A stretch of DNA of 64,000 nucleotides from a virus (Duplodnaviria > Caudoviricetes). Shown here piece by piece: positions 1-64,000 of this stretch. The notes beneath the pieces are model-generated. The model had not been told where the DNA came from, did not search any database, and was given only the letters and a program-made list of their open reading frames with translations. The DNA is taken from IMG/VR virus record IMGVR_UViG_2687453420_000002, positions 35,126-99,125 of that record. One strand, given 5' to 3'. The position numbers and the translations under genes were made by a program. Numbering within the stretch: position 1 is the stretch's first letter; each line of letters starts with the position of its first letter.

Positions 1-242
1 CCTAAAAAGAAACGTGCCTGCTTATGAATTAATGGTTTTATTTTATTATCTATAACTTGTGAAGGAATGTAATCCAAATCATCAGCATTTATCCAACTTT
101 GACCTAATAGAATTTCATCTAACAAAGCTTTATCTTTATCAGTTACTGCACCATGATAAAAATAATAATTAGTCTTAATTTTTTCTAATTCCTTCTTTTG
201 CTCGTTGGTAAACTTTAATAAGGTTTGCTTTATATCTTCCAT
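1..242 (-). CDS. Portal protein of phage A, 5' part (runs off the window)
   Basis: ATG overlaps terL stop; manual translation [10 protein letters not shown]...NKIKPLIHKQARFFL resembles portal B (NKVKPLLKKQARWMF). Confidence 0.8.
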   Translation of the reverse strand, partial: MEDIKQTLLKFTNEQKKELEKIKTNYYFYHGAVTDKDKALLDEILLGQSWINADDLDYIPSQVIDNKIKPLIHKQARFFL

Positions 243-1699
243 TAAAACACCTTTTCTCCTTTCTTTTTATATTGTTTAAGATTATTATTCTTAAGTCCTA
301 TACCTTTGTTGTATACTTCTTTGTTATAAGTAACAGTTCTATCATAGAATGTTAATACAACTGCATCCGCTCTATCCGGAGAAGTTAAGCCTCTTTCTTT
401 CATATCTTTCTTACTTTCTAAAGCTATTTTCCCTCTACTTGTAATTCTATATTTTCTAGTAGATAGCTGGCTTATTAATTTTTCATCTTCTGGAAGTTGT
501 ATTTTACGTGTCTCATTTCGCATATAAGCTGAGAAGTTTTCTTCAAGTATGTCTTTAACTTCTCCCCAAGTACATGCTCCTAAGTTTTCAAAATGTTCAT
601 CATATGAAGCACTACCATTATTTACTGGAATAACTTCTATAGGTAGGTTTTGTTCCTTTACTACTTCTTTTAATCTATCTGTTACCCCTCCACCTACTCC
701 AGTATCATCTATCTTAGCTTTACACTTTTTTAATGAAGGAAACTTTTCCATATATTCTTTAAATGTAGTAATTACGTATCCTACTGTAGTCATTGTATCT
801 TGTTTACTATAACAATTAAGTTTAAATACTTTATCACCTATTCTTGGAGCTATAACAGTTTCATCATCACCAAATCTAGATACATCCACACCCAAATGAA
901 GAATATCACCTACTGGATCTAATATAAATTTAGTAGCAAGTTCTGCATATTCTAAAGATATAAATGTATCAAGTTCCCCTTTAGGAAATTCGCCTAAAAC
1001 TCTTACCCTATAAACATCACTATTCTCATGGTATTTCTCCTTAAGCATTTCAATGTTTTCTTTTGAAGTTCTAGGACTGTCCAAGCTACTAACTTTATGT
1101 GTTTTGTAGTGAGATCTATCTCTATTATGACTATCATAAAAAACTCCACTTGTTTTATTTGGGTTTCCACACATTAAGAGTTTATTTTCTGCTCCTGATA
1201 AAGTACCAAGTATAGCTTCCATAATAGGATCAGCAACACCAGAAGCTTCATCAACTATAAAAAGCATATAATCTTCATGGAATCCTTGCATATTCTCTGG
1301 CTTTGTTGCAGTTTTAGCAGTAGCAAACCATCTTTCCTCTTCACCAATCATATATATTTTAGTCTTGGTCCATTTAAGAAAATCTTTAACTTTGCTTTTG
1401 TTAAGCCATTTAGCAACCTCTGCCCAAAGTACATCATATAATTGCTGCATTGTTGGGGCTGTTGCCACTACTTTAGGAAATGGTCTACAACATAAAAACC
1501 AAATAATAATAGCAGCTTCCAGACCTGTCTTTCCTACTCCTTGACCACTTCTTACTGATACTTTAGAACTATTAGCTATATCCATCATTACTTTAGATTG
1601 CCATTCATCAGGGTGAAAATCTAACATATCTTCAGCAAAAGCTACTGGATTATCCCAATAAATATCTAATAACTCAACAAATATATTAGAATCATCCAT
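242..1699 (-). CDS. terL: Terminase large subunit (phage A)
   Basis: Walker A SGQGVGKT, Walker B FIVDEA, nuclease motifs [10 protein letters not shown] and SPDRADA. Confidence 0.92.
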
Positions 1700-2387
1700 T
1701 TGAATTCACCTCAGATTGCTGCTTCTTCTTTTCTCTACGTTTAGCAATCTCCTGAATAGCTGATTTCCAATCCTTAATTCCAGCCTTAGATTTTTCTTTA
1801 TCTAATCCTTCTAATTCTAAATAGTTTTTAACTAAACTTCTTAACTCTGATATAGCTCTACTTTGAGCATTAAGAAAAGTAGCCTGTCTATCCCATGCAA
1901 ATTGAAATTCATATTCTACTTCTTTTGATGAGCTTTTATCGCCCCATGAATCTTTTGTCTTTTTCAATTCCTTTATCATTTCTTCTTTTTCTGTTACATA
2001 CATAATTCTTTGAGATCTTACTATTGCTGCATACTGTATCATTATTTGATCCCATAATATATCTAAAGGTTTCTTAGTCTCTATTTCTTCCATTATCCCT
2101 AAAGTTTCCTCCGGTAAATACTTAGAGAAAAATCCATGTTTCTCCGCATTCTTATTCTTTGCTGGAGCTCCATGTCCTACTGCATTCTTATTATTTAAGG
2201 GTGCACCCTTTTTATTTTTGTGTGCACCCTTCTGTTTTTTCTCTTCTGACCAACCATATCTTTTCACCCAAGACTTAATTGTATTTAAACTAACTGAATA
2301 CTTTTTAGCTAAGTCTTTATATTTCATACCTTTAAGATAATCTTTCTTAGCCTGTTCTTTAGTATCTGGTCCTCTTATACTTTCCAT
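1692..2387 (-). CDS. terS: Terminase small subunit (phage A)
   Basis: N-terminal HTH ([14 protein letters not shown]), GAPxxNKNA repeats, upstream of terL. Confidence 0.88.
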
Positions 2388-2483
2388 ACCACCACCTCAT
2401 TGCTAGTTGCTTTGTTTGTTTTGTATATAAAAAAGAGCCCTTATGAGCTCTTTGTTAAATTAATATGTTTTACTACAATTTAA

Positions 2484-2723
2484 TTAATCAAAATCCCTAT
2501 CAACTTCAATTACCTGTCCTGTGTTAGCATTTATTTTTACTTCATAAATTCCAGCAGTGGTTCTAATGCTAACCTCGTAAACTAATATGCCATCTTCAAC
2601 ATCTAACTCAACTCTTACTACCTGTCCTGGAACCTGCTGTAGTGCAATTTGCACAGCTGCTTCACTACTAATGCGATAGCTTCTCCAGTATCCATCCCAT
2701 AAAGCATAATAATTAGGTATCAT
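2484..2723 (-). CDS. PepSY-domain small protein
   Basis: ISSEAAVQIAL...VYEV...EVKINANTGQVI; near-identical copy at 58969. Confidence 0.8.
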   Translation of the reverse strand: MIPNYYALWDGYWRSYRISSEAAVQIALQQVPGQVVRVELDVEDGILVYEVSIRTTAGIYEVKINANTGQVIEVDRDFD

Positions 2724-2838
2724 TATAAAATCATCTTCCTTTTCAATATTTACATGATTATTATATTCAATTATTTAAAGATTAGTGACTTTTAGCAATA
2801 TATACTTTTAAGTTATCTCCTTACTTAACACTCTTATT

Positions 2839-3048
2839 CTATTTTCCCCATGTTCTCTGCTTTATACTGCCACCCTTACCCCTACAATAACTATCATGGC
2901 TCATAAGATCCATAACATCAGAAAAGGAGAGGTCCTCTTTCTTACCTCTCCTAGATTTTTTCTTATTCTGCTTTCTATTTTTATTCAATTTCTTGTGCAT
3001 TCCTGGTTGTTGTATTTCTATTATTTTTCCTACCTTCAAACCTCTCAC
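2839..3048 (-). CDS. Basic conserved phage hypothetical protein
   Basis: Homolog at 59324. Confidence 0.65.
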   Translation of the reverse strand: MRGLKVGKIIEIQQPGMHKKLNKNRKQNKKKSRRGKKEDLSFSDVMDLMSHDSYCRGKGGSIKQRTWGK

Positions 3049-3099
3049 CTCTTATCTATGTAATATGAATATAATCTCCTAGGCTGTTTTAGGTATGTA

Positions 3100-3133
3100 A
3101 AAAGCACCTAAGGTTTATATTCCTTAAGTGCTC
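3100..3133 (-). terminator. Intrinsic terminator
   Basis: gcacctaagg/ccttaagtgc stem with A/T tail; same element at ~59580-59612. Confidence 0.65.
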
Positions 3134-3194
3134 ATACACAATATTATATTATCAATATTTTTCCTCTAAATATATTTATTTTAATATTTAGCGT

Positions 3195-3632
3195 TTATTC
3201 TAAAACTGTTGGTTTTATTTTCTCTTGTCCTCTTAATACCTGAAGTGCTTCTGCTACCTTTCTAGCAAAGTTTAAAGGTCTATCTATTGATTCAAAGTGA
3301 ATATACATAAGTCTTGGATCATCAAATAACCAATGATTATGAAGTGCAGTAACTAATATTCCATTTTCTCTTAAAATAGATATAAAATCATTTATTTCTT
3401 CTTGAAGAATAACTGTTTCACCTAAATTAAGAGTTCTACCTGCATTATCAGGAGCCTCAAATGAAAACATCGCCATTAAAGCTAATGGTGAATGAGTTCG
3501 TCTCCTCAATATTTCTGCATCAATATCTCTAATAAACATTACTGTACAAACATTATCAGCTGTACTTAGAATTTCAGCTCCAAGTATATCAGCAAACTTT
3601 GCACAGGTTCTACAAAAATCTCTCATAATCAT
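3195..3632 (-). CDS. DUF1259 (LppY/LpqO-like) protein, moron
   Basis: GETVILQEEIN and VTALHNHWLFDDPRLMYIH motifs. Confidence 0.8.
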   Translation of the reverse strand: MIMRDFCRTCAKFADILGAEILSTADNVCTVMFIRDIDAEILRRRTHSPLALMAMFSFEAPDNAGRTLNLGETVILQEEINDFISILRENGILVTALHNHWLFDDPRLMYIHFESIDRPLNFARKVAEALQVLRGQEKIKPTVLE

Positions 3633-3695
3633 TTCCTCCTATTTTTTTATCTTAAGCTTTTCAATATTATATAGATAGCTTGTCTCTATATAAAT

Positions 3696-3723
3696 ATAAT
3701 ATGAAACTTATTTATAAGCGTGC
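3696..3723 (-). promoter_or_regulatory. SigK-type promoter for the DUF1259 gene
   Basis: Minus strand AC-N16-CATATTAT fits the sigK consensus AC-N16-CATAnnnT. Confidence 0.6.
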
Positions 3724-4237
3724 ATAAATGTTATTTTATAGCTAAATAATAGGAGATTAAAAAACACCCAGAAATTAATCTAAGTGCTTTTTAGTACATA
3801 CACAATATATTATATTTTTTTATTTTAACCCCTAGTGATAAGCTAGGAATTATTGCTATCGTTCCCTTTTAAATGGCAGTTCTTTTCCATCTACTAAGTT
3901 ATCAGCTTAGATTTTTGCACTGTGGATAGCTCACACTTTAGATTATAATAAGATTCTTCTTAAAACATATATTGCATATCAGAAAACATAATTTATAAAC
4001 TCCATTCTTTTCATAAAAAAGTAATTTGTTTATTCCTTATATTTTGTACTAATACACAATATATTCTACTGTTCTTACAACTTGGTAAGTCAGCTTAATG
4101 TTATCAGCAAGTGCTTGTAGGCTAAGTCTTACCCATGCAATAACATTATCAATATTTCACTCCTCTTATGCTACCTACTGACACATAAGAATCATAGCTA
4201 CTATTTCTACTACTTTGTTATGGGCATTTATCCCCAT

Positions 4238-4322
4238 TGGCACCGGCGGAGGAATTGAACCTCATTCTCCAAGTCATGTTATCGCTAGCTTCTTGGTGCG
4301 TTACCATTACGCTACAACCGGC
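4238..4322 (-). tRNA. tRNA-like element with an 18-nt anticodon loop; identity not assignable
   Basis: Acceptor stem with 3' CCA, D arm GCGT-AATGGTA-ACGC, T arm GAGG-TTCAATT-CCTC, anticodon stem CCAAG/CTTGG. Confidence 0.75.
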
Positions 4323-4420
4323 ATAAATAGGAAGCACCCAAATTAATGGATGCTTTGCAGTTGCGCTTTATTTAATTTGTACGATAAAATCCTCTTTCTA
4401 TTATAACTTTCCTTAATACC

Positions 4421-4454
4421 ATAATAACACATATAATTCGGTATTTTCGGTGTA
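4421..4454 (-). promoter_or_regulatory. Putative late promoter of phage A
   Basis: TGtTATTAT extended -10 preceded by two CCGAA repeats at 9-bp period, directly after the activator gene. Confidence 0.55.
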
Positions 4455-4455
4455 A

Positions 4456-4956
4456 TTATAAATTATTTAAATATTTATCATGTATTTCTTTTCTAGGATA
4501 ACTTTCATGACATTTTCCGATTCTTATAGCTATTGCCTGCCAACTTAATCTATCAATATATCTATATTGAAACACTCTTCTTGTTTTTGAATCTGGAATA
4601 GTGTTTATGAATTCTTCTATCTGTAGTTTCATATCTTCACATTTATTTTTTCTTTTGCTTAATAGATTATTTAATTTAATTAATCTTTCTTCTTTTTTAT
4701 CTGCTTCCGGATAATTATACCCTTCAATAGTAAATTTTCTTTCTGTATAAGGAAAAACATTGCTAGATCCTTTAACACTGTCTTGTTCAATTTTAATCTT
4801 TTTATTCTCTAATTTCTCAATTCTATTTTCAAGTTCACTTATTTCTACTTTTAAATCATTGTATTGTTTTAATAAAAATGTAGTATCCTTCATGCTTGTC
4901 CTCCTACTCATAGAATCTATTTTTTCCCCACATTTTAGTGCGAGGCTTATTTTCAC
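4456..4956 (-). CDS. RinA/ArpU-like late transcriptional activator (true start probably MKDTT)
   Basis: Coiled coil plus C-terminal RRVFQYRYID.LSWQAIA HTH; upstream of the packaging operon. Confidence 0.75.
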   Translation of the reverse strand: MKISLALKCGEKIDSMSRRTSMKDTTFLLKQYNDLKVEISELENRIEKLENKKIKIEQDSVKGSSNVFPYTERKFTIEGYNYPEADKKEERLIKLNNLLSKRKNKCEDMKLQIEEFINTIPDSKTRRVFQYRYIDRLSWQAIAIRIGKCHESYPRKEIHDKYLNNL

Positions 4957-5122
4957 CTAATTTCCTAGCTAAGGCTGCTAATTCATTTAGCTTGTCTTTG
5001 TTGAATTCACCTAATAGGTTAGCAATCTGCATCATATCTGCATCAAATTTTCTAAATTTATTCTTCTGTTCTTCTGTTAATTTTAATCCAGCTAAATCAA
5101 ATTCATCTAACGTACCATTCAT
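4904..5122 (-). CDS. Hypothetical protein
   Basis: Coupled ORF; frameshifted homolog at ~61548-61772. Confidence 0.6.
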   Translation of the reverse strand: MNGTLDEFDLAGLKLTEEQKNKFRKFDADMMQIANLLGEFNKDKLNELAALARKLGENKPRTKMWGKNRFYE

Positions 5123-5310
5123 ACCGCCTTCACCTTCCTAATTTCTTTTCCTTTTAGGTTGTAGACTATTCCATGTTGAAAATCTATCTTTGCTTTTATT
5201 CTTTTTCTGCCTCTCTTTAAAATGCATGGATAAGTTATTGTATAATTTTCCTCAAATAGCTTTAGTTCCCCATTAAAGTACTTGTCCAATTTATTTCTCC
5301 ATGCTTCCAT
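5119..5310 (-). CDS. Hypothetical protein
   Basis: RBS; homolog at 61769. Confidence 0.7.
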   Translation of the reverse strand: MEAWRNKLDKYFNGELKLFEENYTITYPCILKRGRKRIKAKIDFQHGIVYNLKGKEIRKVKAV

Positions 5311-5399
5311 GATTAATCCCTCCTTTGTATTATTGTTTTAATACTCTAGTACAGTTAAGGTGCAGAAATGCATAGTTTAATCCCTACACCTATTTAGTT

Positions 5400-5626
5400 T
5401 TAAAACTGTCTTTTCCAAATAACTCTTATATTCTTATATTTTTCTTGTAGTTTTTCAAATAATTCAGTTACTTGTAATCCAGTATTTCTCCATTACAGAA
5501 CCAAACTCCATACTCACTATCTTTACTAGGCTTTCTATATCTTAATTGGAGCTTTTTATCATCACATTGTAAGTTAACATTGCAATGTGTCATTAGCACT
5601 AAATAAACATTATCTCTTTTCGCCAC
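5400..5626 (-). pseudogene. Small hypothetical gene with a 1-bp frameshift
   Basis: RBS then GTG MAKRDNVYL...; adding one A near 5486 extends the frame to ...IRVIWKRQF. Confidence 0.5.
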
Positions 5627-5702
5627 TATTTTCCCTCCTTACTTTTAACCCCTAATACTCTTTTTCTGCTTTCTCTATTTCTTTTGCAAGTTCTGGATTA
5701 TT

Positions 5703-6698
5703 TTAAGATATTTTCTTATATTCATGTTTTATGTTTTCTTCTGATAATTCTGCATATATCTGTGTAGTCGCAGGATTTTCATGCCCCATAAGATGTTGTA
5801 TAACCGGCAATGGCATACCTGCATTTAGTTTGCTGGTAGCAAAAGAATGTCTAAATAAATGAGGATAAATAGATTTGTTTATGCCTGCTCTATCCGCAAT
5901 TTTTTTAATCTCTCTTTGAACACTTCTACCACCCAATCTATTATGTGGACTTTTTGAAGTAACAAATAATGCTTCATTATTATCTTTTCTTCTATTTAAA
6001 TATTTTTTCAAATATATTTTGGTTTTAATATTAAAATAAACCTTGCGTTCTTTATCACCCTTACCTATTACATTTAAAGACATTTCATACCAGTTTATGT
6101 CATCTTTATTTACTCCAACCACCTCTGATAATCTGCACCCAGTAGATATTAAAAATTCTACTAGTGCCTTTTCTCTATCTGTTTTAGAAGCCTGCCTTAA
6201 AAGTTCTACTTCCTCTTCTGTCATAGCATGTCTTAATCTCTTTGGTTCTTTAGTTTGTTTTAGCTTCTTTGCTGGATTTTTAGGTATATACTCTTCATCT
6301 GCAAGCCAACCAAAGAAACTTTTTAGTATAGAGATTTGTCCATTTACACTAGTTGCTCTCATGTTCTTGCATCTAACCGCTAAGAACATTCTTAAATCCA
6401 TAGTAGTAATAGTTCCCAGTGGTTTTCTTAAGTGATCTGCAAATATTGCTAAATTATATTGATAGTTTTTTAATGTTTTTAAGCTTAAGCCATCCAGCTT
6501 CTTAGATGCTAAGTATATTTGTAATTTTTCTTCTATATCACTTGTTACTAGACCTGTCTCCTCTGGCAATACACGGTATTTATACAATACTTCTTCTGCT
6601 ATAGTTCTAACCTTCCGCTGGTCTATTTCTGGAAATTCTAAAGATAGCTTGCCCACTAATTTAATTACAACTTCTTCTTTACTACTTGAACTGTACAT
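5703..6698 (-). CDS. XerC/D-like tyrosine recombinase (phage A)
   Basis: Catalytic residues present: TGCRLSE, GKGDK, HLFRH, MGH, TTQIY. Confidence 0.93.
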   Translation of the reverse strand: MYSSSSKEEVVIKLVGKLSLEFPEIDQRKVRTIAEEVLYKYRVLPEETGLVTSDIEEKLQIYLASKKLDGLSLKTLKNYQYNLAIFADHLRKPLGTITTMDLRMFLAVRCKNMRATSVNGQISILKSFFGWLADEEYIPKNPAKKLKQTKEPKRLRHAMTEEEVELLRQASKTDREKALVEFLISTGCRLSEVVGVNKDDINWYEMSLNVIGKGDKERKVYFNIKTKIYLKKYLNRRKDNNEALFVTSKSPHNRLGGRSVQREIKKIADRAGINKSIYPHLFRHSFATSKLNAGMPLPVIQHLMGHENPATTQIYAELSEENIKHEYKKIS

Positions 6699-6805
6699 AT
6701 AAATACCTCCTTGTATATTGCCATTAAGTCCAGTTTAATTTTTATTTATATCCTGGATCTAATCTTTATTTCTGGACCTTATATTTGCAACGCGATATTA
6801 AAAAC

Positions 6806-6982
6806 TTAATCTTCTAATATAAAACATATAGGATCACCATGTTTATGTTTAACATCACTAGGGCAAATCAAAGCTTTCCTATTTACTATTCCTTCATTTA
6901 TAAATTCAATAGTTTTCTTTTTATATGGACATGTATATCTTCCATTTTTAAGCTCCATATATTTGCAAATGTACTTTAGCAT
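6806..6982 (-). CDS. 58-aa hypothetical protein (not in ORF track)
   Basis: AAGGAGG RBS; MLKYICKYMELKNGRYTCPY... Confidence 0.6.
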   Translation of the reverse strand: MLKYICKYMELKNGRYTCPYKKKTIEFINEGIVNRKALICPSDVKHKHGDPICFILED

Positions 6983-7013
6983 AAATTCCTCCTTAATATC
7001 TTTGAATTGCCAA

Positions 7014-7829
7014 CTAAACCATTCTTTCTTCTGACTTTTTATATATTTGTTTTACTTCTGATTTAGGTATTTTCACATAATGTTTTCTAAATAACATTTT
7101 TTCTTCTTCATCTTCTGGCTCATAAATATCAAAATTTTTACCTCTGACTTTTTGCTTATGCATAGTGTAAAAATCACCTTTATCAGCATAACCTTCTAAT
7201 GGATTTTCATTTCTATCATCCCAACTATGATCAAATTCAACTATTTCTCCATCATTGAATTCCATATACCATTTATGGAGTGTATGTTTAAATTTTCTTA
7301 TTTCACATTGAATTAAAGAGTTATAGTCCTTAAAATATTCTTCTGTATAGCCATAATACAATCTACAAAGGCTATCACAATATCTAATCCACATTTCATT
7401 ATCACCAAAATTAGGCATCCAATATTCTTCAACATTTGGATTAAACCCTGGAACTTCACCATCAATAGAATATTTTAAATACATTTTTAAAATATATCTT
7501 GATTTATCTGCACAACATGCCGAACCTTCTCTTAATTCACATAAATTTCTTATATGATTTTCTAAGAAACTATAATTTACATAAATAAAATTAGGTTTAT
7601 TTTTATCTTTACAAATAGATGGTTCATGCAATGTACTTGCTAATAGTTTCATACCTTTTTTCAATCTATAATTGATAAAGCAATCAAAATATTCAGGATT
7701 GTTTATTTTAACCTTACTTTCTTTTGCATGATTAATCGCTTCTCCAAATATATTTATTGTTTCCTCTTCCGATTTTGCGTTTAATGCATCAAATAAACTT
7801 GTAAGGCATTTAGTCATTTCAGTATCCAT
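7014..7829 (-). CDS. Hypothetical protein
   Basis: 271-aa ORF with RBS; no family recognised. Confidence 0.75.
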   Translation of the reverse strand: MDTEMTKCLTSLFDALNAKSEEETINIFGEAINHAKESKVKINNPEYFDCFINYRLKKGMKLLASTLHEPSICKDKNKPNFIYVNYSFLENHIRNLCELREGSACCADKSRYILKMYLKYSIDGEVPGFNPNVEEYWMPNFGDNEMWIRYCDSLCRLYYGYTEEYFKDYNSLIQCEIRKFKHTLHKWYMEFNDGEIVEFDHSWDDRNENPLEGYADKGDFYTMHKQKVRGKNFDIYEPEDEEEKMLFRKHYVKIPKSEVKQIYKKSEERMV

Positions 7830-7884
7830 AATTTCACTCCTTCACATTAATTTCAGCTCCTGCGGCTGCTCTTTGAATTGTGAC

Positions 7885-8100
7885 TTATTTAGTGATGACA
7901 ACATCTAATCCAATACTGACAACACTCTTTATTATGTTATTAATGTTTTTATCTATATTATCAACATTCATAGTGATTTCGTCTAATACTTCATTATCTT
8001 TCAAATTATTTTCTTGCCCTACTGCATTGAATAATTCTTGTGCATCTTTTTTATTTAGTTGTAAACTGCTAAAGTCTATTAATATTTTCATTTTCTCCAT
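7885..8100 (-). CDS. Hypothetical protein
   Basis: AGGAGG RBS; 71 aa. Confidence 0.6.
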   Translation of the reverse strand: MEKMKILIDFSSLQLNKKDAQELFNAVGQENNLKDNEVLDEITMNVDNIDKNINNIIKSVVSIGLDVVITK

Positions 8101-8146
8101 CCTCCTAATGCTTTGTACTTATTTCTGAATTACGTCATATTGCAAT

Positions 8147-8953
8147 TTAAACTATAGATAACTGTTCACATTCAGCTTTATTTTTTATTAGCATTTGCTC
8201 TTGCGCTTTTTTATAAAATTCTTTAGATACTTCAAATCCGTAACTACTTCTATTTAGTTCCATACAAGCCCTTAATGTACTTCCACTCCCTGCCACGGGG
8301 TCTATTACAACATCCCCTTCATCAGTAAAAATTTCTATAAGTTGCTTTAATAAAGCTATTGGTTTTTGTGTAGGATGAACTTTTGGATATTCTTTTTTAC
8401 TATCGCGTTTCCACTCAAACCAATTAAAAATCATTTTCCCTTTTCCTGTTTCTTTTTTACCATTGTTAAACTTAGGTAATTTATCTCTATATAATACGAC
8501 TGCATGTTCCGTAGCTCCAACTATTTTCATATTTGCCTTTAATACCTGTGCTGAATAATTTTTAATAAAGAATAATGGATAACTGTTTTTAAACCCATGC
8601 TTTTTACCATATTCAATAACTGTAGGAATTTGTTCAAAAGAACAAAATACAATCATAGCAGGTGCTTTTCCTCTTTCTTTTGGCTCTTTTATTAATAATC
8701 TGTTACAAAAATGAAAGTATTCAGCTATGTTAAAATTCTCATCTGTATTAAAGAATGTCTTTCCAGCTTTCTTACTTTCTCCATTCTTGTTATTTCCTCC
8801 TATATACCATTCTGGATTACTTCCATATGCATTCTTTCCTATGTTGTATGGAATATCTGCTATTACTAATTGTGCTTTTGGAATATTGTATCTTTTATAG
8901 TTTTGAAAATTATCATTATATAATTCTGTTTTAATTTTTTTATTATTTTCCAT
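8147..8953 (-). CDS. DNA N6-adenine/N4-cytosine methyltransferase (beta order)
   Basis: DIPY catalytic motif, HPTQKP, DPVAGSGST SAM-binding motif. Confidence 0.9.
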   Translation of the reverse strand: MENNKKIKTELYNDNFQNYKRYNIPKAQLVIADIPYNIGKNAYGSNPEWYIGGNNKNGESKKAGKTFFNTDENFNIAEYFHFCNRLLIKEPKERGKAPAMIVFCSFEQIPTVIEYGKKHGFKNSYPLFFIKNYSAQVLKANMKIVGATEHAVVLYRDKLPKFNNGKKETGKGKMIFNWFEWKRDSKKEYPKVHPTQKPIALLKQLIEIFTDEGDVVIDPVAGSGSTLRACMELNRSSYGFEVSKEFYKKAQEQMLIKNKAECEQLSIV

Positions 8954-9212
8954 TGTTCTTGTTCCTCCTCGTCAGGAGGCACGGCCGTGCTTTTTATCTA
9001 GAATTACTCCATTTTATTTTTTAAAATTTAGTTCGTCCAATTTTCATTCTTAGACCTATTTTTGAAATACGGCTATTGAATTTTCTAAATCATCTTTGCT
9101 TATTTTTGATATATTAATTACTGTCCTATATTTTTGTATATAATTTGTTAAATGACTATATTTATTGAATAAAAAAGCATCCAGTGCAAACAATATAAAA
9201 GGGTGATAAATT

Positions 9213-9365
9213 ATGATAGTATCTTTTAAAAGAAATCTAGGAAATACTGATAGAACAGTAAGAATAATATTAGGTTCATTGCTTTTAGTAGAAGGAATAC
9301 TTGGTTACTGAATTATTTTAGATATGCTAGGTTGGTCAACCTATAAATCTGAAAATAAAGGTTAA
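9213..9365 (+). CDS. DUF2892/YgaP-like small membrane protein, probable selenoprotein (TGA at 9309-9311)
   Basis: KRNLGNTDRTVRIILG...GILGY[TGA]IILDMLGWST; TGA at the family's conserved Cys; SECIS-like hairpin follows. Confidence 0.65.
9313..9358 (+). promoter_or_regulatory. Bacterial SECIS-like stem-loop
   Basis: TAGGTT-GGTC-AACCTA on lower stem TTATTTTAGAT/ATCT(G)AAAATAA; loop starts 22 nt after the TGA. Confidence 0.6.
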
Positions 9366-9586
9366 ATAATCGTCCATTTCTAGTATTTTTTATTAAGCAA
9401 TTTTTGTTATCCAAGCACTATCTCTAATGTATTTGTTAGTGTATAACCATGAACACCAATAAATGTAAAACAAATTTATTTGCTAACATCACATTATTCA
9501 AATTTCAAAGAACATTATCCTTATCTGCATTTTCAAGAGTTACGTCGCTTTAATTTCAAATTATCCCTCCAATATTAGTATTTCTA

Positions 9587-9739
9587 TTATTCTTCTCTAT
9601 CGCTTAAACACTCTTCACAAAACCCAAGATGCTCAAGATAACAATCTTTACAAAGCGTTACCTCGCATATATCACAACTAAATTGGTCATACACTGCTAA
9701 TGTATTATCAATTTCTTTTCCACAATCCCAACAAATCAT
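9587..9739 (-). CDS. 50-aa Cys-rich zinc-finger-like protein (not in ORF track)
   Basis: GGAGG RBS; four CxxC motifs (CWDC, CDIC, CKDC, CEEC). Confidence 0.65.
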   Translation of the reverse strand: MICWDCGKEIDNTLAVYDQFSCDICEVTLCKDCYLEHLGFCEECLSDREE

Positions 9740-9896
9740 CTTTATACCTCCAATATTTCAACTTTTCAATTATATTTAACTGTTCTTTCATTTCCTTTAT
9801 TAATTCTTTTACAATATCTTTTTTATTTAATTCAGCATAAGTCTGAATGTTCTCTGCTAATAACTTTAAAGATTCAAAATCCTCTTTATATAACAT
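9708..9896 (-). CDS. Hypothetical protein
   Basis: RBS; 3' end overlaps the next gene, possibly frameshifted. Confidence 0.5.
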   Translation of the reverse strand: MLYKEDFESLKLLAENIQTYAELNKKDIVKELIKEMKEQLNIIEKLKYWRYKDDLLGLWKRN

Positions 9897-9929
9897 TTAT
9901 TTACTTCCCTTTCCTGTTTGGAATGTGAC

Positions 9930-10097
9930 TTAATTCAATATTGCTTCTAATTCTTCTTTTAATATTCCCTTTAGCTCGTCAGATTCCTGTATCATATTTT
10001 CAAGTAAAGTTATCTTTTGCAACATATCTCTTTTTTTGTAATATAACTCACATGAATCTTCCTTTAATTCATTTATTATCTGTTCAACAATATTCAT
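9930..10097 (-). CDS. 55-aa coiled-coil hypothetical protein (not in ORF track)
   Basis: AAGGAG RBS; MNIVEQIINELKE... Confidence 0.55.
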   Translation of the reverse strand: MNIVEQIINELKEDSCELYYKKRDMLQKITLLENMIQESDELKGILKEELEAILN

Positions 10098-10130
10098 ATA
10101 TGATATTCACTCCTTCGCCTTAATTTCATA

Positions 10131-10535
10131 TTAATCCCTTACCAACTCTGGGGTTTCATATATATTTCCTTTTACTCTTAAGTAGTTGCATTCTCCCCAA
10201 AGGCTTTTAGCTCTGCACTCTTCCTCGTTATCTACCCATCATGCACCCTCATGAAAAACTACCACTCCGTCTAATGGCTCTTCATTACTAATTAACATGT
10301 TTTCAATATGAACTATATCTCCCTCAAAGATTTCTTTTCCATTTCTATCCTTTACACCTGTAGAAAATATAGGCTTTATATGTTTTGAGTATTCTGTTCC
10401 TTCCCATTCAACACAATCATTCTCCTCTGATTCATGGTAAATTAATTGTGAAACCTCTCCATTACAACCAATTGCAAAGCTTGAAGTATTTTCATACATG
10501 ATCTTGTTTTTCATGTCCCAAAATTTTATATTCAT
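10131..10535 (-). pseudogene. YopX-family protein interrupted by an in-frame TGA (10239-10241)
   Basis: STGVKDRNGKEIFEGDIV motif; frame continues to the typical VKGNIYETPELV end. Confidence 0.8.
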
Positions 10536-10801
10536 ATGCTCCCCTCCATACATTCAATTTTTTCTTGCAACTCTTTTAATCTATTCATTTTTTCCTCATA
10601 AGCTTGAGTTTCTTCTTGGATTTTTTTATTGATAACAGAATTAATACATACTAAAAACTTTTTAGATGGCTGTTTACCTTCTTCTATATTCTTAAATGCA
10701 TTGTGGATCCCTTGCTTTGTATATCCAGTTAACTTTTCAATTTCTACACCCTTTAAACCAATCTCTTTTCTAAAATCAGAATAGCTTTTCACTCTCGCCA
10801 C
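10532..10801 (-). CDS. HTH-like protein
   Basis: EIEKLTGYTKQGIH followed by a coiled coil. Confidence 0.6.
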   Translation of the reverse strand: MARVKSYSDFRKEIGLKGVEIEKLTGYTKQGIHNAFKNIEEGKQPSKKFLVCINSVINKKIQEETQAYEEKMNRLKELQEKIECMEGSI

Positions 10802-10888
10802 CTTCTTTTACCCTTTTAATTTATTCTGTAATTTCTTTTTACGTTTTTGTTTATTTTAGTCAATTATTTGTGTCGTATAAATTTCAAA

Positions 10889-11236
10889 TTACGTATTCTT
10901 AAGCTCTACACGCTCCCATGTAAGAAAGCTTCTATACGCTTCAAGTTCTAACCTCAAATTTCTCATAGCTTCTATGCATACACTATAGTTAGTTTCTGCT
11001 ATGTCTCTATTTAATCTTAATTTTGCAATCTCTTCTTTCCCTTTTGCTAAATCATTTATTAGTGTTGCTGGCTGTTTCTCTAACTGTCTTAATCTTAAAA
11101 TTTCTTTTCTAAGAGCTACTTTATAGTCATACTCTGCTGCAGCTTTCTTTACTCCTAGAGTTTTTAATTCTGTATTACCTCTAGTTAATGCTTGCTGACA
11201 TACTCCTATCTTTTTCATTATTTCAACTGGTGTCAT
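10889..11236 (-). CDS. Conserved phage coiled-coil protein
   Basis: RBS; operon context. Confidence 0.7.
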   Translation of the reverse strand: MTPVEIMKKIGVCQQALTRGNTELKTLGVKKAAAEYDYKVALRKEILRLRQLEKQPATLINDLAKGKEEIAKLRLNRDIAETNYSVCIEAMRNLRLELEAYRSFLTWERVELKNT

Positions 11237-11260
11237 ATTATCCTCCTTATAATCAATGTG

Positions 11261-11662
11261 CTAAACTTCTTCTAAAACAAGCTCTACTCTTGATTCTTCT
11301 CCATACCATTTTTCAATCCAGCAATCTACTATTTGTTTATCATCATCATAAGCAATAGCATTTAAGCTATCTAAGATTATTTTGGCTATATTATCCACAT
11401 CAGGCTTCTTAGTAGGTCTTATATTACCTTTTATCATTTCTTCTCTTTTCTTCTTACTAATACTTTTAGGTATTGAATAAAAAACTTTCATATCTGCTCT
11501 TATTGGGCCTTCTAATCTTTTTTTATCCTTAGTTAATAGATAACATTCCTTTACCCAATTCTCATACTCTATTGTCTTTTTAGGTGTATATGCTACACCA
11601 GTTTTAGTACTCATTCTTGGTCTAGCTTTACCTTTTGGTTCTCCTGGTATAATTATTTTCAA
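11261..11662 (-). CDS. rusA: RusA-family Holliday junction resolvase
   Basis: GKARPR and KKPDVDNIAKIILDSLN.IAYDDDKQI. Confidence 0.9.
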   Translation of the reverse strand: MKIIIPGEPKGKARPRMSTKTGVAYTPKKTIEYENWVKECYLLTKDKKRLEGPIRADMKVFYSIPKSISKKKREEMIKGNIRPTKKPDVDNIAKIILDSLNAIAYDDDKQIVDCWIEKWYGEESRVELVLEEV

Positions 11663-11726
11663 TCTGCTTCCTCCTTTATTTATGAGACAAGCAGTAATTT
11701 ATAATTTTACTGCCTGTCCATGTTTG

Positions 11727-12440
11727 CTAAGATATTATATTAATGTTTTGTATTCCTTTTAATTCTTCTTGTAGGTATGCTTTTATACTTTGCATTGCTT
11801 GATTTCTCCAAGCCCCGCCATCAGCTTCATATAATGCTGCTTTAGGTCCTTGTTGCATTCTGAATATAAACTTACTTAAAGGTTGTTCAATTTCTGGGAA
11901 TGTTCTATATGGTGCTAATGTTACTGGATTAGGCACTACCGCTTGTCCTACACTTGCTACACCAGTTTTAATTGTTACTGCTTGAGATACACCATCATCA
12001 CCTGTGCTTTTTACTGCTTCATCTTTTATTAAACCTGTATATTTTAATAGGACCTCTTTATCTCCTATATCTACAAATGAACTTTGAAGCATAATGTTGA
12101 ATTCTTCTGTGCCTATGAATCTGTCATAATAAATATTATTTGGCAAAATAGCCTCTGCTCTTATATACTCTTCACGTTCTCCATCTGGATTTAAAGGACT
12201 ATATAATCTAACTTCATCATATGATTTAACTTGAACTAATAACTGCTCTGGCAATATATCAATATTGGCCTTTATATAATCTACTAATCCTGTAAGTGTT
12301 GATACTGTTAATGTGTCTGCTAATGGTCCTGTAACTCTACTAAGTCCTTTGGTTGAAAAAGTTCCTTGATCCAACTCAATAATTGGGTTCTTTTCCTCTC
12401 CTAAATTTACTAAGTATTCTAAAGCTTCTTTATTTATCAT
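11727..12440 (-). CDS. Conserved phage protein
   Basis: DDGVSQ, LAPYRTFPEIEQP and EADGGAW motifs common in Firmicutes phages. Confidence 0.75.
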   Translation of the reverse strand: MINKEALEYLVNLGEEKNPIIELDQGTFSTKGLSRVTGPLADTLTVSTLTGLVDYIKANIDILPEQLLVQVKSYDEVRLYSPLNPDGEREEYIRAEAILPNNIYYDRFIGTEEFNIMLQSSFVDIGDKEVLLKYTGLIKDEAVKSTGDDGVSQAVTIKTGVASVGQAVVPNPVTLAPYRTFPEIEQPLSKFIFRMQQGPKAALYEADGGAWRNQAMQSIKAYLQEELKGIQNINIIS

Positions 12441-12466
12441 TTTTCATTCCTCCAATTTTATTTTTA

Positions 12467-12859
12467 TTATTTTACTAATTTGATGCCTTTAAGATCTACT
12501 TCTTTTTCCTCAGCAGTAGTTACTACTTCGCCAGTTTCTTCGTCAACTCTCATAGTGCTTTGTCCTGGAATTTGCTTCTTATATTCACTGGCAAGTATTC
12601 CACCTTTTCCATCTGTACCAATTACAATCTTAGCTGCAAGTGGTTTCGTTGGAGCTAATTTAGGTTTTGCTACTATTGATACTTCTGTTAATTCTCTGTC
12701 CTCTCCACTAGCAAATGTCATATCTACAGTTAACTTTCTTTTTGTTTTATAATCTGTGTTTGGATCCGCAATGTTTTCTAATACCTCCTTTAAAGCCATA
12801 TTGATTTTTTCTGCCAATGCTCCATCAGCGAAGGTTTCTAGATTAATCATCTTTTCCAT
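12467..12859 (-). CDS. Conserved phage protein, partner of the 237-aa gene
   Basis: GALAEKINMALKEVLENIADPNT...KRKLT. Confidence 0.75.
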   Translation of the reverse strand: MEKMINLETFADGALAEKINMALKEVLENIADPNTDYKTKRKLTVDMTFASGEDRELTEVSIVAKPKLAPTKPLAAKIVIGTDGKGGILASEYKKQIPGQSTMRVDEETGEVVTTAEEKEVDLKGIKLVK

Positions 12860-12952
12860 AATATTGTTCTCCCTTCAGTATTAGTGTTTTATTATACTCA
12901 TACACTATAGGTATAGAAATGCCTAGAATAAGCCTATGCCTACAGCATTTAG

Positions 12953-13150
12953 TTAACTAATCATCTTCTTTTCTTTCCAATTTTTTAATATATCTATGGG
13001 TTCATTATCCTTCTTAGGATATTGTTGAAGGATTGCGGTTGCCATTCTACTTCCTAAATGTCTCTTAAAATATTTCATATGGTCTACAAAATCTTTCATA
13101 GTATAAGTTACTTTACTGCCATCTTTACAAGTTATTATTAATTTTTTCAA
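12953..13150 (-). CDS. Hypothetical protein
   Basis: GGAGG RBS, TTG start. Confidence 0.55.
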   Translation of the reverse strand: MKKLIITCKDGSKVTYTMKDFVDHMKYFKRHLGSRMATAILQQYPKKDNEPIDILKNWKEKKMIS

Positions 13151-13177
13151 TTACATCCCTCCATTCCACTTTCTAAT

Positions 13178-13558
13178 CTAAAATGCTTTACCATGCTTAT
13201 ATGGTCTATTTCTATTCTTCTTCATTTTCTTTTTAATCTCTTTTTCTATGTCAACTGTATCTCCTAATGCAGTATCAGATGTTCTTAAAATTATATCTGC
13301 AAGCTCTTCAGCATAATTTTCTTTATCATCTTTTCTTAATGCATTAACTGCTTCCGATACTTCACTCACTATAAGCATTAATCTTTGACACATAAAGGCT
13401 CTTTTTACAGCTTTAATTTCCTCATCTTCAAATTCTTTTACACACATTTTAGTTAGTATATTCTTCTCTTCTTCCCAAAACCCATGATCTATTGCATTCT
13501 TATGTGCATCCTTTACCATTTCTTTAATATCCATATTTACATAATCTTTAATGCTCAT
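13178..13558 (-). CDS. MazG-like NTP pyrophosphohydrolase
   Basis: LIVSEVSEA...EELADIILR; C-terminal NRNRPYKHGK. Confidence 0.85.
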   Translation of the reverse strand: MSIKDYVNMDIKEMVKDAHKNAIDHGFWEEEKNILTKMCVKEFEDEEIKAVKRAFMCQRLMLIVSEVSEAVNALRKDDKENYAEELADIILRTSDTALGDTVDIEKEIKKKMKKNRNRPYKHGKAF

Positions 13559-13799
13559 TATTTACCTAACTCCTTTAAACAAATCTTACAAATATTTTTC
13601 CCTTTGAAGTTTATAACCTCTTTAGCTTCTCCGCAGAATATGCAGCATGGCTCGTACTTCTTTAAAATTATTTGTTCTCCTTCTGTGTAAATTTCTAATG
13701 GTGTTTCATTGTCTTTAATGTTTAAAGCCTTTCTAAGCTCCTTGGTAAAACTATTCTTCCTAATGAATCTATCTTTCTTACTATTCCTGTATTTTTCAT
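13558..13799 (-). pseudogene. abrB: AbrB-family regulator with C-terminal Cys motif, 1-bp frameshift near 13742
   Basis: MKNTGIVRKIDSLGRIVLP then, in the shifted frame, ELRKALNI...LKKYEPCCIFCG...ICKIC. Confidence 0.85.
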
Positions 13800-13801
13800 A
13801 A

Positions 13802-14131
13802 TTACATCTCTCCCTTATTTTTATTTAATTCATATAACATTATTTCTTTTCCTACTGCTCTTAAAGCCTTGTCTAAATTTTCAGTTATAAAATACTGCTT
13901 GGCTACTTCATCTGCCCACATATTAGCTCTTATCTTTAAATTTGATACTTCTTCCTGATACTTGTCCAGCAAATCCAAGCTCTCTAGTAGCAAATCCTTA
14001 TAGTCCATACTTTTCTTTACATATTCCTTTAGAATAAATTTTAAAATTGTATTTTCTTCTTTAAGTGTTTCTTTGTTCTCCATTCCTTTAACTAATACAG
14101 TTATCATACTCATCCTCCCAATATTTATCAT
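13802..14131 (-). CDS. Hypothetical protein
   Basis: ORF in operon. Confidence 0.6.
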   Translation of the reverse strand: MINIGRMSMITVLVKGMENKETLKEENTILKFILKEYVKKSMDYKDLLLESLDLLDKYQEEVSNLKIRANMWADEVAKQYFITENLDKALRAVGKEIMLYELNKNKGEM

Positions 14132-14136
14132 AGTAA

Positions 14137-15132
14137 CTACATTACCTCTTTTAATGCTTTAAGTTCTTTTATAAAATCATCAATTTCGTTAGCATTTAAG
14201 ACTAAATTAGTTGTACCAGTAATGTTCTTTATAGAAAAACTATTTTCTTGAACTCTATATTCCATTACCTTGCCTCTTAAAACTAAAGGCTGTAATATCT
14301 TATTTGGTTTTGAAGCTTCTTTTATGCCTTTATTATTTTCTTTATTTGAACTATTTCTAGTTTCAGCAGATTTTATATTATTCAATTTATTTTTAATACC
14401 ATATCTTCTTAAATAACTATTTATGGTGCTTTCTGCTAAACCATATTTTCTACTTATTGCTACTATAGCTTCTTTCCCGATTCCAAGCATTTTAGCTTCT
14501 TTCATAAGCTGTTCCTTAGTTATCTTAGGCTCTTTTGTGAACATCTCATTTTCCCCCTCATATTTATTTTTAATGGTATTAGGTATCTTTTTGAGAATTC
14601 TACTTATATAACTTTGTTTTAACCCTATTTCTTCTCCTATCTGTTTTTGAGTTTTATTATTAAAATAGAACTCTTTAATAATTTTCTTATCTCTTTCATT
14701 TAAATTTTCTATTATTGCAGCTATTTCTTTGCACGTTACATTAAAAATACTTCTATCTTCATAATTTGTTTTATCTGATATTAGATCTATTAAACTTAAA
14801 TTTTCATTATCTTGTTTTTGATTCAATATAGGTTTATCTAAACTATCTACATCTAAATGCTTTTCTTCTTTTCTGTTAAATATTCTTAATTCATTATTTA
14901 CTACAGCTGCTAAGTATGTCATGAATAAAATATTTTTATCAGCATTATAAGCTGTGAATGCTTTAGTCATACCTAAAAAAGCTACTTGAAATAAATCTTC
15001 TTGTTCGAATTTACGTTTCCATGACTGTATCAACTTATATAAGAATTTTTCAAACTTAAAATAAACTTCTTCTAAACTCATTAATTTCAAGCCTTCATCT
15101 TTGGTGAGAATTAATTTTTTCTCAGCCACCAT
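14137..15132 (-). CDS. Sporulation-like sigma-70 factor with C-terminal extension
   Basis: Region 2 EDLFQVAFLGMTKA...FMTY; region 4 KTQKQIGEEIGLKQSYISRI. Confidence 0.85.
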   Translation of the reverse strand: MVAEKKLILTKDEGLKLMSLEEVYFKFEKFLYKLIQSWKRKFEQEDLFQVAFLGMTKAFTAYNADKNILFMTYLAAVVNNELRIFNRKEEKHLDVDSLDKPILNQKQDNENLSLIDLISDKTNYEDRSIFNVTCKEIAAIIENLNERDKKIIKEFYFNNKTQKQIGEEIGLKQSYISRILKKIPNTIKNKYEGENEMFTKEPKITKEQLMKEAKMLGIGKEAIVAISRKYGLAESTINSYLRRYGIKNKLNNIKSAETRNSSNKENNKGIKEASKPNKILQPLVLRGKVMEYRVQENSFSIKNITGTTNLVLNANEIDDFIKELKALKEVM

Positions 15133-15144
15133 AAAAATATACTC

Positions 15145-15393
15145 CTATTTATCTGGCATCTGAAATACAAAATCTCTTGTTTTTCTTTTTCCATTTTGTA
15201 TTTCATCAAATCGGCTTCCTTGCATAATTCTATCCTCTATCATGTCTAATACTTCTATTGCTCTTTCACCAGAACTATATTTTCCTAATTCCTCATATCC
15301 ACTAAAGACTATATTTTCAGATGCATTGAACATATTTGCATTTATTAATAAATTTTTGTCTTGACTTCTAATCCACATTTTACGTTCCCCCAA
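15145..15393 (-). CDS. Conserved phage hypothetical protein
   Basis: MWIRSQDK...LGKYSS.ERAIEVLD. Confidence 0.65.
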   Translation of the reverse strand: MGERKMWIRSQDKNLLINANMFNASENIVFSGYEELGKYSSGERAIEVLDMIEDRIMQGSRFDEIQNGKRKTRDFVFQMPDK

Positions 15394-15542
15394 TTCTTAA
15401 TTTTCTATTTGTTTTTCTTTAGTTATCAAAAACTCTATTAATCCTTCTTTTACTTCTTCCGCCGATGTTTGTTCTATTTCTCTTATATTTATTTCTTTAT
15501 TGCCTTTCAAAGTTTCATATATTCCCCATCTATTCAAACTAA

Positions 15543-16856
15543 TCACCTCTTAAACATCTCTGTTATAAGTTGATATTCTTCTTTATAAATAAACTTCAAT
15601 GCTCCTGTTTTACCATTTCTTTGTTTAGCTATATTCACTTCTAATATTCCTTTATCCTCACTTTCCACATCATAATATTCATCTCTATAAAGAAACATTA
15701 TAGTATCAGCATCCTGTTCTATTGCCCCTGATTCCCTAAGGTCTGAAAGCATTGGTCTTTTATCTGATCTTTGTTCTACTGCTCTTGATAGCTGGCTTAA
15801 TAATATTACTGTCACATCTAACTCTTTAGCTAAGAATTTTAAATGCATTGTTGTATCTGCTACTTCTAGATCTCTTCTTTCTTTTTTAGCCATTTTCATA
15901 AGTGTTAAATGGTCCACTATTATTACATCTAATCCATATTTTTGTTTTATTTTTTTACTTCTAGCTTTTATATCCTGTATGGAAAGATTAACTGAACAAT
16001 CAGTAAACATATTATTTCTTCCAGCTATTTCACCAGTTCTATACCCCAATCTTTTCCATTCATCATCATTTAAGGAACCTCTATTTAACTTTATTGAATC
16101 TATATATGCCTTAGCTGCTAATCTTCTCATTCCTAAAGCTTCTGGTGTCATTTCCATTTCAAATAATGCTACTTTGTATTCCTCTGCTGCTAATCCATCT
16201 GCTACATTTAATGCAAATACTGTTTTACCCATTGATGGTCTACCAGCTATAATATTTAATTCTCCTCTTTTAAGCCCGTTTATTGCATTGTCTAATAGTT
16301 TTAATCCTGTTCTCATTCCTGGTATTTCTCCACCACTTTTATATCTTTCTTGTATTGCTTGAAGTGTACATGTCATAAGTTCATCATCTGTATAAATTAA
16401 TTTATCATTGGTATTTGTTGTTTCTAAAAGCCTATCCTGTGTTTTATTTACTATATCTTGTATTTCTATTTTTTCATCATAGGTTTTGTCTATAAGATCC
16501 TGTGCCGCTTTAATTAATTTTCTTCTATTTGATTTTTCTTTTATTATTTCTGCATAGTTTGTTATATTTGAGCCTGATATCCCACTATCTATTAACTTAC
16601 TTAAATATGTCACTCCACCTATTTTAGTTAGTGTTTCTTCACCTATTTCATTAGAAATTGTTACTATATCTGCTTTTATATCTCTCATATACAATTTAGT
16701 TAGTGCTTTATATATTATTTGATTAGCTGAATTGTAGAAATCCTCTATTTCTAATATGTCTATAACTTCATTTATTGCATCTTCATTAACAAATAAGGTC
16801 CCGATTAAATCACATTCTACTTGTAATGAAAATGGTAAGGCTTTATTTTCTGTCAT
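15543..16856 (-). CDS. dnaB: Replicative DNA helicase
   Basis: GRPSMGKT, IIVDHL, LSQLSR, DLRESGAIEQDAD, KQRNG. Confidence 0.95.
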   Translation of the reverse strand: MTENKALPFSLQVECDLIGTLFVNEDAINEVIDILEIEDFYNSANQIIYKALTKLYMRDIKADIVTISNEIGEETLTKIGGVTYLSKLIDSGISGSNITNYAEIIKEKSNRRKLIKAAQDLIDKTYDEKIEIQDIVNKTQDRLLETTNTNDKLIYTDDELMTCTLQAIQERYKSGGEIPGMRTGLKLLDNAINGLKRGELNIIAGRPSMGKTVFALNVADGLAAEEYKVALFEMEMTPEALGMRRLAAKAYIDSIKLNRGSLNDDEWKRLGYRTGEIAGRNNMFTDCSVNLSIQDIKARSKKIKQKYGLDVIIVDHLTLMKMAKKERRDLEVADTTMHLKFLAKELDVTVILLSQLSRAVEQRSDKRPMLSDLRESGAIEQDADTIMFLYRDEYYDVESEDKGILEVNIAKQRNGKTGALKFIYKEEYQLITEMFKR

Positions 16857-17599
16857 AGAATATCACCACCAAAATCAAACTCTTTATGAGAACATGAATT
16901 CTTTTTAGTCTGTTGTTCTTTTTTATCTTCTTTAGGATAGCCTTCTTTCATCCATGTTTGTAATATCCCATTTATATACTGCATACTACATTTGTTAAGA
17001 GCTATAGCTTTTTCTATAGCTAACTTAGTGTGTTTATATCCATGTTTCATTATTGAAATTTTTACTGCTGCTAAATTTAAAATTCCTGGCATAGAAGTTA
17101 CCTCTTCAACATATTGGCATAATTTCATTGCTTCAAAGTGAGAGTCTCTTTCTCTCTCTTTATTTAGTTTAATATCATTATTTAGTAGTCCGCCATTTCG
17201 CCTAATAGGCGTTTCGCCAGATAGGCATTTCGCCGAATAGGCATTTTGTCGTTTCGGTTCTTCTTTTGTACAAGTAGTTTCATAACTTTTTATATTTTGA
17301 GGTATTTCATATATTGTATAATCATATCCTCCAATTAACTTTCCATTAGAATCTCTCTTAAGTAATCTTTCTATATACCCATTAGTTTCAAGTTCTTTTA
17401 TTGCTGTTCTTATAGCCTTTTCTCCATCTTTGCAATTTTTTTCTATCTCTGAACTATAAAACTCCCAATTATCTGGCCTACTTAGAAAATAACTCATTAA
17501 ACCTTTAGCTTTTAAACTTAATCTACCATCATAAACAAAGTACTTATTTAGCATTACATAAGGATTTTCTTTATCCTTAATAACTCTAAAAACTGCCAT
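16853..17599 (-). CDS. Phage replication initiator (N-terminal HTH, DnaD-like C-terminus)
   Basis: LSLKAKGLMSYFLSRPDNW; YINGILQTW; internal iterons. Confidence 0.8.
   Translation of the reverse strand: MAVFRVIKDKENPYVMLNKYFVYDGRLSLKAKGLMSYFLSRPDNWEFYSSEIEKNCKDGEKAIRTAIKELETNGYIERLLKRDSNGKLIGGYDYTIYEIPQNIKSYETTCTKEEPKRQNAYSAKCLSGETPIRRNGGLLNNDIKLNKERERDSHFEAMKLCQYVEEVTSMPGILNLAAVKISIMKHGYKHTKLAIEKAIALNKCSMQYINGILQTWMKEGYPKEDKKEQQTKKNSCSHKEFDFGGDIL
17195..17242. repeat. Three tandem 16-bp iterons; probable replication origin
   Basis: atttcgcctaataggc / gtttcgccagataggc / atttcgccgaataggc inside the initiator gene. Confidence 0.8.
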
Positions 17600-17625
17600 T
17601 ATATCACCTTCTTTTGTTTTCTTTT

Positions 17626-17838
17626 TTATCTATAGATAAAGTAAGACATTACTACAAAACTCCCAAAAATTATTGCTGTTGCTATAAGTAAAATTACATT
17701 AGCCCAAAACTTAAATCTATACTCTTTTAAAATGGATTTTTTAGCTACTTCTAAAACCTTTTTATCCTCTCCTATATTTCTCTCTAACATTAAATCTATG
17801 TGATACAGAACATCTCTTCTTTTCATTTTTTCCATCCC
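17626..17838 (-). CDS. Small membrane protein (start uncertain)
   Basis: C-terminal hydrophobic helix. Confidence 0.5.
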   Translation of the reverse strand, partial: GMEKMKRRDVLYHIDLMLERNIGEDKKVLEVAKKSILKEYRFKFWANVILLIATAIIFGSFVVMSYFIYR

Positions 17839-18320
17839 CCATGTATATTTTTCTACTTTTGTCCATATACTAATGTTGAAATAGCGTGTTTGTACGTTGT
17901 ATAATGGAGACAAGAGCTTTGCAGAGCTCTTATCCAGCTTTTAAATCAATCAATTTCCAATGGGTGCTTTGCAGAGCACCTATTTGCTTTTATCTTCCAT
18001 AGTTTCAAATACTACTTCATCACTGTTGCTGTCATATTTCACACTACTTATAAAGTATTCTGGATTCTCAATATCATATATTGAATATCCATTTTCATTT
18101 AGTACAGCCAGTTGTGCATTTATACTTTGTATTAAAGTTTTAAAAGAATTATCCACACTCTAACCTCCTTTCTAAAATGGAACTACTAAGTCATAGTGAT
18201 TTATTTCATCTATAAGGCTTTCCACTTCATTTTTTATGTTCTCTATCTTTCCTTCTTCAGCATATTTTAAAACCCAATTTAAACGATATATCAATGCATC
18301 TTTATCGCTTTTATCCATAA

Positions 18321-19177
18321 CTATACCTCCTGGTCTTGTAGGAATGGTGGTAAATCTTCTTCTTTTGTTTCTGGTGTATCTTCTTTTTTACTTAATCCTT
18401 TATCTACTAATATTTTGCAAGCTTTTTGTATTACCTGGTCTTTAGCATTTTTCATAAGCCAATCTATATAGTTAGGAGTTTCTTTCATTATCTGGCCTAA
18501 AGTTTTGCCTTTATTTTTACCAAAATTTATTTTAATGTTCCCAGCACTATTTTCATCAATATTTTGTACATGCTCTTGTTGTAAAAACTCTTGCATTTCT
18601 TCTAGGTCCTGTGTAAATACATCACTTAAACTTGCTACTTGTAATACTGCATCTATAAATGCTCTTTTCTTAGCCATCTTTAAAATAGTATTTACTAAAT
18701 CAGCTATATGTGGGTTTGGTATTTTATATTTAACTGTTCCATACCTAGTAGTTATTTTTCTACCGTACTAGGATCTATTCCATCTGGTACTGCATCAACA
18801 TTTATATATCTATATTTCTTTTCCATACTGTTACAATTCCCCACACCTTGGCTTACTGGATTGCCATTTCTATATAGAGTACATTTTATGTTATAAGCAA
18901 AGAACCCATCTTTGTAATCCTCTGTTCTTTCTAAAAACTCATATTCAGGATTAAGACCAAACATCATGCAAATCTTTTCTCCACCTGGCTTTAAAAGTGT
19001 TGGTTTGCTCCCTGCTCCTGCAACTACTCCAAAATCATGGCCATCTTTTAAATTCTTTTGAATTACTGCTTGAAATGTTGCTATTTTTTGCATAGTACCT
19101 TGTATAGTTCCTATATCTACACTATCTATAAGGCTAGTAACTTGATTATTTTTAACTATTTCTAATTGATTTTCCAT
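18321..19177 (-). pseudogene. Putative recombination (ssDNA-annealing-like) protein split by a 1-bp deletion near 18757
   Basis: KPTLLKPGGEKI...; one added A joins it to NTILKMAKKRAFIDA...FGKNKGKTL..YIDWL. Confidence 0.7.
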
Positions 19178-19188
19178 TATTCTTCCTC

Positions 19189-19755
19189 CTACTTAATTTC
19201 TAAAGTTTCATTAGTTTCTTCTACTGTAAGACCTTCTATATCTAAAATTTCTCCTGTAGTTTTATTTATTATTTGATTGTCTTTAATTTCTAAATCTTCT
19301 TTCATCTCACCCCATTTCAACTTAGGTTCTTTTTTAATGTAGGTTTCATCCTTAGCACTTAATAAATGTTCTAGTATCTTTGTATCATCATGATTTAACT
19401 TAATCTTAGATTTCCTTATAACAAGTTTTCCACTTAATAAGTTGTAGCTTCTTTGCGTTTTAGTTTCCTTCATCTTCAAATTTTTTGTATAAGCCATAAG
19501 TTGTTCTTTATTAAAATCTATTTCATTATTTATTTTTTCTGTTTTTATTCTTAGTTGTTCTTTTATTGCTGCTATTCTATTTTTAGCTATCATTTCAATC
19601 CTTGTTTTTTCTTCCTCAAGCTCTTTTATTTCCTGTATCTTTTCATCTGCATGAGTATCATTACCTATTACTGAAACTTGAGCTTTTTCTATTCCTTCAT
19701 CTAGCATTTCATCAAATGTCAATGGTATTTCATAATCCGAACATCTTATTTCCAT
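19189..19755 (-). CDS. Mu Gam-like host-nuclease inhibitor
   Basis: Coiled coil then KTQRSYNLLSGKL..RK and KEPKLKWGEMK. Confidence 0.75.
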   Translation of the reverse strand: MEIRCSDYEIPLTFDEMLDEGIEKAQVSVIGNDTHADEKIQEIKELEEEKTRIEMIAKNRIAAIKEQLRIKTEKINNEIDFNKEQLMAYTKNLKMKETKTQRSYNLLSGKLVIRKSKIKLNHDDTKILEHLLSAKDETYIKKEPKLKWGEMKEDLEIKDNQIINKTTGEILDIEGLTVEETNETLEIK

Positions 19756-19788
19756 TATTTTTCCTCCTTCATTCCGTACCTCTTCACC

Positions 19789-19898
19789 TCCTTGTAACTA
19801 AATCAACTAACTGTTATCGCAGTGGCCATACATTTTATTGTGGTGTGGCTCTTATCTTCGCCTACTCCCGCTCTAATTAGTTCATTTAGTTACAAGGA
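19789..19898 (-). ncRNA. Candidate structured cis-regulatory RNA
   Basis: Closing stem with 20 of 21 pairs around inner hairpins; 3' arm runs into an AAGGAGG. Confidence 0.5.
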
Positions 19899-19993
19899 TT
19901 TTGGTACTAATTGTAATGTTATTGCATATACATAGACTAGAGAAGTATATGCATTTTTCCTGTAGTAAAATTTTTTAAAAAGGCTTTTCAGCC

Positions 19994-20170
19994 TTAATTT
20001 TTCTTAAGCTTTCTCTCTTTATATACTTTAATAAGTTCCTCAATTTGTTCCGGAGGTAAAGTTTCTATAAGAACTTTGGCTACTGCTTTTCCTACTCTTT
20101 CCTCATATGCTTTCATATGTTCTGGAGGTGGGTAATTTATTCTTATATTAAATTTAGGTTCTTTAGCCAT
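19994..20170 (-). CDS. 58-aa hypothetical protein (not in ORF track)
   Basis: GAGGAGG RBS; MAKEPKFNIRINYPPPE... Confidence 0.6.
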   Translation of the reverse strand: MAKEPKFNIRINYPPPEHMKAYEERVGKAVAKVLIETLPPEQIEELIKVYKERKLKKN

Positions 20171-20241
20171 CAGTTCTTCCTCCTCTCTTTACTTAGTTAT
20201 TATTCATCTTATGAGAAATCGTATCTATTTGTTAAAATTAT

Positions 20242-20610
20242 TTATTGTATTTGATATTCTTTAAAAGCTTTAACTGCACAATAATGAATGCTTAACTCTC
20301 TAGTATCAATTTTCTCTTCTATTTCAAAACATAGATGTACTTCCTTATAATCCCATATGGCAACATTCGCTATTTCTTTATTCTTATTTAAAAAGCAAAG
20401 ATTCCAACTTCCATCATCTTCATTTTTATATGCTTCGACTCTGTCAATTAATGTGCCTACATGTAAAACATCAGTTACTACAAAACATCCTGTATCTCCA
20501 TTTATCTGTTTCTTATTCAGTAATTCATTTATCGCTGATACATTTCCAGCAATTTTTTCTTCATCAAAGCAATCTCTAAAAACAAAAGTCTTTGTATAAT
20601 CACACCACAT
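20242..20610 (-). CDS. Hypothetical protein
   Basis: RBS inside the upstream gene end. Confidence 0.65.
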   Translation of the reverse strand: MWCDYTKTFVFRDCFDEEKIAGNVSAINELLNKKQINGDTGCFVVTDVLHVGTLIDRVEAYKNEDDGSWNLCFLNKNKEIANVAIWDYKEVHLCFEIEEKIDTRELSIHYCAVKAFKEYQIQ

Positions 20611-21405
20611 TTAAATTACCTCCTCATTAAGTGAATATAAATTTTTAGCAAGTTCTCTTACATCATTTTCATAAAGCTTACAAGCTATTTCATAAAGTTC
20701 AGGTATCTTATTCATGACCTTATCAATGTAGTCAACTTTACTTTTTAGCTTTGGTTTATGTTTTTTGTTGTATTTCTCTAGTTTATTTTTTATACTTTCA
20801 ATGTGATACTTCATTTCAAATTGTTTATATAGTTCATTCCAACGTTCCCTATAATTTGCACCTTTGTATCTAACAACTCTATTTAATATCTGTCTTTTCT
20901 CTGCTAGTGATATTTCATCAACTAAACCTACAATTACATCTTCTTTATGTTCTATTTCTGTCTCTTTTAATGCTATAATCTCATTTTGCTTCCTTATAGT
21001 TTCTAAGGTGTTCCTGAAAACCATTTTACTTTGATCATCCAAATAAGGTAGGTAAGTATTAATAAATAGGTCTTCGCTTGCAACATAACCACCAGTTTTC
21101 CTTATAGTTGGTAACACTTCATCAAAAACCCAAACCTCAAATTTTTCTGCTGATGGTAAATGTGAACCAGTAATTAATCTATAAATGTCACCTTCAGGTA
21201 TTAAATTTACTTCAACTCCATTAACTTTTAACCCGTTACATTTTGTAACGCATTTACATTTTCTTGATAAAGTCGTTCTCCAGCTACCTTCTGCATAACC
21301 TAATGCTTTTAAAACGTCATTCGCTACGGCATAAGGTTTATTGTTTATTTCTGTCATTTTTACCATTCCAAACTCTTGATTTTTAAAAATCTGTAAGTTA
21401 TTCAT
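20611..21405 (-). CDS. BRO-N family antirepressor
   Basis: MNNLQIFKNQEFG...IPEGDIYRLI...WVFDEVLPTIRKTGGY. Confidence 0.9.
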   Translation of the reverse strand: MNNLQIFKNQEFGMVKMTEINNKPYAVANDVLKALGYAEGSWRTTLSRKCKCVTKCNGLKVNGVEVNLIPEGDIYRLITGSHLPSAEKFEVWVFDEVLPTIRKTGGYVASEDLFINTYLPYLDDQSKMVFRNTLETIRKQNEIIALKETEIEHKEDVIVGLVDEISLAEKRQILNRVVRYKGANYRERWNELYKQFEMKYHIESIKNKLEKYNKKHKPKLKSKVDYIDKVMNKIPELYEIACKLYENDVRELAKNLYSLNEEVI

Positions 21406-21457
21406 TCCCTCATCACCCTTTTGTTCACTAATTTAATTTTCAAAGAAAATGTTTAAA

Positions 21458-21688
21458 CTATTTATTAAGCAGTTCCTGTTGTCGTTTTGACGTCATACTT
21501 TGCAAAAAAATTTCTTCTATTGTACTGTTATATTTTTGTGATATTTTATATGCTTCATTAAGAGTGAAATCAGTTTTGCCATTTTCTTTAAAGTTGAATG
21601 TAGATACTCTTACGCCTAAAAAATCAGCTAAATCTTTTTGAGTATCTCCATGTTTTGCTCTAAGTGATTTCAATTTACGATTAATCAT
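21458..21688 (-). CDS. Cro-like XRE regulator
   Basis: HTH; divergent from the repressor. Confidence 0.85.
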   Translation of the reverse strand: MINRKLKSLRAKHGDTQKDLADFLGVRVSTFNFKENGKTDFTLNEAYKISQKYNSTIEEIFLQSMTSKRQQELLNK

Positions 21689-21707
21689 ATATAATCACCT
21701 CCTTGTT

Positions 21708-21803
21708 GTCGTTTTGACTACTTGTATGCTTTTATTATAGTTGTCATTATGTCGTTTGTCAATACTATTTTTACTCTTTTTTTAAAAAAATATTCATTAT
21801 GAC
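21708..21803. promoter_or_regulatory. Lysis/lysogeny switch operators (GTC-N5-GAC)
   Basis: gtcgttttgac 21708, gtcattatgtc 21743, ttcattatgac 21793; further exact copy of the first at 21481. Confidence 0.6.
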
Positions 21804-21859
21804 GTTATTTATTTTTAAAACAACAAAATGTGTATAATAATATATAGGAGGTAGTCAAT

Positions 21860-22294
21860 ATGAAAACTATTGGTGAAAGAATAAAAGAATTAAGAGAAGA
21901 AAAAGGAATAAATCAGCTTGAATTATCTAAAATATTAAATGTTCATAAAGGCAGTGTTTCTAATTGGGAGAACAACAAACGAACTCCTGATGCAGACATG
22001 CTTACAAAAATTGCTGATTTTTTTAATTGTTCAGTAGATTACTTATTAGGCAATACAGATATAAAAAATAAATTAAATATGTCAAAATTATTTAGTGGAG
22101 CTGGAGGTTTAAAACTAGATTCATTTAAAGAATTAATACAGGAAAATGAATCTAATAACAATACTTTATTTAGCTTTATGCTAGAAGATAAACTAAAAGA
22201 GGCTGGATTGTATAATGAAAATATGAGTAATGAAGAAAAAAACAACCTCGCTAATAAAATTCTTGATATTTTGAAAATTATGCAAAAAAAATAG
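21860..22294 (+). CDS. CI-like XRE repressor without an S24 peptidase domain
   Basis: IGERIKELREEKG...SNWENNKRTPD...SVDYLLG. Confidence 0.88.
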   Translation: MKTIGERIKELREEKGINQLELSKILNVHKGSVSNWENNKRTPDADMLTKIADFFNCSVDYLLGNTDIKNKLNMSKLFSGAGGLKLDSFKELIQENESNNNTLFSFMLEDKLKEAGLYNENMSNEEKNNLANKILDILKIMQKK

Positions 22295-22304
22295 GAGCGA
22301 ACAA

Positions 22305-22439
22305 CTAATAAGAGTTGTCCTGCTCCTTTTCTTTTTTTAATATATTTATTATTTTTTCTACTGTATCACACATATCAGTATTTCTAATAATAATTGATTC
22401 TTTTTTCATGAGTTCACTTATTATTAAATTAAATTCCAT
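22305..22439 (-). CDS. 44-aa protein, candidate SOS-induced antirepressor
   Basis: GGGGG RBS before MEFNL; downstream of a promoter carrying a LexA box. Confidence 0.5.
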   Translation of the reverse strand: MEFNLIISELMKKESIIIRNTDMCDTVEKIINILKKEKEQDNSY

Positions 22440-22641
22440 TTTCATTCCCCCATTATCTATTTTAATATATCTTATTGTTATAATAATTTTTTTAAACATT
22501 TATACAATATAATTTTTAAATATTTTTCACAAAAATTATAAACATTTTATAAATGATTCTGATCTATAAAAATTTCCAACCTATGTATTATAATTTAAAA
22601 GTCATTTTATACAACTAAAATTTAATTTTTTTATTCCCATC

Positions 22642-22689
22642 AAACATATGTTCTGTATTAATAATAAACCTTTTGGTAAATATTTTCAA
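22642..22689 (-). promoter_or_regulatory. SigA promoter with LexA (Cheo) box
   Basis: TTGAAA-N17-TATTAT followed by GAAC-ATAT-GTTT. Confidence 0.65.
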
Positions 22690-22861
22690 GCACATGTACA
22701 ATAAATATTATAAACCTAAAAGTTAGCTCCGCCCGAGCTAGTTTTATATAAAAATTTACATAATTGGACAAACTATAAAATTATACCAATAATATAATAA
22801 TGCATTTAAATAGCTCTATAAGTAATAATAAAAATAAGTTGCTAATTGAGGAAGGAGAGCT

Positions 22862-23113
22862 ATGAAGCATAAAATAAATGTCGAAGAATATAGAAATAAA
22901 AATTTTATAAGTCAGAATAAACTTGCTAAAAAAATTAATATTAGCCAAAGTTATCTTTCTTCTGTAGAAAGAGAAATAAAAAGTCCTACATTGAGAATGT
23001 TGTATCGTATTGCAGAAGAATTAGATGTTTGCCCTCGATTGCTAATTAAATGTACAATAGAATGTAGTGAATGTAAAAAACAATACAAATGTATTTGTGA
23101 GGGGGAAGACTAA
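22862..23113 (+). CDS. XRE HTH protein with Cys-rich tail, coupled to the integrase
   Basis: SQNKLAKKINISQSYLSSVE; stop overlaps the integrase ATG. Confidence 0.8.
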   Translation: MKHKINVEEYRNKNFISQNKLAKKINISQSYLSSVEREIKSPTLRMLYRIAEELDVCPRLLIKCTIECSECKKQYKCICEGED

Positions 23114-24732
23114 TGAAGGCAGGAATTTACAGCAGAAAATCAATGTTCACAGGTAAAGGTGACTCTGTAGAAAATCAAGTCCAAATGTGTAAAGATTATG
23201 GAAACAGATTAAATGTAGATGAATATTTAATATATGAGGATGAAGGGTATTCAGGAGGTAATATTAATAGGCCTAAATTTCAAGAGTTATTACAAGATGT
23301 TAAAAAGAAAAAGTTTGACGTGCTTATATGTTATAGATTAGACCGTATAAGTAGAAATGTAGCAGACTTCTCTTCTACTCTTGAACTACTTCAAGACAAT
23401 AATATAAGTTTTGTAAGCATAAAAGAACAGTTTGATACTTCTACACCGATGGGTAAAGCTATGGTTTATATAGCTTCTGTTTTTGCACAGTTAGAACGTG
23501 AAACCATTGCTGAACGTGTAAGAGATAATATGTTAGAACTCGCTAAATCTGGAAGATGGTTAGGTGGTCAAACTCCTTTAGGATTTGAATCTGAAAAAAT
23601 ATCTTATTTTGATGCAGAAATGAAAGAAAGAACTATGTATAAACTTTCTCCTGAACCTAAAGAACTAGAATTAGTTAAATTAATTTATAATAAATACTTA
23701 GAAACTGGATCTATACACCTAACATTAAAATATTTATTATCTAATAATATAAAAGGTAAAAATGGTGGAGAATTTGCATCCATGTCTATAAATGATATAT
23801 TAAGGAATCCTGTATATGCTAAATCTAATGAAATGGTACTTAATTATCTTGAAGATAAAGGCATGAATATATGTGGTACCGCTAATGGAAATGGTATCTT
23901 AATATATAACAAAAGAAACTCTAAGTATAAGAAAAAAAGTGTAAATGAGTGGATAGCTGCAGTTAGTAAACACAAAGGAATTATACCTGCTAATACATGG
24001 CTAGAAGTTCAAAAAACTCTAGATAAAAATTCTAAAAAAGATACTCCAAGACAAGGAACATCTAAAAAGGCATTATTATCTGGAGTTTTAAAATGCAGTA
24101 GATGCGGTGCTCCTATGCGAGTTACTTATGGCAGGAAAAGAAAAGATGGCACTTCCATATATTATTATACATGTACTATGAAAGCTCATAGTGGCAAAAC
24201 TAGGTGTGATAATCCTAATGTACGCGGGGACTATTTAGAAAAAAACATTATTACAGAATTAAAAAACTTAAATTCTGATGTAGTCATTAAAGGGCTTGAA
24301 GAACATAAAAAACAACTAGCTGCAACAACAGAAAATTCAATTATAAAAAATATTTCTAAAGAAATAGAAGAAAAAAAGAAAGAAATGGATTCTTTGATTA
24401 ATAAACTTTCTAAAATAGAAAGTGATATAGCATCTGAATTTGTATTATCTAAAGTAGATTCTTTAGGAAAAGAAATTAAAGAATTGGAAGTTAATTTATT
24501 AAAAAGAACCGATAAGAAAAAAGAAAACTGTGATATTGAACTTAATATTGAAATAGTGTTGCAAGCAATAAAAGAATTTAATGATTTTTTCAATAGTGTT
24601 GAGAGTTTTAAAGATGATGAATTAACTATACAAAGGAAAAGATATCTTCTTGAAAGAGCTGTAGATGAAATTAGAATAGATGGAGAAACTAATAGAATAG
24701 ATATTGATTTATGGAGGGCTAAAAAAAAATAG
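23113..24732 (+). CDS. Large serine integrase
   Basis: YSRKS catalytic Ser, YRLDRISR, recombinase domain, zinc ribbon CSRCG...YYYTC, coiled coil. Confidence 0.95.
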   Translation: MKAGIYSRKSMFTGKGDSVENQVQMCKDYGNRLNVDEYLIYEDEGYSGGNINRPKFQELLQDVKKKKFDVLICYRLDRISRNVADFSSTLELLQDNNISFVSIKEQFDTSTPMGKAMVYIASVFAQLERETIAERVRDNMLELAKSGRWLGGQTPLGFESEKISYFDAEMKERTMYKLSPEPKELELVKLIYNKYLETGSIHLTLKYLLSNNIKGKNGGEFASMSINDILRNPVYAKSNEMVLNYLEDKGMNICGTANGNGILIYNKRNSKYKKKSVNEWIAAVSKHKGIIPANTWLEVQKTLDKNSKKDTPRQGTSKKALLSGVLKCSRCGAPMRVTYGRKRKDGTSIYYYTCTMKAHSGKTRCDNPNVRGDYLEKNIITELKNLNSDVVIKGLEEHKKQLAATTENSIIKNISKEIEEKKKEMDSLINKLSKIESDIASEFVLSKVDSLGKEIKELEVNLLKRTDKKKENCDIELNIEIVLQAIKEFNDFFNSVESFKDDELTIQRKRYLLERAVDEIRIDGETNRIDIDLWRAKKK

Positions 24733-24740
24733 CCTCCTCT

Positions 24741-25256
24741 ATGGAATATGGTTCCAAAATGTTGCAATTACATAAAGCATGTACATGCATGATTGATATA
24801 ATTGCGACAATTCCTCCAAATATTAACTTTACCTTAGATAAATTATACACTATATCTGAAAATGATACTATAGGAGAACGTATAAGAAAATTAAGGAAAC
24901 TGAAAGATATGACTACTAAAGAGCTAGGAGAAAAAATAGGAATAACATCTGCTGGAATAATTAACTATGAAAATAACAACGCATATCCCTCAGCTCCAAT
25001 AATATTGAAATTGTACACATTACTAAGTAAAAATATAGCTTGCGATGATTATAGTAATTTTATAATATCTAAGTATTGGGAAAAATTAAAAGAGTGGAGA
25101 ATAAATAATAAACTAACTCAAAAAGATGCTGCTACATTTTTACAAGTTGCTGAACGTACATACTATTCTTGGGAAAAGTGTAATTCTTATATAACTAGAC
25201 ATACATTTAATAAAATAAAAAATAAATTAATTCAATTAACAACTAAGGAGCCTTAA
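24741..25256 (+). CDS. Tandem double XRE-HTH protein
   Basis: TIGERIRKLRKLK...INYENN and LKEWRINNKLTQKDAA...YSWEK; no well-spaced RBS. Confidence 0.75.
   Translation: MEYGSKMLQLHKACTCMIDIIATIPPNINFTLDKLYTISENDTIGERIRKLRKLKDMTTKELGEKIGITSAGIINYENNNAYPSAPIILKLYTLLSKNIACDDYSNFIISKYWEKLKEWRINNKLTQKDAATFLQVAERTYYSWEKCNSYITRHTFNKIKNKLIQLTTKEP
24760..24809. other. attP-like site (50-bp imperfect inverted repeat, central CA)
   Basis: tgttgcaattacataaagcatgta-CA-tgcatgattgatataattgcgaca; 19 of 24 flanking pairs complementary; 27 bp after the integrase stop. Confidence 0.7.
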
Positions 25257-25428
25257 TTGGCTCCTGTTTATAATTTTAAAACTATCACATATATAATTAT
25301 TAATAAACTATCCGCTATACATCCCCATTTCATAGAGTTTTTATTACTATTATCTTTTTTATTGAAAAGTTTATTGCCAGTAAATCCTATCATACAAGAC
25401 ATTATTATATATTTAACCATATATCCTC

Positions 25429-27813
25429 CTAATTTAATGGTTTAGGTAATTTAGTTATAAATTTAGCATAACCTTTTTCATATTTTATTAGATTCAAGCT
25501 ATGAAATTGTTTTAAGTTTAAAAGATCCTCAAGTTCATAAGGATTCATTTCTTCCCTAAGTTCTTCAAAATTCTTTTTATCCGCTCCTTGTAACAACATA
25601 TAAGAAGCTCCACTGGCTTTAATTTCATTCTTGAGTTGTGGAATAAGTTGATTCATATAGTGAGCTGATATAATGATCTTAGTTCCAAATTTTCTTAATT
25701 GAGATAATACTGAACAAATAACATTTTCTGCAGTAGGTGCCTGATATAATTCATCATAAAACACATTACATCTAGAAGGTTTTTCATGAAGTGCTCCTCT
25801 TAACTTTGTAGCCAATACTATTTTAGAAGTAAAAAAAGTAACAAGTACGTTTTTGACCATTTGATTATTAAATGAATCCTCTGGCATCTTAATAAGAATT
25901 ACCTTGCCTTGATCCATAGCTTCAACAAAATCTATATTATTGCTACAACTCATATTAAACATATATTTAAGGTATATATTTTCTTGAATAAGATTTACTC
26001 TATCTAAAATTCCATCTATCTTACTTTCTTTTGTCCCTACTATTTCTCTGCTTATTACTTCTTTTGTCTTTTTATCTTTTTCTTCTTTAATATCATCCAA
26101 TTCCTTTAATGTAGTTATCATATCAGAAAAGTAATTTTCACCATCTTCACTCAATTTATTTATATGGTTGATATAATAATCTCTTTTTTTAAAGTCCTGT
26201 AGACACTTTATAACATCACCTATAGAAGTATCATCATGAATATAGACAAGATTGGCTGCTGCGCTTAAATACCTTCGCATTTTACTTGTTAAAGGTAATC
26301 CATCAGTATTTATAGCATCTATAAAAGACATTGTCTGCTCTGCTTTCATATTAGCCATTTTAAACATTGTAAATTCATCTTCACCTTCTGATTTAACTTC
26401 ATTAAACCCTAGCCCTTGAAAACATTCTTTCTTAGATAAATCCAATTCTATTACATCTTCTTTTCTTACACTTCTTTTTACTGTATTAGCTAATTCACAG
26501 TTTTTAATATAATCTAAAATTATTACAGATTCTCTTTTATCATTTGCATTTTTACACATATTTGCAATAAAAGTTGTTTTCCCTCCACCCTGTGGACTTA
26601 ATAAAAGCAATGCTAAATTACCAAAATTATATTCATCTCTCATGTATGCTTTGTATTCTTTACCTTTATAATTTGAAGGTCCTAAATAAACATATCCCTT
26701 TTGTAATTCTTCAGGAATAGGATTTTCAAGTACATCTACCTTTGTATTAATCTTAAATCTTTGTAGTAACTCTCTTCCTGGAATCTGCATAAAATTATTA
26801 CATTCTAAAGTACTCATTCTATTAATATCAACCTTTTTAAACTTATAATCATAAGGATCTATCTTTGATTTGCTATTTACTTTTTTATATTGTAGCGAGT
26901 TATCTTGACCTAAATTTTTATAAGATTCTAACACTGCAAAAGCATTGTTTTGTTGCCTTAATTTATCTTTACTTATACTAGAAACTAATAATTGTGTATC
27001 TAGCACTACAGCATTTTCTTTTCTTCTTGTTATAGTTGAAAGATTAGTTAATTTATCTATAGATGTAATCGCAATTTCCGAATGTGTTCTAGGTGTCCCA
27101 TCTCCAACAAAGTCATTGAACACATCAAAAACTAAATCTATGAATTTTATTGCTCCTATACCTATATATTTAAGAATTACAAAGAAGTCTAATTTTTCTT
27201 TATCTATTGGAAAACCCGCTTGTATTTTCTTCATAGTTTCCTTATAGTTGCCCTTCCACTTGCTTTGATTAACAGGAATAAAATTATACAAAATATCTAT
27301 TTTATCTTCTTCTTCTATTATATCTATTACATTTAATATGTTATTTAAAGGGTCATTAGTTTTTTTGTTAACCTTTAAACTTAAAGCATCTTCTTTATCA
27401 TAATATAATTGGTATTTTAAAGATTTATTAAATTCTTTTTCATCCATTGGTATAGTATCAACTTCTTTTACAGTTATTCTTTTCCATGTTTCTGTGCACT
27501 TTTCTATAAATAAGTTTTTATATAATTTAGGTACTACCATATAAAAAGTACAATCTTCTTTAGTAATGCTAATTTGAAATAAAACCTTTGCAGGCAATTT
27601 ATATACAACTTTAAAACCTTTATTTTTCACTTCTTTCATTATTCTCTGATATGGTATCCTATACATATTCGCTATTGTTTTAGCAATAAGTTCAGTATCA
27701 TAATTACGATTACTTGTATCTGGTGTAATATGCAATACTGAATATTTGGGTTTTACTATTTCAAACCAATCACTCATTTTATAAGTTTTTTCCTTTTTAA
27801 AAAAATCAAACAT
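25429..27813 (-). CDS. VirB4/VirD4/HerA-FtsK superfamily ATPase
   Basis: Walker A SPQGGGKTT, Walker B VFYDE, QLRKFG, SAHYMNQL; one hydrophobic segment. Confidence 0.8.
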   Translation of the reverse strand: MFDFFKKEKTYKMSDWFEIVKPKYSVLHITPDTSNRNYDTELIAKTIANMYRIPYQRIMKEVKNKGFKVVYKLPAKVLFQISITKEDCTFYMVVPKLYKNLFIEKCTETWKRITVKEVDTIPMDEKEFNKSLKYQLYYDKEDALSLKVNKKTNDPLNNILNVIDIIEEEDKIDILYNFIPVNQSKWKGNYKETMKKIQAGFPIDKEKLDFFVILKYIGIGAIKFIDLVFDVFNDFVGDGTPRTHSEIAITSIDKLTNLSTITRRKENAVVLDTQLLVSSISKDKLRQQNNAFAVLESYKNLGQDNSLQYKKVNSKSKIDPYDYKFKKVDINRMSTLECNNFMQIPGRELLQRFKINTKVDVLENPIPEELQKGYVYLGPSNYKGKEYKAYMRDEYNFGNLALLLLSPQGGGKTTFIANMCKNANDKRESVIILDYIKNCELANTVKRSVRKEDVIELDLSKKECFQGLGFNEVKSEGEDEFTMFKMANMKAEQTMSFIDAINTDGLPLTSKMRRYLSAAANLVYIHDDTSIGDVIKCLQDFKKRDYYINHINKLSEDGENYFSDMITTLKELDDIKEEKDKKTKEVISREIVGTKESKIDGILDRVNLIQENIYLKYMFNMSCSNNIDFVEAMDQGKVILIKMPEDSFNNQMVKNVLVTFFTSKIVLATKLRGALHEKPSRCNVFYDELYQAPTAENVICSVLSQLRKFGTKIIISAHYMNQLIPQLKNEIKASGASYMLLQGADKKNFEELREEMNPYELEDLLNLKQFHSLNLIKYEKGYAKFITKLPKPLN

Positions 27814-27823
27814 AGTTTTCTCC

Positions 27824-28150
27824 TTATAAAGAACTATTAAACATCATTATTATAATGTAAGTTATAATACTTCCTTTTGCCCATAATTTTCCCTTCTTCC
27901 AACCTATAATGTAAGCTATAATACTAAAAAGACATATAAACATACATATCCAAAAGCTATTTTTAACAACACTCACCCAAACAACCGCTGAAAATTCCTT
28001 AGGGTGTTTTGTGTAATATATAAAATTAGATATAGATTCAAAGAAAGCTTTAGTATTGGCATTAAATTCATTTATGCTTTTAACAATTTCAAAATTAGAT
28101 ATATCCAAATGACTATTTATATTACCTTGTAAAAATTCTTGTACGCTCAT
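27824..28150 (-). CDS. Small two-TM membrane protein
   Basis: Two hydrophobic helices separated by GWKKGK. Confidence 0.75.
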   Translation of the reverse strand: MSVQEFLQGNINSHLDISNFEIVKSINEFNANTKAFFESISNFIYYTKHPKEFSAVVWVSVVKNSFWICMFICLFSIIAYIIGWKKGKLWAKGSIITYIIIMMFNSSL

Positions 28151-28160
28151 TTGTTACCTC

Positions 28161-28595
28161 CTACATAAAAATACTTCTAATTAATTGGAACCCTTCTGGT
28201 ATTAAATAGTTCATTATACATATTAAAAATCCTGTTCCTACTTTCTTCCATGTTCCTTCGCCCTTAACTGCCAATTCCAATAGTGCTTTAAAAGCGTAAA
28301 TCATAGAAGCCCAGAATATAACAGATTGAGCTATTCCCACTAACCTCCAACCACCTTGATCTAATTTCGCTATTCCAGTTTTAGGTACTGCCATAACTTT
28401 TTCTGCATACATCAACCCTCCTAATGTAAAAGCTAATGCATTGTATAATTTATCTCCTTCTTTTAAATAAATACCTTCATCATTAAGTTTTTTTACCATT
28501 GTACAACTTAATTTCTCTATTTTAGTTTCATTAGTTTTTTTTATAACTTTTAAGCCTTCTTCAAATGTATAAACTTTCTTTTTATTTAAAAACAT
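28161..28595 (-). CDS. TrbC/VirB2 pilin-like membrane protein
   Basis: Leader ending VMA, then a two-TM hairpin; family assignment inferred from topology. Confidence 0.6.
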   Translation of the reverse strand: MFLNKKKVYTFEEGLKVIKKTNETKIEKLSCTMVKKLNDEGIYLKEGDKLYNALAFTLGGLMYAEKVMAVPKTGIAKLDQGGWRLVGIAQSVIFWASMIYAFKALLELAVKGEGTWKKVGTGFLICIMNYLIPEGFQLIRSIFM

Positions 28596-28666
28596 ATAAA
28601 CCTCCTGAATAATATTAATTAAATTGGTAAAAATAAAGATATAATTTATGAAGGGATTTGATATTA

Positions 28667-28738
28667 ATGGAATTTTTATTTTTTTGTTCTTCTACTTATG
28701 TTGTTCTAGAATTGCTTAAAACTATATGCTGTAAATAA
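28667..28738 (+). CDS. Possible 23-aa hydrophobic peptide
   Basis: GAAGGGA RBS; MEFLFFCSSTYVVLELLKTICCK. Confidence 0.35.
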   Translation: MEFLFFCSSTYVVLELLKTICCK

Positions 28739-29168
28739 ATATTAATATATTGTAAATAATCTAGATTTTAATTAAAATTAGTAAACTTTTTAAAAATTAT
28801 TGCATACACTGCTAATGTGTAGCGAGTGTTAAAGAGTGATAGCTCATTAACCGAGCGAAATATTAAGCAGTGAATATGGGATAAGTCTAGCCTTCTGACA
28901 GGCTTTATTTTTATCTCTTTTTAAAGCTTAGAGCTGTACTTTTACAGCCATGCAACCTCTCCTCTCGTCATCATTTTAACTTTTAATCTTCTGTTAAGTT
29001 TTCTCATGTAACTTAAGCTATTCCGTTCTAATTCTTTTAAAGATACATCGAAAAATCGATAATATCGGTTGTTATAAAAAAGTTCTACTTTATACCACTC
29101 GCTTTGCTTATAATTAACCATATGTTGTTACAATAGCATTTTTTTAATCTCATTTCCAAATTCATTAT

Positions 29169-29330
29169 TTAATCCTCCTCATATAAAATTTTTATTGGTA
29201 ATGTGCCTTTAAGAATATCCTTAACCACTGCTCCTGGATTAGTAAATTCTAATAGTTTGCCATATAATTTTAATTCTTTTATGTCAGATTTTTTAAATTC
29301 TAATACTACTCTTAACCTATCTGCCATCAT
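29169..29330 (-). CDS. ~54-aa ribbon-helix-helix-like protein (not in ORF track)
   Basis: AGGGGG RBS; RRVVLEFKKSD...LYGKLLEFTNPGAVVKDILKG. Confidence 0.6.
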   Translation of the reverse strand: MMADRLRVVLEFKKSDIKELKLYGKLLEFTNPGAVVKDILKGTLPIKILYEED

Positions 29331-29451
29331 TGTCGCCCCCTGTATTATTTCTCGTCATCTTAATACATAGTATTCATATTTTCTGAATTTGATACCATCT
29401 ATTTTAATTTTTTTCTGAAAACATGAATTTAAAGCATAAAAAAATATGGCA

Positions 29452-29652
29452 CTATTCTAAATACCATATTTCATCTGTCTTTTTATTTAATTTTTTAGCT
29501 ATGATAAAAGCTAATTCTAGTTTTGGATTGCAAACTCCGCTTTCCCACTGGCAATAAGTCGTATTTGCTATTTTAAGCATTTTCGCAAATTCTTTTTGCC
29601 CCAACATGTACTCGGTCATTCTTATTTCTTTTAATCTATTTTTAAGTGCCAC
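29452..29652 (-). CDS. XRE HTH regulator
   Basis: LKNRLKEIR...YCQWESG..NPKLE; sigH-like promoter near 29698-29725. Confidence 0.85.
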   Translation of the reverse strand: MALKNRLKEIRMTEYMLGQKEFAKMLKIANTTYCQWESGVCNPKLELAFIIAKKLNKKTDEIWYLE

Positions 29653-29772
29653 ACTATCACCTCAACATCAAAATGTACACTAATTATTATATTGTATATT
29701 CTATTTCAATTTACTAATTCCCTTTATATGTTTAAAATTTATATTAATGTAAATAATTAAGATGGTGATAAT

Positions 29773-29862
29773 ATGAAAAGTAAAATAAGAATAGACTTAT
29801 GTATAACAATAACTTTTATAATGATGGTATGTATATGTATACCTCTATTGTTCAAAAAATAA
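29773..29862 (+). CDS. 29-aa single-TM peptide, type I toxin-like
   Basis: GGTGA RBS; MKSKIRIDLCITITFIMMVCICIPLLFKK. Confidence 0.45.
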   Translation: MKSKIRIDLCITITFIMMVCICIPLLFKK

Positions 29863-29964
29863 AAAAGGTAACTCCAATTAAGGAATTGTTTTTGATTGAA
29901 ATATCTATATCTTGGATATAATAAAAATGCCGAAAACTATACCAATCTATATATAAAAATCCAC

Positions 29965-29998
29965 AAAAAAGAACCCTATTTATTGGGGTTCTTTTTTT
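29965..29998. terminator. Bidirectional intrinsic terminator
   Basis: gaaccct/ggggttc stem with A and T tails; near copy at 32222-32252. Confidence 0.75.
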
Positions 29999-30368
29999 GG
30001 GAGATATACGTTTAGCTTATCGCAAACTATTATATTTAATTAATATTCTACATATGTTAAAAAATTCCTTTAAAATTAAAAAATGATAGCTATAGCATAA
30101 GCTATTATTTATCTATATGTAACTATTTTAATAATAACTACCTACTGGAACATTTTTTACTAAATCAACTTTCAAATTTATGTGTTTCTGTACTAAATTT
30201 TTATACAACTATTATAATAAATGAATATCAATAATACACATGTTATTTTTTAACACGAAAGTTTTTCTCCTTTATACTAGCATTATATACATTCTAAATT
30301 AATATATTTAGAATATAGGTCTTAAAACTAAAGTTACTTAAAATTTAAATATAAAAGGAGGAAAATTA

Positions 30369-31493
30369 ATGAATTTAAAATTTAAAAGTGTGTTTTCTAT
30401 TTTTATTACTATAATGATTGTATTCTTATTAAATTCAATAGCATATGCAGAAGATACCAACGGAGTTTCTTCATATACTCCTATTAGAGGAAAAGTTTTA
30501 AAAGTTATAAAAGAATATGATGAAATTCAAGGTCAAGGCAAAGAATCTGAAAAACTTAAAGTGCAAAATTTACAAATTGAAATATTAGAAGGAAAATATA
30601 GAGGTAAGAAAGTATTTATAGATAACCACATATCTACTTCCAAACAAAATGGTACATGCTATGCAAATAACGATGAAGTCCTTTTAATCGTGGAACCTGG
30701 AGAAAAGGGTGAAATATCATCTGTAAGTATTTATCAATTCGCAAGGGACAAGTATTTAAAATATTTTTTAATAAGTTTTTGTATAATAATGGTTTTAATT
30801 GGAAGATGGAAAGGAATAAAATCTTTATTAACCTTAGCTATTACTGTATTTTTTATTGTGAATGTATTCTTAAAATATATTTTAAAGGGATATAATCCAT
30901 TCATGATTTCTATTTTTGTATGTATATGCATTACTACTGTCACTTTCGTAATAGTAAGTGGCATAAACAGAAAAACCATATCTGTTATATTAGGAACTAC
31001 TGGTGGGGTCATGATCGCAGAACTAATAGCTGTCTTTGTAGGTAATTTATGCAAAATAAATGCCATAAGTTCTGAAGAAGCCCAGGTACTTTTATATTCT
31101 AATCTAAATAATCCATTAAATTTTAAAAATATTTTTTTTGCTACAGTACTTATAGGTGCTTTAGGTGCTGTAATGGATGTAAGTATGTCCATATCTTCTT
31201 CTATGAGCGAAATAAGAGAAGCTAATGGAAATATAAGTACTGCAAAATTAATGAAATCAGGCATGAATATAGGAAGAGATATAATGGGCACAATGTCTAA
31301 TACTTTAGTACTTGCCTATGCCAGTGGTGCAACTTTTCTTATTTTAAGTTGTATGGCCAATGGAGTTACTTTATTAGATATGATAAACCAAGATATGATA
31401 ACATGCGAAATAATAAAAACCTTATCTGGTAGTATAGGCTTAATATTCACTATACCCTTTACTGTTATTATAAGTGGTATATTAGATAGATAA
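30369..31493 (+). CDS. YibE/F-family membrane protein, moron
   Basis: IGALGAVMDVSMSISS and GRDIMGTMSNTLVLAY. Confidence 0.88.
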   Translation: MNLKFKSVFSIFITIMIVFLLNSIAYAEDTNGVSSYTPIRGKVLKVIKEYDEIQGQGKESEKLKVQNLQIEILEGKYRGKKVFIDNHISTSKQNGTCYANNDEVLLIVEPGEKGEISSVSIYQFARDKYLKYFLISFCIIMVLIGRWKGIKSLLTLAITVFFIVNVFLKYILKGYNPFMISIFVCICITTVTFVIVSGINRKTISVILGTTGGVMIAELIAVFVGNLCKINAISSEEAQVLLYSNLNNPLNFKNIFFATVLIGALGAVMDVSMSISSSMSEIREANGNISTAKLMKSGMNIGRDIMGTMSNTLVLAYASGATFLILSCMANGVTLLDMINQDMITCEIIKTLSGSIGLIFTIPFTVIISGILDR

Positions 31494-31761
31494 AAATCAA
31501 AAACTTACTTGAATTACATATTAAATTGTGTGCATAATTTAATATGTATTGGTTAATCTTGTTATAAAAATATGTTATACATAAGGTAAAAGGGCTGCAC
31601 CCATTTTTGAGCACAGCCTCTTATTTTAAGTTTTATTTATCAAAATATGTAATATATTTTCATGAACTTAAGCAGAAATTTCTCCATTAATTTATTAATT
31701 GTAGAATCATTTCCTTTTTAAGCTTATACAAATTTAATTATCTATATAATTACTCCTAAAT

Positions 31762-32154
31762 TTAACAAGAAACCCCATCTACCTCATCATTATTTTTTTC
31801 AATAGTAATTATAAGTTTATGGGGAAGGCAAGCTGCTGTTTCCCCAGGTTTTCTCAATACTCCTGATTTTATACAAATCTTATTACGACAATTTGCTTCT
31901 ATAAATCTAATAGATCCCTTATCTACTTCTATAATATTATACCCTCTATAGCTACCTTCACTATAGTTAATTCTGAATTGTCTTTTTTCTTTTACTTTAG
32001 ATAAATCAATTTTTTCTATAATTTTACCATCCTGCTTTATTACAGCTACAGCCTTTTCAGATTTTGAAAAGAATTTAAAGAAAATTACACTTACTATACT
32101 TAAAACCAATAATGTAGTAACTATATACATTACTATTTTATCACCTTTTTTCAT
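31762..32154 (-). CDS. NusG domain II-containing exported protein, moron
   Basis: MKKGD + TM; ANCRNKICIKSG...ACLPHKLII. Confidence 0.85.
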   Translation of the reverse strand: MKKGDKIVMYIVTTLLVLSIVSVIFFKFFSKSEKAVAVIKQDGKIIEKIDLSKVKEKRQFRINYSEGSYRGYNIIEVDKGSIRFIEANCRNKICIKSGVLRKPGETAACLPHKLIITIEKNNDEVDGVSC

Positions 32155-32378
32155 TAGCCCCCTCCTATTAAACTATAAATATAATCAATATATTACATCA
32201 ATCCATATAAAAAATCCATACAAAAAAGAACCCTATTTATTAGGGTTCTTTTCTTAAGCAAGGAGGTTGTCTAAATTATTGGTAAGCCGTTATATTTAAT
32301 ATTCTATAAATATTAAAAAATTCCTTCAAATAATGAAAGAAGATGGTAGCTCCAATTAAGGAACTACCACCTTAAAAT

Positions 32379-32468
32379 CTATTTTAAATTCCTAAATAAA
32401 GCTTTCCATGTTTCTCTTCCTACAATACCATCTGCTGATAGATTATAGTCTACTTGGAATGCTTTTAT
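32379..32468 (-). pseudogene. Relic of an endolysin 3' end
   Basis: Translates IKAFQVDYNLSADGIVGRETWKALFRNLK*. Confidence 0.8.
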
Positions 32469-32471
32469 ACT

Positions 32472-33392
32472 TTAGTTATTATACATTAATTTCCTTATAA
32501 TGTTAATATCTTTTCCTGCCAGTTTAGGTTGTCTAATTTTGGGATATAATTCTTTTAAACGTTCATGAATTTGTTCGTAACTTTTACCATCCTCCATCAT
32601 ATAAGCAACTCTACCTTCTATTTTTCTTATATCCTCAATATCTTCCATACACAAATAATTTCTAACAGTATCAGAATTTTTTAATTGCACTCCTAAAAAG
32701 GCTTCTATTTGTTTAGCAGTCATACCAAATATTATTTTGTAAATGTAGTTAGTTTCTTTGGCGTAAGCGTTTGTCCAAGAATTACTCGGATCATGTTCTA
32801 AATCTCCTCTATCTATAAAATATTTAATAGTGTCAGTAGTGCGTTTTCTTTCTTTCTTTCCTAACAATCGTAACATATACTGTTCTGTATCTTCACTATT
32901 TAATACTAATTCTTTCATTCTAAAATAATCTCTTATTACCCTTTTATAAATTATTTTAGAACGGGTATCCTTCATTAAATTAATTAATAATGAATACCCT
33001 TGCTCAGATAATATATATAAGTTTTTGGCCCTGTTTACAGAATTTTGTGTATATACTTTATTTTTCACTAAATTTCTGATTATTTTTTTGTGGTCGTTTG
33101 AAACGTCCTCGGATTTTAAATCTATAATATCTATGCCGAATTCAAAATAAGTATCTCCACTTTCAAGAATTATATTATTATTTATTAATTCATTAATTCT
33201 TTTTATCTTTGTTTTTATCTCCTCTTTATTATTAGTATTATCAACATGCAATGAGGCTATTTGCGGAACTGTAAGTATTTTTTGGCCCCGTCCAAACCCA
33301 CCATATAACTCCTTTATTTTGATATTAACATCAGCTATTGAAACTTCATTTCCTGTGTATGTTATATCCCATTTCAATTGTTTTCCTTGCAT
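32472..33392 (-). CDS. Antirepressor-like (ORF6N-type) DNA-binding protein, moron
   Basis: GGFGRGQK.L..QIA.LH...INELIN; LYILSEQGYSLLINLM. Confidence 0.7.
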   Translation of the reverse strand: MQGKQLKWDITYTGNEVSIADVNIKIKELYGGFGRGQKILTVPQIASLHVDNTNNKEEIKTKIKRINELINNNIILESGDTYFEFGIDIIDLKSEDVSNDHKKIIRNLVKNKVYTQNSVNRAKNLYILSEQGYSLLINLMKDTRSKIIYKRVIRDYFRMKELVLNSEDTEQYMLRLLGKKERKRTTDTIKYFIDRGDLEHDPSNSWTNAYAKETNYIYKIIFGMTAKQIEAFLGVQLKNSDTVRNYLCMEDIEDIRKIEGRVAYMMEDGKSYEQIHERLKELYPKIRQPKLAGKDINIIRKLMYNN

Positions 33393-33552
33393 AGCATTTT
33401 ACCTCCATAAATTCAAAGTAATTGTATTATAACTTATTTATGGAATATATTAAATATATTTTACAATATCCTATATAAATTTAATATTTATGATGAATAT
33501 AGATTTTAGGATATTAAGTATATTTAAAATTAAGGAAATACCTTCTTTTTAC

Positions 33553-34371
33553 TTACTTTAGATTTCTAAATAAGGCTTTCCATGTTTCTTTTCCCACAAT
33601 TCCATCTGCTGATAGATTACAATCTTTCTGTAGTGCTTTTATTGCTGTTACTGTACCATTACCGAATACACCATCAGCACCGTAGCTACCTACTGGATAA
33701 CCTATGTTAATGAGCATTTGTTGTATTATTTTGGTTATCCCACCTTTAGCACCTTGTCTACAAACAGGACTTGCATTTAATGTTGCATCTCCTGCTATAC
33801 CATCTACTGCAACATTCCCAAAACCTTGTTTATTTATTTCTTGCTGCAATTGGCTAATTAAATTATGTTTTTTACCATAAATGTTATTATTGGGAGTAGG
33901 CTTATTATAAGTTACATTACTATTATAACTTTGTCCATTAATTGCTTTAAGCATATCTTGTAAAGGGAAGTTTTTACCTGGGCATGCAGTATTATAATAT
34001 TTTTTATGACCCCCAACTTCTGTTATACTATGTTGCTTTTTTAGATATTGTATAAGTTCAACCCCTGCATTAAATTGCCCCTGCGGCATAGAAGTATCTC
34101 TTTCATAATTCCCTTCAAAACACACTCCAATACTAGAGTTGTTTTGACCATAACAATTTGCACTTGCACAGTTTAAGGGTCTACCCTCCCATACACTACC
34201 ATCTTTTCTAATATAATAATTATAACCTATCATGCTATAACCCATATTTCGCATAAGATTATTTAAATTTTCTACAGCCCCATAAAATTCTGGGTGATGG
34301 ATTATTATTTTATTAGGATTATTATATCCTGTTAACGCTCCATGTGGTAAGTTTACTTTATTAATTTTCAT
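33553..34371 (-). CDS. Endolysin (Amidase_2 plus peptidoglycan-binding domains)
   Basis: IIIHH, IGYNYYIRKDG, IGVCFEG, TACPG; GADGVFG repeats. Confidence 0.92.
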   Translation of the reverse strand: MKINKVNLPHGALTGYNNPNKIIIHHPEFYGAVENLNNLMRNMGYSMIGYNYYIRKDGSVWEGRPLNCASANCYGQNNSSIGVCFEGNYERDTSMPQGQFNAGVELIQYLKKQHSITEVGGHKKYYNTACPGKNFPLQDMLKAINGQSYNSNVTYNKPTPNNNIYGKKHNLISQLQQEINKQGFGNVAVDGIAGDATLNASPVCRQGAKGGITKIIQQMLINIGYPVGSYGADGVFGNGTVTAIKALQKDCNLSADGIVGKETWKALFRNLK

Positions 34372-34410
34372 ATTAAATGCCTCCTAAAATTTAATTAAAA
34401 AAGAACAGGT

Positions 34411-34605
34411 TTATTCCTGCTCTTTACTTTCCTTTACTGCTTGTCTAGCTGAACTTTGTCCAAAATAAAACCCTATTATTAATGTAAATACACTCAAAAA
34501 TTCTGTACTTGATAAGTTTCCTTTTGTACTTAAAATACAAAATACTATAGTAGTTAATAATGCTATAATCTTTTTTATCTGTAAAAATTGTTTTAGAAAC
34601 TCCAT
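34411..34605 (-). CDS. Holin-like two-TM protein
   Basis: IIGFYFGQS motif; directly upstream of endolysin; RBS supports MEFLK start. Confidence 0.75.
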   Translation of the reverse strand: MEFLKQFLQIKKIIALLTTIVFCILSTKGNLSSTEFLSVFTLIIGFYFGQSSARQAVKESKEQE

Positions 34606-34618
34606 ACAATCACTCCTT

Positions 34619-34873
34619 CTATTTAAATAAATTGTGCTGAATTGCATAAAAAAAGAAGCTTACCAAAGCTCCTACCGATAATCCTACATACCACTTCATA
34701 ATACCTATAAGTTGTTTTAATTGGTCACAAAGATTTTCAATCTTAGTATCTGTCCTAGATTGGTTTTGTTCTATTTTATCAATTCTTTTTCCATGATCGT
34801 TAAGTCTAATATCATGTACATTTATTTTTTCTTCTATCCTTTTATGTTTTTCTTCGCAAATTTTTAATTCCAC
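34619..34873 (-). CDS. xhlA: XhlA-family hemolysin/holin
   Basis: Coiled coil RLNDHGKRIDKIE plus C-terminal TM. Confidence 0.85.
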   Translation of the reverse strand: MELKICEEKHKRIEEKINVHDIRLNDHGKRIDKIEQNQSRTDTKIENLCDQLKQLIGIMKWYVGLSVGALVSFFFYAIQHNLFK

Positions 34874-34965
34874 ATTGCACCTCCAGTAATTAAAAATAAA
34901 AACTCCTAACCTTTATTTGTTAAGAGCTTTTATTTTTGCTATACTATTTTATTATGTTTCTTAAT

Positions 34966-35397
34966 TTATTTTGCTGCCGCAACTTCACTTAAAGCTTCTG
35001 CATTAACTTTCAGTATTTCATCTATTGAAGTATTTTTTTGTAGCACAGTATTATTCTTTTTAAAATCATAGAAACTTTCAATAATATTTTCTAATTCCAA
35101 TGGAAATATTTTTCTACCATTGTTTAATAAAAAGTGTTTTAGCCTACTATCTTTCTCTATTATATATAACGCATCTAATTTAACAAAACTTGGTTTTAAA
35201 AAAGGTGGATTATATTTATTTATTCTTTTATTAGATTTAAATCCTAATTTATGTTCTTTATTTTTGGAACTTGAAACATTCAAAACTTTAATTTTCTTTT
35301 CAGAAACTTCAATTACTAAAAATGGTCTTTTTTTAGTAATCCTCTCCCCGTCTGCATAATCCATTTCTAATAATAAACCTTGGCCGCACTTTATCAT
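34966..35397 (-). CDS. PemK/MazF-like toxin
   Basis: KKRPFLVI and PPFLKPSFVKLD; follows the Panacea gene. Confidence 0.7.
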   Translation of the reverse strand: MIKCGQGLLLEMDYADGERITKKRPFLVIEVSEKKIKVLNVSSSKNKEHKLGFKSNKRINKYNPPFLKPSFVKLDALYIIEKDSRLKHFLLNNGRKIFPLELENIIESFYDFKKNNTVLQKNTSIDEILKVNAEALSEVAAAK

Positions 35398-36069
35398 CTA
35401 ATATATTACCAAACCTTGTTTATCATCCATATATAAGGAGTACGCATTTTCATCAGCAGGGAACTTAGAAAGAACATCCATTATATTATCATTTAAATCT
35501 ATTTCATTAGGATTAAAAAAGTATTTAACATTGTTAATTTCAATAAATTTTTCCGTTTCACTGTCATAATTTTTATTTTCATAATAAGCGGATAAAATAC
35601 TTTTAATTAATTCTAAATCTTCTTGATAATTAGTCAATATATCCTCTACAGGAATTTTGCTTTCTTCTTTCATATACCAATTATCATTTTTAGATTTATT
35701 ATAGTAATCATTCCAACAAGCATGTTCATGTGTTAATTGTGAAAGTTCATCTGCATCAACATTTCCAAATATTTCACTTCCAATTTTTAATATTTCTTTT
35801 TCTTCTTCAGTAAAACTTTCTTTAAATAATTTAGCATCTTTTTTAAGTTGAGAATAGTTGCAATAATACTCTTTTCTTACACTCTCTATTACTACTCCAT
35901 TCTTAAATGCATATAAATCATCATTAAATAATGGCTTATCATTTTTAACTAAGCTAATTAGTTGAGAAAAATATAATAATTTATTCAACTTCATATTTCC
36001 TTCAAAAGAATTAGAAAAGCCATCATTATTGTTAATAAACCATTTTGCAATTTCTATGGCTTTACTCAT
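35398..36069 (-). CDS. Panacea (DUF4065/SocA) antitoxin
   Basis: IAKWFI...NMKLNKLLYFSQ...LYAFKNGVV...LSQLTHE..CW. Confidence 0.85.
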   Translation of the reverse strand: MSKAIEIAKWFINNNDGFSNSFEGNMKLNKLLYFSQLISLVKNDKPLFNDDLYAFKNGVVIESVRKEYYCNYSQLKKDAKLFKESFTEEEKEILKIGSEIFGNVDADELSQLTHEHACWNDYYNKSKNDNWYMKEESKIPVEDILTNYQEDLELIKSILSAYYENKNYDSETEKFIEINNVKYFFNPNEIDLNDNIMDVLSKFPADENAYSLYMDDKQGLVIY

Positions 36070-36180
36070 AATAAGTCCCCCTATCTCTCAATTAATTAAC
36101 TTAATTGTATCACATTATGTGACATTTTTGTAAAGTAATTTTACCTTTATAAATTTATTTTGTTATGTCGTCTTATTTAT

Positions 36181-36303
36181 CTATTGCGTCTTAATTATAT
36201 TTTCTTTCTCTTCTATAGTTATCCATTTTGCTTGTACAAAAATATCTAAATCTTCTTCCACATATAATCCCATTAAAAAATATTCTTTAATATAACTAAG
36301 CAT
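36181..36303 (-). CDS. xkdX: XkdX-family protein (40 aa, not in ORF track)
   Basis: IKEYFLMGLY.EEDLDIFVQAKWITIEEKENI. Confidence 0.8.
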   Translation of the reverse strand: MLSYIKEYFLMGLYVEEDLDIFVQAKWITIEEKENIIKTQ

Positions 36304-36688
36304 TTGCATTACCTCCTAATTGTGCTATTTTTAATAATAAATCTGCATTTAATTCTTTCTGTTTATTTAATTCTATTTGTATCTCTGCATTATCTTTAAG
36401 CAATTTTGCATTTAAGGATTGTTGTTTCTGTTGTTCTAATTCTTCATCAGATTTTAGAACATCTTCATATTCATAGAATATTTGTTTATCTGCAGGATTC
36501 CAATACATTATAGCTTGTTTATTTTCTATATACTTTGGTTCTGGTATATTTTCTATAAGAATTCCTTCTTGTTCTAATTCTTCTTTTGTCTTGTGTAGAC
36601 CATAAACATTGTCAAAAGGCATATAATGCATAAATTTTGCCTTAATTTTATTTTCTTCAATCTTTTTTAGTTCACCTAAAAATATCAT
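36296..36688 (-). CDS. Tail fibre-associated/chaperone protein
   Basis: HYMPFD..YGL.KTKEELEQEGIL; between tail fibre and xkdX. Confidence 0.7.
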   Translation of the reverse strand: MIFLGELKKIEENKIKAKFMHYMPFDNVYGLHKTKEELEQEGILIENIPEPKYIENKQAIMYWNPADKQIFYEYEDVLKSDEELEQQKQQSLNAKLLKDNAEIQIELNKQKELNADLLLKIAQLGGNANA

Positions 36689-36720
36689 AATTTCTACCTC
36701 CTATATTAATTGATATACTA

Positions 36721-38640
36721 TTATACTAAAACTTTATAAGCTAGCGTGGTTTTATTAATAACATTGTTATTATAAAAATATATACAACCATCTTTATCTG
36801 ATCCTAAAAAATGATCATCTGTACAGTTATAAGAACAGATAATATTACCATTTTTATTTATTTTATGAAGTATACTACCTGTATAAATATATAAATATTT
36901 TCTTAAAAAATCTAATTCAATATATTTACAGTTTGAACCAATCTGTTCTGTTTTATTTGTTTTAATATTATATCTCCATATTTTTTTATTAGAATCATAA
37001 CAATATACATATTCACCCAACATTACACTATTTGATTCATAAGGTAATGATTTTTTTTCTAATTTAGTTATATCACCATTTACATTAATTTTATAATAAC
37101 TACCACTTGAATAATTAGAACTGATATAAAAATCAGTTCCATCTGAAAATATATTTGAAAAGTCATATTTAGTGTTCCATCCAAATAAACATTTACTCCA
37201 TATAACATTTGCATAACTTAAACTAAATAAAAAAACTTCTCCACTATATTCATTATATCCACAACAAATTCCATCATTATTTATTGCAACTCCACCATAA
37301 CCATAATAACTATAAGCTCCCTGGCCTCCAAAGTCATAAGCCGATATTCGTTCAATATCACAAGTTTCTGCATATACTCTATAATAATATTCTCCGCTAT
37401 GTTTTAATCCTTTATTAAAAATATAAAAAGAATTATTATGGAAAAAGATTTTATAAATATCATCAAAATAAGTATAATAACCTGAGCTAAAACCGTTATG
37501 ATCTATTTTCTTCGATAATATTAAATTCCCATCTAAACTATATTTCTTTATAGAATCCTTCCAATTAATTACATATATATAATCTTTTATAAAAAATAGC
37601 ATACCAGAATCCATATTTTTAGAAAAAATATTTTTTATTGAGAATTCTACATTCTCAATATTTATCAAATCATTTTGTGTATACCCTGTTTTTATATTTT
37701 TAATTTTATTTGATAAAGTATCATATGAATCGCTACCACTTGCTGGTATACCTTTGCCAGTAATAGCAGTAGCTACTTTAGTTTTTCCATTACTGGCAGA
37801 TATAAAAAGCTCATTTATGGAACTTTTTATATCCTTAGCATTTGTTTTTAGTTTTTCTGTTCCAATTTCTGTCGCAATATCATCCAATTGCGAAGTTGTA
37901 GATTGCTCTAACTTATCTATATTATCCTGTATTGTATCTATAGAATCTTTATTTTTATTAATTAAATTTAATAGATTACCCGCTGCATCTCCGCTTAGTA
38001 TTTCTTTAATTCCATCAAACCATATCTTAAAATCTGTTTCTAAATTTTTTCTTATGTTTTGTAATTCTTCTTCTGTTTTCCCTGTTATATTTTTATACCA
38101 TTCTAAATACTGATTAAATATTGTTGTTGTATCAACCTGATCTACTATACCATGTACTATTCCACACACTTCTTTATTAAGTCTTAAGTCTGTTATATCA
38201 ACTTGCGTTACACTTATAGATCCAGCATTAACTTTTATATCTGCTAATCCTAATTCATACATATCAGCATCTCTGGTCAATTGCGGTGCTTTAGGTTCAC
38301 TAGCAAACTCCCCTTTTTTTATTTTTGCTCTTATTTCTCTTTCAACAACATCATATCGTAATACTATCTTATCTATTCTATGCAATACACCATCTGCAAC
38401 ATCTATAGGTAAAATTAAATCATCTGTGTTTTCATACTTATAGCCATTAATCCAAGCCTTGCCTGGCTTAACTATTACCTGCATTTTATCCGTTCCTATT
38501 ACCTGTAAATTTGTAGATGGGTTAGGAAACACACCATTTCCAATAAAACTAGCAAAATACTCTGCATAATTTTCTGCCTTATATACCCTATCCCATGTAT
38601 CACCTACTTTCATAGCATTAAAAAAACCTGATTTCTCCAT
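36721..38640 (-). CDS. Baseplate/tail fibre (receptor-binding) protein
   Basis: Conserved N-terminus SGFFN...FIGNGVF...ITDLR; Tyr/Asn-rich C-terminus. Confidence 0.8.
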   Translation of the reverse strand: MEKSGFFNAMKVGDTWDRVYKAENYAEYFASFIGNGVFPNPSTNLQVIGTDKMQVIVKPGKAWINGYKYENTDDLILPIDVADGVLHRIDKIVLRYDVVEREIRAKIKKGEFASEPKAPQLTRDADMYELGLADIKVNAGSISVTQVDITDLRLNKEVCGIVHGIVDQVDTTTIFNQYLEWYKNITGKTEEELQNIRKNLETDFKIWFDGIKEILSGDAAGNLLNLINKNKDSIDTIQDNIDKLEQSTTSQLDDIATEIGTEKLKTNAKDIKSSINELFISASNGKTKVATAITGKGIPASGSDSYDTLSNKIKNIKTGYTQNDLINIENVEFSIKNIFSKNMDSGMLFFIKDYIYVINWKDSIKKYSLDGNLILSKKIDHNGFSSGYYTYFDDIYKIFFHNNSFYIFNKGLKHSGEYYYRVYAETCDIERISAYDFGGQGAYSYYGYGGVAINNDGICCGYNEYSGEVFLFSLSYANVIWSKCLFGWNTKYDFSNIFSDGTDFYISSNYSSGSYYKINVNGDITKLEKKSLPYESNSVMLGEYVYCYDSNKKIWRYNIKTNKTEQIGSNCKYIELDFLRKYLYIYTGSILHKINKNGNIICSYNCTDDHFLGSDKDGCIYFYNNNVINKTTLAYKVLV

Positions 38641-39734
38641 TATCTCACTTCCTTTTTAGATATTCTTTTTATGCTGTCTATAATAGTAGGAATATTATTT
38701 CCAAAAATGCATTCTAAGTTAAATCCTCCTACCTCATAAATTTCTTTAACTTCTGTTACTCTTGTATTTAAAGTAACGCCCCATTTTCTATCTATTACAG
38801 TTACTATATCTCCTAAATCCCAATCTTGCATATAATTAAAGGAACCGAAAGAAATTACACTGGATTCAAATGTTTCTGTTATATTAAAATCATCAAGCTT
38901 ATGTTCTCCCATAGTTTTCAGTTCAGTAATATCATCAGCCTGACTACAATCTATAAAAGTTTCTTTCCTTGCCCAACCTTTAGCATTGCCTGCTTGTTGT
39001 ATTAATCTTTTTTCATCTTCACCTTTTCCTCCAACATAAGCTACATTTTTATAATTAAGTAAGATCTTCACAAAATGCTTATTCTTTATATTATCAAAGT
39101 CAACCGAAAATATAACTGGTGGCAGTTGCTCTTGATCTGCAGTAAGGTTTCTTCCTTCTATTACATCAAATACAAATTTATTATTGTCAGTATCTAATGT
39201 AATATCCCAACCTAAATTACTATATTCAGCTATTTCAGTAATCTTATCAGCTAAGTTTTCATATCTAGCACGCCATGCATCTTGTTTTCCTCTTTGTTTG
39301 TCTTCAGCGATAATTAAATTAGGAATAATTCTATCTCTATCTACTGGATTGACAGCATTATTATCTACAAATTTTTTTATTATAGTTTCTTGTGTTCCTG
39401 TTGCATTGTCGTATCCTTGTCCTATAGGTGGTACTGTTGTTCTATCTTTAATTTTCCCCTTTAAAGTAGCTCCTTTAATAACTAACTGCTCTTTACCATC
39501 TTCACTTGTAGATTTATCAATAAACTCTATAATTCCTACTTTATTAAAATAAGCTCCTAAAAGGATTAGGTTATCCTCCTGGAGCTTATCCACATTATTT
39601 TTTTCTAAATTTATGTGAAGTTCAAATTCTCCTACTCGGCTAAATCTTCTTATAAATACAAGAGATTCATAGTCATCTACTTCACCTAGTAAGTTAAAAT
39701 CTTTATCTATAATTCTAATTGGTACCTTATTCAT
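38640..39734 (-). CDS. Siphovirus Gp37-like tail hub protein
   Basis: GEFELHI, YVGGKGE, DWDLGDIVTV. Confidence 0.85.
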   Translation of the reverse strand: MNKVPIRIIDKDFNLLGEVDDYESLVFIRRFSRVGEFELHINLEKNNVDKLQEDNLILLGAYFNKVGIIEFIDKSTSEDGKEQLVIKGATLKGKIKDRTTVPPIGQGYDNATGTQETIIKKFVDNNAVNPVDRDRIIPNLIIAEDKQRGKQDAWRARYENLADKITEIAEYSNLGWDITLDTDNNKFVFDVIEGRNLTADQEQLPPVIFSVDFDNIKNKHFVKILLNYKNVAYVGGKGEDEKRLIQQAGNAKGWARKETFIDCSQADDITELKTMGEHKLDDFNITETFESSVISFGSFNYMQDWDLGDIVTVIDRKWGVTLNTRVTEVKEIYEVGGFNLECIFGNNIPTIIDSIKRISKKEVR

Positions 39735-39737
39735 AAA

Positions 39738-40604
39738 CTACACTCCTATATAAAGTGGCTTATAGTATAAAGCCATTTCTAAGTTATCCAATCCTTTTTC
39801 TGCATCATACCTTAATAAATTATCTCCAACTTTTAACTGTAAAAATTCACTTGCTAAATCTATATAATTAAATACATTTATTTTAATTCCATTACTTTTT
39901 ATCATTTCTACTCTTTTATTACCAAAAGATGTATTTATAACTAGCTTATCTCCAGCTTGCAATGTCCTTTTAACTTTAATATATTTTCTGGTATATACAT
40001 CAAATAAAGAAGGATTAACTACAGTGGCTAATGCTCTAAATTCAATCCTCATTCCACATTCTACATCCCCTTTATTCTTAGCATTAACTATTAAATTACT
40101 TATTCTATGTCCCATAATGATACCTTCTGGTGGAATAATTAAAGGAAAATGGAAATCCCCTATCCATAATGCTATTTCTTCTTTTTCTTCTATTAAATCC
40201 ATCCATAAGGGATTAGGACAATAAAACTGTATTAGAAACTCTTGCATATCATCTATTTGTTCTCTAAATGTTGGAGAACTATCTACAATACAATTTATAA
40301 CATGCTCACTAGCATTATTGATATAAGTAAGAGTACCATTTATCTTAGGATTAAATATACTACAAAGCTTTTGCCTCTTTCTATACATATCTTCTACAGT
40401 ATCTCCTACTATAGCTCCCTCTATTGGTAAAATTCTCTCATCTAAAAAAGTTCCATGATGTGTCTTACCATCCTGTCCAGGAGATTTACTTGTCAATATT
40501 GTTGTCTTAAGGCTTCCTAGCTCAATTTTAGTTAAAATAAAAGGAGCAGAGTTACCTAATTCTATACTCTGTCCCCTTTCATTTTTAAATATAATTTTTT
40601 GCAA
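39738..40604 (-). CDS. Distal tail (Dit) protein
   Basis: QDG, FYCPNPLW, FLQLKVGDN; follows the tape measure. Confidence 0.85.
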   Translation of the reverse strand: MQKIIFKNERGQSIELGNSAPFILTKIELGSLKTTILTSKSPGQDGKTHHGTFLDERILPIEGAIVGDTVEDMYRKRQKLCSIFNPKINGTLTYINNASEHVINCIVDSSPTFREQIDDMQEFLIQFYCPNPLWMDLIEEKEEIALWIGDFHFPLIIPPEGIIMGHRISNLIVNAKNKGDVECGMRIEFRALATVVNPSLFDVYTRKYIKVKRTLQAGDKLVINTSFGNKRVEMIKSNGIKINVFNYIDLASEFLQLKVGDNLLRYDAEKGLDNLEMALYYKPLYIGV

Positions 40605-40617
40605 CTTCTACTCCTCC

Positions 40618-43600
40618 TTAGGATGTACTAAAATTTAAATTCCTTATCATTACTTCATTTTTTCTCATTACTTCACTTGGGGACAATGCTCTAGGACTAT
40701 TAAACGTAAAATTGTTGTGATTTACTATACTTTTTCTATTATCATTAGAGATTGAACTTCTAGTATTAAATTGCGGCACAGAATTTACAATGGCTCTTTG
40801 ACTAGCCATTGAATTTAAAGCTGAATTTCTAGCAACCTCAAAACTTTCCTGTATACTAGCTATCATATCCTTAAGTTCCTCTATTTTAGGCTTAAAGCCC
40901 TCTACAAGTTTTTCTCCAAGACTTTGTCCTGCTTGCTCATAAGCTCCCTCATAAGAATGTAGCAACTTGATAATATCCTTTTGATTATTATCCATTATCA
41001 TTTGTTCAGCTTGAGCGTGAAGAGCTGCATTTTTAGTCATCTCCTCATAAGTTTCTCTATGTTTTTTCAGTTGTTTTTCTAAGCTATCTTTCTGACTTTC
41101 ATATATAGAATTAATATTTTTTAATTCATTTTCTTTTTCTTTCTGTAGCTGCTCTTTTTGTTCTTCTAGTTGTTCTTTATGAATCCTTTTTTCTCTCTCT
41201 TTAAGAAGATTATTAAGTTCTTTTTGGATTTCTGCCTTGTTGAATTCGTTATGCTCATATCTTAAGGAGGCTTCAAGCTGATTTATCTTTTTTAGTTCTT
41301 CTGCATCCCTATCAGCTTTATCTTCTTCTATTAACTGTTTGTCTATAGCTTCAATTTTAGCATCATAAACAGAATTTATTCTATCTATAGATTCATCTTT
41401 CCATCTATCTAAATTTTTAAGCTCATTATTTATGTGATCTTCTTGTGCCTTTAGTTCATCTTCGTATCGTTGCTTTAATGCTGACTTAATTCTATCAACC
41501 ATATTATTAATACTATCAGATACTTTTTTATCTACTTCCCTTTGAGCATCTATAATCTTTTGTTTTGCATCATCTACAGCACTACTCATGTTAATTAGTT
41601 CAGTTTTAGCTTCTTCTAACGACTTTTTAATCTTTACAGTTTCCTCTGATGTATGCCCAAAAGTCTCTGCTAATTCTTTATATCTATTTTCAAGTTCTTT
41701 TATTTTTTCGCCTTGAAGGATGACTATTGCTTGATGGTTTAATAAATTTTTATTTAAATCTTTAGTATCAATTTGTAACCTTTTTATAGCTTCATTATAT
41801 TCATTTATTGTATTGTTAAATATATTTTCCTGTACTTTAAGAGATTTTTTCACTTCTTTTTCTCTTTTATCTAATAAATTTAATCCATCTTTATAATACT
41901 CTTCTAGTGCTTTCTTAGACCTTTCTAAGCTATCTACCTGTGCCTTTTGATTCGCTTTAGTAGTATTTAATACCTGTTTTTGATATTGTCTTAGAGCAGC
42001 TATTTGATTAGCATAATTAGCCTTAGCATTTTTATCTTTAGTACTTCTTTGTAGCTTTTGATAGTAAGCTATTTGAGAATCTATCCTTGATTTTTCTGTT
42101 TGTAGCTCTATACTATTTTCATTTTTAAGAATTCTTAGCCTATCTTCTATGCTCTTAGATCTATTATCATAATCCTCCTTCAAATATTCCTTACTTTTTT
42201 CAATTTCTTCTTTATTTAATCGATCTATGAACTCCAAATACCTCTGATATTCCTTTTTACTATTAGCTCCCCAATTTAGCTGTCTTGCTAATCTATCTTT
42301 CATTACACTTTCTGACACACCAGTTCTAGGGCTAACAGATACACTCTCTTTAGCTTGTGATAGGGTTTCTCTTGCAATATCTTCAGGTTTATTATTATTA
42401 TTCTCTAATAATGATGCTAGTATCTTTTTAGATTCTCGATTATTAAATACTTTTTCTCCACCGTTAAATAATCTATACTGCCTAGATGCTACTATTTCAA
42501 AACCGTCCTCAGCGACCTCATGTAGTCCTGCTTCTGCAAAATCTGTACCCGCAGCATACCCTTTCTGGTTTTTCACTTGTTTTTTAGACAATCTTTCTTT
42601 CATAGAGTTTGATTGTGTATTATTGAATATTTTAGTCCCCTGAGGCAAATCTACTAGTTTAGGTCCTCTTCCTGGCAATTGTATTAATTCGCTACCATCT
42701 TCATCAACCCAAGTTAAACCACCTTCAAAATAGCTTGTTCCTGTCCATTTTTGTGGCACATCGGGAACAAAAGGTTGATTTGGATGAATAACTTGTTGAA
42801 CTACACTAGCGATAAAAGGATGTTTGCTTAACCAGCTTTGTGCATTAGAATGTGCATCCCTTATCCAATCGAAAAGATTATAATTTATTTTAGATTGTGC
42901 TTTTACAGGATTTTCATATATGTTCTTATGAGGTTCTTTATATTTATCTTCAATTTTTTGAAAAGGAACACCATTTTTTAAATCCTTATCTATATCTTCT
43001 CTAGCTTTTACAGGATTGCCATATATCTGATTAGTGCCTCTATCCCATGCACCTACTATTTTCCCTGTAGTATTGTCAATTTCAATGTAACAATCATGCA
43101 TTTGTCCTGTTGCTCTGTCCTTAATACTATAATATCCACTAGTTGTAATTTCTTTTAATCCGTTCATTTTAGATAAATAAGTATTCATTTCAAGTGTTTT
43201 TTGTTGTTCTTGTTTATTTAGCATAGTGCCATTATGCAAATCTAAATAATTTAATATTTGTCCATTTTTTTCTATTGCTGCATCCAAGAACCCTTGATAC
43301 TTTTCATTCTCTACACCTATTTCTTTTTCTTTTGCACCTTCTAATTGTTTTATTTTATCCTCAATTAACTTTTGTGTTTCCTTATCAGCATCTTTAGAAT
43401 ACAATTTTAAATATTCTATTTGTTTATCATAATTTTCTTTTGTTTTCTTTATTTCTTCATCTCTAGCTTTTGCCTTTGATTCCATCAACTTAGATAATCC
43501 TTCCATATCTAAGTTTTTCATGCGAGCATTAAAATCCGCTTGAGCTGCTAAAAGTTCTTCTTTAGATTTAACAGTATTTTTCATTTCTATATTTCCAATT

Positions 43601-46496
43601 TGTTGAGTTAATTTTTCAACTTCTTTTAATGTATTTTGCCTTACAGCCCCAGTTTCTTTACTAGCTTTTTTTTGCAACTCTAATATTTTCGCATGTAACT
43701 CTTGCACTTTTTTTATTTGGTCATTTCCACTTTTATTAAGGGAGTCCAATATTTTTTTCTCATTGGCATCTAACCCATCAGCTTTAAAACTATCCTCTAG
43801 AACTTTTTTTATTTCAGGTTGCTTAGATTTTATTTTATTAATAGCACTATTACATATATCATCTAGCTTAGAATTAAGTTTTCTCCCAGTTTCCTCATCC
43901 GCTAATTTATCTAGTTTAGCAGCTCCTTCTACTTCCATATTATAGTTAGCTATTTTATTAGCTATACCATCTAAGGCTTTTTGTGTCTCTGGACTTACTT
44001 TTTTACTCCACTCTCTATGTTTTACATTCATTTCTTCTAACTGCTTATTGGTGTGAATAACATGTCCATTTAATCCCGCCATTGCAGTTTCCATAGTTCC
44101 CATATCTTCTGCACTCTTTATACAACTATCATTTAAATATTGGGTATTTTTATGTGCTAAATATATAGCTCCACCAACTGCTGCAATTCCTCCAGCTACT
44201 GGTAATGCTATACTAGAAATTGTTCCAAGACCGCCTGCAAATAATCCAAGACCTTTTGCTCCACCTGCAAGCTCTGCTGCCTTACCTACTCCTTCAACTG
44301 CAGTACTTACTTTTTTAGTTTCTTTGAATATTCCAAAAAATACTCCTAAATCTTTTCCTGTTTTAAGTAAAGTACCTACACCTTTAACAGCACCACCTAA
44401 CCCACTTATGAATGGACCTAATGTTGCACTAGCAAGTGCTGTTTTTATTATAAATTCCTGTGTAGCAGGACTTAATTTATTCATCCAATCTGCAAATTGT
44501 GATATTAGATTTATACCTTTTTCTACAATTGGGAGTGCCTTTATGCCTAATTCCATAAGAGAATTCTTGGCTTTATTCATAGCCTTAACAAATTTAGTTT
44601 CTGTAGATTGTTCCATTTTGTTATAGGCATCATCTAAAGCAGTAGTATTAGTTTGCATCTCTTGCATAGATGCATTGTATTTTGCTACCCCATTTTCAGA
44701 TGTTAACATAAGTATGGAGTTAAGTCCCTCAACTGATCCAAACATAGTAGCCATAGCACCTATTGGTGAATCTGCTGCTTGTGCCATTATCTCCAAATCT
44801 TTACTTGCATTTTTTTGTGCTTTGCTTAATTCTTTATATTCTTTAGTACCTTTCTTTCCCGCATTTTCTAGTTCTAACATTTTATGAGCATTATCGCTCA
44901 TGCTTTGACTCAATTTATCAAATTCAGGACTCGCATTGGATAATCCTTTCTTTACGTCTTGCAAAAATCCCATCCAGCCCTTACTCTGTAGAGCTGAAAC
45001 AGAAAAGTCTATACCTAATTGTTCTGCCGCTTCCCCTGCTTCTTTTGAAGGTTTTATTATATTAGACATAGCTGCCTTAAGTGCTGTAACAGATTCTGCA
45101 GTATTTAATCCTTGTGCAGTTGTACTTGCTAAACTAGAAAACAATTCATCTGTTTTGATTCCAAGTGAAGCAGCTATTGGAGTTACTTTACCTACAGCAC
45201 TTGCAAGCTCACCGAAAGTTGTTTTTCCAAATTTTGACAAATTAACATCTGATTTGAAATATCTGTAGCTTTATCTGCTTCTAATCCATATGAATTTAGC
45301 ACAGTTGTCAAGCCGTCTACTGCTGTTGATGTTTCTGTGAAACCACCTTTGGCAGCTTTTACTGCTACATCTAAGAAATCAACTGCTTTAGCAGTATCTA
45401 CTGAACCAGAAATAGCTTGATATAAAGATTCATTTAATTCTTTAGTACTCATTCCCGTTTTATTAGAAAGGTCAATTACTCCTCTTTTTAAATCTTCTAT
45501 TGGAACTTTTGTAGTATCTGCAATTGTACTTACCTTAGCAGCACCAGTTTCAAAGTCAAACGCAAACTTAGTTGCTGCAGTACCGGCACCCATAATAGGA
45601 AGAGTAACATGAGTTGTAAGTTTATTACCTATGCCTTGAAGTTCATCTCCTACTTTATCAAATGCTTGATATTTTTTATCTATCTTTTCAAATTCAGTAC
45701 CTAGTATTTTCAACCTACCAGCAAAAGTAGTAGCTTCTTTTTCTGTCTTTTTTAATTCAGAGCCAAGTTCTGCATGAACTATCTTTAAATCTAGTATTTT
45801 GCCTTTATATTCTTCAACTTCTTTAGAATCTTTACCATATTCCTGTTCTACTTCTTTTAAAAGAGATTCATGTTTCTTTATTTCACTATCTAATAAAGAC
45901 ATTTCTTTTTTTAGTTTATTCATCTTTTCAGAATTATCAAAGATACCTTTGCCATTTTTTTCTTGAGTTAAATCAAGCAGTTTATAAGATTTTTCTAGAT
46001 TACTTATTTGAGTGCTTGTCTTTTGATAACCTTCATCAAGATTTTTCAATTTATCAGCTACATTAACTGTAGTTTTACTAGCTTTCTCTAATTCTTGTGA
46101 CAATTCTGAGTGCTTCAGTTTTAGATCTAATATATGAGATTTATAATTTTCATATTCCTTGGAGTTCTCACCACATTTTTTACCGATGTCATCTAAAGTC
46201 TTTTCAGACTTCTTAATCTCATCATCTAACAGTTTCATGCTAGACTTATATGCTTCAATTTTTTTACTATTATCTTCTAAGCTTTTACCACTTGATTTAT
46301 TAGCATTTTCCCAAAGCTTATAACTTTTCTCTATATTAGATACTGCAGTATAAACTGACTTATCCATTATAGAGCTAGATTCTTGAGCTTTAGTTTGTAA
46401 CTTATAAAAGCCCTGTATCGCTTTTGATACAGAGCTTTCAAATTTATCTAATCTTAATTCTAAATCTGAATATATACTTCCTAAACCTATACTTAT
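40618..46496 (-). pseudogene. Tape measure protein, frameshifted near 45228 with ATA at the expected start
   Basis: The QNLGKTTFGEL motif is split between the 391-aa and 1540-aa ORFs; frame is open upstream to an RBS-spaced ATA at 46496. Confidence 0.85.
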
Positions 46497-46571
46497 ATTT
46501 CTTCACCTCCTATTTTGAGGTATAAAAAAAGAGCCGCATAAGCGATTCCTTTAGTATTATAAATAATATTT

Positions 46572-47201
46572 TTATTTGTTTGAATTTAATGCTTTTAAAT
46601 ATGGTAATGATTTTAAATTTCTCTTAGCATCTTCATTGTTTGGATTTAATTTAATAGCCTCTTCTAAAAGGCTAGTGGCCTTAACAAAATCTTCTGTTTT
46701 ATTTCCTACACCATCCATATACATGTGTGCTAACTGAGTTAAAGAAAGACTAGCTAATTGGTTTCCTCTTTCCTTACCAAAATATATTTTCCACTTACCA
46801 TTATCATCTACAACATACATTTCATGTGTTAGTTCTTCTTCTTTATTTTCACAGAAATCCTGTCCTTTTTCAGTAACATTAAATTTTACAATGTTTTTAA
46901 ATTCTACATCCTCTAAACTTCCTTTAAATTCTTTAAGTTTTTCAATTTTTATGTCTTTTAACTTAAATACTTCTTTTTCTGCATTTCTCCATTTAGTAAA
47001 ATCCTCTTTTTTAAAATCTTTTTTACTCTGTTCACAAAATGTATCATAAGCTTTTTCAATATTATTATCTTTTATACTTTGATAATAAGTATTTAACACT
47101 TCTTGTGGATCTCCTTTAGGAGAACAACCTACTAATGCTATTAAAGTAAAAGATAAAATAAGTACAAATAAGAATGAAATTTTATTAATTTTTTTCTTCA
47201 T
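46572..47201 (-). CDS. Lipoprotein moron with TPR-like C-terminus
   Basis: Lipobox LVGC; EEAIKLNPNNEDA; own terminator near 46525-46550. Confidence 0.8.
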   Translation of the reverse strand: MKKKINKISFLFVLILSFTLIALVGCSPKGDPQEVLNTYYQSIKDNNIEKAYDTFCEQSKKDFKKEDFTKWRNAEKEVFKLKDIKIEKLKEFKGSLEDVEFKNIVKFNVTEKGQDFCENKEEELTHEMYVVDDNGKWKIYFGKERGNQLASLSLTQLAHMYMDGVGNKTEDFVKATSLLEEAIKLNPNNEDAKRNLKSLPYLKALNSNK

Positions 47202-47273
47202 ATAATTCCCTCCAATATGTAAATATATCTTAATTATATAATATATATTCCAATATTGGAATGGTTGCCCTAA

Positions 47274-47862
47274 TCATTTCCCTAAGAGCATCTTTAATCC
47301 TGGATTATCTTTTCTATCTTTGTTTTTAATTTCAAATCGTGGTTTTTCTCCATTCTCTATTCTATATATAAACTCTGTCATGGCTTCATCAAGGCAATAA
47401 GCTATATATTCATCATTTATTTTTAGTATCTCGCTCGGTGTCTTGTGATACATCTTCACCATTGTCATTAGACTTATTATCTTCTGGCTTTTTACGAAAT
47501 GGTTCCAAGGTTCTTACCCCGTGTACTACAAAATTATATATTATAATTTTTTGTTCATCTGTCATGCCTATAACTTCTTGAACTTCTTTAAATGTTGGTT
47601 CAACCATTGTTGTTTCACAAAATAATTCAGCAAGCTCATTAACAGTTTTTAAACTATCTTCATCTTTTCCTCCTGGTCCTTTACCTTGAAATAAATCTAT
47701 TACAGGTCCCATAAGTGGATTAGGTATCTTACCTTTAGCTGCTAAATCTAATAAATTAACTCTTTGTAATTTAACTGTAAATGTATCTTCTACATCCCAT
47801 CCAGGTAATTCTACTTCTATATATTTTTTAACTTTTAATTCTTCTATATTTGTTAATGCCAT
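47274..47862 (-). CDS. Tail assembly chaperone pair (149 aa plus an overlapping +1-frame ORF)
   Basis: Between major tail and tape measure genes; CCA TTT CGT at 47502-47494. Confidence 0.75.
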
Positions 47863-47917
47863 ACTAATTCCTCCTAAAATTTTAATTTAAAAAGAGAGCC
47901 TACTATAGCTCTCGATT

Positions 47918-48544
47918 TTAAGGCTCTTGATTGTCTATAATATTAGATTCTTTTTTATCTTCTTCTATGTCTTGTGGTAATGAATCAACAAATTCTATAG
48001 ACTTTATAGGTAACTTAGCTTTAGTATTTTCTCTACATTTAACTTCAAACTCTGGTGAAAAGAAATCTTTTTTGAATCCCATTTTAAATGCTTTCCCAGT
48101 ACATTTGTTAAATGTTACTTTAGCATAATTTTTAATATCTTCACCTTCATAATTTGCCACAAATATATCAGCTTTAAATGGTTTTATTTTAGAACCTTCA
48201 CTAAGCATTGGTGTATCATATCCCACAATTTTAGTAGGGTCATCTTTATCATAACGAATTGTTCCACCTTCAATTAATGCTGCTACTGTTAATTCAAATG
48301 TTGTATTTTTCATTTTCAATTTATATCCATATAACAAATCTGGAGTACTAGCTGTAGCTAATATCTTTTGATCATCCCTTAACTGCTTTTCTTGTCCTTG
48401 TGATATTTCAGGATCTGTTTCTATTTCACTATCACATTGAATATTAATTGGGTTACCTCCACTTAATGGTAAGCCTGTAAGTGGATCTAATGGTGTTAAA
48501 ATTACTTTTTTAACATTATATAAAATTTCTCCTGTTGTACTCAT
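47918..48544 (-). CDS. Major tail tube protein
   Basis: Position and size. Confidence 0.7.
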   Translation of the reverse strand: MSTTGEILYNVKKVILTPLDPLTGLPLSGGNPINIQCDSEIETDPEISQGQEKQLRDDQKILATASTPDLLYGYKLKMKNTTFELTVAALIEGGTIRYDKDDPTKIVGYDTPMLSEGSKIKPFKADIFVANYEGEDIKNYAKVTFNKCTGKAFKMGFKKDFFSPEFEVKCRENTKAKLPIKSIEFVDSLPQDIEEDKKESNIIDNQEP

Positions 48545-48882
48545 TAAATTACCTCCTTCGGTATTTTGTATTTTAATCTTCTAAAATAAGCTTTCTTTTC
48601 ATCATCTATAAGCTCTGGTGTTATATCTCCTGTAAATTCTAATTTTTCATTTAAGAGTTTCTGGACCTTGTTTAACATTTCATCAAGTATAGTTATATCT
48701 CCTAAAGGAGCATATAAAAAAACATGAACAAACTGCCAACCACATTGACTGTTATTCATGCTTTGTACTTGATTTTCAAATTTTAAAACTATATAAGGTT
48801 CTATACATTCTCCTTTATGTTCTCCGATTGCATAACAAGGATATAAAGGATCTATTAAATCAAATATTTCTTTTCTTGTCAT
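48544..48882 (-). CDS. Tail terminator-like protein
   Basis: Position; probable start MTRKE. Confidence 0.6.
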   Translation of the reverse strand: MTRKEIFDLIDPLYPCYAIGEHKGECIEPYIVLKFENQVQSMNNSQCGWQFVHVFLYAPLGDITILDEMLNKVQKLLNEKLEFTGDITPELIDDEKKAYFRRLKYKIPKEVI

Positions 48883-49256
48883 TACATCACTCCTGATGAT
48901 TGAACTATTTTTTCCCACCCTTCCATGAAGTGTGGAGCAAACTCTTGTATAGCTCTTTCAAGTATTGCATATTTGCCTTCGTTGCATAGTTCAAGATAGA
49001 CCCCATAATCCACTTGATGGCTTAATGCAACCATTAATGTATTGGCATTTGTCCATTTTACAGTAGATGTTAAAAATAATCTTGCATGAGCTGTTCTATC
49101 TGTCCATACTACATTTTCTTTAGCCCATTTTTCCATATTCATTGCTATATTTTGAGCATCTAGTGCAAGAGCTGCTTTAAGCTTTGGAGTAAATTCTTTT
49201 AACTTTTTCATAGCTTCATCTAATCCATTCATATTTAAATTACAACCATCAGCCAT
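48882..49256 (-). CDS. HK97 gp10-like tail completion protein
   Basis: WTDRT.HAR..L, VDYGVYLEL, GKYAIL. Confidence 0.8.
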   Translation of the reverse strand: MADGCNLNMNGLDEAMKKLKEFTPKLKAALALDAQNIAMNMEKWAKENVVWTDRTAHARLFLTSTVKWTNANTLMVALSHQVDYGVYLELCNEGKYAILERAIQEFAPHFMEGWEKIVQSSGVM

Positions 49257-49620
49257 TCCTAACCACTTCCAAATCGCTATTATAGACATCCTTAATAATC
49301 ATTCCTGGATAAGTTACTCTATATTTATAACCGTTAGCTTCAAAGTAATCTCCCTCTTTTATTTCTATTCCTTCAGTTACTACTGCAAACATTGAAATAC
49401 CTCTAGTTTTTTTAACAGTTCCAGATTCTTTTACGTTATCTAAAATCAAATTGTGTTTAGTATCATCAAGGAAGATATCTAGCTCACCTACTGTTATTTC
49501 TTTTTCTCTACCACCATGCATTCCATTACTTACTTTTTCTTTTCTCATAAGATTTATATGTGTTGGCCTTTTAGATATGTTTTTCTTAGCTTGTGCTTTT
49601 ATTCTTGCTTCATTTATCAT
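49249..49620 (-). CDS. Head closure-like protein
   Basis: Position; IKEGDYF. Confidence 0.6.
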   Translation of the reverse strand: MINEARIKAQAKKNISKRPTHINLMRKEKVSNGMHGGREKEITVGELDIFLDDTKHNLILDNVKESGTVKKTRGISMFAVVTEGIEIKEGDYFEANGYKYRVTYPGMIIKDVYNSDLEVVRNG

Positions 49621-49924
49621 TGGCCATCAATCCTTCTCATTGATGTTTTATAGCCTGTTGTTGTAGTTCCACCATTGGATAACTTCTTTCATAATCACTT
49701 TTGTATTGTTCCGCAAGCCCTAGCCAGTATTCTCTATTTGATTCTGTTTTAAGTGGTCCCATATTTACAGCATCATCAGCATTTGCTTTGAACAAACACC
49801 CTTTCCAACTTGCTTTATTTATATCATTATCATTTGTTTCTAATAATACATCTATCTCTTCATCTTCAAAATAAGGATACTGTCGTTCTTGAAGATTAAA
49901 CTTTAAAATTTCTATAGGTGTCAT
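49617..49924 (-). CDS. Head-tail adaptor, 3' end probably frameshifted
   Basis: LKFNLQE..YPYFEDEEI; alternative frame gives YKTSMRRIDGQ* overlapping the next ATG. Confidence 0.7.
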
Positions 49925-49926
49925 TC

Positions 49927-50118
49927 TTATTCACCTTCTTCTATTTCAGCATATTTTCTTAGCTCCTCTAAATCACATTCCTTAACTTGAAATTCTTCAT
50001 CAATTTTAATATGTGTACCTGCATATTTTATATATTGCTTAGCCTTAGCTTTAAAAATTTTTTCTTCTACTTTTTCATCTTCCATAACATCTATATTTTC
50101 TTCTTTAGACTTTGCCAT
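49927..50118 (-). CDS. Small head-associated protein
   Basis: Follows the major capsid gene; RBS. Confidence 0.65.
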   Translation of the reverse strand: MAKSKEENIDVMEDEKVEEKIFKAKAKQYIKYAGTHIKIDEEFQVKECDLEELRKYAEIEEGE

Positions 50119-50174
50119 AATAAAAATCTCCTTTCTTGTAAAAAACTAAAGAGCAGTCATATTGACTACTCTAA

Positions 50175-51227
50175 TTAATATACTGTTGCAAAGAACACTT
50201 CATCTGCCCTATCAAATGAAACAATGAGCATTACACTTATCTTAGTATCTACTGTAACTGGATCCTCTTTAACCATAGTTGTAACTGCAATTCCTGTGTC
50301 AATCATATAAGTATCCAGTTTAGATGAACCTGATTGTTTATCAAATTCTTCTGGAGTTGTACCATAAACGGTATTACCCAAAGTTGTTCCACTCATAAGT
50401 GTTACTTTGCCATCCACATAATATGGAACTGGATCAGCACCTTCTGATGGAATATAAGTAGCATCTTCTAAGAATACAACTGTTAATTGCATTACCTCTT
50501 TTACAAATTGAATGTAATTTGCTTGACTTAAAATTAATGAAGTATTTAAATTACTGTTCTTAATGTGGTTAGTAATAGCTTTATTAACTAAAAATGTACT
50601 ATCAAAAGTATTTTCAGTTAACAGTAATGTTTTAGGCTTTGCATATTGGTCATTTGTAATAACCTTTTGCCAAGCTTTAATATCTCCTATAATATCGGCA
50701 TCAGGATTTGTCCACTTATCTGTTCCAGTTAATACTTCCCTATGATTATCTGGAACCCCATATTCTACTACAATATCTCCATCTTTTGAAGTAAAGTTCA
50801 GTAAACCATTTTGAATTACTGATGATCTCATTTTCTTTGAAATTATATTTGCTCCATCTATTAAATTAGAATAGTTCTCAAACACCTGTCCTAATAATGC
50901 ATTTATAAAGTTTTCATTATTTGCTCCTATTGCATTTTGTAGATCTCTTCTAGTTGTTTCGTCTATTCCCATACCTTCTTTGAAAAATGGTATTTCTGTT
51001 GATTTTACATTTAAATCAGCACTTAATGCTCTCATTTTTGTATTTGCATCAAACGTGCTCATTCTTAAAGCTATTGGTTTCTTCTTAGAACCTTTAGCCA
51101 TTTCTAACTTTGTACCACTAATTTTTTTATCAGGGAATAGAGCCTTATCTATTGTTTGTTCTGCTGGTAACTCTTTAATATAAAGAGCTATGTTTTTTGA
51201 ATTAATATAATCTCTTAAATTTGGCAT
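50175..51227 (-). CDS. Major capsid protein (capsid E-like)
   Basis: PFFKE, GNTVYGTTPEE; follows scaffold and decoration genes. Confidence 0.88.
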   Translation of the reverse strand: MPNLRDYINSKNIALYIKELPAEQTIDKALFPDKKISGTKLEMAKGSKKKPIALRMSTFDANTKMRALSADLNVKSTEIPFFKEGMGIDETTRRDLQNAIGANNENFINALLGQVFENYSNLIDGANIISKKMRSSVIQNGLLNFTSKDGDIVVEYGVPDNHREVLTGTDKWTNPDADIIGDIKAWQKVITNDQYAKPKTLLLTENTFDSTFLVNKAITNHIKNSNLNTSLILSQANYIQFVKEVMQLTVVFLEDATYIPSEGADPVPYYVDGKVTLMSGTTLGNTVYGTTPEEFDKQSGSSKLDTYMIDTGIAVTTMVKEDPVTVDTKISVMLIVSFDRADEVFFATVY

Positions 51228-51240
51228 ATATATTTCCTCC

Positions 51241-51633
51241 TTATTCTCCAAAAATTATTTGTTTTAATGCTGCCATTTCAACTTTTTTAATAGCTTCATC
51301 TGAATTAAACTTAACTGCATCTTCATATAAAGGACCATGGACAAATACTGGCACTACTTCTGTTGCGTCATCTTTATCTGCTGTTGGTGACATTGAACCT
51401 TTGAAAGATATATCTTGATATACAACACCAAATACATCTGTTTCACTTGAAGTTGAAGTTACTTTCTTACCATCTTTAGTAATTAAAGTACCTGCTAAAA
51501 GCACCTCATTTTCATCTAAAAGTGTTTTCACATTACCTTTTCTTACCTTAATAGGCAATGAAATAAAATGATCTCCAGCTATTAATCTTAGCTTATTTTG
51601 TTTAGCTCCTATTGTATAACTTGACTATCTCAC
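51241..51633 (-). pseudogene. Head decoration-like protein with TAG at codon 3
   Basis: RBS GGAGTG then GTG AGA TAG, in frame with the 105-aa ORF. Confidence 0.65.
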
Positions 51634-51653
51634 TTGTTATCACTCCTTTATTT

Positions 51654-52268
51654 TCATTTAGCAAAGTCTGTTAAACTTTTTGCTTTCATATTTTCTGCTC
51701 TTTGCTTTCCTAATTCTGAAGCAAAGTTAGTTTTATTTGGTTCTGGATCATTATTACCACCAGTACCAAATGATCCTGTGCCTTTTATTTCTTTATCGAA
51801 TAAATATTCATGACTTGTTTTAAGTGGCTCTATTTGTTCTTTAAGACCTATAACATTATCTCCATCTATTTTTAGCTTATCTTTGTCTATAAGTGCCATA
51901 ATTAACTTTTTATCCTTAACATTAAAATCACCTAATCCTTTTTCCAAAGCATTATTAAAAGCAATATCATTTAATTGTTTCTCATAAGTTTCTTTTTGTG
52001 CTTTATTATCTAATTCTAACTTTTCAAATTTTTCTTTTAAACCTGCAGCATCTTTAAATTCCTCTTTTAAGTCAGTTATTTGTTTGTCCCTTTCACCAAC
52101 TTGTTTTTTATATTCCTTAGCCTGTTCATTTACTTGGTCAAATCTAACCTTGGGAATAAATGCACCATTAGATACATCTTCATAATCCTTATTTTTGTAT
52201 TCTTTTTGTTTTTCCTCTGGAAGTTGTTTAAATAACTCTTCTCCTATAATGTCTTTTAATTTTGCCAT
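51654..52268 (-). CDS. Capsid scaffold protein (GP20-like)
   Basis: FIPKVRFDQVN...GLKEQIEPLK..HEYLF. Confidence 0.88.
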   Translation of the reverse strand: MAKLKDIIGEELFKQLPEEKQKEYKNKDYEDVSNGAFIPKVRFDQVNEQAKEYKKQVGERDKQITDLKEEFKDAAGLKEKFEKLELDNKAQKETYEKQLNDIAFNNALEKGLGDFNVKDKKLIMALIDKDKLKIDGDNVIGLKEQIEPLKTSHEYLFDKEIKGTGSFGTGGNNDPEPNKTNFASELGKQRAENMKAKSLTDFAK

Positions 52269-52400
52269 TATTCTAATTCCTCCTTAATCTCTAATTACAG
52301 TTTTTAACGTGCTACTGAACCACGTTAGAGTTTTAGAATTATTCTTTAACGTCTATAATTCTAAAAAAGACAAAAATAAAAAGCATCTTTTAAAATGCTT

Positions 52401-52928
52401 TTAAAGTTTTTTTATTAACCGTTTTATTTTTTTATTCTTATAATCTTTAGCTATAAAATATATTTCATTAACTTTGGAAAAATATTTCATATCTTGTTTA
52501 GTTATCATTCCAGTTAAATTAATTTCTGTTAAATGCTTTGGTAAAATATTTATCAGGTTAAAATCTTTATATTCATAATATACTTCATGATCTATAGTTT
52601 CATCATCATTTTTAGGTTTACTATAAATGACTTTATCATCTGATTTAAATTCTATTTGAAAATCCTTTAATGGTTTTACAACTTCAGAACTGTTATATAC
52701 TTGCATTCTAACTTTATAACTACAATATTTAGCTTTAGATTGGTCATTTATAATACTAATTTCACCGCTCTCATTTTCTCCATAATATTTAATTTCATAA
52801 TCATAAAAGTAAAATTTTATTTTTCCTAAACTTTTAATTAAATTAGTTGCTATAAGAGTTGCAACTGATCCTAATATTGCACCTAGTATCCCTTCAAATT
52901 TTGAAATAATAGTAATTAAGTAATCCAT
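52401..52928 (-). CDS. Membrane-anchored moron in the head operon
   Basis: N-terminal TM GILGAILGSVAT; flanking terminators. Confidence 0.7.
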   Translation of the reverse strand: MDYLITIISKFEGILGAILGSVATLIATNLIKSLGKIKFYFYDYEIKYYGENESGEISIINDQSKAKYCSYKVRMQVYNSSEVVKPLKDFQIEFKSDDKVIYSKPKNDDETIDHEVYYEYKDFNLINILPKHLTEINLTGMITKQDMKYFSKVNEIYFIAKDYKNKKIKRLIKKL

Positions 52929-53064
52929 AATATCGCATCACCTCATTATCTATATTTCAACTTTAATTTATAAATTCCTTTACAAAGATTCATTTTTAGG
53001 CATAATAAAAGCACCTACTGTTTTTATTTAGTAAGTGCTTTTAAATAGCTTCAATAGAATTCAT

Positions 53065-53361
53065 TTATTTTCCATTAATTTTATCCACCTCTGTTTTAAA
53101 CTCTTTCTGAATATTATCTATATCCTTATCAACTAAAACTTTATTCACATCATTAGTATCCTTAAATTTTCTTAGACTCCTTATTTCCATCTTTCTTTTT
53201 AAAAGCCTACATTTAGCGTTCATAATACATACTAAGTGCTTTTTATTACAATGAGGACATTCATAACATACTTCTGTATACATTGCTCCTAAGTATTTTT
53301 CTTTAAGTTTGTCCTGTGACATTTCAAATTCTCTTTTACAGTTATCACATATTACTTTCAT
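53065..53361 (-). CDS. Zinc-ribbon protein
   Basis: CDNC...CPHC. Confidence 0.7.
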   Translation of the reverse strand: MKVICDNCKREFEMSQDKLKEKYLGAMYTEVCYECPHCNKKHLVCIMNAKCRLLKRKMEIRSLRKFKDTNDVNKVLVDKDIDNIQKEFKTEVDKINGK

Positions 53362-53370
53362 ATATGCCTC

Positions 53371-54339
53371 CTATATTGCTATGCCATATTCTTGGCCATA
53401 ATTATCTAACCATTTATCTAGTTTAGGATTGTTTTCCCCATTAACCCACGCTATCAATTCATCTCTAGCCTTTTCAACTGGTATATTTTCTTGAGTAGGA
53501 TAACAAAGGCAATTAGGATGTGCTATTGGATATTTATCAGCCGGATAAATTCCAGCACCTAAATCGTAATTGTCTTGTGTTGCATACTCATCACAAATAT
53601 CTTCACCATGTCTAGCTACTTGTCTTTCATAATGACTAGGACTTAAATTCCACTTTAATCCTACATTAAAAGGATTCAGTTTAGCACCTTGGATATATGT
53701 TTCAGTATTAGCATGATTTAAAGCTGTCCTGGATAACCTTTGCGCTTGATATGAAATATTTTTACCCATACCAGCTTCTAATGTTTTAGCTTCAATTCTT
53801 TTATATGGATTAATATATAAATCTAGTCCCTTAGATAATTCTCTAGCATTAGCACCTTTAGCCACATTAATTTTTATAAAAGTATCAATGTCTTTAGAGT
53901 TTTTATTTGTTATACTCCAAAGCCTTTGATCTAATGTTTTCGCATCTGAATAATAATTACCGTTTATAAGTTGCTTGGTAATATTAGAAGGTAATTGAGT
54001 AAACATTTTATTAAAAGTAAATTTTATATCTTCTTTAGGAATTATCATGTCAAAATAACTTAATTGTACAGCACTTGCTATTTGAGAACTTGCTTCTATA
54101 CTATCTTTAATGGATTTACTTAAATTAGTTCTTAATTCTAATACATATCTATTAATTGATTTATCTAATTCATTTAAATATCTAGCAGTTAACCTTCCTG
54201 CCCCAGCCTTGGATAGCTTGTATGATATTTGCTTACTGGCCTCTTCATAAATATCTAATAATTCTTTCTCCTGATCTTGTAGAATTCTTAGAAATTGCTT
54301 TCTACCTTTTAAAATTCTCTGCTGATATAAATTCATCAT
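53371..54339 (-). CDS. Minor head protein (SPP1 gp7-like)
   Basis: RLSRT, DICD, HPNCLC. Confidence 0.85.
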   Translation of the reverse strand: MMNLYQQRILKGRKQFLRILQDQEKELLDIYEEASKQISYKLSKAGAGRLTARYLNELDKSINRYVLELRTNLSKSIKDSIEASSQIASAVQLSYFDMIIPKEDIKFTFNKMFTQLPSNITKQLINGNYYSDAKTLDQRLWSITNKNSKDIDTFIKINVAKGANARELSKGLDLYINPYKRIEAKTLEAGMGKNISYQAQRLSRTALNHANTETYIQGAKLNPFNVGLKWNLSPSHYERQVARHGEDICDEYATQDNYDLGAGIYPADKYPIAHPNCLCYPTQENIPVEKARDELIAWVNGENNPKLDKWLDNYGQEYGIAI

Positions 54340-55844
54340 TCATCACCATTCTTATCTATACTTTCATCTAGTTCACTATTTATGGCTTTTTGAAAAGAAT
54401 CTGCCATTCTAGCCTCATTTAATCTTTCTACTTCATCTATTACCTCTCTAAGAGCTTTTTCTATATCTTCTTCATTGCTAAACTCTTTCATGTAGTTTCT
54501 AATAGATCTAGCATTCTTTTCAACTTCATCAAGTGCAAGTTTTTTCTTATCTTCTTCATCAGAAGGTAATGGATAGTTATGCATAAATATAGTAGTATAT
54601 TTTAAAGCTCTCCATTTTTCTTTAAAACATCCACAATAACAATGCTTTGAAACCTCTATAACATATTTTATCAAATCTTTAAATACTGGTTCCCAATCAT
54701 TCCATTTCTCTTCACACCTAGCAATTAAATCATTATAAAGATATATCATAGCCTTTGCTGATGGTATGTTGTTTAAATCACTTATTTTAGGCATATCTAG
54801 TGTTTCTTTCATATCACTATCAGCTCTATCAAGATATGCATTCATCGCTTCACTACTACCTATATTGTATTCTTGCCTCTGAATAGTAGCTTGCTTTCCT
54901 TCTGCTAACGCTTCATCTCTAGTTTTTATTGCATGTACTGCATTAGGAGCTATAGTTAATCTATTTACATCATCTTCATTACCATCAATTATACTTTCAG
55001 AACCAAACATTTGAAACCTTAAGGCATCTGCGAAATCTGATATTCTCTTATTATATTGATTTTGTGCATCTCTTAAATCTGTAATATCACTTTCACTGAA
55101 AGTATTATTAAGTTCTCCACCATTCCTTATAAGCCAACATGGGATAGTAGAAAATCCTGTGTCCTGGTCTATAGTTAATTCTTTCTGTAAATCTGTATTC
55201 TTATAAGTTTCTTTTCTATACCAAGCTTGAAGTGCTCTAGTATCTCCATCTACTTTGTAATAGTAAGTATGTAAATAATACAACTTATCCTTATCTTCTT
55301 TGTATACATTCATTTCATCTTCTTCAAAGAAAATAGCCTTTAACATCCTTCCATTCTTCTCTTTGTAAAAGAAATTTTCTATACTCTCATATTTGATCGT
55401 AACAGGTTCTTTTGGATTCGCTTCTGCTCTTAAAAGAACTCTTTTCTTTATAGTAGCTTCTAAGAATGCTTTCCTAGTATTGTTCCAGAAATTATTATAT
55501 TCTAAAACATCCTCTATGAATTTTCTTAATTCCTCACATTGTTCCTTATCCTTTAAATCATCAGCCTTAAAGATTAATGTTGGTTTCTTTCCAAACATCC
55601 ATCTAGCCTGTTTCTTAAGTAGTGGCTTAACTTTATTTCTTATATCCTGTGTAGGTTTATAATCAACATTATCATCTACTGGCCAATTCTGACCATATAA
55701 AGCTGGATTTTGTTTTGCTTTCTCTAAGTCTATAGATTTTCCTTTGTAATAATAGTAATCAGTAAATACACGTTTTCTTTCAGCTATTTCATTATCAGGT
55801 AATTTAAGCAATGTATCTCTTATAGTTCTTGCTTGTTTCTCCAT
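54336..55844 (-). CDS. Portal protein (phage B)
   Basis: 502 aa directly after terL; ESDITDL..Q..YN, PSAKAM. Confidence 0.88.
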   Translation of the reverse strand: MEKQARTIRDTLLKLPDNEIAERKRVFTDYYYYKGKSIDLEKAKQNPALYGQNWPVDDNVDYKPTQDIRNKVKPLLKKQARWMFGKKPTLIFKADDLKDKEQCEELRKFIEDVLEYNNFWNNTRKAFLEATIKKRVLLRAEANPKEPVTIKYESIENFFYKEKNGRMLKAIFFEEDEMNVYKEDKDKLYYLHTYYYKVDGDTRALQAWYRKETYKNTDLQKELTIDQDTGFSTIPCWLIRNGGELNNTFSESDITDLRDAQNQYNKRISDFADALRFQMFGSESIIDGNEDDVNRLTIAPNAVHAIKTRDEALAEGKQATIQRQEYNIGSSEAMNAYLDRADSDMKETLDMPKISDLNNIPSAKAMIYLYNDLIARCEEKWNDWEPVFKDLIKYVIEVSKHCYCGCFKEKWRALKYTTIFMHNYPLPSDEEDKKKLALDEVEKNARSIRNYMKEFSNEEDIEKALREVIDEVERLNEARMADSFQKAINSELDESIDKNGDE

Positions 55845-57205
55845 TAGAAAACTGTACCTCCTTTCCTGCCATATGGATCAGTAGTTGTCTTCTTAACAAC
55901 ACCTTTTCCTTTTTTGTATACTTCTTCATCATATCCTTCTTCAATATCATGTCTAAGAACTGTATATATAAAATATCTTAATGCATCCATGCAGTGGTCA
56001 TTTTCTTTTAATACCTCTTCTACTCCATAGTCTAGTTTTTTAGCATCCCACACATAAGAGCTAAACTCTTTTAATGTTTCCTTACATATGTCATTAACAT
56101 AAAATAAACCAATACTTAAAGCACTAGCAACAGTTCTTATCCCATCTAATACATCATTCTTAGCTTTTAATATGTTCTTAAATCCATCATCTCTTAATTG
56201 TTTTATAAAACTTGCTGCACTTGGATCCACTATTATTTTTACTGGAACTATATCTCCTAAAAATTTCTTTAACTCCTTGGAGTATTGAACATCTGATTTT
56301 TGTAAGCTTGTATCTCTACCACTGTAATAGTATTCTTTTACAATGTACCATTTGCCATTACATAATCCCCATAAAAGAAATACAGTAGCATTTTGAGTAC
56401 CATAGTCTATTGACACATAATATTTGTCATACTTTCTAGATATTGTTTTAACCTTATGAAAGTCCTCATTGAACATGTCATATATAATGCCTTCAGCTAA
56501 ACACCATAAACCTAAGATATAACGTTTATAGAATATACCTGAGTACATTCTTTTGTATCTTTCTTTTACTTTTTCACTCAAAGATAAATTGTCATCCATA
56601 GTGAAATGTAAATGCACAGCGTTCTTTTCCTTTAGCTTATCTAAATATTCAATCTTAAACCAGTGATATGGTCCATCTGGGTTACAGTTAAACCACATCT
56701 TAGCTCCTTCTACTGAACATCTTGCAGTAGCTTGATTAACAAAACTTTGTGGCATTAATGCAACTTCATCAAATAAAACGCCTGCTAATGTTATACCTTG
56801 TATTAGATCCTGTGAACCTTCATCTTTACCACCAAACAAATAAAAATCATTACTTTTACCGTTTTTAGATATAGTAAGATAATTTTCATTAGATGCTCTA
56901 TGGTCTTTACACTTATATCCTCTCCCTTTTAAGATTCTTTTAAGTGGTTTTACAACATTTCTTCTTAAAGACCCAATTGTTTTACCACATAAAGCAAAAT
57001 TTTCACCGTTAAAAGTGGTGTTGGCCCACATTACAAAAGATAATGACATTACTATAGTTTTACCCGCTCTTACTGAGCCATCTGCAATTATTGCATCATT
57101 CTCTTTTACTGGTGATGTCTCAGTCCACCAAGTAAGAACTTGAACTTGTTTGTCTGAAAAAGGTTTAAACTTAAAAGCCTTTTCTTTTTTCTTTTTCTTA
57201 CTCAT
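55844..57205 (-). CDS. terL: PBSX-family terminase large subunit (phage B)
   Basis: [41 protein letters not shown]. Confidence 0.93.
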
Positions 57206-58094
57206 TCTTCCATACCTCAGCAGCTCTGCCATTTAGTGCATCTAAGAATCCATCATCTTCAACCTCGGTTTCATCACCATTAACTTTTGATTTTTCTAAT
57301 TCTAGTTTTTCTCTAGCTTGTTTAACTTTTTCATCTTCTATCTTTCTCTTAAATTTATCAGGGAATAAGTCAAAGTATTGAGATAGCTTATCTAGGGCTT
57401 TCATCCTATCCTCAAATTTAATAGATACTCCATCTTTACCTTGCTTTACTTCATTTATTATTGTGCCATCTACTATATTACTTTCTTTAAAGTCAACATA
57501 GTTTACTACCTTAGTAAGTTCATTACCTTCTTCATCTTTAACAGGCCCAAATGCCCATGCCCCCATAACAGTAACTTCCTTTTGCCCAAATGTTAGGTAA
57601 TCTGTTATATCTGCAAATGCTATCTTTATATACTTATTCAATACATCCATAGCATCTATAAATATTTCTTCTGTCATTTTTCCTTTGAGCTCTCTAATAT
57701 AAGCTTTTACCTTAACATTTCTTAGCAGTCTACTACCTTCTACATGAGCACTATCTGGAGCATACCCTGCCTTAATAGCTGATTGAGTAGCATTAAAGCT
57801 TTTTATATAGTAAATACAAAAGAGCCTTTGCTTATCAGTAAGTTCAGTATTTTCTAATACCTCTTTTACTTCTTCAACAATAGGCTCCTGTACACTTTTT
57901 TCTTTATTCTGTTTTTGTGTGCATACTTTGTTCTTTGTGTGCATACTTTTTCTATTCCATTTATACCTTTGCTTCCAACTCTTAACTGTATTAATAGATA
58001 CATCATACTTAGATGCTATATCTTTATACTTCATTCCAGATATATAATCTCTTTCTGCCTGTTCTTTTGTATCTGGTCCTCTTATATTTTCCAT
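57198..58094 (-). CDS. terS: Terminase small subunit (phage B)
   Basis: N-terminal HTH plus [24 protein letters not shown]. Confidence 0.9.
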
Positions 58095-58096
58095 AC

Positions 58097-58783
58097 TTAC
58101 ATTGTCACCACCTGCCTATTGTTTGTTTTGTGAGCAAACTCTCCAAAATATTTTTTTTCTGCTTCCTTCCTTACCTTAATTGCATCTTTTTTATTTTTAA
58201 AAGCTCCCAAACGTATATTTTTATTATTATATCCAATATATGCTATCCATTTATTAACGCTTTTATCATATCTTACTCCAACTATACCTGATGTGTTGTT
58301 ATTTTGAATTGATTTATTAAAATTATTTTGCTGTTGTGTTGCAAATCTTAAGTTTTCTCTTCTATTATCTTTTTTATTGTTATTTATATGATCAATAAAC
58401 TGTCCAATTTTAGCTTTCATTAAGACTCTATGCAAATAATGAGTTCCTTTTTTATCTTTATATACAACATAACCTGTTTTATCTACATACCAACAATATT
58501 ATTTAATAAATTCATAATCACATTTGTCAAAAGTGAATTGCTCTCCTTTTGAGTCAATCCCAATAATATATTCTACTTTATCTATAAACTCATTGAAATG
58601 TTTTGAACATCCGCATGACTTTGTTTTTCCAGTTCTCAATCTGTCTCCACGTGCTTCTATGATATTTCCACATTCACATTTACAAATCCATTTAACAAGT
58701 CCACTATTGGTTCTATTCTTTGATTTTTCTATAACCATTAATTTACCATACGTGTTACCAATTTCATTTTTTAGTTTACACAT
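58097..58783 (-). pseudogene. HNH-AP2 homing-type endonuclease with in-frame TAA at 58499-58501
   Basis: WICKCECG...SCGC; IDHINNNKKDNRRENLR; AP2 SGIVGV...W.AYI..LGAF; both ORFs share a frame. Confidence 0.85.
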
Positions 58784-58968
58784 ATAATTGCCTCCTAAGT
58801 TTTAAATAGGAGGATAGTGGGGTATCATCACGACATGCCAATCCTCTAAAAAACACATAAAAAAAGACACCTTTTACAGTGTCTTAATTAATCTATTTGT
58901 TTGTTTTGTATATAAAAAAGAGCCCTTATGAGCTCTTTTTTAAATTAATATGTTTTGTTACAATTTAA

Positions 58969-59232
58969 TTAATCAAAATCCCTATCAACTTCAATTATCT
59001 GTCCTGTGTTAGCATTTATTTTTACTTCATAAATTCCAGCAGTGGTTCTAATGCTAACTTCGTAAACTAATATACCATCTTCAACATCTAACTCAACTCT
59101 TACTACCTGTCCTGGAACCTGCTGTAGTGCAATTTGCACAGCTGCTTCACTACTAATGCGATAACTTCTCCAGTATCCATCCCATAAAGCATAATAATTA
59201 GGTATCATTATAAAATCATCTTCCTTTTTCAA
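58969..59232 (-). CDS. PepSY-domain small protein
   Basis: Near-identical to 2484-2723. Confidence 0.8.
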   Translation of the reverse strand: MKKEDDFIMIPNYYALWDGYWRSYRISSEAAVQIALQQVPGQVVRVELDVEDGILVYEVSIRTTAGIYEVKINANTGQIIEVDRDFD

Positions 59233-59323
59233 TATTTACATGATTATTATATTCAATTATTTAAAGATTAGTGACCTTTAGCAATGTATACTCTTAAGTT
59301 ATCTCTTTCTTAACACTCTTATT

Positions 59324-59536
59324 CTACTTTCCCCATGTTCTTTGCTTTATACTTCCACCTTTCCCCCTGGAATAACTATCATGACTCATAAGATTCATAA
59401 CATCAGAAAAGGAGAGGTCCTCTTTCTTACCTCTCCTACGTTTTTTATTATTCTGTTTTCTATCTTTGCTTAATTGTTTATGTATTCCTGGTTGCTGTGT
59501 TTCTATTATTCTTCCTACTTTCAAACCTCTCACCAC
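59324..59536 (-). CDS. Basic conserved phage hypothetical protein
   Basis: Homolog of 2839-3048. Confidence 0.65.
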   Translation of the reverse strand: MVRGLKVGRIIETQQPGIHKQLSKDRKQNNKKRRRGKKEDLSFSDVMNLMSHDSYSRGKGGSIKQRTWGK

Positions 59537-59625
59537 CTATGTATATGAATATAATCTCCTGGACTAATCCAGGTATGTAAAAAGCACCTAAGGCTTATAT
59601 TCCTTAAGTGCTCTTTGATATTTAA

Positions 59626-60753
59626 CTATTTATTTGTTCCTTCATACTCTCTTACTTCAAAAGATGCTATCTTATCATGTACTATATATTCTTTAACTGT
59701 TTTATAAGGATTAATCTTTTTATCAAATGAATATAATGATGGACCTTTGCCATTAGATTTTTCCTCAAACCAGTTTATAAACTTTTCTACTTCTTGCATA
59801 CTTACATCATATTCTTTTGTAGCTCCATTTACTAAAGATATGCTTAATATAGCATTATTTTTATTTTCTTCTACCTTTTTAGTAACATTAACTTTACAAG
59901 TAGCTGTTAAATCAGTACCTTCTACTTTAGCTGTTATTATTACTTGTCCTTCTTTTATAGCTGTAACTTTACCTTCTTGATCTACCTTAACTATACTTTC
60001 ATCACTTGATGACCATACTACTTTCTTATTTGTAGCATCTTCAGGTAATATTTTAGCATTTAGCTTATCTGAACTACCTTCTAATAAATCCATAGATGTT
60101 TTATCTAAAGTTATTGATTCTGCTTTAACAGCTTCTTTATAAGGCTTTAACTCCCCATTCTTATCTATATCTATAGCATCTAACCCCAATGCATAATTTG
60201 TTTTATCAGTTATTTCTATAACATGTTCTGTATTTTTTAAATTTAATTTTTCATATACCATACTTTGATTTTTTCGTACAGAATTATATTCTGAAAAAGT
60301 TTCAATAATATTATTATCTATTTTGATTTGAATATTATCAGAATATTTATAATTAGTATTTGATACAAATGCAATTAAGCGTAATTTTGTACCTGTAAAA
60401 TTAAATTTTATTTTTGTATTTAATGCATTGGTATCGCTTAATGTATATGAATGAGTTTTATTATAGTCATTTTCATTCCAACTATTATTAGCATCATGTC
60501 TCCATTCTACTCTTTCATTACCAACATAACTAATATTACTATTCTTATCATCATATCTTTTCCACCCTATCTCAGGTTCTCTAAGCACGTCTCCAACTTT
60601 AGCACTATTTTTAGGAGTATTATTTAAATTATGTGTCCCTATAATAAAATCATTATTTTTCTCAGCATGAGCAACATAAGCATTATTTATACCACTAAAT
60701 ACAAAAACAAACAATAATACCATACTCATAATTAAGCCTATTTTCTTTTTCAT
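59626..60753 (-). CDS. Secreted Ig-like (Big_2) domain protein, moron
   Basis: Signal peptide; PEDATNKKVVWSSSDESIVKVDQEGKVTA. Confidence 0.85.
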   Translation of the reverse strand: MKKKIGLIMSMVLLFVFVFSGINNAYVAHAEKNNDFIIGTHNLNNTPKNSAKVGDVLREPEIGWKRYDDKNSNISYVGNERVEWRHDANNSWNENDYNKTHSYTLSDTNALNTKIKFNFTGTKLRLIAFVSNTNYKYSDNIQIKIDNNIIETFSEYNSVRKNQSMVYEKLNLKNTEHVIEITDKTNYALGLDAIDIDKNGELKPYKEAVKAESITLDKTSMDLLEGSSDKLNAKILPEDATNKKVVWSSSDESIVKVDQEGKVTAIKEGQVIITAKVEGTDLTATCKVNVTKKVEENKNNAILSISLVNGATKEYDVSMQEVEKFINWFEEKSNGKGPSLYSFDKKINPYKTVKEYIVHDKIASFEVREYEGTNK

Positions 60754-61048
60754 TGTGTTGTCCTCCTTATTCTTGATATATATATTATATAATTACATCT
60801 TTCACCATATCAAGAATAAGATTCCTACAAATTCTATTATATCTTACAAAATTATTAATTTTTTTTACAATAATTAAATTTAGATTAAAGGTTAAGATAT
60901 TTTTGTTAATTTACTCATTCTAATATAAAAAGACACTTAAGATTAACTAAGTGCCTTTTTAGTACATACACAATATATTATTTTTTATTTTAGCAGTTAC
61001 CTTATTTGTACGATAAAATCTCTGCTTTATATAATTTTACTTATTACC

Positions 61049-61081
61049 ATAATACCACATATAATTCGGATTATTCGGATT
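61049..61081 (-). promoter_or_regulatory. Putative late promoter of phage B
   Basis: TGgTATTAT plus a perfect 9-bp tandem (ATTCGGATT)x2. Confidence 0.55.
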
Positions 61082-61083
61082 AA

Positions 61084-61593
61084 TTATAAGTTTTCTAAAT
61101 ATTTATCATGAATTATTTTTCTAGGATAGCTTTCATCAGTTTTACTAATTTTTCTTGCTATTGCCTGCCAGCATAGATTATCAATATATCTATATTGAAA
61201 TACTCTTCGTGTTTTTGAATCTGGAATATTGTTTATGAATTCTTCTATCTGTAGTTTCATATCTTCACATTTATTTTTTCTTTTGCTTAATAGATTATTT
61301 AATCTAATTAATCTTTCTTCTTTTTTATCTGCTTCCAGATAATTATACCCTTCAATAGTAAATTTTCTTTCTGTATAAGGAAAAACATTGCTAGATCCTT
61401 TAACACTGTCTTGTTCAATTTTAATCTTTTTATTCTCTAATTTCTCAATTCTATTTTCAAGTTCACTTATTTCTACTTTTAAATCATTGTATTGTTTTAA
61501 TAAAAATGTAGTATCCTTCATGCTTGTCCTCCTACTCATAGAATCTATTTTTTTCCCATATTTTAGTGCGAGGCTTGTTTTCTCTCCCACCAA
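61084..61593 (-). CDS. RinA/ArpU-like late activator (phage B; true start probably MKDTT)
   Basis: Close homolog of 4456-4956. Confidence 0.75.
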   Translation of the reverse strand: MVGEKTSLALKYGKKIDSMSRRTSMKDTTFLLKQYNDLKVEISELENRIEKLENKKIKIEQDSVKGSSNVFPYTERKFTIEGYNYLEADKKEERLIRLNNLLSKRKNKCEDMKLQIEEFINNIPDSKTRRVFQYRYIDNLCWQAIARKISKTDESYPRKIIHDKYLENL

Positions 61594-61768
61594 AAGATTT
61601 ATTTTGACCTAATTTCCTAGCTAAAGCTTCTAATTCACTTAGTTTATCTTTGTCAAATTCACCCAATAGGATAAGAATCCGATCCATATCTGTATCAAAT
61701 TTTCTAAATTGAATTTTTTTCTTCCGTTAATTCTAACCCAGCTAAATCAAATTCATCCAACGCACTAT

Positions 61769-61960
61769 TCATACCACCTTCACCTTCCCAATTTCCTTCC
61801 CTTTTAAGTTATATATAACACCATGATCCATATCAATTTTAGCCTTTATTCTTTTTCTGCCTCTCTTTAAAATGCATGGATAAGTTATTGTGTAATTTTC
61901 CTCAAATAGTTTTAACTCCCCATTAAAGTACTTGTCCAACTTCTTTCTCCATGCTTCCAT
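61769..61960 (-). CDS. Hypothetical protein
   Basis: Homolog of 5119-5310. Confidence 0.7.
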   Translation of the reverse strand: MEAWRKKLDKYFNGELKLFEENYTITYPCILKRGRKRIKAKIDMDHGVIYNLKGKEIGKVKVV

Positions 61961-62051
61961 GATTAACCCTCCCTTATACTATTGTTTTATTACACTAGTA
62001 CAGTTAAAGTATAGAAATACTCACTTTAATCCCTACACCTATTTAATTTTA

Positions 62052-63047
62052 TTAAGATATTTTTTTATATTCATGTTTTATATTTTCTTCTGATAATTCT
62101 GCATATATCTGTGTGGTCGCCGGATTGTCATGACCCATGAGATGTTGTATAACTGGCAATGGCATACCTGCATTTAGTTTGCTAGTAGCAAAAGAATGTC
62201 TAAATAAATGAGGGTAAATAGATTTGTTTATGCCTGCTCTCTCCGCGATTTTTTTAATTTCTCTTTGAATACTTCTTCCACCTAACCTTGCATAAGATGT
62301 TCTAGATGTAACAAACAGTGCTTCATTATTATCTTTTCTTCTATTTAAATATTTTTTCAAATATATTTTAGTTTTAATATTAAAATAAACTTTACGTTCT
62401 TTATCACCCTTACCTATTACATTTAAAGACATTTCATTCCAATTTATATCATCTTTATTTACTCCAACCACCTCTGATAATCTGCACCCAGTAGATATCA
62501 GAAATTCCACTAGTGCCTTTTCTCTATCTGTTTTAGAAGCCTGCCTTAAAAGTTCTACTTCCTCTTCTGTCATAGCATGTCTTAATCGTTTGGGTTCTTT
62601 AGTTTGTTTTAGCTTCTTCGCTGGATTTTTAGGTATATACTCTTCATCTGCAAGCCAACCAAAGAAACTTTTTAATATAGAGATTTGTCCATTAACACTG
62701 CTTTGTTTCATGCTTTTGCATCTAACTGCTAAAAACATTCTTAGATCCATTGTATTTATAGCTACTATAGGTTTTCTTAAGTGACTTGCAAATATCAAAA
62801 GGTTATATTCATAATTCTTTAATGTCTTTTTACTAAGCCCATCCAGCTTTTTAGATGCCAGATATATCTGTAATTTTTCCTCTATATCGCTACTTACAAG
62901 AGCCGTCTCCTCTGGCAATATACTGTATTTATATAACACTTCCTCTGCTATACTTCTAACTTTTAATTGATCTATGTCTGGAAACTCTAAAGATAATTTT
63001 CCAACCAGTTTAATTACAACTTCTTCTTTACTGCTTGAACTATACAT
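62052..63047 (-). CDS. XerC/D-like tyrosine recombinase (phage B)
   Basis: Same catalytic motifs as, and close homolog of, 5703-6698. Confidence 0.93.
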   Translation of the reverse strand: MYSSSSKEEVVIKLVGKLSLEFPDIDQLKVRSIAEEVLYKYSILPEETALVSSDIEEKLQIYLASKKLDGLSKKTLKNYEYNLLIFASHLRKPIVAINTMDLRMFLAVRCKSMKQSSVNGQISILKSFFGWLADEEYIPKNPAKKLKQTKEPKRLRHAMTEEEVELLRQASKTDREKALVEFLISTGCRLSEVVGVNKDDINWNEMSLNVIGKGDKERKVYFNIKTKIYLKKYLNRRKDNNEALFVTSRTSYARLGGRSIQREIKKIAERAGINKSIYPHLFRHSFATSKLNAGMPLPVIQHLMGHDNPATTQIYAELSEENIKHEYKKIS

Positions 63048-63195
63048 ATAAATACCTCCTTGTATATTGCCATTAAAGGCAGTTTAGTTTTTATTTATAT
63101 CCTGGATCTAATTTTTGAAATACAACGTAAAAAATTATAAAATTGGCTTTTGAAGTAGTACGGTAGTTTAATAAATTATTTCCACTTTCTTTTTA

Positions 63196-63221
63196 ACACT
63201 CTTAAAAATATTACATAAATT
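63196..63221 (+). promoter_or_regulatory. SigK-type promoter for the SDR gene
   Basis: AC-N16-CATAAATT. Confidence 0.55.
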
Positions 63222-63253
63222 AATATATACAATATTCTTTAGGAGGAATAAAT

Positions 63254-64000
63254 TTGATTCATCACTACCCACATTTTGGTTATATAACAAAATGTACCAT
63301 GCTTCCTATAACCTTTCCACCCCAGCACCAGCCTGTACAGCCTGGATTAGAGGTACTTATGTATCCAAGACCCCTATTCAATAATTCAGAATATGTTGGA
63401 AGTGACAAATTAAAAAATAAAGTTACCTTAATTACCGGCGAAGATAGTGGCATTGGTAGAGCAGTATCTCTAGCCTTTGCTAAAGAAGGTGCAGACATTG
63501 TTATTGTATACTTTAACGAGCATGTAGATGCAACAGAAACAAAAGCATTAATAGAGGCCCAAGGAAGAAAGTGTATTTTAATTGCTGGTGATTTGAGGGA
63601 AGAGTCCTTTTGCAAGCGCATAGTTAAAGACGCACTTTGTACTTTTGGTCACCTTGACATATTAGTTAATAATGCTGGTGTTCAGTTTCCACAGGATAGC
63701 CTTGAAGATATTACCGCTGAACAATTGGAAGATACCTTTAGAACAAATATTTTTTCAATGTTCTATGTTACTAAAGCTGCGCTCCCTTACTTAAAAAAAG
63801 AAAGTAGCATTATAAACACTGCCTCAATTACAGCCTACAAGGGTGCTAAATTACTTATTGATTACTCTGCTACAAAGGGGGCTATTGTGAGCTTTACTCG
63901 TTCATTAGCTCTTTCTCTTGTATCAAAAGGTATAAGAGTTAATGGAGTTGCCCCTGGACCTACCTGGACACCTCTTATACCATCAAGTTATTCAGCATAA
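63254..64000 (+). CDS. Short-chain dehydrogenase/reductase (YhdF/YdaD-like), apparently truncated
   Basis: TGEDSGIG, LVNNAG, YSATKGA, VAPGP.WTPLIP; TAA at the window end precedes the usual C-terminus. Confidence 0.88.
   Translation: MIHHYPHFGYITKCTMLPITFPPQHQPVQPGLEVLMYPRPLFNNSEYVGSDKLKNKVTLITGEDSGIGRAVSLAFAKEGADIVIVYFNEHVDATETKALIEAQGRKCILIAGDLREESFCKRIVKDALCTFGHLDILVNNAGVQFPQDSLEDITAEQLEDTFRTNIFSMFYVTKAALPYLKKESSIINTASITAYKGAKLLIDYSATKGAIVSFTRSLALSLVSKGIRVNGVAPGPTWTPLIPSSYSA

Follow-up and report, generated by a model that had tools for sequence, protein, structure and literature searches.

We found that a short sequence motif, made up of a stop codon, a gap of 2-4 nt and then RYAATTCAAA, always on the coding strand, punctuates the accessory genes of related Clostridium prophages. 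The motif is real, used on one strand, tied to stop codons and confined to this region, and it appears from comparison of sequences to mark points where single genes swap between phages. We lean towards the motif being a conserved boundary sequence for general or short-homology recombination, like the PeSLs of T4-type phages or the boundary sequences of lambdoid phages.

The DNA analysed (64,000 nucleotides, hereafter the window) comes from a record that carries two such prophages, A and B; the host group of these prophages is the Clostridium sporogenes/botulinum group. In phage A the array occupies an accessory hyperplastic region on the minus strand, between the replication/RusA genes and the late-gene regulators. 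The features of this region are as follows.

5703..6698, minus strand: intact 331-aa Xer-like tyrosine recombinase, phage A (Pfam Phage_integrase and a SAM-like N-terminal domain; NF040815)
6699..6767, minus strand: conserved recombinase leader; identity between phages A and B stops at 6767
6784..6796, minus strand: weak motif copy ATCGCGTTGCAAA at the end of the 58-aa cassette; 6784-7000 is missing or replaced in an X1 contig, where 6783 adjoins 7001
6806..6982, minus strand: cassette ORF, 58 aa, no family (ORF list and domain search)
7001..7013, minus strand: motif copy right behind the stop codon of the 271-aa gene; the same gene end has six differing continuations (window and five loci)
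7014..7829, minus strand: cassette ORF, 271 aa, phrog_32020 (unknown function); 100% identical copies with other neighbours in L126 and L127
7830-7871, minus strand: 'long form' leader after the 7872 motif copy, which it adjoins
7872..7884, minus strand: motif copy right behind the stop codon of the 71-aa ORF (pattern match)
7885..8100, minus strand: cassette ORF, 71 aa; in X1 contigs similarity is lost at 7883 and back at 8120
8124..8136, minus strand: motif copy 10 nt past the methylase stop codon (pattern match)
8147..8953, minus strand: cassette ORF, N6/N4 DNA methyltransferase, 268 aa (Pfam PF01555); 98.5% identical in L126
9061..9073, minus strand: motif copy over the last codons of ORF 9056-9193; X1 contig similarity begins at 9061
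9534..9546, minus strand: weak motif copy GACGTAACTCTTG; contig similarity stops nearby, at 9516-9529 and 9562-9564 (X1, X2, X4)
9917..9929, minus strand: motif copy right behind the stop codon of the 55-aa ORF 9930-10097 (ORF list and pattern match)
10239..10801, minus strand: two array ORFs without motif, YopX-like (104 aa) and 89 aa (ORF list and domain search)
10883..10895, minus strand: weak copy TACGTAATTTGAA over the stop of the final conserved early gene, where the variable region begins; X1 joints at 10881 and 10883
10889..11236, minus strand: last conserved gene before the array, phrog_1389 (profile match)
11261-11662: RusA, preceding the phrog_1389 gene (profile match)

All five strong copies proposed in the sequence-only reading were located on the minus strand: TTGGCAATTCAAA, GTCACAATTCAAA, GACGTAATTCAGA, GCCGTATTTCAAA and GTCACATTCCAAA at 7001-7013, 7872-7884, 8124-8136, 9061-9073 and 9917-9929, respectively. 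As that reading had it, three begin right after a stop codon (ORFs 7014-7829, 7885-8100 and 9930-10097), and the 9061 copy overlaps the end of ORF 9056-9193. Its weak copies at 6784, 9534 and 10883 are poor motif matches; similarity to run X1 breaks at or near each.

Within the window, RYAWTYCARA matched 20 times against 12.2 expected (at least 20 in 2 of 100 shuffles), and nine of these matches lie inside 5692-9926, every one on the minus strand. The pattern GNNRYAWTYCARA, derived post hoc from the motif copies themselves, occurred 8 times against 1.64 expected, a count reached in none of 100 shuffles. The family consensus TCRYAATTCAAAKA, allowing up to 2 mismatches, was not enriched across the whole window (8 versus 10.9 expected). 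The window by itself is thus weak, at best modest, evidence for the motif; it is the comparison with relatives that establishes it as real.

The comparison covered about 50 related Clostridium prophage loci. The strict pattern TAR-N2-4-RYAATTCAAA had 44 unique sense sites versus 2 antisense in 746 kb of close relatives, and 16 versus 0 in 10 cassette-anchored loci without the recombinase; in distant relatives the counts were 4 and 4. A shufflon, in which Rci acts on inverted sfx sites to yield inversions, does not fit, as the copies are all direct by the first of these counts. Motif density in close relatives was about 14-fold that of the host genome, and a 4.3-Mb C. sporogenes genome held no motif excess (20 + 17 matches versus 21 + 16 for the reversed control). 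The motif could have proved equally frequent elsewhere in the phages, but it marked 43 of 269 unique gene ends within 3 kb upstream of the recombinase versus 15 of 980 in the remaining ±10 kb.

The anchor of the motif is the stop codon. A stop closing a frame of at least 40 codons precedes 69 of the 134 unique core sites, with a gap of 2-4 nt in 61 of these 69; spacing to the next start codon is loose (quartiles 19 and 78 nt). The motif is found at this fixed distance behind unrelated genes, is kept in phages of other Clostridium species and is retained in phages whose replication modules are unrelated. A motif without function, inherited along with related cassettes or arising by chance in AT-rich DNA, would fit the unenriched consensus and the post hoc pattern of the window. 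This reading is, however, already disfavoured, and we regard it as highly improbable, given the strand bias, the density relative to the host, the fixed distance from the stops of unrelated genes and the persistence across Clostridium species.

We compared homologous gene ends among the loci, and the breakpoints fell at the motif, as the sequence-only reading had anticipated. Pairs diverged no more than 40 nt after the stop in 46 of 50 cases with the motif versus 353 of 1045 without it, counts that are not independent, since related phages share history, and that come from a motif sitting in the most variable region anyway. When only the variable 3 kb were considered, breaks were seen in 58/66 pairs with the motif versus 224/572 without, and 14 of 18 gene families with the motif broke in every pair versus 14 of 48 without.

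Individual cassettes show the same behaviour. The 271-aa gene, 87-100% identical among its copies, is followed by six different downstream sequences that split directly after AATTCAAA, and two further cassettes have the same pattern of changing neighbours. In L016 a tandem duplicate (copies 95.8% identical) has its boundary at the motif end. In the run X1 contigs, from a related prophage, gene-sized pieces bounded by motif copies are missing or replaced; as read from these assembled contigs, similarity is lost or regained around the weak copies (6783; 9518 and 9562; 10881 and 10883). Turnover looks fast, with 100% identical genes in three different contexts. The crossover window spans about 8 nt (TTCAAA plus 1-2 nt), the last part of the motif.

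These observations are consistent with an exchange unit that would comprise a single ORF with its stop codon, a leader with ribosome-binding site ahead of it and the motif behind it. Related phages would swap, lose, gain and duplicate such units through crossover in the last ~8 nt of the motif. The crossovers may be made by general recombination, of phage or host, that tolerates very short homology or, alternatively, by microhomology-dependent illegitimate recombination whose products are retained by selection. The motif may also serve gene expression, as a putative signal at the end of the mRNA or ORF, and would be kept for that reason. Against this explanation stands the shared sequence, whose 10-15 nt (35-45 nt for the 'long form') are few for efficient homologous recombination, whereas turnover looks fast.

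Two known systems resemble a boundary sequence of this kind. In PMC2839356 (Arbiol et al. 2010) and PMC4122927 (Comeau et al. 2014), the PeSLs (promoter-early stem-loops) of T4-type phages are described as repeats between small non-essential ORFs, with exchange attributed to recombination between them. A repeated intergenic element, a hyperplastic region and indels or replacements ending at the element are all present here too. Unlike PeSLs, which combine a promoter with a terminator stem-loop, the motif is 13-15 nt long, unstructured, not promoter-like and tied to the upstream stop. The lambdoid boundary sequences, as cited in PMC3029335 (its references 21 and 22), are short, lie at module junctions and were proposed as homologous crossover points that make mosaics. 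They share with the motif a short sequence common to the junctions of otherwise unrelated modules; here, in contrast, a single motif follows many genes in a row, using one strand and a fixed spacing from the stop, and is a demonstrable joint hot spot.

The sequence-only reading had instead proposed an integron-like system, in which the motif is the target of the Xer-like recombinase and cassettes are excised, inserted or shuffled by it. The enzyme might act in cis, or a co-resident prophage might supply it in trans. Part of this stands: the array is cassette-like, built of co-oriented single-gene units that each end in a site and are gained or lost, the joints fall at the site, and the ~8-nt crossover window has the size of a tyrosine-recombinase overlap region. 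A tyrosine recombinase adjoins the array in many members, and the arrays of close relatives end within 3 kb upstream of it. The phrog_1029 protein served as anchor for 20 close relatives. At least one site is present in 15 of the 16 that bear the recombinase; in the four full-length loci that lack it, core sites from the anchor gene to the late genes number 2, 1, 0 and 0 (L069 has one additional core site in the late region). The recombinase is also intact, as had been claimed: its catalytic residues (R, K, HxxR, H, Y) match XerD (1a0p) in the alignment.

What is not supported is the role of the enzyme, which proved Xer-like and is missing from complete array-bearing records. Its Xer family membership follows from these residues and from passing NF040815 (235.2 bits versus a cut-off of 220); it does not reach the thresholds of the XerC and XerD equivalog models. 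An integron integrase was rejected (TIGR02249, 94.5 bits versus 265, with the match spanning only the C-terminal part; NF011946, 51 versus 435). In integrons the integrase gene is divergent from the array, with attI and the cassette promoter beside it, and attC sites are folded imperfect palindromes with inverted R boxes. Here there is no IntI, the recombinase is dispensable, and its gene lies downstream of the array and co-oriented with it; in one phage group two genes and a terminator-like hairpin lie between the two. No attI/Pc arrangement was present beside the array. The site lacks an inverted second arm and a fold: the short form folds at 0 kcal/mol with no inverted partner, no stable fold of the motif was found (z-scores -1.8 to +1.3; six long forms, -1.3 to +1.0), and an apparent right arm is seen in a minority of sites only. 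Integrons have also been reported in phages (PMC9892861).

The distribution of the recombinase further separates it from the arrays. The array-bearing records G001, G008 and G010 are 100% complete (CheckV) and have no recombinase homologue at E ≤ 1e-5; G003, also 100% complete, has only a 23%-identical integrase and G009 only a 26%-identical match. No orthologue was found in the nine whole array-bearing records searched. Of the 22 cassette-anchored loci that extend 5 kb or more downstream, 12 lack the recombinase, as do 6 of 7 in the first set. Conversely, among the 12 non-redundant loci whose orthologue is 61-82% identical (L034-L036, L038, L045-L047, L049-L052 and L055), 8 have no motif-ended gene upstream, and 45%-identical homologues sit elsewhere, between tail genes and holin, in phages with ParM or a serine integrase. 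In L081 the array and recombinase were deleted together through a 3-nt microhomology, cutting into an ORF. The integron reading is thus supported only in part; we consider such a system very doubtful, and the neighbouring recombinase does not appear to run the array.

Most likely the Xer-like recombinase has another job, for example multimer resolution of the circular phage genome. In phages and plasmid prophages that have other means of maintenance, Xer-family recombinases are believed to be dimer resolvers (PMC8026635). Like those enzymes, this one is a single Xer-like recombinase beside another means of maintenance, here a serine integrase; unlike a plasmid prophage, this phage integrates. 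No dif-like site, with two arms around a 6-8 bp spacer, was identified. Inverted repeats of suitable geometry occur (for example, 5563-5589 and 2451-2492), none of them conserved with the recombinase gene; phage B lacks 5403-5696. A leader element, AGATCCAGGATATAAATAAAA..., precedes the recombinase in many loci and is similar to the 'long form' leader.

Phage B offers a joint that speaks for a role of the recombinase. The features concerned are as follows.

62052..63047, minus strand: phage B recombinase (92% identity to the phage A enzyme)
63114..63126, minus strand: motif-like sequence GTTGTATTTCAAA, on the chromosomal side of the chromosome/phage B joint (63112-63116)

Identity between the phages stops at 6767 (A) and 63116 (B), and chromosomal DNA ending in a 10-nt core match meets the phage 66 nt before the start codon of the recombinase gene. 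The copy that had been noticed where phage B identity ends is real, but it is on the chromosome's side of the joint; another genome's stretch without phage genes has the same sequence, motif included, beside the SDR gene (97% identity, ending at window 63112). A second copy claimed at 63149 matches none of the patterns used. Phage B is the sole locus of 51 with upstream DNA mostly on the opposite strand. A joint at a motif-like chromosomal sequence is also what an integrase site would look like. In addition, cells can hold several such prophages, two in this record, so action of the recombinase in trans is possible.

Another dedicated factor could be at work: host Xer, a nuclease or some other recombinase that turns the motif into a recombination hot spot. 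Alternatively, a regulator that binds DNA or RNA might read it, as a stoperator or RNA-processing signal, with recombination a by-product. One-strand use and stop-codon anchoring fit a signal read on one strand, the joint is very sharp for a motif too short for ordinary homologous recombination, and phages whose replication modules are unrelated share the motif. The stoperators of Cluster A mycobacteriophages (PMC3029335) are likewise about 13 bp, asymmetric, intergenic and in one orientation relative to transcription. They are, however, genome-wide and include early-promoter operators, whereas the motif is confined to ~3 kb and no copy is present in the operator region of phage A (repressor to early genes).

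Neither an RNA family (Rfam) nor a structure was found for the motif. No motif copy was among the predicted sigma-70-type promoters or terminators (promoter-like sites in the region, 35 versus 39.2 expected), and there was no excess of pairing with the spacer that separates the ribosome-binding site from the start codon. No candidate protein co-occurred with the arrays; several array loci are without the phage sigma factor, phrog_1029, RusA and phrog_1389. We hold such a factor to be possible but unlikely. The boundary-sequence reading has its own difficulties here, as no function for the motif emerged and, among 10 early proteins of phage A scanned, no single-strand annealing recombinase was recognised (a Mu Gam-like protein and RusA were present).

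A more specific proposal, in which a dedicated, strand-specific system exchanges cassettes among Clostridium prophages with the motif as its core site, would place the enzyme in trans (a co-resident Xer-like recombinase, host Xer or an unrecognised nuclease), and seems to us quite improbable. If true, it would be a functional analogue of the integron with an unstructured, ~13-nt site tied to the stop codon, and accessory genes would move singly, far faster than homology-driven exchange permits. On the boundary-sequence reading that we favour, the motif, which is present also in phages without the recombinase, marks the points at which single genes are swapped in these prophages.

The final 64 kb of the 99-kb provirus record hold two related Clostridium prophages, A and B, in tandem, with almost all genes on the minus strand. 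In phage A the repressor is followed by Ant, a Mu Gam-like protein, DnaD/DnaB, a phage sigma factor, a pyrophosphatase, phrog_997, phrog_1029, RusA and phrog_1389.

Features around the array and the two recombinase genes
23113-24732, plus strand: large serine integrase, start of phage A, followed by the repressor
11261-11662: RusA, upstream of the array in phage A
10889-11236: phrog_1389, between RusA and the array region in phage A
6699-10895: array region in question, phage A, between phrog_1389 and the tyrosine recombinase
5703-6698: tyrosine recombinase A, followed by the late regulator and terminase
4456-4956: late regulator phrog_36, phage A, followed by terminase
62052-63047: recombinase B, first gene of phage B, 92% identical to recombinase A

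In phage B the recombinase is followed by terminase, head, tail and lysis genes, ending at a 794-aa gene (25429-27813), and its likeness to phage A is limited to 57919-63116 (2201-6767 in A). The gene pattern of the phage B end is repeated where the record begins, over 36 kb. Phage B (25429-63116) has late, lysis and accessory genes, and lacks the integrase, repressor, replication genes and array. In addition, the record begins partway through the 794-aa gene of phage A. The pair therefore resembles a tandem in which one member is truncated. Among the early genes of phage A, the sigma factor (14137-15132, minus strand; 331 aa; phrog_351, E 2.7e-32) is found in only some ten related loci. Two neighbouring minus-strand ORFs, 18321-18677 and 18752-19177, correspond to the two halves of one PHROG family, phrog_10048, C-terminal and N-terminal respectively (profile positions 142-250 and 1-134); they may be a split or frameshifted gene.

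The sequence-only reading described five strong copies of a 13-bp motif upstream of recombinase A. All five are present (7001-7013, 7872-7884, 8124-8136, 9061-9073 and 9917-9929), three of them beginning on the base after a stop codon. Inside the window alone the motif statistics are modest. RYAWTYCARA has 20 matches against 12.2 expected, nine of the 20 inside 5692-9926; the original 13-mer pattern, which was derived from the copies themselves, gives 8 against 1.6; and the family consensus, with two mismatches allowed, is found 8 times against 10.9 expected.

The comparison drew on 51 loci from viral and genome collections, each encoding a recombinase orthologue (61-92% identity). In many of these the same element lies immediately upstream of the recombinase, and the gene preceding this element varies by locus. 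Across 53 oriented sequences, 1.01 Mb in total, the 10-nt core has 102 intergenic sense-strand occurrences in 88 unique contexts, a typical site being TAA or TAG, 2-4 nt, then RYAATTCAAA. When a gene end was scored as carrying the core if it lay within 22 nt of the stop codon, 43 of 269 unique gene ends scored within 3 kb upstream of the recombinase versus 15 of 980 elsewhere within ±10 kb. Of 134 unique core sites in the 3-kb zone, 69 follow the stop codon of a frame of at least 40 codons, at a gap of 2-4 nt in 61 cases; the distance to the downstream start codon is loose. Being anchored to the upstream stop codon, the motif moves together with the preceding gene. The strict pattern gave 44 unique sense versus 2 antisense sites in close relatives (746 kb), and 4 sense versus 4 antisense in distant ones (742 kb). 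L130, a 79.5-kb record of a different Clostridium element, has 10 sense and no antisense motif sites over 11 kb, beside the partition protein phrog_691.

Breakpoints between related loci coincide with the motif. The same gene ends run into different sequences right after ...AATTCAAA, and, conversely, identical downstream units are preceded by different genes. Sequence breaks within 40 nt of the stop codon in 46 of 50 homologous gene-end pairs with the motif versus 353 of 1045 without it, and within the variable 3 kb only in 58 of 66 versus 224 of 572, the pairs not being independent events. The gene for a 271-aa protein (7014-7829) is 87-100% identical in five further loci and, the window included, has six different following sequences; two further cassettes, picked from other loci, behave in the same way. 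In one relative (L016) a unit is duplicated in tandem with its boundary at the motif. Contigs of a related prophage in sequencing run X1, in which 48% of sampled words are present, join 6783 to 7001 and lose similarity at 7883 to regain it at 8120, with intervening letters possible at both places; in the same contigs, 34 nt containing the motif-like ATTCAGAA stand in place of 9519-10880. Shared and unshared letters place the crossover window in the last ~8 nt of the motif. We have little doubt that the motif is real and marks joints, and the proposal that the array is cassette-like is supported. In the interval from the weak copy at 6784 to the leader of the recombinase (6767-6800), two tandem copies of the post-motif element are seen (TATAAGGTCCAGAAATAAAG, then ATTAGATCCAGGATATAAAT), which may be a scar of cassette loss.

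How the units are exchanged is a separate matter. We lean, by a small measure, towards a boundary motif at which general or short-homology recombination would exchange the units as the whole explanation, and we file the motif, as a variant, with the conserved boundary sequences and the PeSL-type shuffling elements (promoter-early stem-loops of T4-type phages). A dedicated enzyme acting on the motif is a possible alternative, because the shared sequence is so short.

The enzyme originally proposed was the neighbouring recombinase, in an integron-like arrangement. Recombinase A is intact. It is an Xer-like enzyme whose closest relatives are XerA, XerC and XerD, and it is not an integron integrase. 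Nor is its link to the array supported, as arrays occur in complete records without an orthologue and orthologue loci occur without an array; several results of both kinds argue against the recombinase running the array. None of nine whole records searched (L130 left out) has an orthologue: G001, G008 and G010, rated 100% complete, gave no recombinase hits, and G003 (100%) and G009 (87%) gave only integrase-like matches of 23-26% identity. Loci sampled through cassettes, several of them from one record, had the array without the recombinase in 6 of 7 cases, and in a second set in 12 of 22 with at least 5 kb downstream. When close relatives were sampled by way of the phrog_1029 protein, the recombinase was present in 16 of 20. 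Four that lack it, all full-length loci, have 2, 1, 0 and 0 core sites from the anchor gene to the late genes, one of them (L069) with one more in the late region; another of the four, L081, has lost window 10884-5568 by a deletion that lies at a 3-nt microhomology and cuts into an ORF. Conversely, among 12 non-redundant loci whose orthologue is 61-82% identical, 8 lack a motif-ended gene upstream of it.

Homologues of 45% identity lie between tail genes and holin, in one phage with ParM and one with a serine integrase. In phages of this kind, dimer resolution is the role ascribed to Xer-like enzymes (PMC8026635). No tRNA gene was found next to the recombinase; in L045 and L047 tRNAs lie 8.5-9.6 kb upstream, so that the recombinase is internal there. 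Downstream, 115-140 nt from the recombinase stop codon, ORF 5468-5626 contains a 10-nt inverted repeat (5563-5589) whose arms are 7 nt apart; the L081 deletion ends at its edge, and phage B lacks the piece 5403-5696. In one group of loci (L016, L021, L023-L024, L027-L031, L042 and L045-L047) a terminator-like GC hairpin (AAAAAGAGAGCT...AGCTCTCTT) precedes the recombinase, a second hairpin, GAGATA...TATCTC, lies just before its ribosome-binding site, and a 349-aa gene and a small gene separate it from the array.

Other functions of the motif were considered and rejected. A promoter for the phage sigma factor fails because only a minority of the loci with an array have the gene for this factor, and its presence shows no correspondence with motif copy number. 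No motif copy was among the detected sigma-70 promoters or intrinsic terminators, for which the region is at shuffle expectation, and positions 5000-11500 gave no Rfam match at E ≤ 1. No consistent attC-like RNA or DNA hairpin was found; the seeming right arm, TGAAATTA..., lies in the spacer that separates the ribosome-binding site from the start codon, in start regions that are real or vestigial. Pairing between the motif and this spacer of the next gene showed no excess (e.g. GAAAT, 3/63 versus 49/741). Neither is it a general host signal, as no excess was seen in one C. sporogenes genome (37 matches; reversed control, 37).

The left end of phage B is unusual, being the only one of the 51 loci with upstream DNA mostly on the opposite strand. 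Past 63112 the DNA has a counterpart, at 97% identity, in a C. botulinum ATCC 25763 contig, flanked there by an SDR gene and DUF3862-type genes; the motif-like GTATTTCAAA is already present in that contig, followed by unrelated sequence. Chromosomal DNA ending in a chance motif match is thus joined to the recombinase B leader. This is read most simply as a deletion that ran from the chromosome into a tandem prophage and ended at the motif; a joint made by the recombinase at a secondary site is also possible, the other flank falling beyond the record. A scan of viral contigs found the same joint in no other record.

Phage mosaicism is usually put down to random illegitimate recombination followed by selection. 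To our knowledge there are few clear cases of a specific short sequence directing the joints, namely PeSLs in T4-like phages and boundary sequences in lambdoid phages. Motif-string and topic searches, whose scope excluded supplementary files, a possible source of such motifs, found no published description of this one. Among deposited phages no close relatives of the region were found, the methylase cassette alone giving matches; this methyltransferase cassette (8147-8953) is 65-73% identical in DNA to methylase genes of Streptococcus, Lactococcus, Bacillus, Fusobacterium and Campylobacter phages.

The initial observation is thus confirmed and considerably extended: temperate phages of the C. 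sporogenes/botulinum group have single-gene swappable modules delimited by a 13-15-nt, one-strand motif tied to the stop codon, found across phages with unrelated replication modules. They offer a test case of whether ~10 nt of identity is enough for so much exchange or an enzyme is involved. The motif is also a simple marker for listing the accessory genes of these phages, and the genes so listed, which include a methyltransferase and many of no known function, may be counter-defence candidates.

What the first reader, a model, noticed from the sequence alone, without database searches (positions are those of the whole stretch)
9213..9365. Probable prophage-encoded selenoprotein with a SECIS hairpin
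Seen: an unlisted plus-strand ORF MIVSFKRNLGNTDRTVRIILGSLLLVEGILGY-TGA-IILDMLGWSTYKSENKG, with a long hairpin bearing a GGUC apical loop 22 nt after the TGA. Known: DUF2892/YgaP proteins end G[FWY]C....LG.ST, which puts the TGA on the conserved Cys; bacterial SECIS elements lie just 3' of UGA with G/GU in the loop (E. coli fdhF has GGUC); proteolytic clostridia insert Sec. Inference: a 50-aa Sec-containing membrane peptide carried as an inverted cassette. It looks internally shortened relative to typical members, so it may be a relic.
Basis: partly seen in the sequence, partly recalled or inferred. Interest (0 to 1): 0.75.

Follow-up and report, generated by a model that had tools for sequence, protein, structure and literature searches.

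The report
Phage-borne small membrane selenoprotein gene
A tiny gene carried by a Clostridium prophage has an internal "stop" codon that is almost certainly read as selenocysteine, and it belongs to a widespread family of small membrane selenoproteins that current catalogues do not list.

Summary
Window 9213-9365(+) encodes 32 aa, TGA (9309-9311), 17 aa, then TAA, with a GGUC-loop hairpin 22 nt after the TGA.

The read-through product passes Pfam's cut-off for YgaP-like_TM (DUF2892), and the TGA sits where relatives have the family's Cys.

A codon-neutral DNA pattern allowing TGA, TGC or TGT returned 50 metagenome loci, all 50 with TGA. The frame stays open and evolves as coding sequence after the TGA. 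A 6-bp stem with a GGUC loop is kept through synonymous-site conservation and one covarying pair (GC 30, AU 11, GU 5, unpaired 2 of 48).

All four carrier genomes I could test have selB; the three tested for selA and tRNA-Sec have those too.

The "relic" idea fails. The 48-54-aa single-segment forms make one clade and are under purifying selection on both sides of the TGA.

The gene rides a ~0.5-kb cassette on the opposite strand inside a Clostridium prophage. The cassette recurs in five other proviruses and, more diverged, at two chromosomal sites.

Function is only inferred (membrane selenol for sulfur, redox or metal handling).

This scan had already flagged Sec-type DUF2892 genes and phage selenoproteins on other DNA. 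I found neither in the papers I searched.

The parts
9055..9563 (+). About 0.5-kb cassette that carries the gene. It is shared with related proviruses whose flanks differ.
   Evidence: blastn: L007, L008 and L009 match window 9055/9058/9059 to 9558-9563 at 98.6-98.8%. L005 matches 8126-9563 at 99.8%. In L007 and L009 the cassette lies within about 25-175 bp of the tyrosine-recombinase homology; in the window a methylase and another ORF lie between. RNA contigs of a relative diverge from the window at 9564.
9198..9206 (+). Shine-Dalgarno-like AAAGGGTGA, 6 nt before the ATG
   Evidence: Read from the sequence. Identical in L001, L002 and L007.
9213..9365 (+). Gene for a 50-residue Sec-containing DUF2892/YgaP-like_TM protein, short single-segment form, including the TAA stop at 9363-9365
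   Evidence: One hydrophobic segment: the best 19-residue Kyte-Doolittle window is residues 18-36, mean 2.38. The N-tail has net charge +3 and the C-tail +1.
9309..9311 (+). UGA codon 33, read as selenocysteine (inferred)
   Evidence: It aligns with Cys in P0006, P0013, P0015, P0017, P0023, L018 and others. TGA in 55 of 55 rows matching a pattern that allowed TGA/TGC/TGT.
9328..9343 (+). Conserved SECIS core: 6-bp stem (9328-9333 with 9338-9343) and loop GGUC (9334-9337). It overlaps the codons for L-G-W-S-T-Y.
   Evidence: Across 48 distinct sequences, 93.8% of 288 cells are paired and 0 of 500 shuffles reach this. Pair 21-34 is GC 30, AU 11, GU 5, other 2. Gly third base is T in 44/48, Ser codon is TCA in 47/48, Thr third base is C in 46/48. 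Cys-type genes at the same columns: 36/90 cells paired.
9316..9354 (+). Window-specific extension of the hairpin (lower stem UUUUAGAU / AUCUGAAA)
   Evidence: The lower stem is not conserved by position in relatives. L019 has a different lower stem (UUUUUGGA/UCCGGAAA) and L003 only a weak one.
9385..9470 (.). Conserved non-coding block downstream of the gene, function unknown
   Evidence: Conserved between the window, L007, L001 and L002 although the wider flanks differ. No significant fold (z -0.03). No Rfam match.

Best explanation
Window 9213-9365(+) is an intact gene for a 50-residue membrane protein of the DUF2892/YgaP-like_TM family. Codon 33 (UGA, 9309-9311) is decoded as selenocysteine by the host's SelB and Sec-tRNA(Sec). 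Decoding is directed by a SECIS hairpin that starts 16 nt after the UGA: a 6-bp stem with loop GGUC at 9328-9343, extended in this copy to 9316-9354. The gene belongs to a large Sec subfamily with the motif E-[GA]-x-x-G-Y-U-x3-D-x2-G-W-S-T. The G-W-S-T codons themselves form the hairpin. This copy is from a derived clade that has lost about 26-29 internal residues, leaving one hydrophobic segment with the Sec inside it. It travels on a ~0.5-kb cassette set against the direction of the surrounding phage genes (a moron), between the replication genes and a methylase of a Clostridium temperate phage. Shown: the sequence anatomy, the Sec/Cys alternation, conservation of TGA and frame, hairpin conservation and covariation, Sec machinery in carrier genomes, the prophage setting and cassette mobility. 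Inferred: actual Sec insertion, expression in the lysogen, and function. The confidence given is for the selenoprotein-gene reading. My best guess for function (about 30%) is a membrane-embedded selenol that handles reactive sulfur, thiol-redox or soft-metal species, as the context of Cys-type members suggests, giving the lysogen a conversion trait.
For: Family: PF11127 at 35.5 bits against a cut-off of 25.3.

Sec/Cys pair: phmmer over 1.84 billion representatives gave 78 hits. In the alignment of 41 rows most have G-Y-C at the TGA column. Four database proteins (P0005, P0008, P0052, P0082) end exactly at ...G-Y.

TGA conservation: it is kept in all 8 aligned close copies, the window included. 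It is also kept in a 41%-identical full-length Syntrophomonadaceae copy (L003) and a Clostridia copy (L019). The pattern GAR GSN N6 GGN TAY TGH N9 GAY N6 GGN TGG WSN AC returned 50 metagenome loci, 50 of 50 with TGA.

Coding after the TGA: mean column entropy at codon positions 1/2/3 is 1.17/0.51/1.74 for codons +1 to +3 and 1.75/0.32/1.27 for codons +5 and +6. Residues there are I/L/V/F/M/Y. dN/dS downstream is 0.04-0.47.

SECIS. The Cys-type control gave 40% paired cells against 93.8%. The closest Cys homolog with G-W-S-T (L018) uses GGA TGG TCA ACG and forms no such hairpin.

Machinery: tRNA-Sec (anticodon tca), selB and selA are over cut-off in G001, G002 and G003 (3 of 3). selB is present in G375. 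It was not found at E<=1e-60 in G310, which carries the Cys homolog.

UGA is an ordinary stop here: 10 of 59 ORFs of 150 aa or more in the record end in TGA.

Prophage: terminase, tyrosine recombinase, methylase, YopX, RusA, DnaB, DnaD, Gam, anti-repressor and serine integrase surround the gene, mostly on the minus strand. The nearest deposited phages are Clostridium phages (58 of 90 records; host C. sporogenes ATCC 15579 in 29). C. sporogenes DSM 795 and C. botulinum ATCC 3502 have a selABC-trnU cluster (PMC4517662, passages).

Expression hint: RNA-library contigs from three studies span 9188/9189/9211 to 9455/9482/9564.
Against: No direct evidence of selenium incorporation exists.

The window's own host genome is not held (G000 is a 99-kb provirus record with no tRNA-Sec). 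Its Sec competence therefore rests on relatives and on one paper.

The DNA pattern demanded G-W-S-T and E-[GA]-x-x-G-Y, so it samples one subfamily only. Exactly 50 loci came back, which may be a cap. No TGC/TGT match was present to prove that the H position worked.

Many of the 48 sequences are related, so the shuffle statistics overstate independence.

RNAalifold recovered only 3 of the 6 pairs. The long lower stem is not conserved. In L001 and L002 one lower-stem pair is broken (A-U to A-C).

No Rfam family matches.

The promoter scan found only a 9-of-12 site and no terminator.

RNA contigs cannot show strand, level or exclude DNA carry-over.

Between the window, L001 and L002 all 3-6 differences upstream of the TGA are nonsynonymous and none synonymous. 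That is not what simple purifying selection predicts, although the numbers are small.

Neighbours are too varied to support any one function.
Confidence: 0.86

Rival explanations
1. The TGA is a nonsense lesion. On this view the gene is a decaying, internally deleted remnant of a Cys-type DUF2892 gene that the phage picked up.
For: The protein lacks the middle of the Pfam profile. Public annotations call only 32-aa stubs (P0002-P0004). The phage copies have lost the hairpin-plus-T-run that follows the stop in L001 and L002.
Against: The same TGA, frame and downstream peptide are kept in all 55 rows examined, including 41%-identical full-length forms. Short forms make one clade and show dN/dS well below 1 on both sides of the TGA. 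Synonymous sites are frozen exactly where the hairpin needs them.
Confidence: 0.04
2. The UGA is a true stop and the product is the 32-aa peptide. The conserved downstream sequence would then be an RNA element (attenuator, stabiliser or sRNA target) and not coding sequence.
For: The most conserved downstream stretch is conserved at the nucleotide level (GGTTGGTCAACC). RNA contigs run on about 200 nt past the ORF.
Against: The codons between the TGA and the hairpin vary most at third positions and least at second positions, and they encode only hydrophobic residues. The frame stays open to a basic tail in every row. Cys-type homologs read straight through the same column into the same D-x2-G-W-S-T motif. 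TGA carriers have selB and the Cys carrier tested does not.
Confidence: 0.05
3. The UGA is read as a standard amino acid (Trp or Gly), through an alternative code or leaky read-through, and not as Sec.
For: Two database proteins carry W at this position (P0001 and P0021).
Against: P0001 equals the L007/L008 product except for W where their DNA has TGA, so the W most likely comes from a gene caller using a TGA=Trp table. TGA ends 10 of 59 long ORFs in this record and ends several of the family's own ORFs. Relatives have Cys, not Trp, at the column. A SelB-type hairpin is conserved.
Confidence: 0.02

Closest known systems
   Same: Same family by HMM. Same N-terminal K/R-N-x-G-x-x-D-R motif and same C-terminal G-[FWY]-C...G-x-S-T block. 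P0017 ends EGILGYCIVMDMLGWSTY, almost the window's C-terminus.
   Different: The window has UGA (Sec) for the Cys, a SECIS hairpin written into the G-W-S-T codons, and only one hydrophobic segment where the family has two helices.
E. coli YgaP transmembrane domain (PDB 2mpn)
   Same: The only solved structure that the family profile touches. The match covers the second helix up to the G-F-x position.
   Different: The match is weak (E 0.14, 15.4 bits). The deposited chain has Ser at the aligned position. YgaP is a rhodanese fusion with two helices (domain make-up recalled, not from a call). No structural model was made here, so fold and oligomer state of the short form remain open.
Bacterial in-ORF SECIS, prototype E. 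coli fdhF
   Same: A hairpin just 3' of the UGA with a small apical loop containing G. Those general features are in PMC1088965 (passages). That the fdhF loop is GGUC and that SelB binds the upper stem-loop is recalled, not from a call.
   Different: Here only a 6-bp apical stem plus the loop is conserved, at a fixed 16-nt spacing. It doubles as the L-G-W-S-T-Y coding sequence. No Rfam model matches it.
Catalogued membrane-embedded bacterial selenoproteins: MerT-like mercuric transport protein PF02411, YeeE/YedE PF04143, SO_0444 Cu/Zn efflux transporter NF033936
   Same: A selenocysteine within or next to membrane segments of proteins tied to metal or sulfur handling. These are listed in the table of PMC13188914 (passages).
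   Different: They are unrelated families and much larger proteins. None of them is described there as phage-borne ('phage' and 'prophage' occur 0 times in that text).
Sec-type DUF2892 genes and phage selenoprotein candidates noted earlier by this scan (e1-3320232, e1-2764280, e1-4774110, e1-5226847; e1-3983606, e1-5357065)
   Same: The same idea: UGA at the DUF2892 Cys with a GGUC-type hairpin and absence from catalogues. Separately, other phage genes with a UGA plus hairpin.
   Different: Those notes concern other genomes (Nitrospirota, soil bacteria, two-Sec U-P-U forms) and other phage protein families. No look-alike of this cassette was on record. Here the two themes meet in a single-segment form on Clostridium prophages.

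Membership tests
YgaP-like_TM / DUF2892 (PF11127) | Scores above Pfam's gathering cut-off | tested here: met
   35.5 bits against 25.3, E 1.1e-8
YgaP-like_TM / DUF2892 (PF11127) | Two transmembrane helices covering the whole 66-position profile | tested here: not met
   The match comes in two stretches; the best covers profile positions 2-22 of 66. The alignment shows a gap of about 26-29 residues against full-length members. There is one hydrophobic segment. Full-length Sec members L003 and L019 have both helices.
YgaP-like_TM / DUF2892 (PF11127) | Conserved Cys after G-[FWY] near the C-terminus | tested here: met
   The column is Cys in most rows of A2 and in the Cys-type genome hits. The window has UGA there.
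Bacterial selenoprotein gene | In-frame UGA aligned with Cys in homologs, and UGA-containing orthologs in other organisms | tested here: met
   55 of 55 rows carry TGA, and there are several Cys homologs.
Bacterial selenoprotein gene | Sequence downstream of the UGA evolves as coding sequence in the same frame | tested here: met
   Codon-position entropy, dN/dS, and open frames ending in basic tails.
Bacterial selenoprotein gene | SECIS hairpin just 3' of the UGA with G in a small apical loop | tested here: met
   with a negative control. RNAalifold recovers only the inner 3 pairs.
Bacterial selenoprotein gene | Organism has selA, selB, selC (and selD) | tested here: inconclusive
   Met in carrier genomes: G001-G003 have tRNA-Sec, selB and selA and G375 has selB. 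selD was not searched. The window's own host genome is not held. Likely host species have selABC-trnU according to PMC4517662.
Bacterial selenoprotein gene | Selenium shown in the protein | not testable with these tools
   Needs labelling or mass spectrometry.
Prophage moron / lysogenic-conversion gene | Lies inside a prophage as an autonomous unit on the opposite strand, and is mosaic between related phages | tested here: met
Prophage moron / lysogenic-conversion gene | Own promoter and terminator, and expression in the lysogen | tested here: inconclusive
   Only a 9-of-12 promoter-like site at 9106-9134 and no terminator. A TATAAT at 9139-9144 was read from the sequence; it is shared with L002 but not L001. 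Short RNA-library contigs from three studies cover the gene.

The most novel reading that the evidence does not exclude
Temperate Clostridium phages spread a one-segment membrane selenoprotein as a lysogenic-conversion cassette. Its product would exist in two states set by the host's selenium supply: the full 50-residue selenol form when Sec-tRNA is charged, and a 32-residue stub when it is not. This would give the lysogen a selenium-dependent membrane trait such as tolerance of sulfide, reactive sulfur or soft metals, or exclusion of other phages. It would be a natural bacteriophage-borne selenoprotein from a family missing from current selenoprotein inventories.
Probability: 0.2. Interest if true: 0.8.

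Novelty: new member of a known kind. Interest (0 to 1): 0.62.

Why it matters
Selenoprotein genes are routinely cut short by annotation. Public records call this one a 32-residue protein.

The data point to a widespread small membrane selenoprotein family in anaerobes: 50 metagenome loci from one narrow pattern. I could not find it in a 2026 review table, in the deep-Sep paper, in the BSepDB text or in NCBIfam.

It would add a selenol buried in a membrane segment to the known chemistry. It would also add a case where the SECIS and a conserved peptide motif are the same nucleotides.

Its carriage on a temperate-phage cassette shows that selenoprotein genes can move by phage between Sec-competent hosts. 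That matters for annotating phage genomes and for reading gut and digester metagenomes.

Tried and rejected
- Rfam at permissive thresholds on 9150-9450 gave only chance-level snoRNA/CRISPR-type hits, all with E above 1.
- NCBIfam gave no family for the window product, L019 or P0006; L003 and P0017 gave only far-below-cut-off hits to unrelated families (E 0.19 and 0.055).
- The word-indexed protein search with L003 found only its own truncated record.
- The search for related loci with alignment A3 could not build patterns, so I used a hand-written degenerate DNA pattern.
- Deposited phages: no blastn match to 8950-9600 and no tblastn match to the 50-aa product among 50,697 records.
- Genus of G002: 1 of 20 genomes carries the gene. 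Family of G001: 2 of 392 scored genomes carry it, and 9 more had candidates that were not scored.
- Run X1 laid no contig.
- No terminator-like site was found.
- Inverted and direct repeats around the cassette are short and AT-rich. I do not read them as element ends; the best is 15 nt at 80% (9064-9078 with 9570-9584).
- The 205 nt after the gene do not fold better than shuffles.
- Neighbours of the metagenome copies show no recurrent partner, so I dropped the idea of a fixed operon with a rhodanese, ArsR or thioredoxin.
- No structure or oligomer model was obtained. Topology (spanning or re-entrant) and dimerisation remain open.
- Literature searches that returned nothing relevant: DUF2892+selenoprotein, 0 papers; YgaP+selenocysteine, 3 irrelevant; SelB+SECIS+GGUC, 0; prophage+selenoprotein+SECIS and bacteriophage+selenocysteine+phage-encoded, where the listings showed no natural phage selenoprotein.

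Full report
**1. The observation.**
The plus strand of window 9213-9365 reads M-I-V-S-F-K-R-N-L-G-N-T-D-R-T-V-R-I-I-L-G-S-L-L-L-V-E-G-I-L-G-Y, then TGA (9309-9311), then I-I-L-D-M-L-G-W-S-T-Y-K-S-E-N-K-G, then TAA. Table 11 lists only the 32-aa stub. A Shine-Dalgarno-like AAAGGGTGA ends 6 nt before the ATG.

The 54 nt from the TGA fold into a hairpin spanning 9316-9354 with loop GGUC at 9334-9337, 22 nt after the TGA. MFE is -11.2 kcal/mol, z is -2.55, and 2 of 200 shuffles fold as well. In a longer 101-nt context the fold is different and unremarkable. The description is correct. On its own it would be only mildly unusual.

**2. Family and the Cys column.**
With TGA read as Cys, the 50-residue product scores 35.5 bits on Pfam PF11127 (YgaP-like_TM, formerly DUF2892; cut-off 25.3). 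The match comes in two stretches, so the middle of the profile is missing.

A phmmer search of 1.84 billion representatives with a full-length relative gave 78 hits. In the alignment most rows read G-Y-C-x-x-Y-D-x-L-G-W-S-T at the window's G-Y-[TGA]-I-I-L-D-M-L-G-W-S-T. Two rows have Ser. Four database proteins stop exactly after G-Y. Twenty Cys-type DUF2892 genes from Clostridia genomes also carry Cys at that column.

**3. The TGA is conserved, and so is the frame behind it.**
All 8 aligned close copies, the window included, keep TGA and the downstream frame. The seven others are five IMG/VR proviruses, a Clostridiaceae MAG and C. ljungdahlii ERI-2.
- A Syntrophomonadaceae MAG has a full-length, two-helix, 41%-identical version with TGA at the same place...L-L-V-E-G-I-L-G-Y-U-I-G-Y-D-L-L-G-W-S-T-Y-R-K-R-K-K.
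- A Clostridia genome (G375) has a third version...E-G-A-I-G-Y-U-V-F-L-D-I-L-G-W-S-T.

To sample without codon bias I scanned JGI metagenome contigs with GAR GSN N6 GGN TAY TGH N9 GAY N6 GGN TGG WSN AC. The H allows TGA, TGC or TGT. Fifty loci came back and all 50 have TGA. Fifty may be a cap, and no TGY match was there to serve as a positive control. The same pattern found only the five known proviruses in IMG/VR.

Downstream of the TGA, the free codons vary least at second positions. Mean entropy at positions 1/2/3 is 1.17/0.51/1.74 bits for codons +1 to +3, and 1.75/0.32/1.27 for codons +5 and +6. They encode I/L/V/F/M/Y. Every frame runs on to a short, mostly basic tail. This is how translated sequence evolves.

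**4. The hairpin.**
In 48 distinct sequences the sites left free by the pattern are almost frozen:
- Gly third base is T in 44 of 48.
- The Ser codon is TCA in 47 of 48.
- The Thr third base is C in 46 of 48 and T in 2.

Together these spell GGUU-GGUC-AACC. The next pair outwards links the third base of the Leu/Met codon to the first base of the codon after Thr. It covaries: GC 30, AU 11, GU 5, unpaired 2.

For the 6-bp stem, 93.8% of 288 cells pair. None of 500 column shuffles reaches this percentage or the covariation score. Sliding the 3' partners by 1-3 columns gives 14-58% paired. RNAalifold on its own recovers the inner three pairs.

As a control, 15 regex matches in 14 of 20 Cys-type loci give 36 of 90 cells paired (40%) at the same columns. 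Six loci were missed by my regex and one match is spurious. The nearest Cys homolog with G-W-S-T uses GGA TGG TCA ACG and has no such stem.

The long lower stem of the window is not conserved by position. L019 has a different one and L003 a weak one. One lower-stem pair is broken in L001 and L002.

Bacterial SECIS elements lie directly after the UGA and have a small apical loop with a G (PMC1088965, passages). That the E. coli fdhF loop is GGUC is my recollection. A search for SelB+SECIS+GGUC found no paper.

**5. Sec machinery.**
The record that holds the window (G000) is a 99,125-base provirus with no tRNA-Sec, and the window has no tRNA gene at all. The phage therefore depends on its host, whose genome is not held.
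- The three carrier genomes reached through loci (G001, G002, G003) all have a tRNA-Sec over Rfam's cut-off with anticodon tca. All three also have selB and selA.
- G375 has selB. G310, which carries the Cys homolog, has no selB at E<=1e-60.
- TGA is an ordinary stop in this record: 10 of 59 ORFs of 150 aa or more end in it.
- The replication module resembles Clostridium phages: 58 of 90 matching records, with host C. sporogenes ATCC 15579 in 29.
- A database twin of the stub is labelled C. botulinum.
- C. sporogenes DSM 795 and C. botulinum ATCC 3502 are reported to have a selABC-trnU cluster and Sec-containing Stickland reductases (PMC4517662, passages).

**6. Not a relic.**
Forms of 48-54 residues occur as eight distinct sequences: the window/L064 pair, L001, L002, L054, L069, L075 and L091. 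There is also a partial one (L068) and the database protein P0021.

In a maximum-likelihood tree of 48 rows, all eight fall in one clade with support 95/94, together with the long-branched full-length L019. One origin of the deletion is not excluded. The tree rests on 79 columns and many forks are open.

Divergent short-form pairs have dN/dS of 0.15-0.30 before the TGA and 0.04-0.47 after it.

Against this: the window, L001 and L002 differ by 3-6 nonsynonymous changes and 0 synonymous changes upstream of the TGA. The numbers are too small to interpret.

The short protein has one hydrophobic segment (best 19-residue window 18-36, mean 2.38). The N-tail has net charge +3 and the C-tail +1. Sec33 sits inside the segment between E27 and D37. 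Whether the segment spans the membrane or is re-entrant, and whether it pairs with itself, was not modelled.

**7. Setting.**
The window holds two adjacent, related prophages. The gene lies in the left one.
- To its right are YopX (10239-10553), RusA (11261-11662), a sigma factor, DnaB, DnaD, Gam, an anti-repressor and a serine integrase (23113-24732, plus strand).
- To its left are an N6/N4 methylase (8147-8953), a tyrosine recombinase (5703-6698) and the terminase (242-2387).
- Apart from the serine integrase, these genes are on the minus strand. The small gene is the only plus-strand gene in that run.

A block at about 9055-9563 is 98.6-99.8% identical in four other proviruses whose flanks differ. 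In L007 and L009 it lies within about 25-175 bp of the recombinase homology.

More diverged copies (about 79% over roughly 9101/9167-9464/9469) sit in non-phage settings:
- In the MAG, beside a heavy-metal P-type ATPase, FeoC, Fur and FeoB.
- In C. ljungdahlii, after etfA/fixC/fixX and near a TnsA-like fragment.

Those two copies have a 46-nt insertion after the stop. It completes a long hairpin followed by a T-run, which the phage copies lack.

One full-length Sec member (L050) lies directly upstream of a phage small-terminase gene (PF10668, E 3.4e-23).

The gene is sporadic: 1 of 20 genomes in the genus of G002 and 2 of 392 scored in the family of G001. No relative is present in 50,697 deposited phage records.

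**8. Expression.**
Sixteen RNA-library runs hold part of the stretch. I laid four runs from four different studies. Three of them have short contigs from a 95-99% relative covering 9188/9189/9211 to 9455/9482/9564. The fourth gave nothing. Contigs cannot show strand, level or rule out DNA, so this is only a hint that the cassette is transcribed as a unit of about 0.3-0.4 kb. The promoter scan gave a 9-of-12 site at 9106-9134 and no terminator.

**9. Function.**
Nothing here shows function. Neighbours of the metagenome and genome copies are diverse: DUF4491, Rce1-like, YccF, Fic, TrpA, hydrogenase, macro domain and others. The protein probably acts alone.

For Cys-type members, two papers give hints (passages only):
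- A DUF2892 gene was among the most abundant transcripts, about 10-fold induced, during H2S oxidation in Azospira suillum. Its deletion had only a minor effect (PMC5358917).
- Another sits in an oxidoreductase-trxC-DUF2892 operon in Bradyrhizobium (PMC6710368).

The only structural relative is the YgaP transmembrane domain, and that match is weak.

I therefore favour, at about 30%, a membrane selenol acting on reactive sulfur, thiol-redox or soft-metal species, supplied by the phage to its lysogen.

**10. What is known.**
The terms DUF2892, YgaP, PF11127, GYU, transmembrane and membrane protein do not occur in the 2026 review of prokaryotic selenoproteomes, whose table lists families by accession (PMC13188914, passages). 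DUF2892 and YgaP are likewise absent from the deep-Sep paper and, together with PF11127, from the BSepDB text and held supplement. That supplement file was cut in storage, and Table S1 alone may fill it. No paper holds DUF2892 together with selenoprotein. The five papers that mention DUF2892 do not concern selenium, by title and abstract. NCBIfam has no model for these proteins. Two searches for phage selenoproteins gave listings with no natural case. Haft and Gwadz's preprint on new clostridial selenoproteins does not mention this family.

This scan's own earlier notes, made on other genomes, describe Sec-type DUF2892 genes and several other candidate phage selenoproteins. None matches this cassette.

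**11. Verdict.**
It is a new member of a known kind: a bacterial-type selenoprotein gene with an in-ORF SECIS. Its unusual points are a one-segment membrane form, a SECIS that doubles as the conserved peptide motif, and carriage on a temperate-phage cassette.

Noticed in passing
window 5697-6767 and 62046-63116: Two tyrosine-recombinase genes of 331 aa are about 89% identical at the DNA level. The record holds two adjacent related prophages, each with terminase and structural genes. The 374/185/306-aa ORF trio at window 30369-33392 has a same-sized counterpart at G000 5261-9337 (by ORF lengths only).
   Followed up: partly
window 40618-46367 (-): The tape-measure gene of the right-hand prophage is split into two overlapping ORFs (391 aa and 1540 aa), and both hit tape-measure PHROGs. 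This may be a frameshift, programmed or a lesion.
   Followed up: no
window 9385-9470: A non-coding block after the selenoprotein gene stays conserved in L001 and L002 although their wider flanks are unrelated. It has no significant fold, no Rfam hit and no clear ORF.
   Followed up: partly
L001 about 3160-3230 and L002 about 3160-3230, against window 9366-9385: The chromosomal copies have a 46-nt insertion after the stop codon. It completes a long hairpin followed by a T-run (terminator-like). The phage copies keep only the 5' arm.
   Followed up: no
window 9213-9308 against L001 and L002: All 3-6 differences upstream of the TGA between these three close copies are nonsynonymous and none is synonymous. 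The numbers are small, but it is odd beside the clear purifying selection between more distant short forms.
   Followed up: no
L050 2-337 (-): A full-length two-helix Sec-type DUF2892 gene in a 116-kb metagenome contig lies directly upstream of a phage small-terminase gene. This is a second, independent phage association.
   Followed up: no
P0001, P0021 (database proteins): Public protein collections hold read-through versions of the short form with W at the Sec position. This most likely comes from gene callers using a TGA=Trp table on short AT-rich contigs.
   Followed up: partly
window 3195-3632 (-): A DUF1259 (PF07485) protein is encoded between the recombinase/regulator genes and the small terminase of the left prophage.
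   Followed up: no
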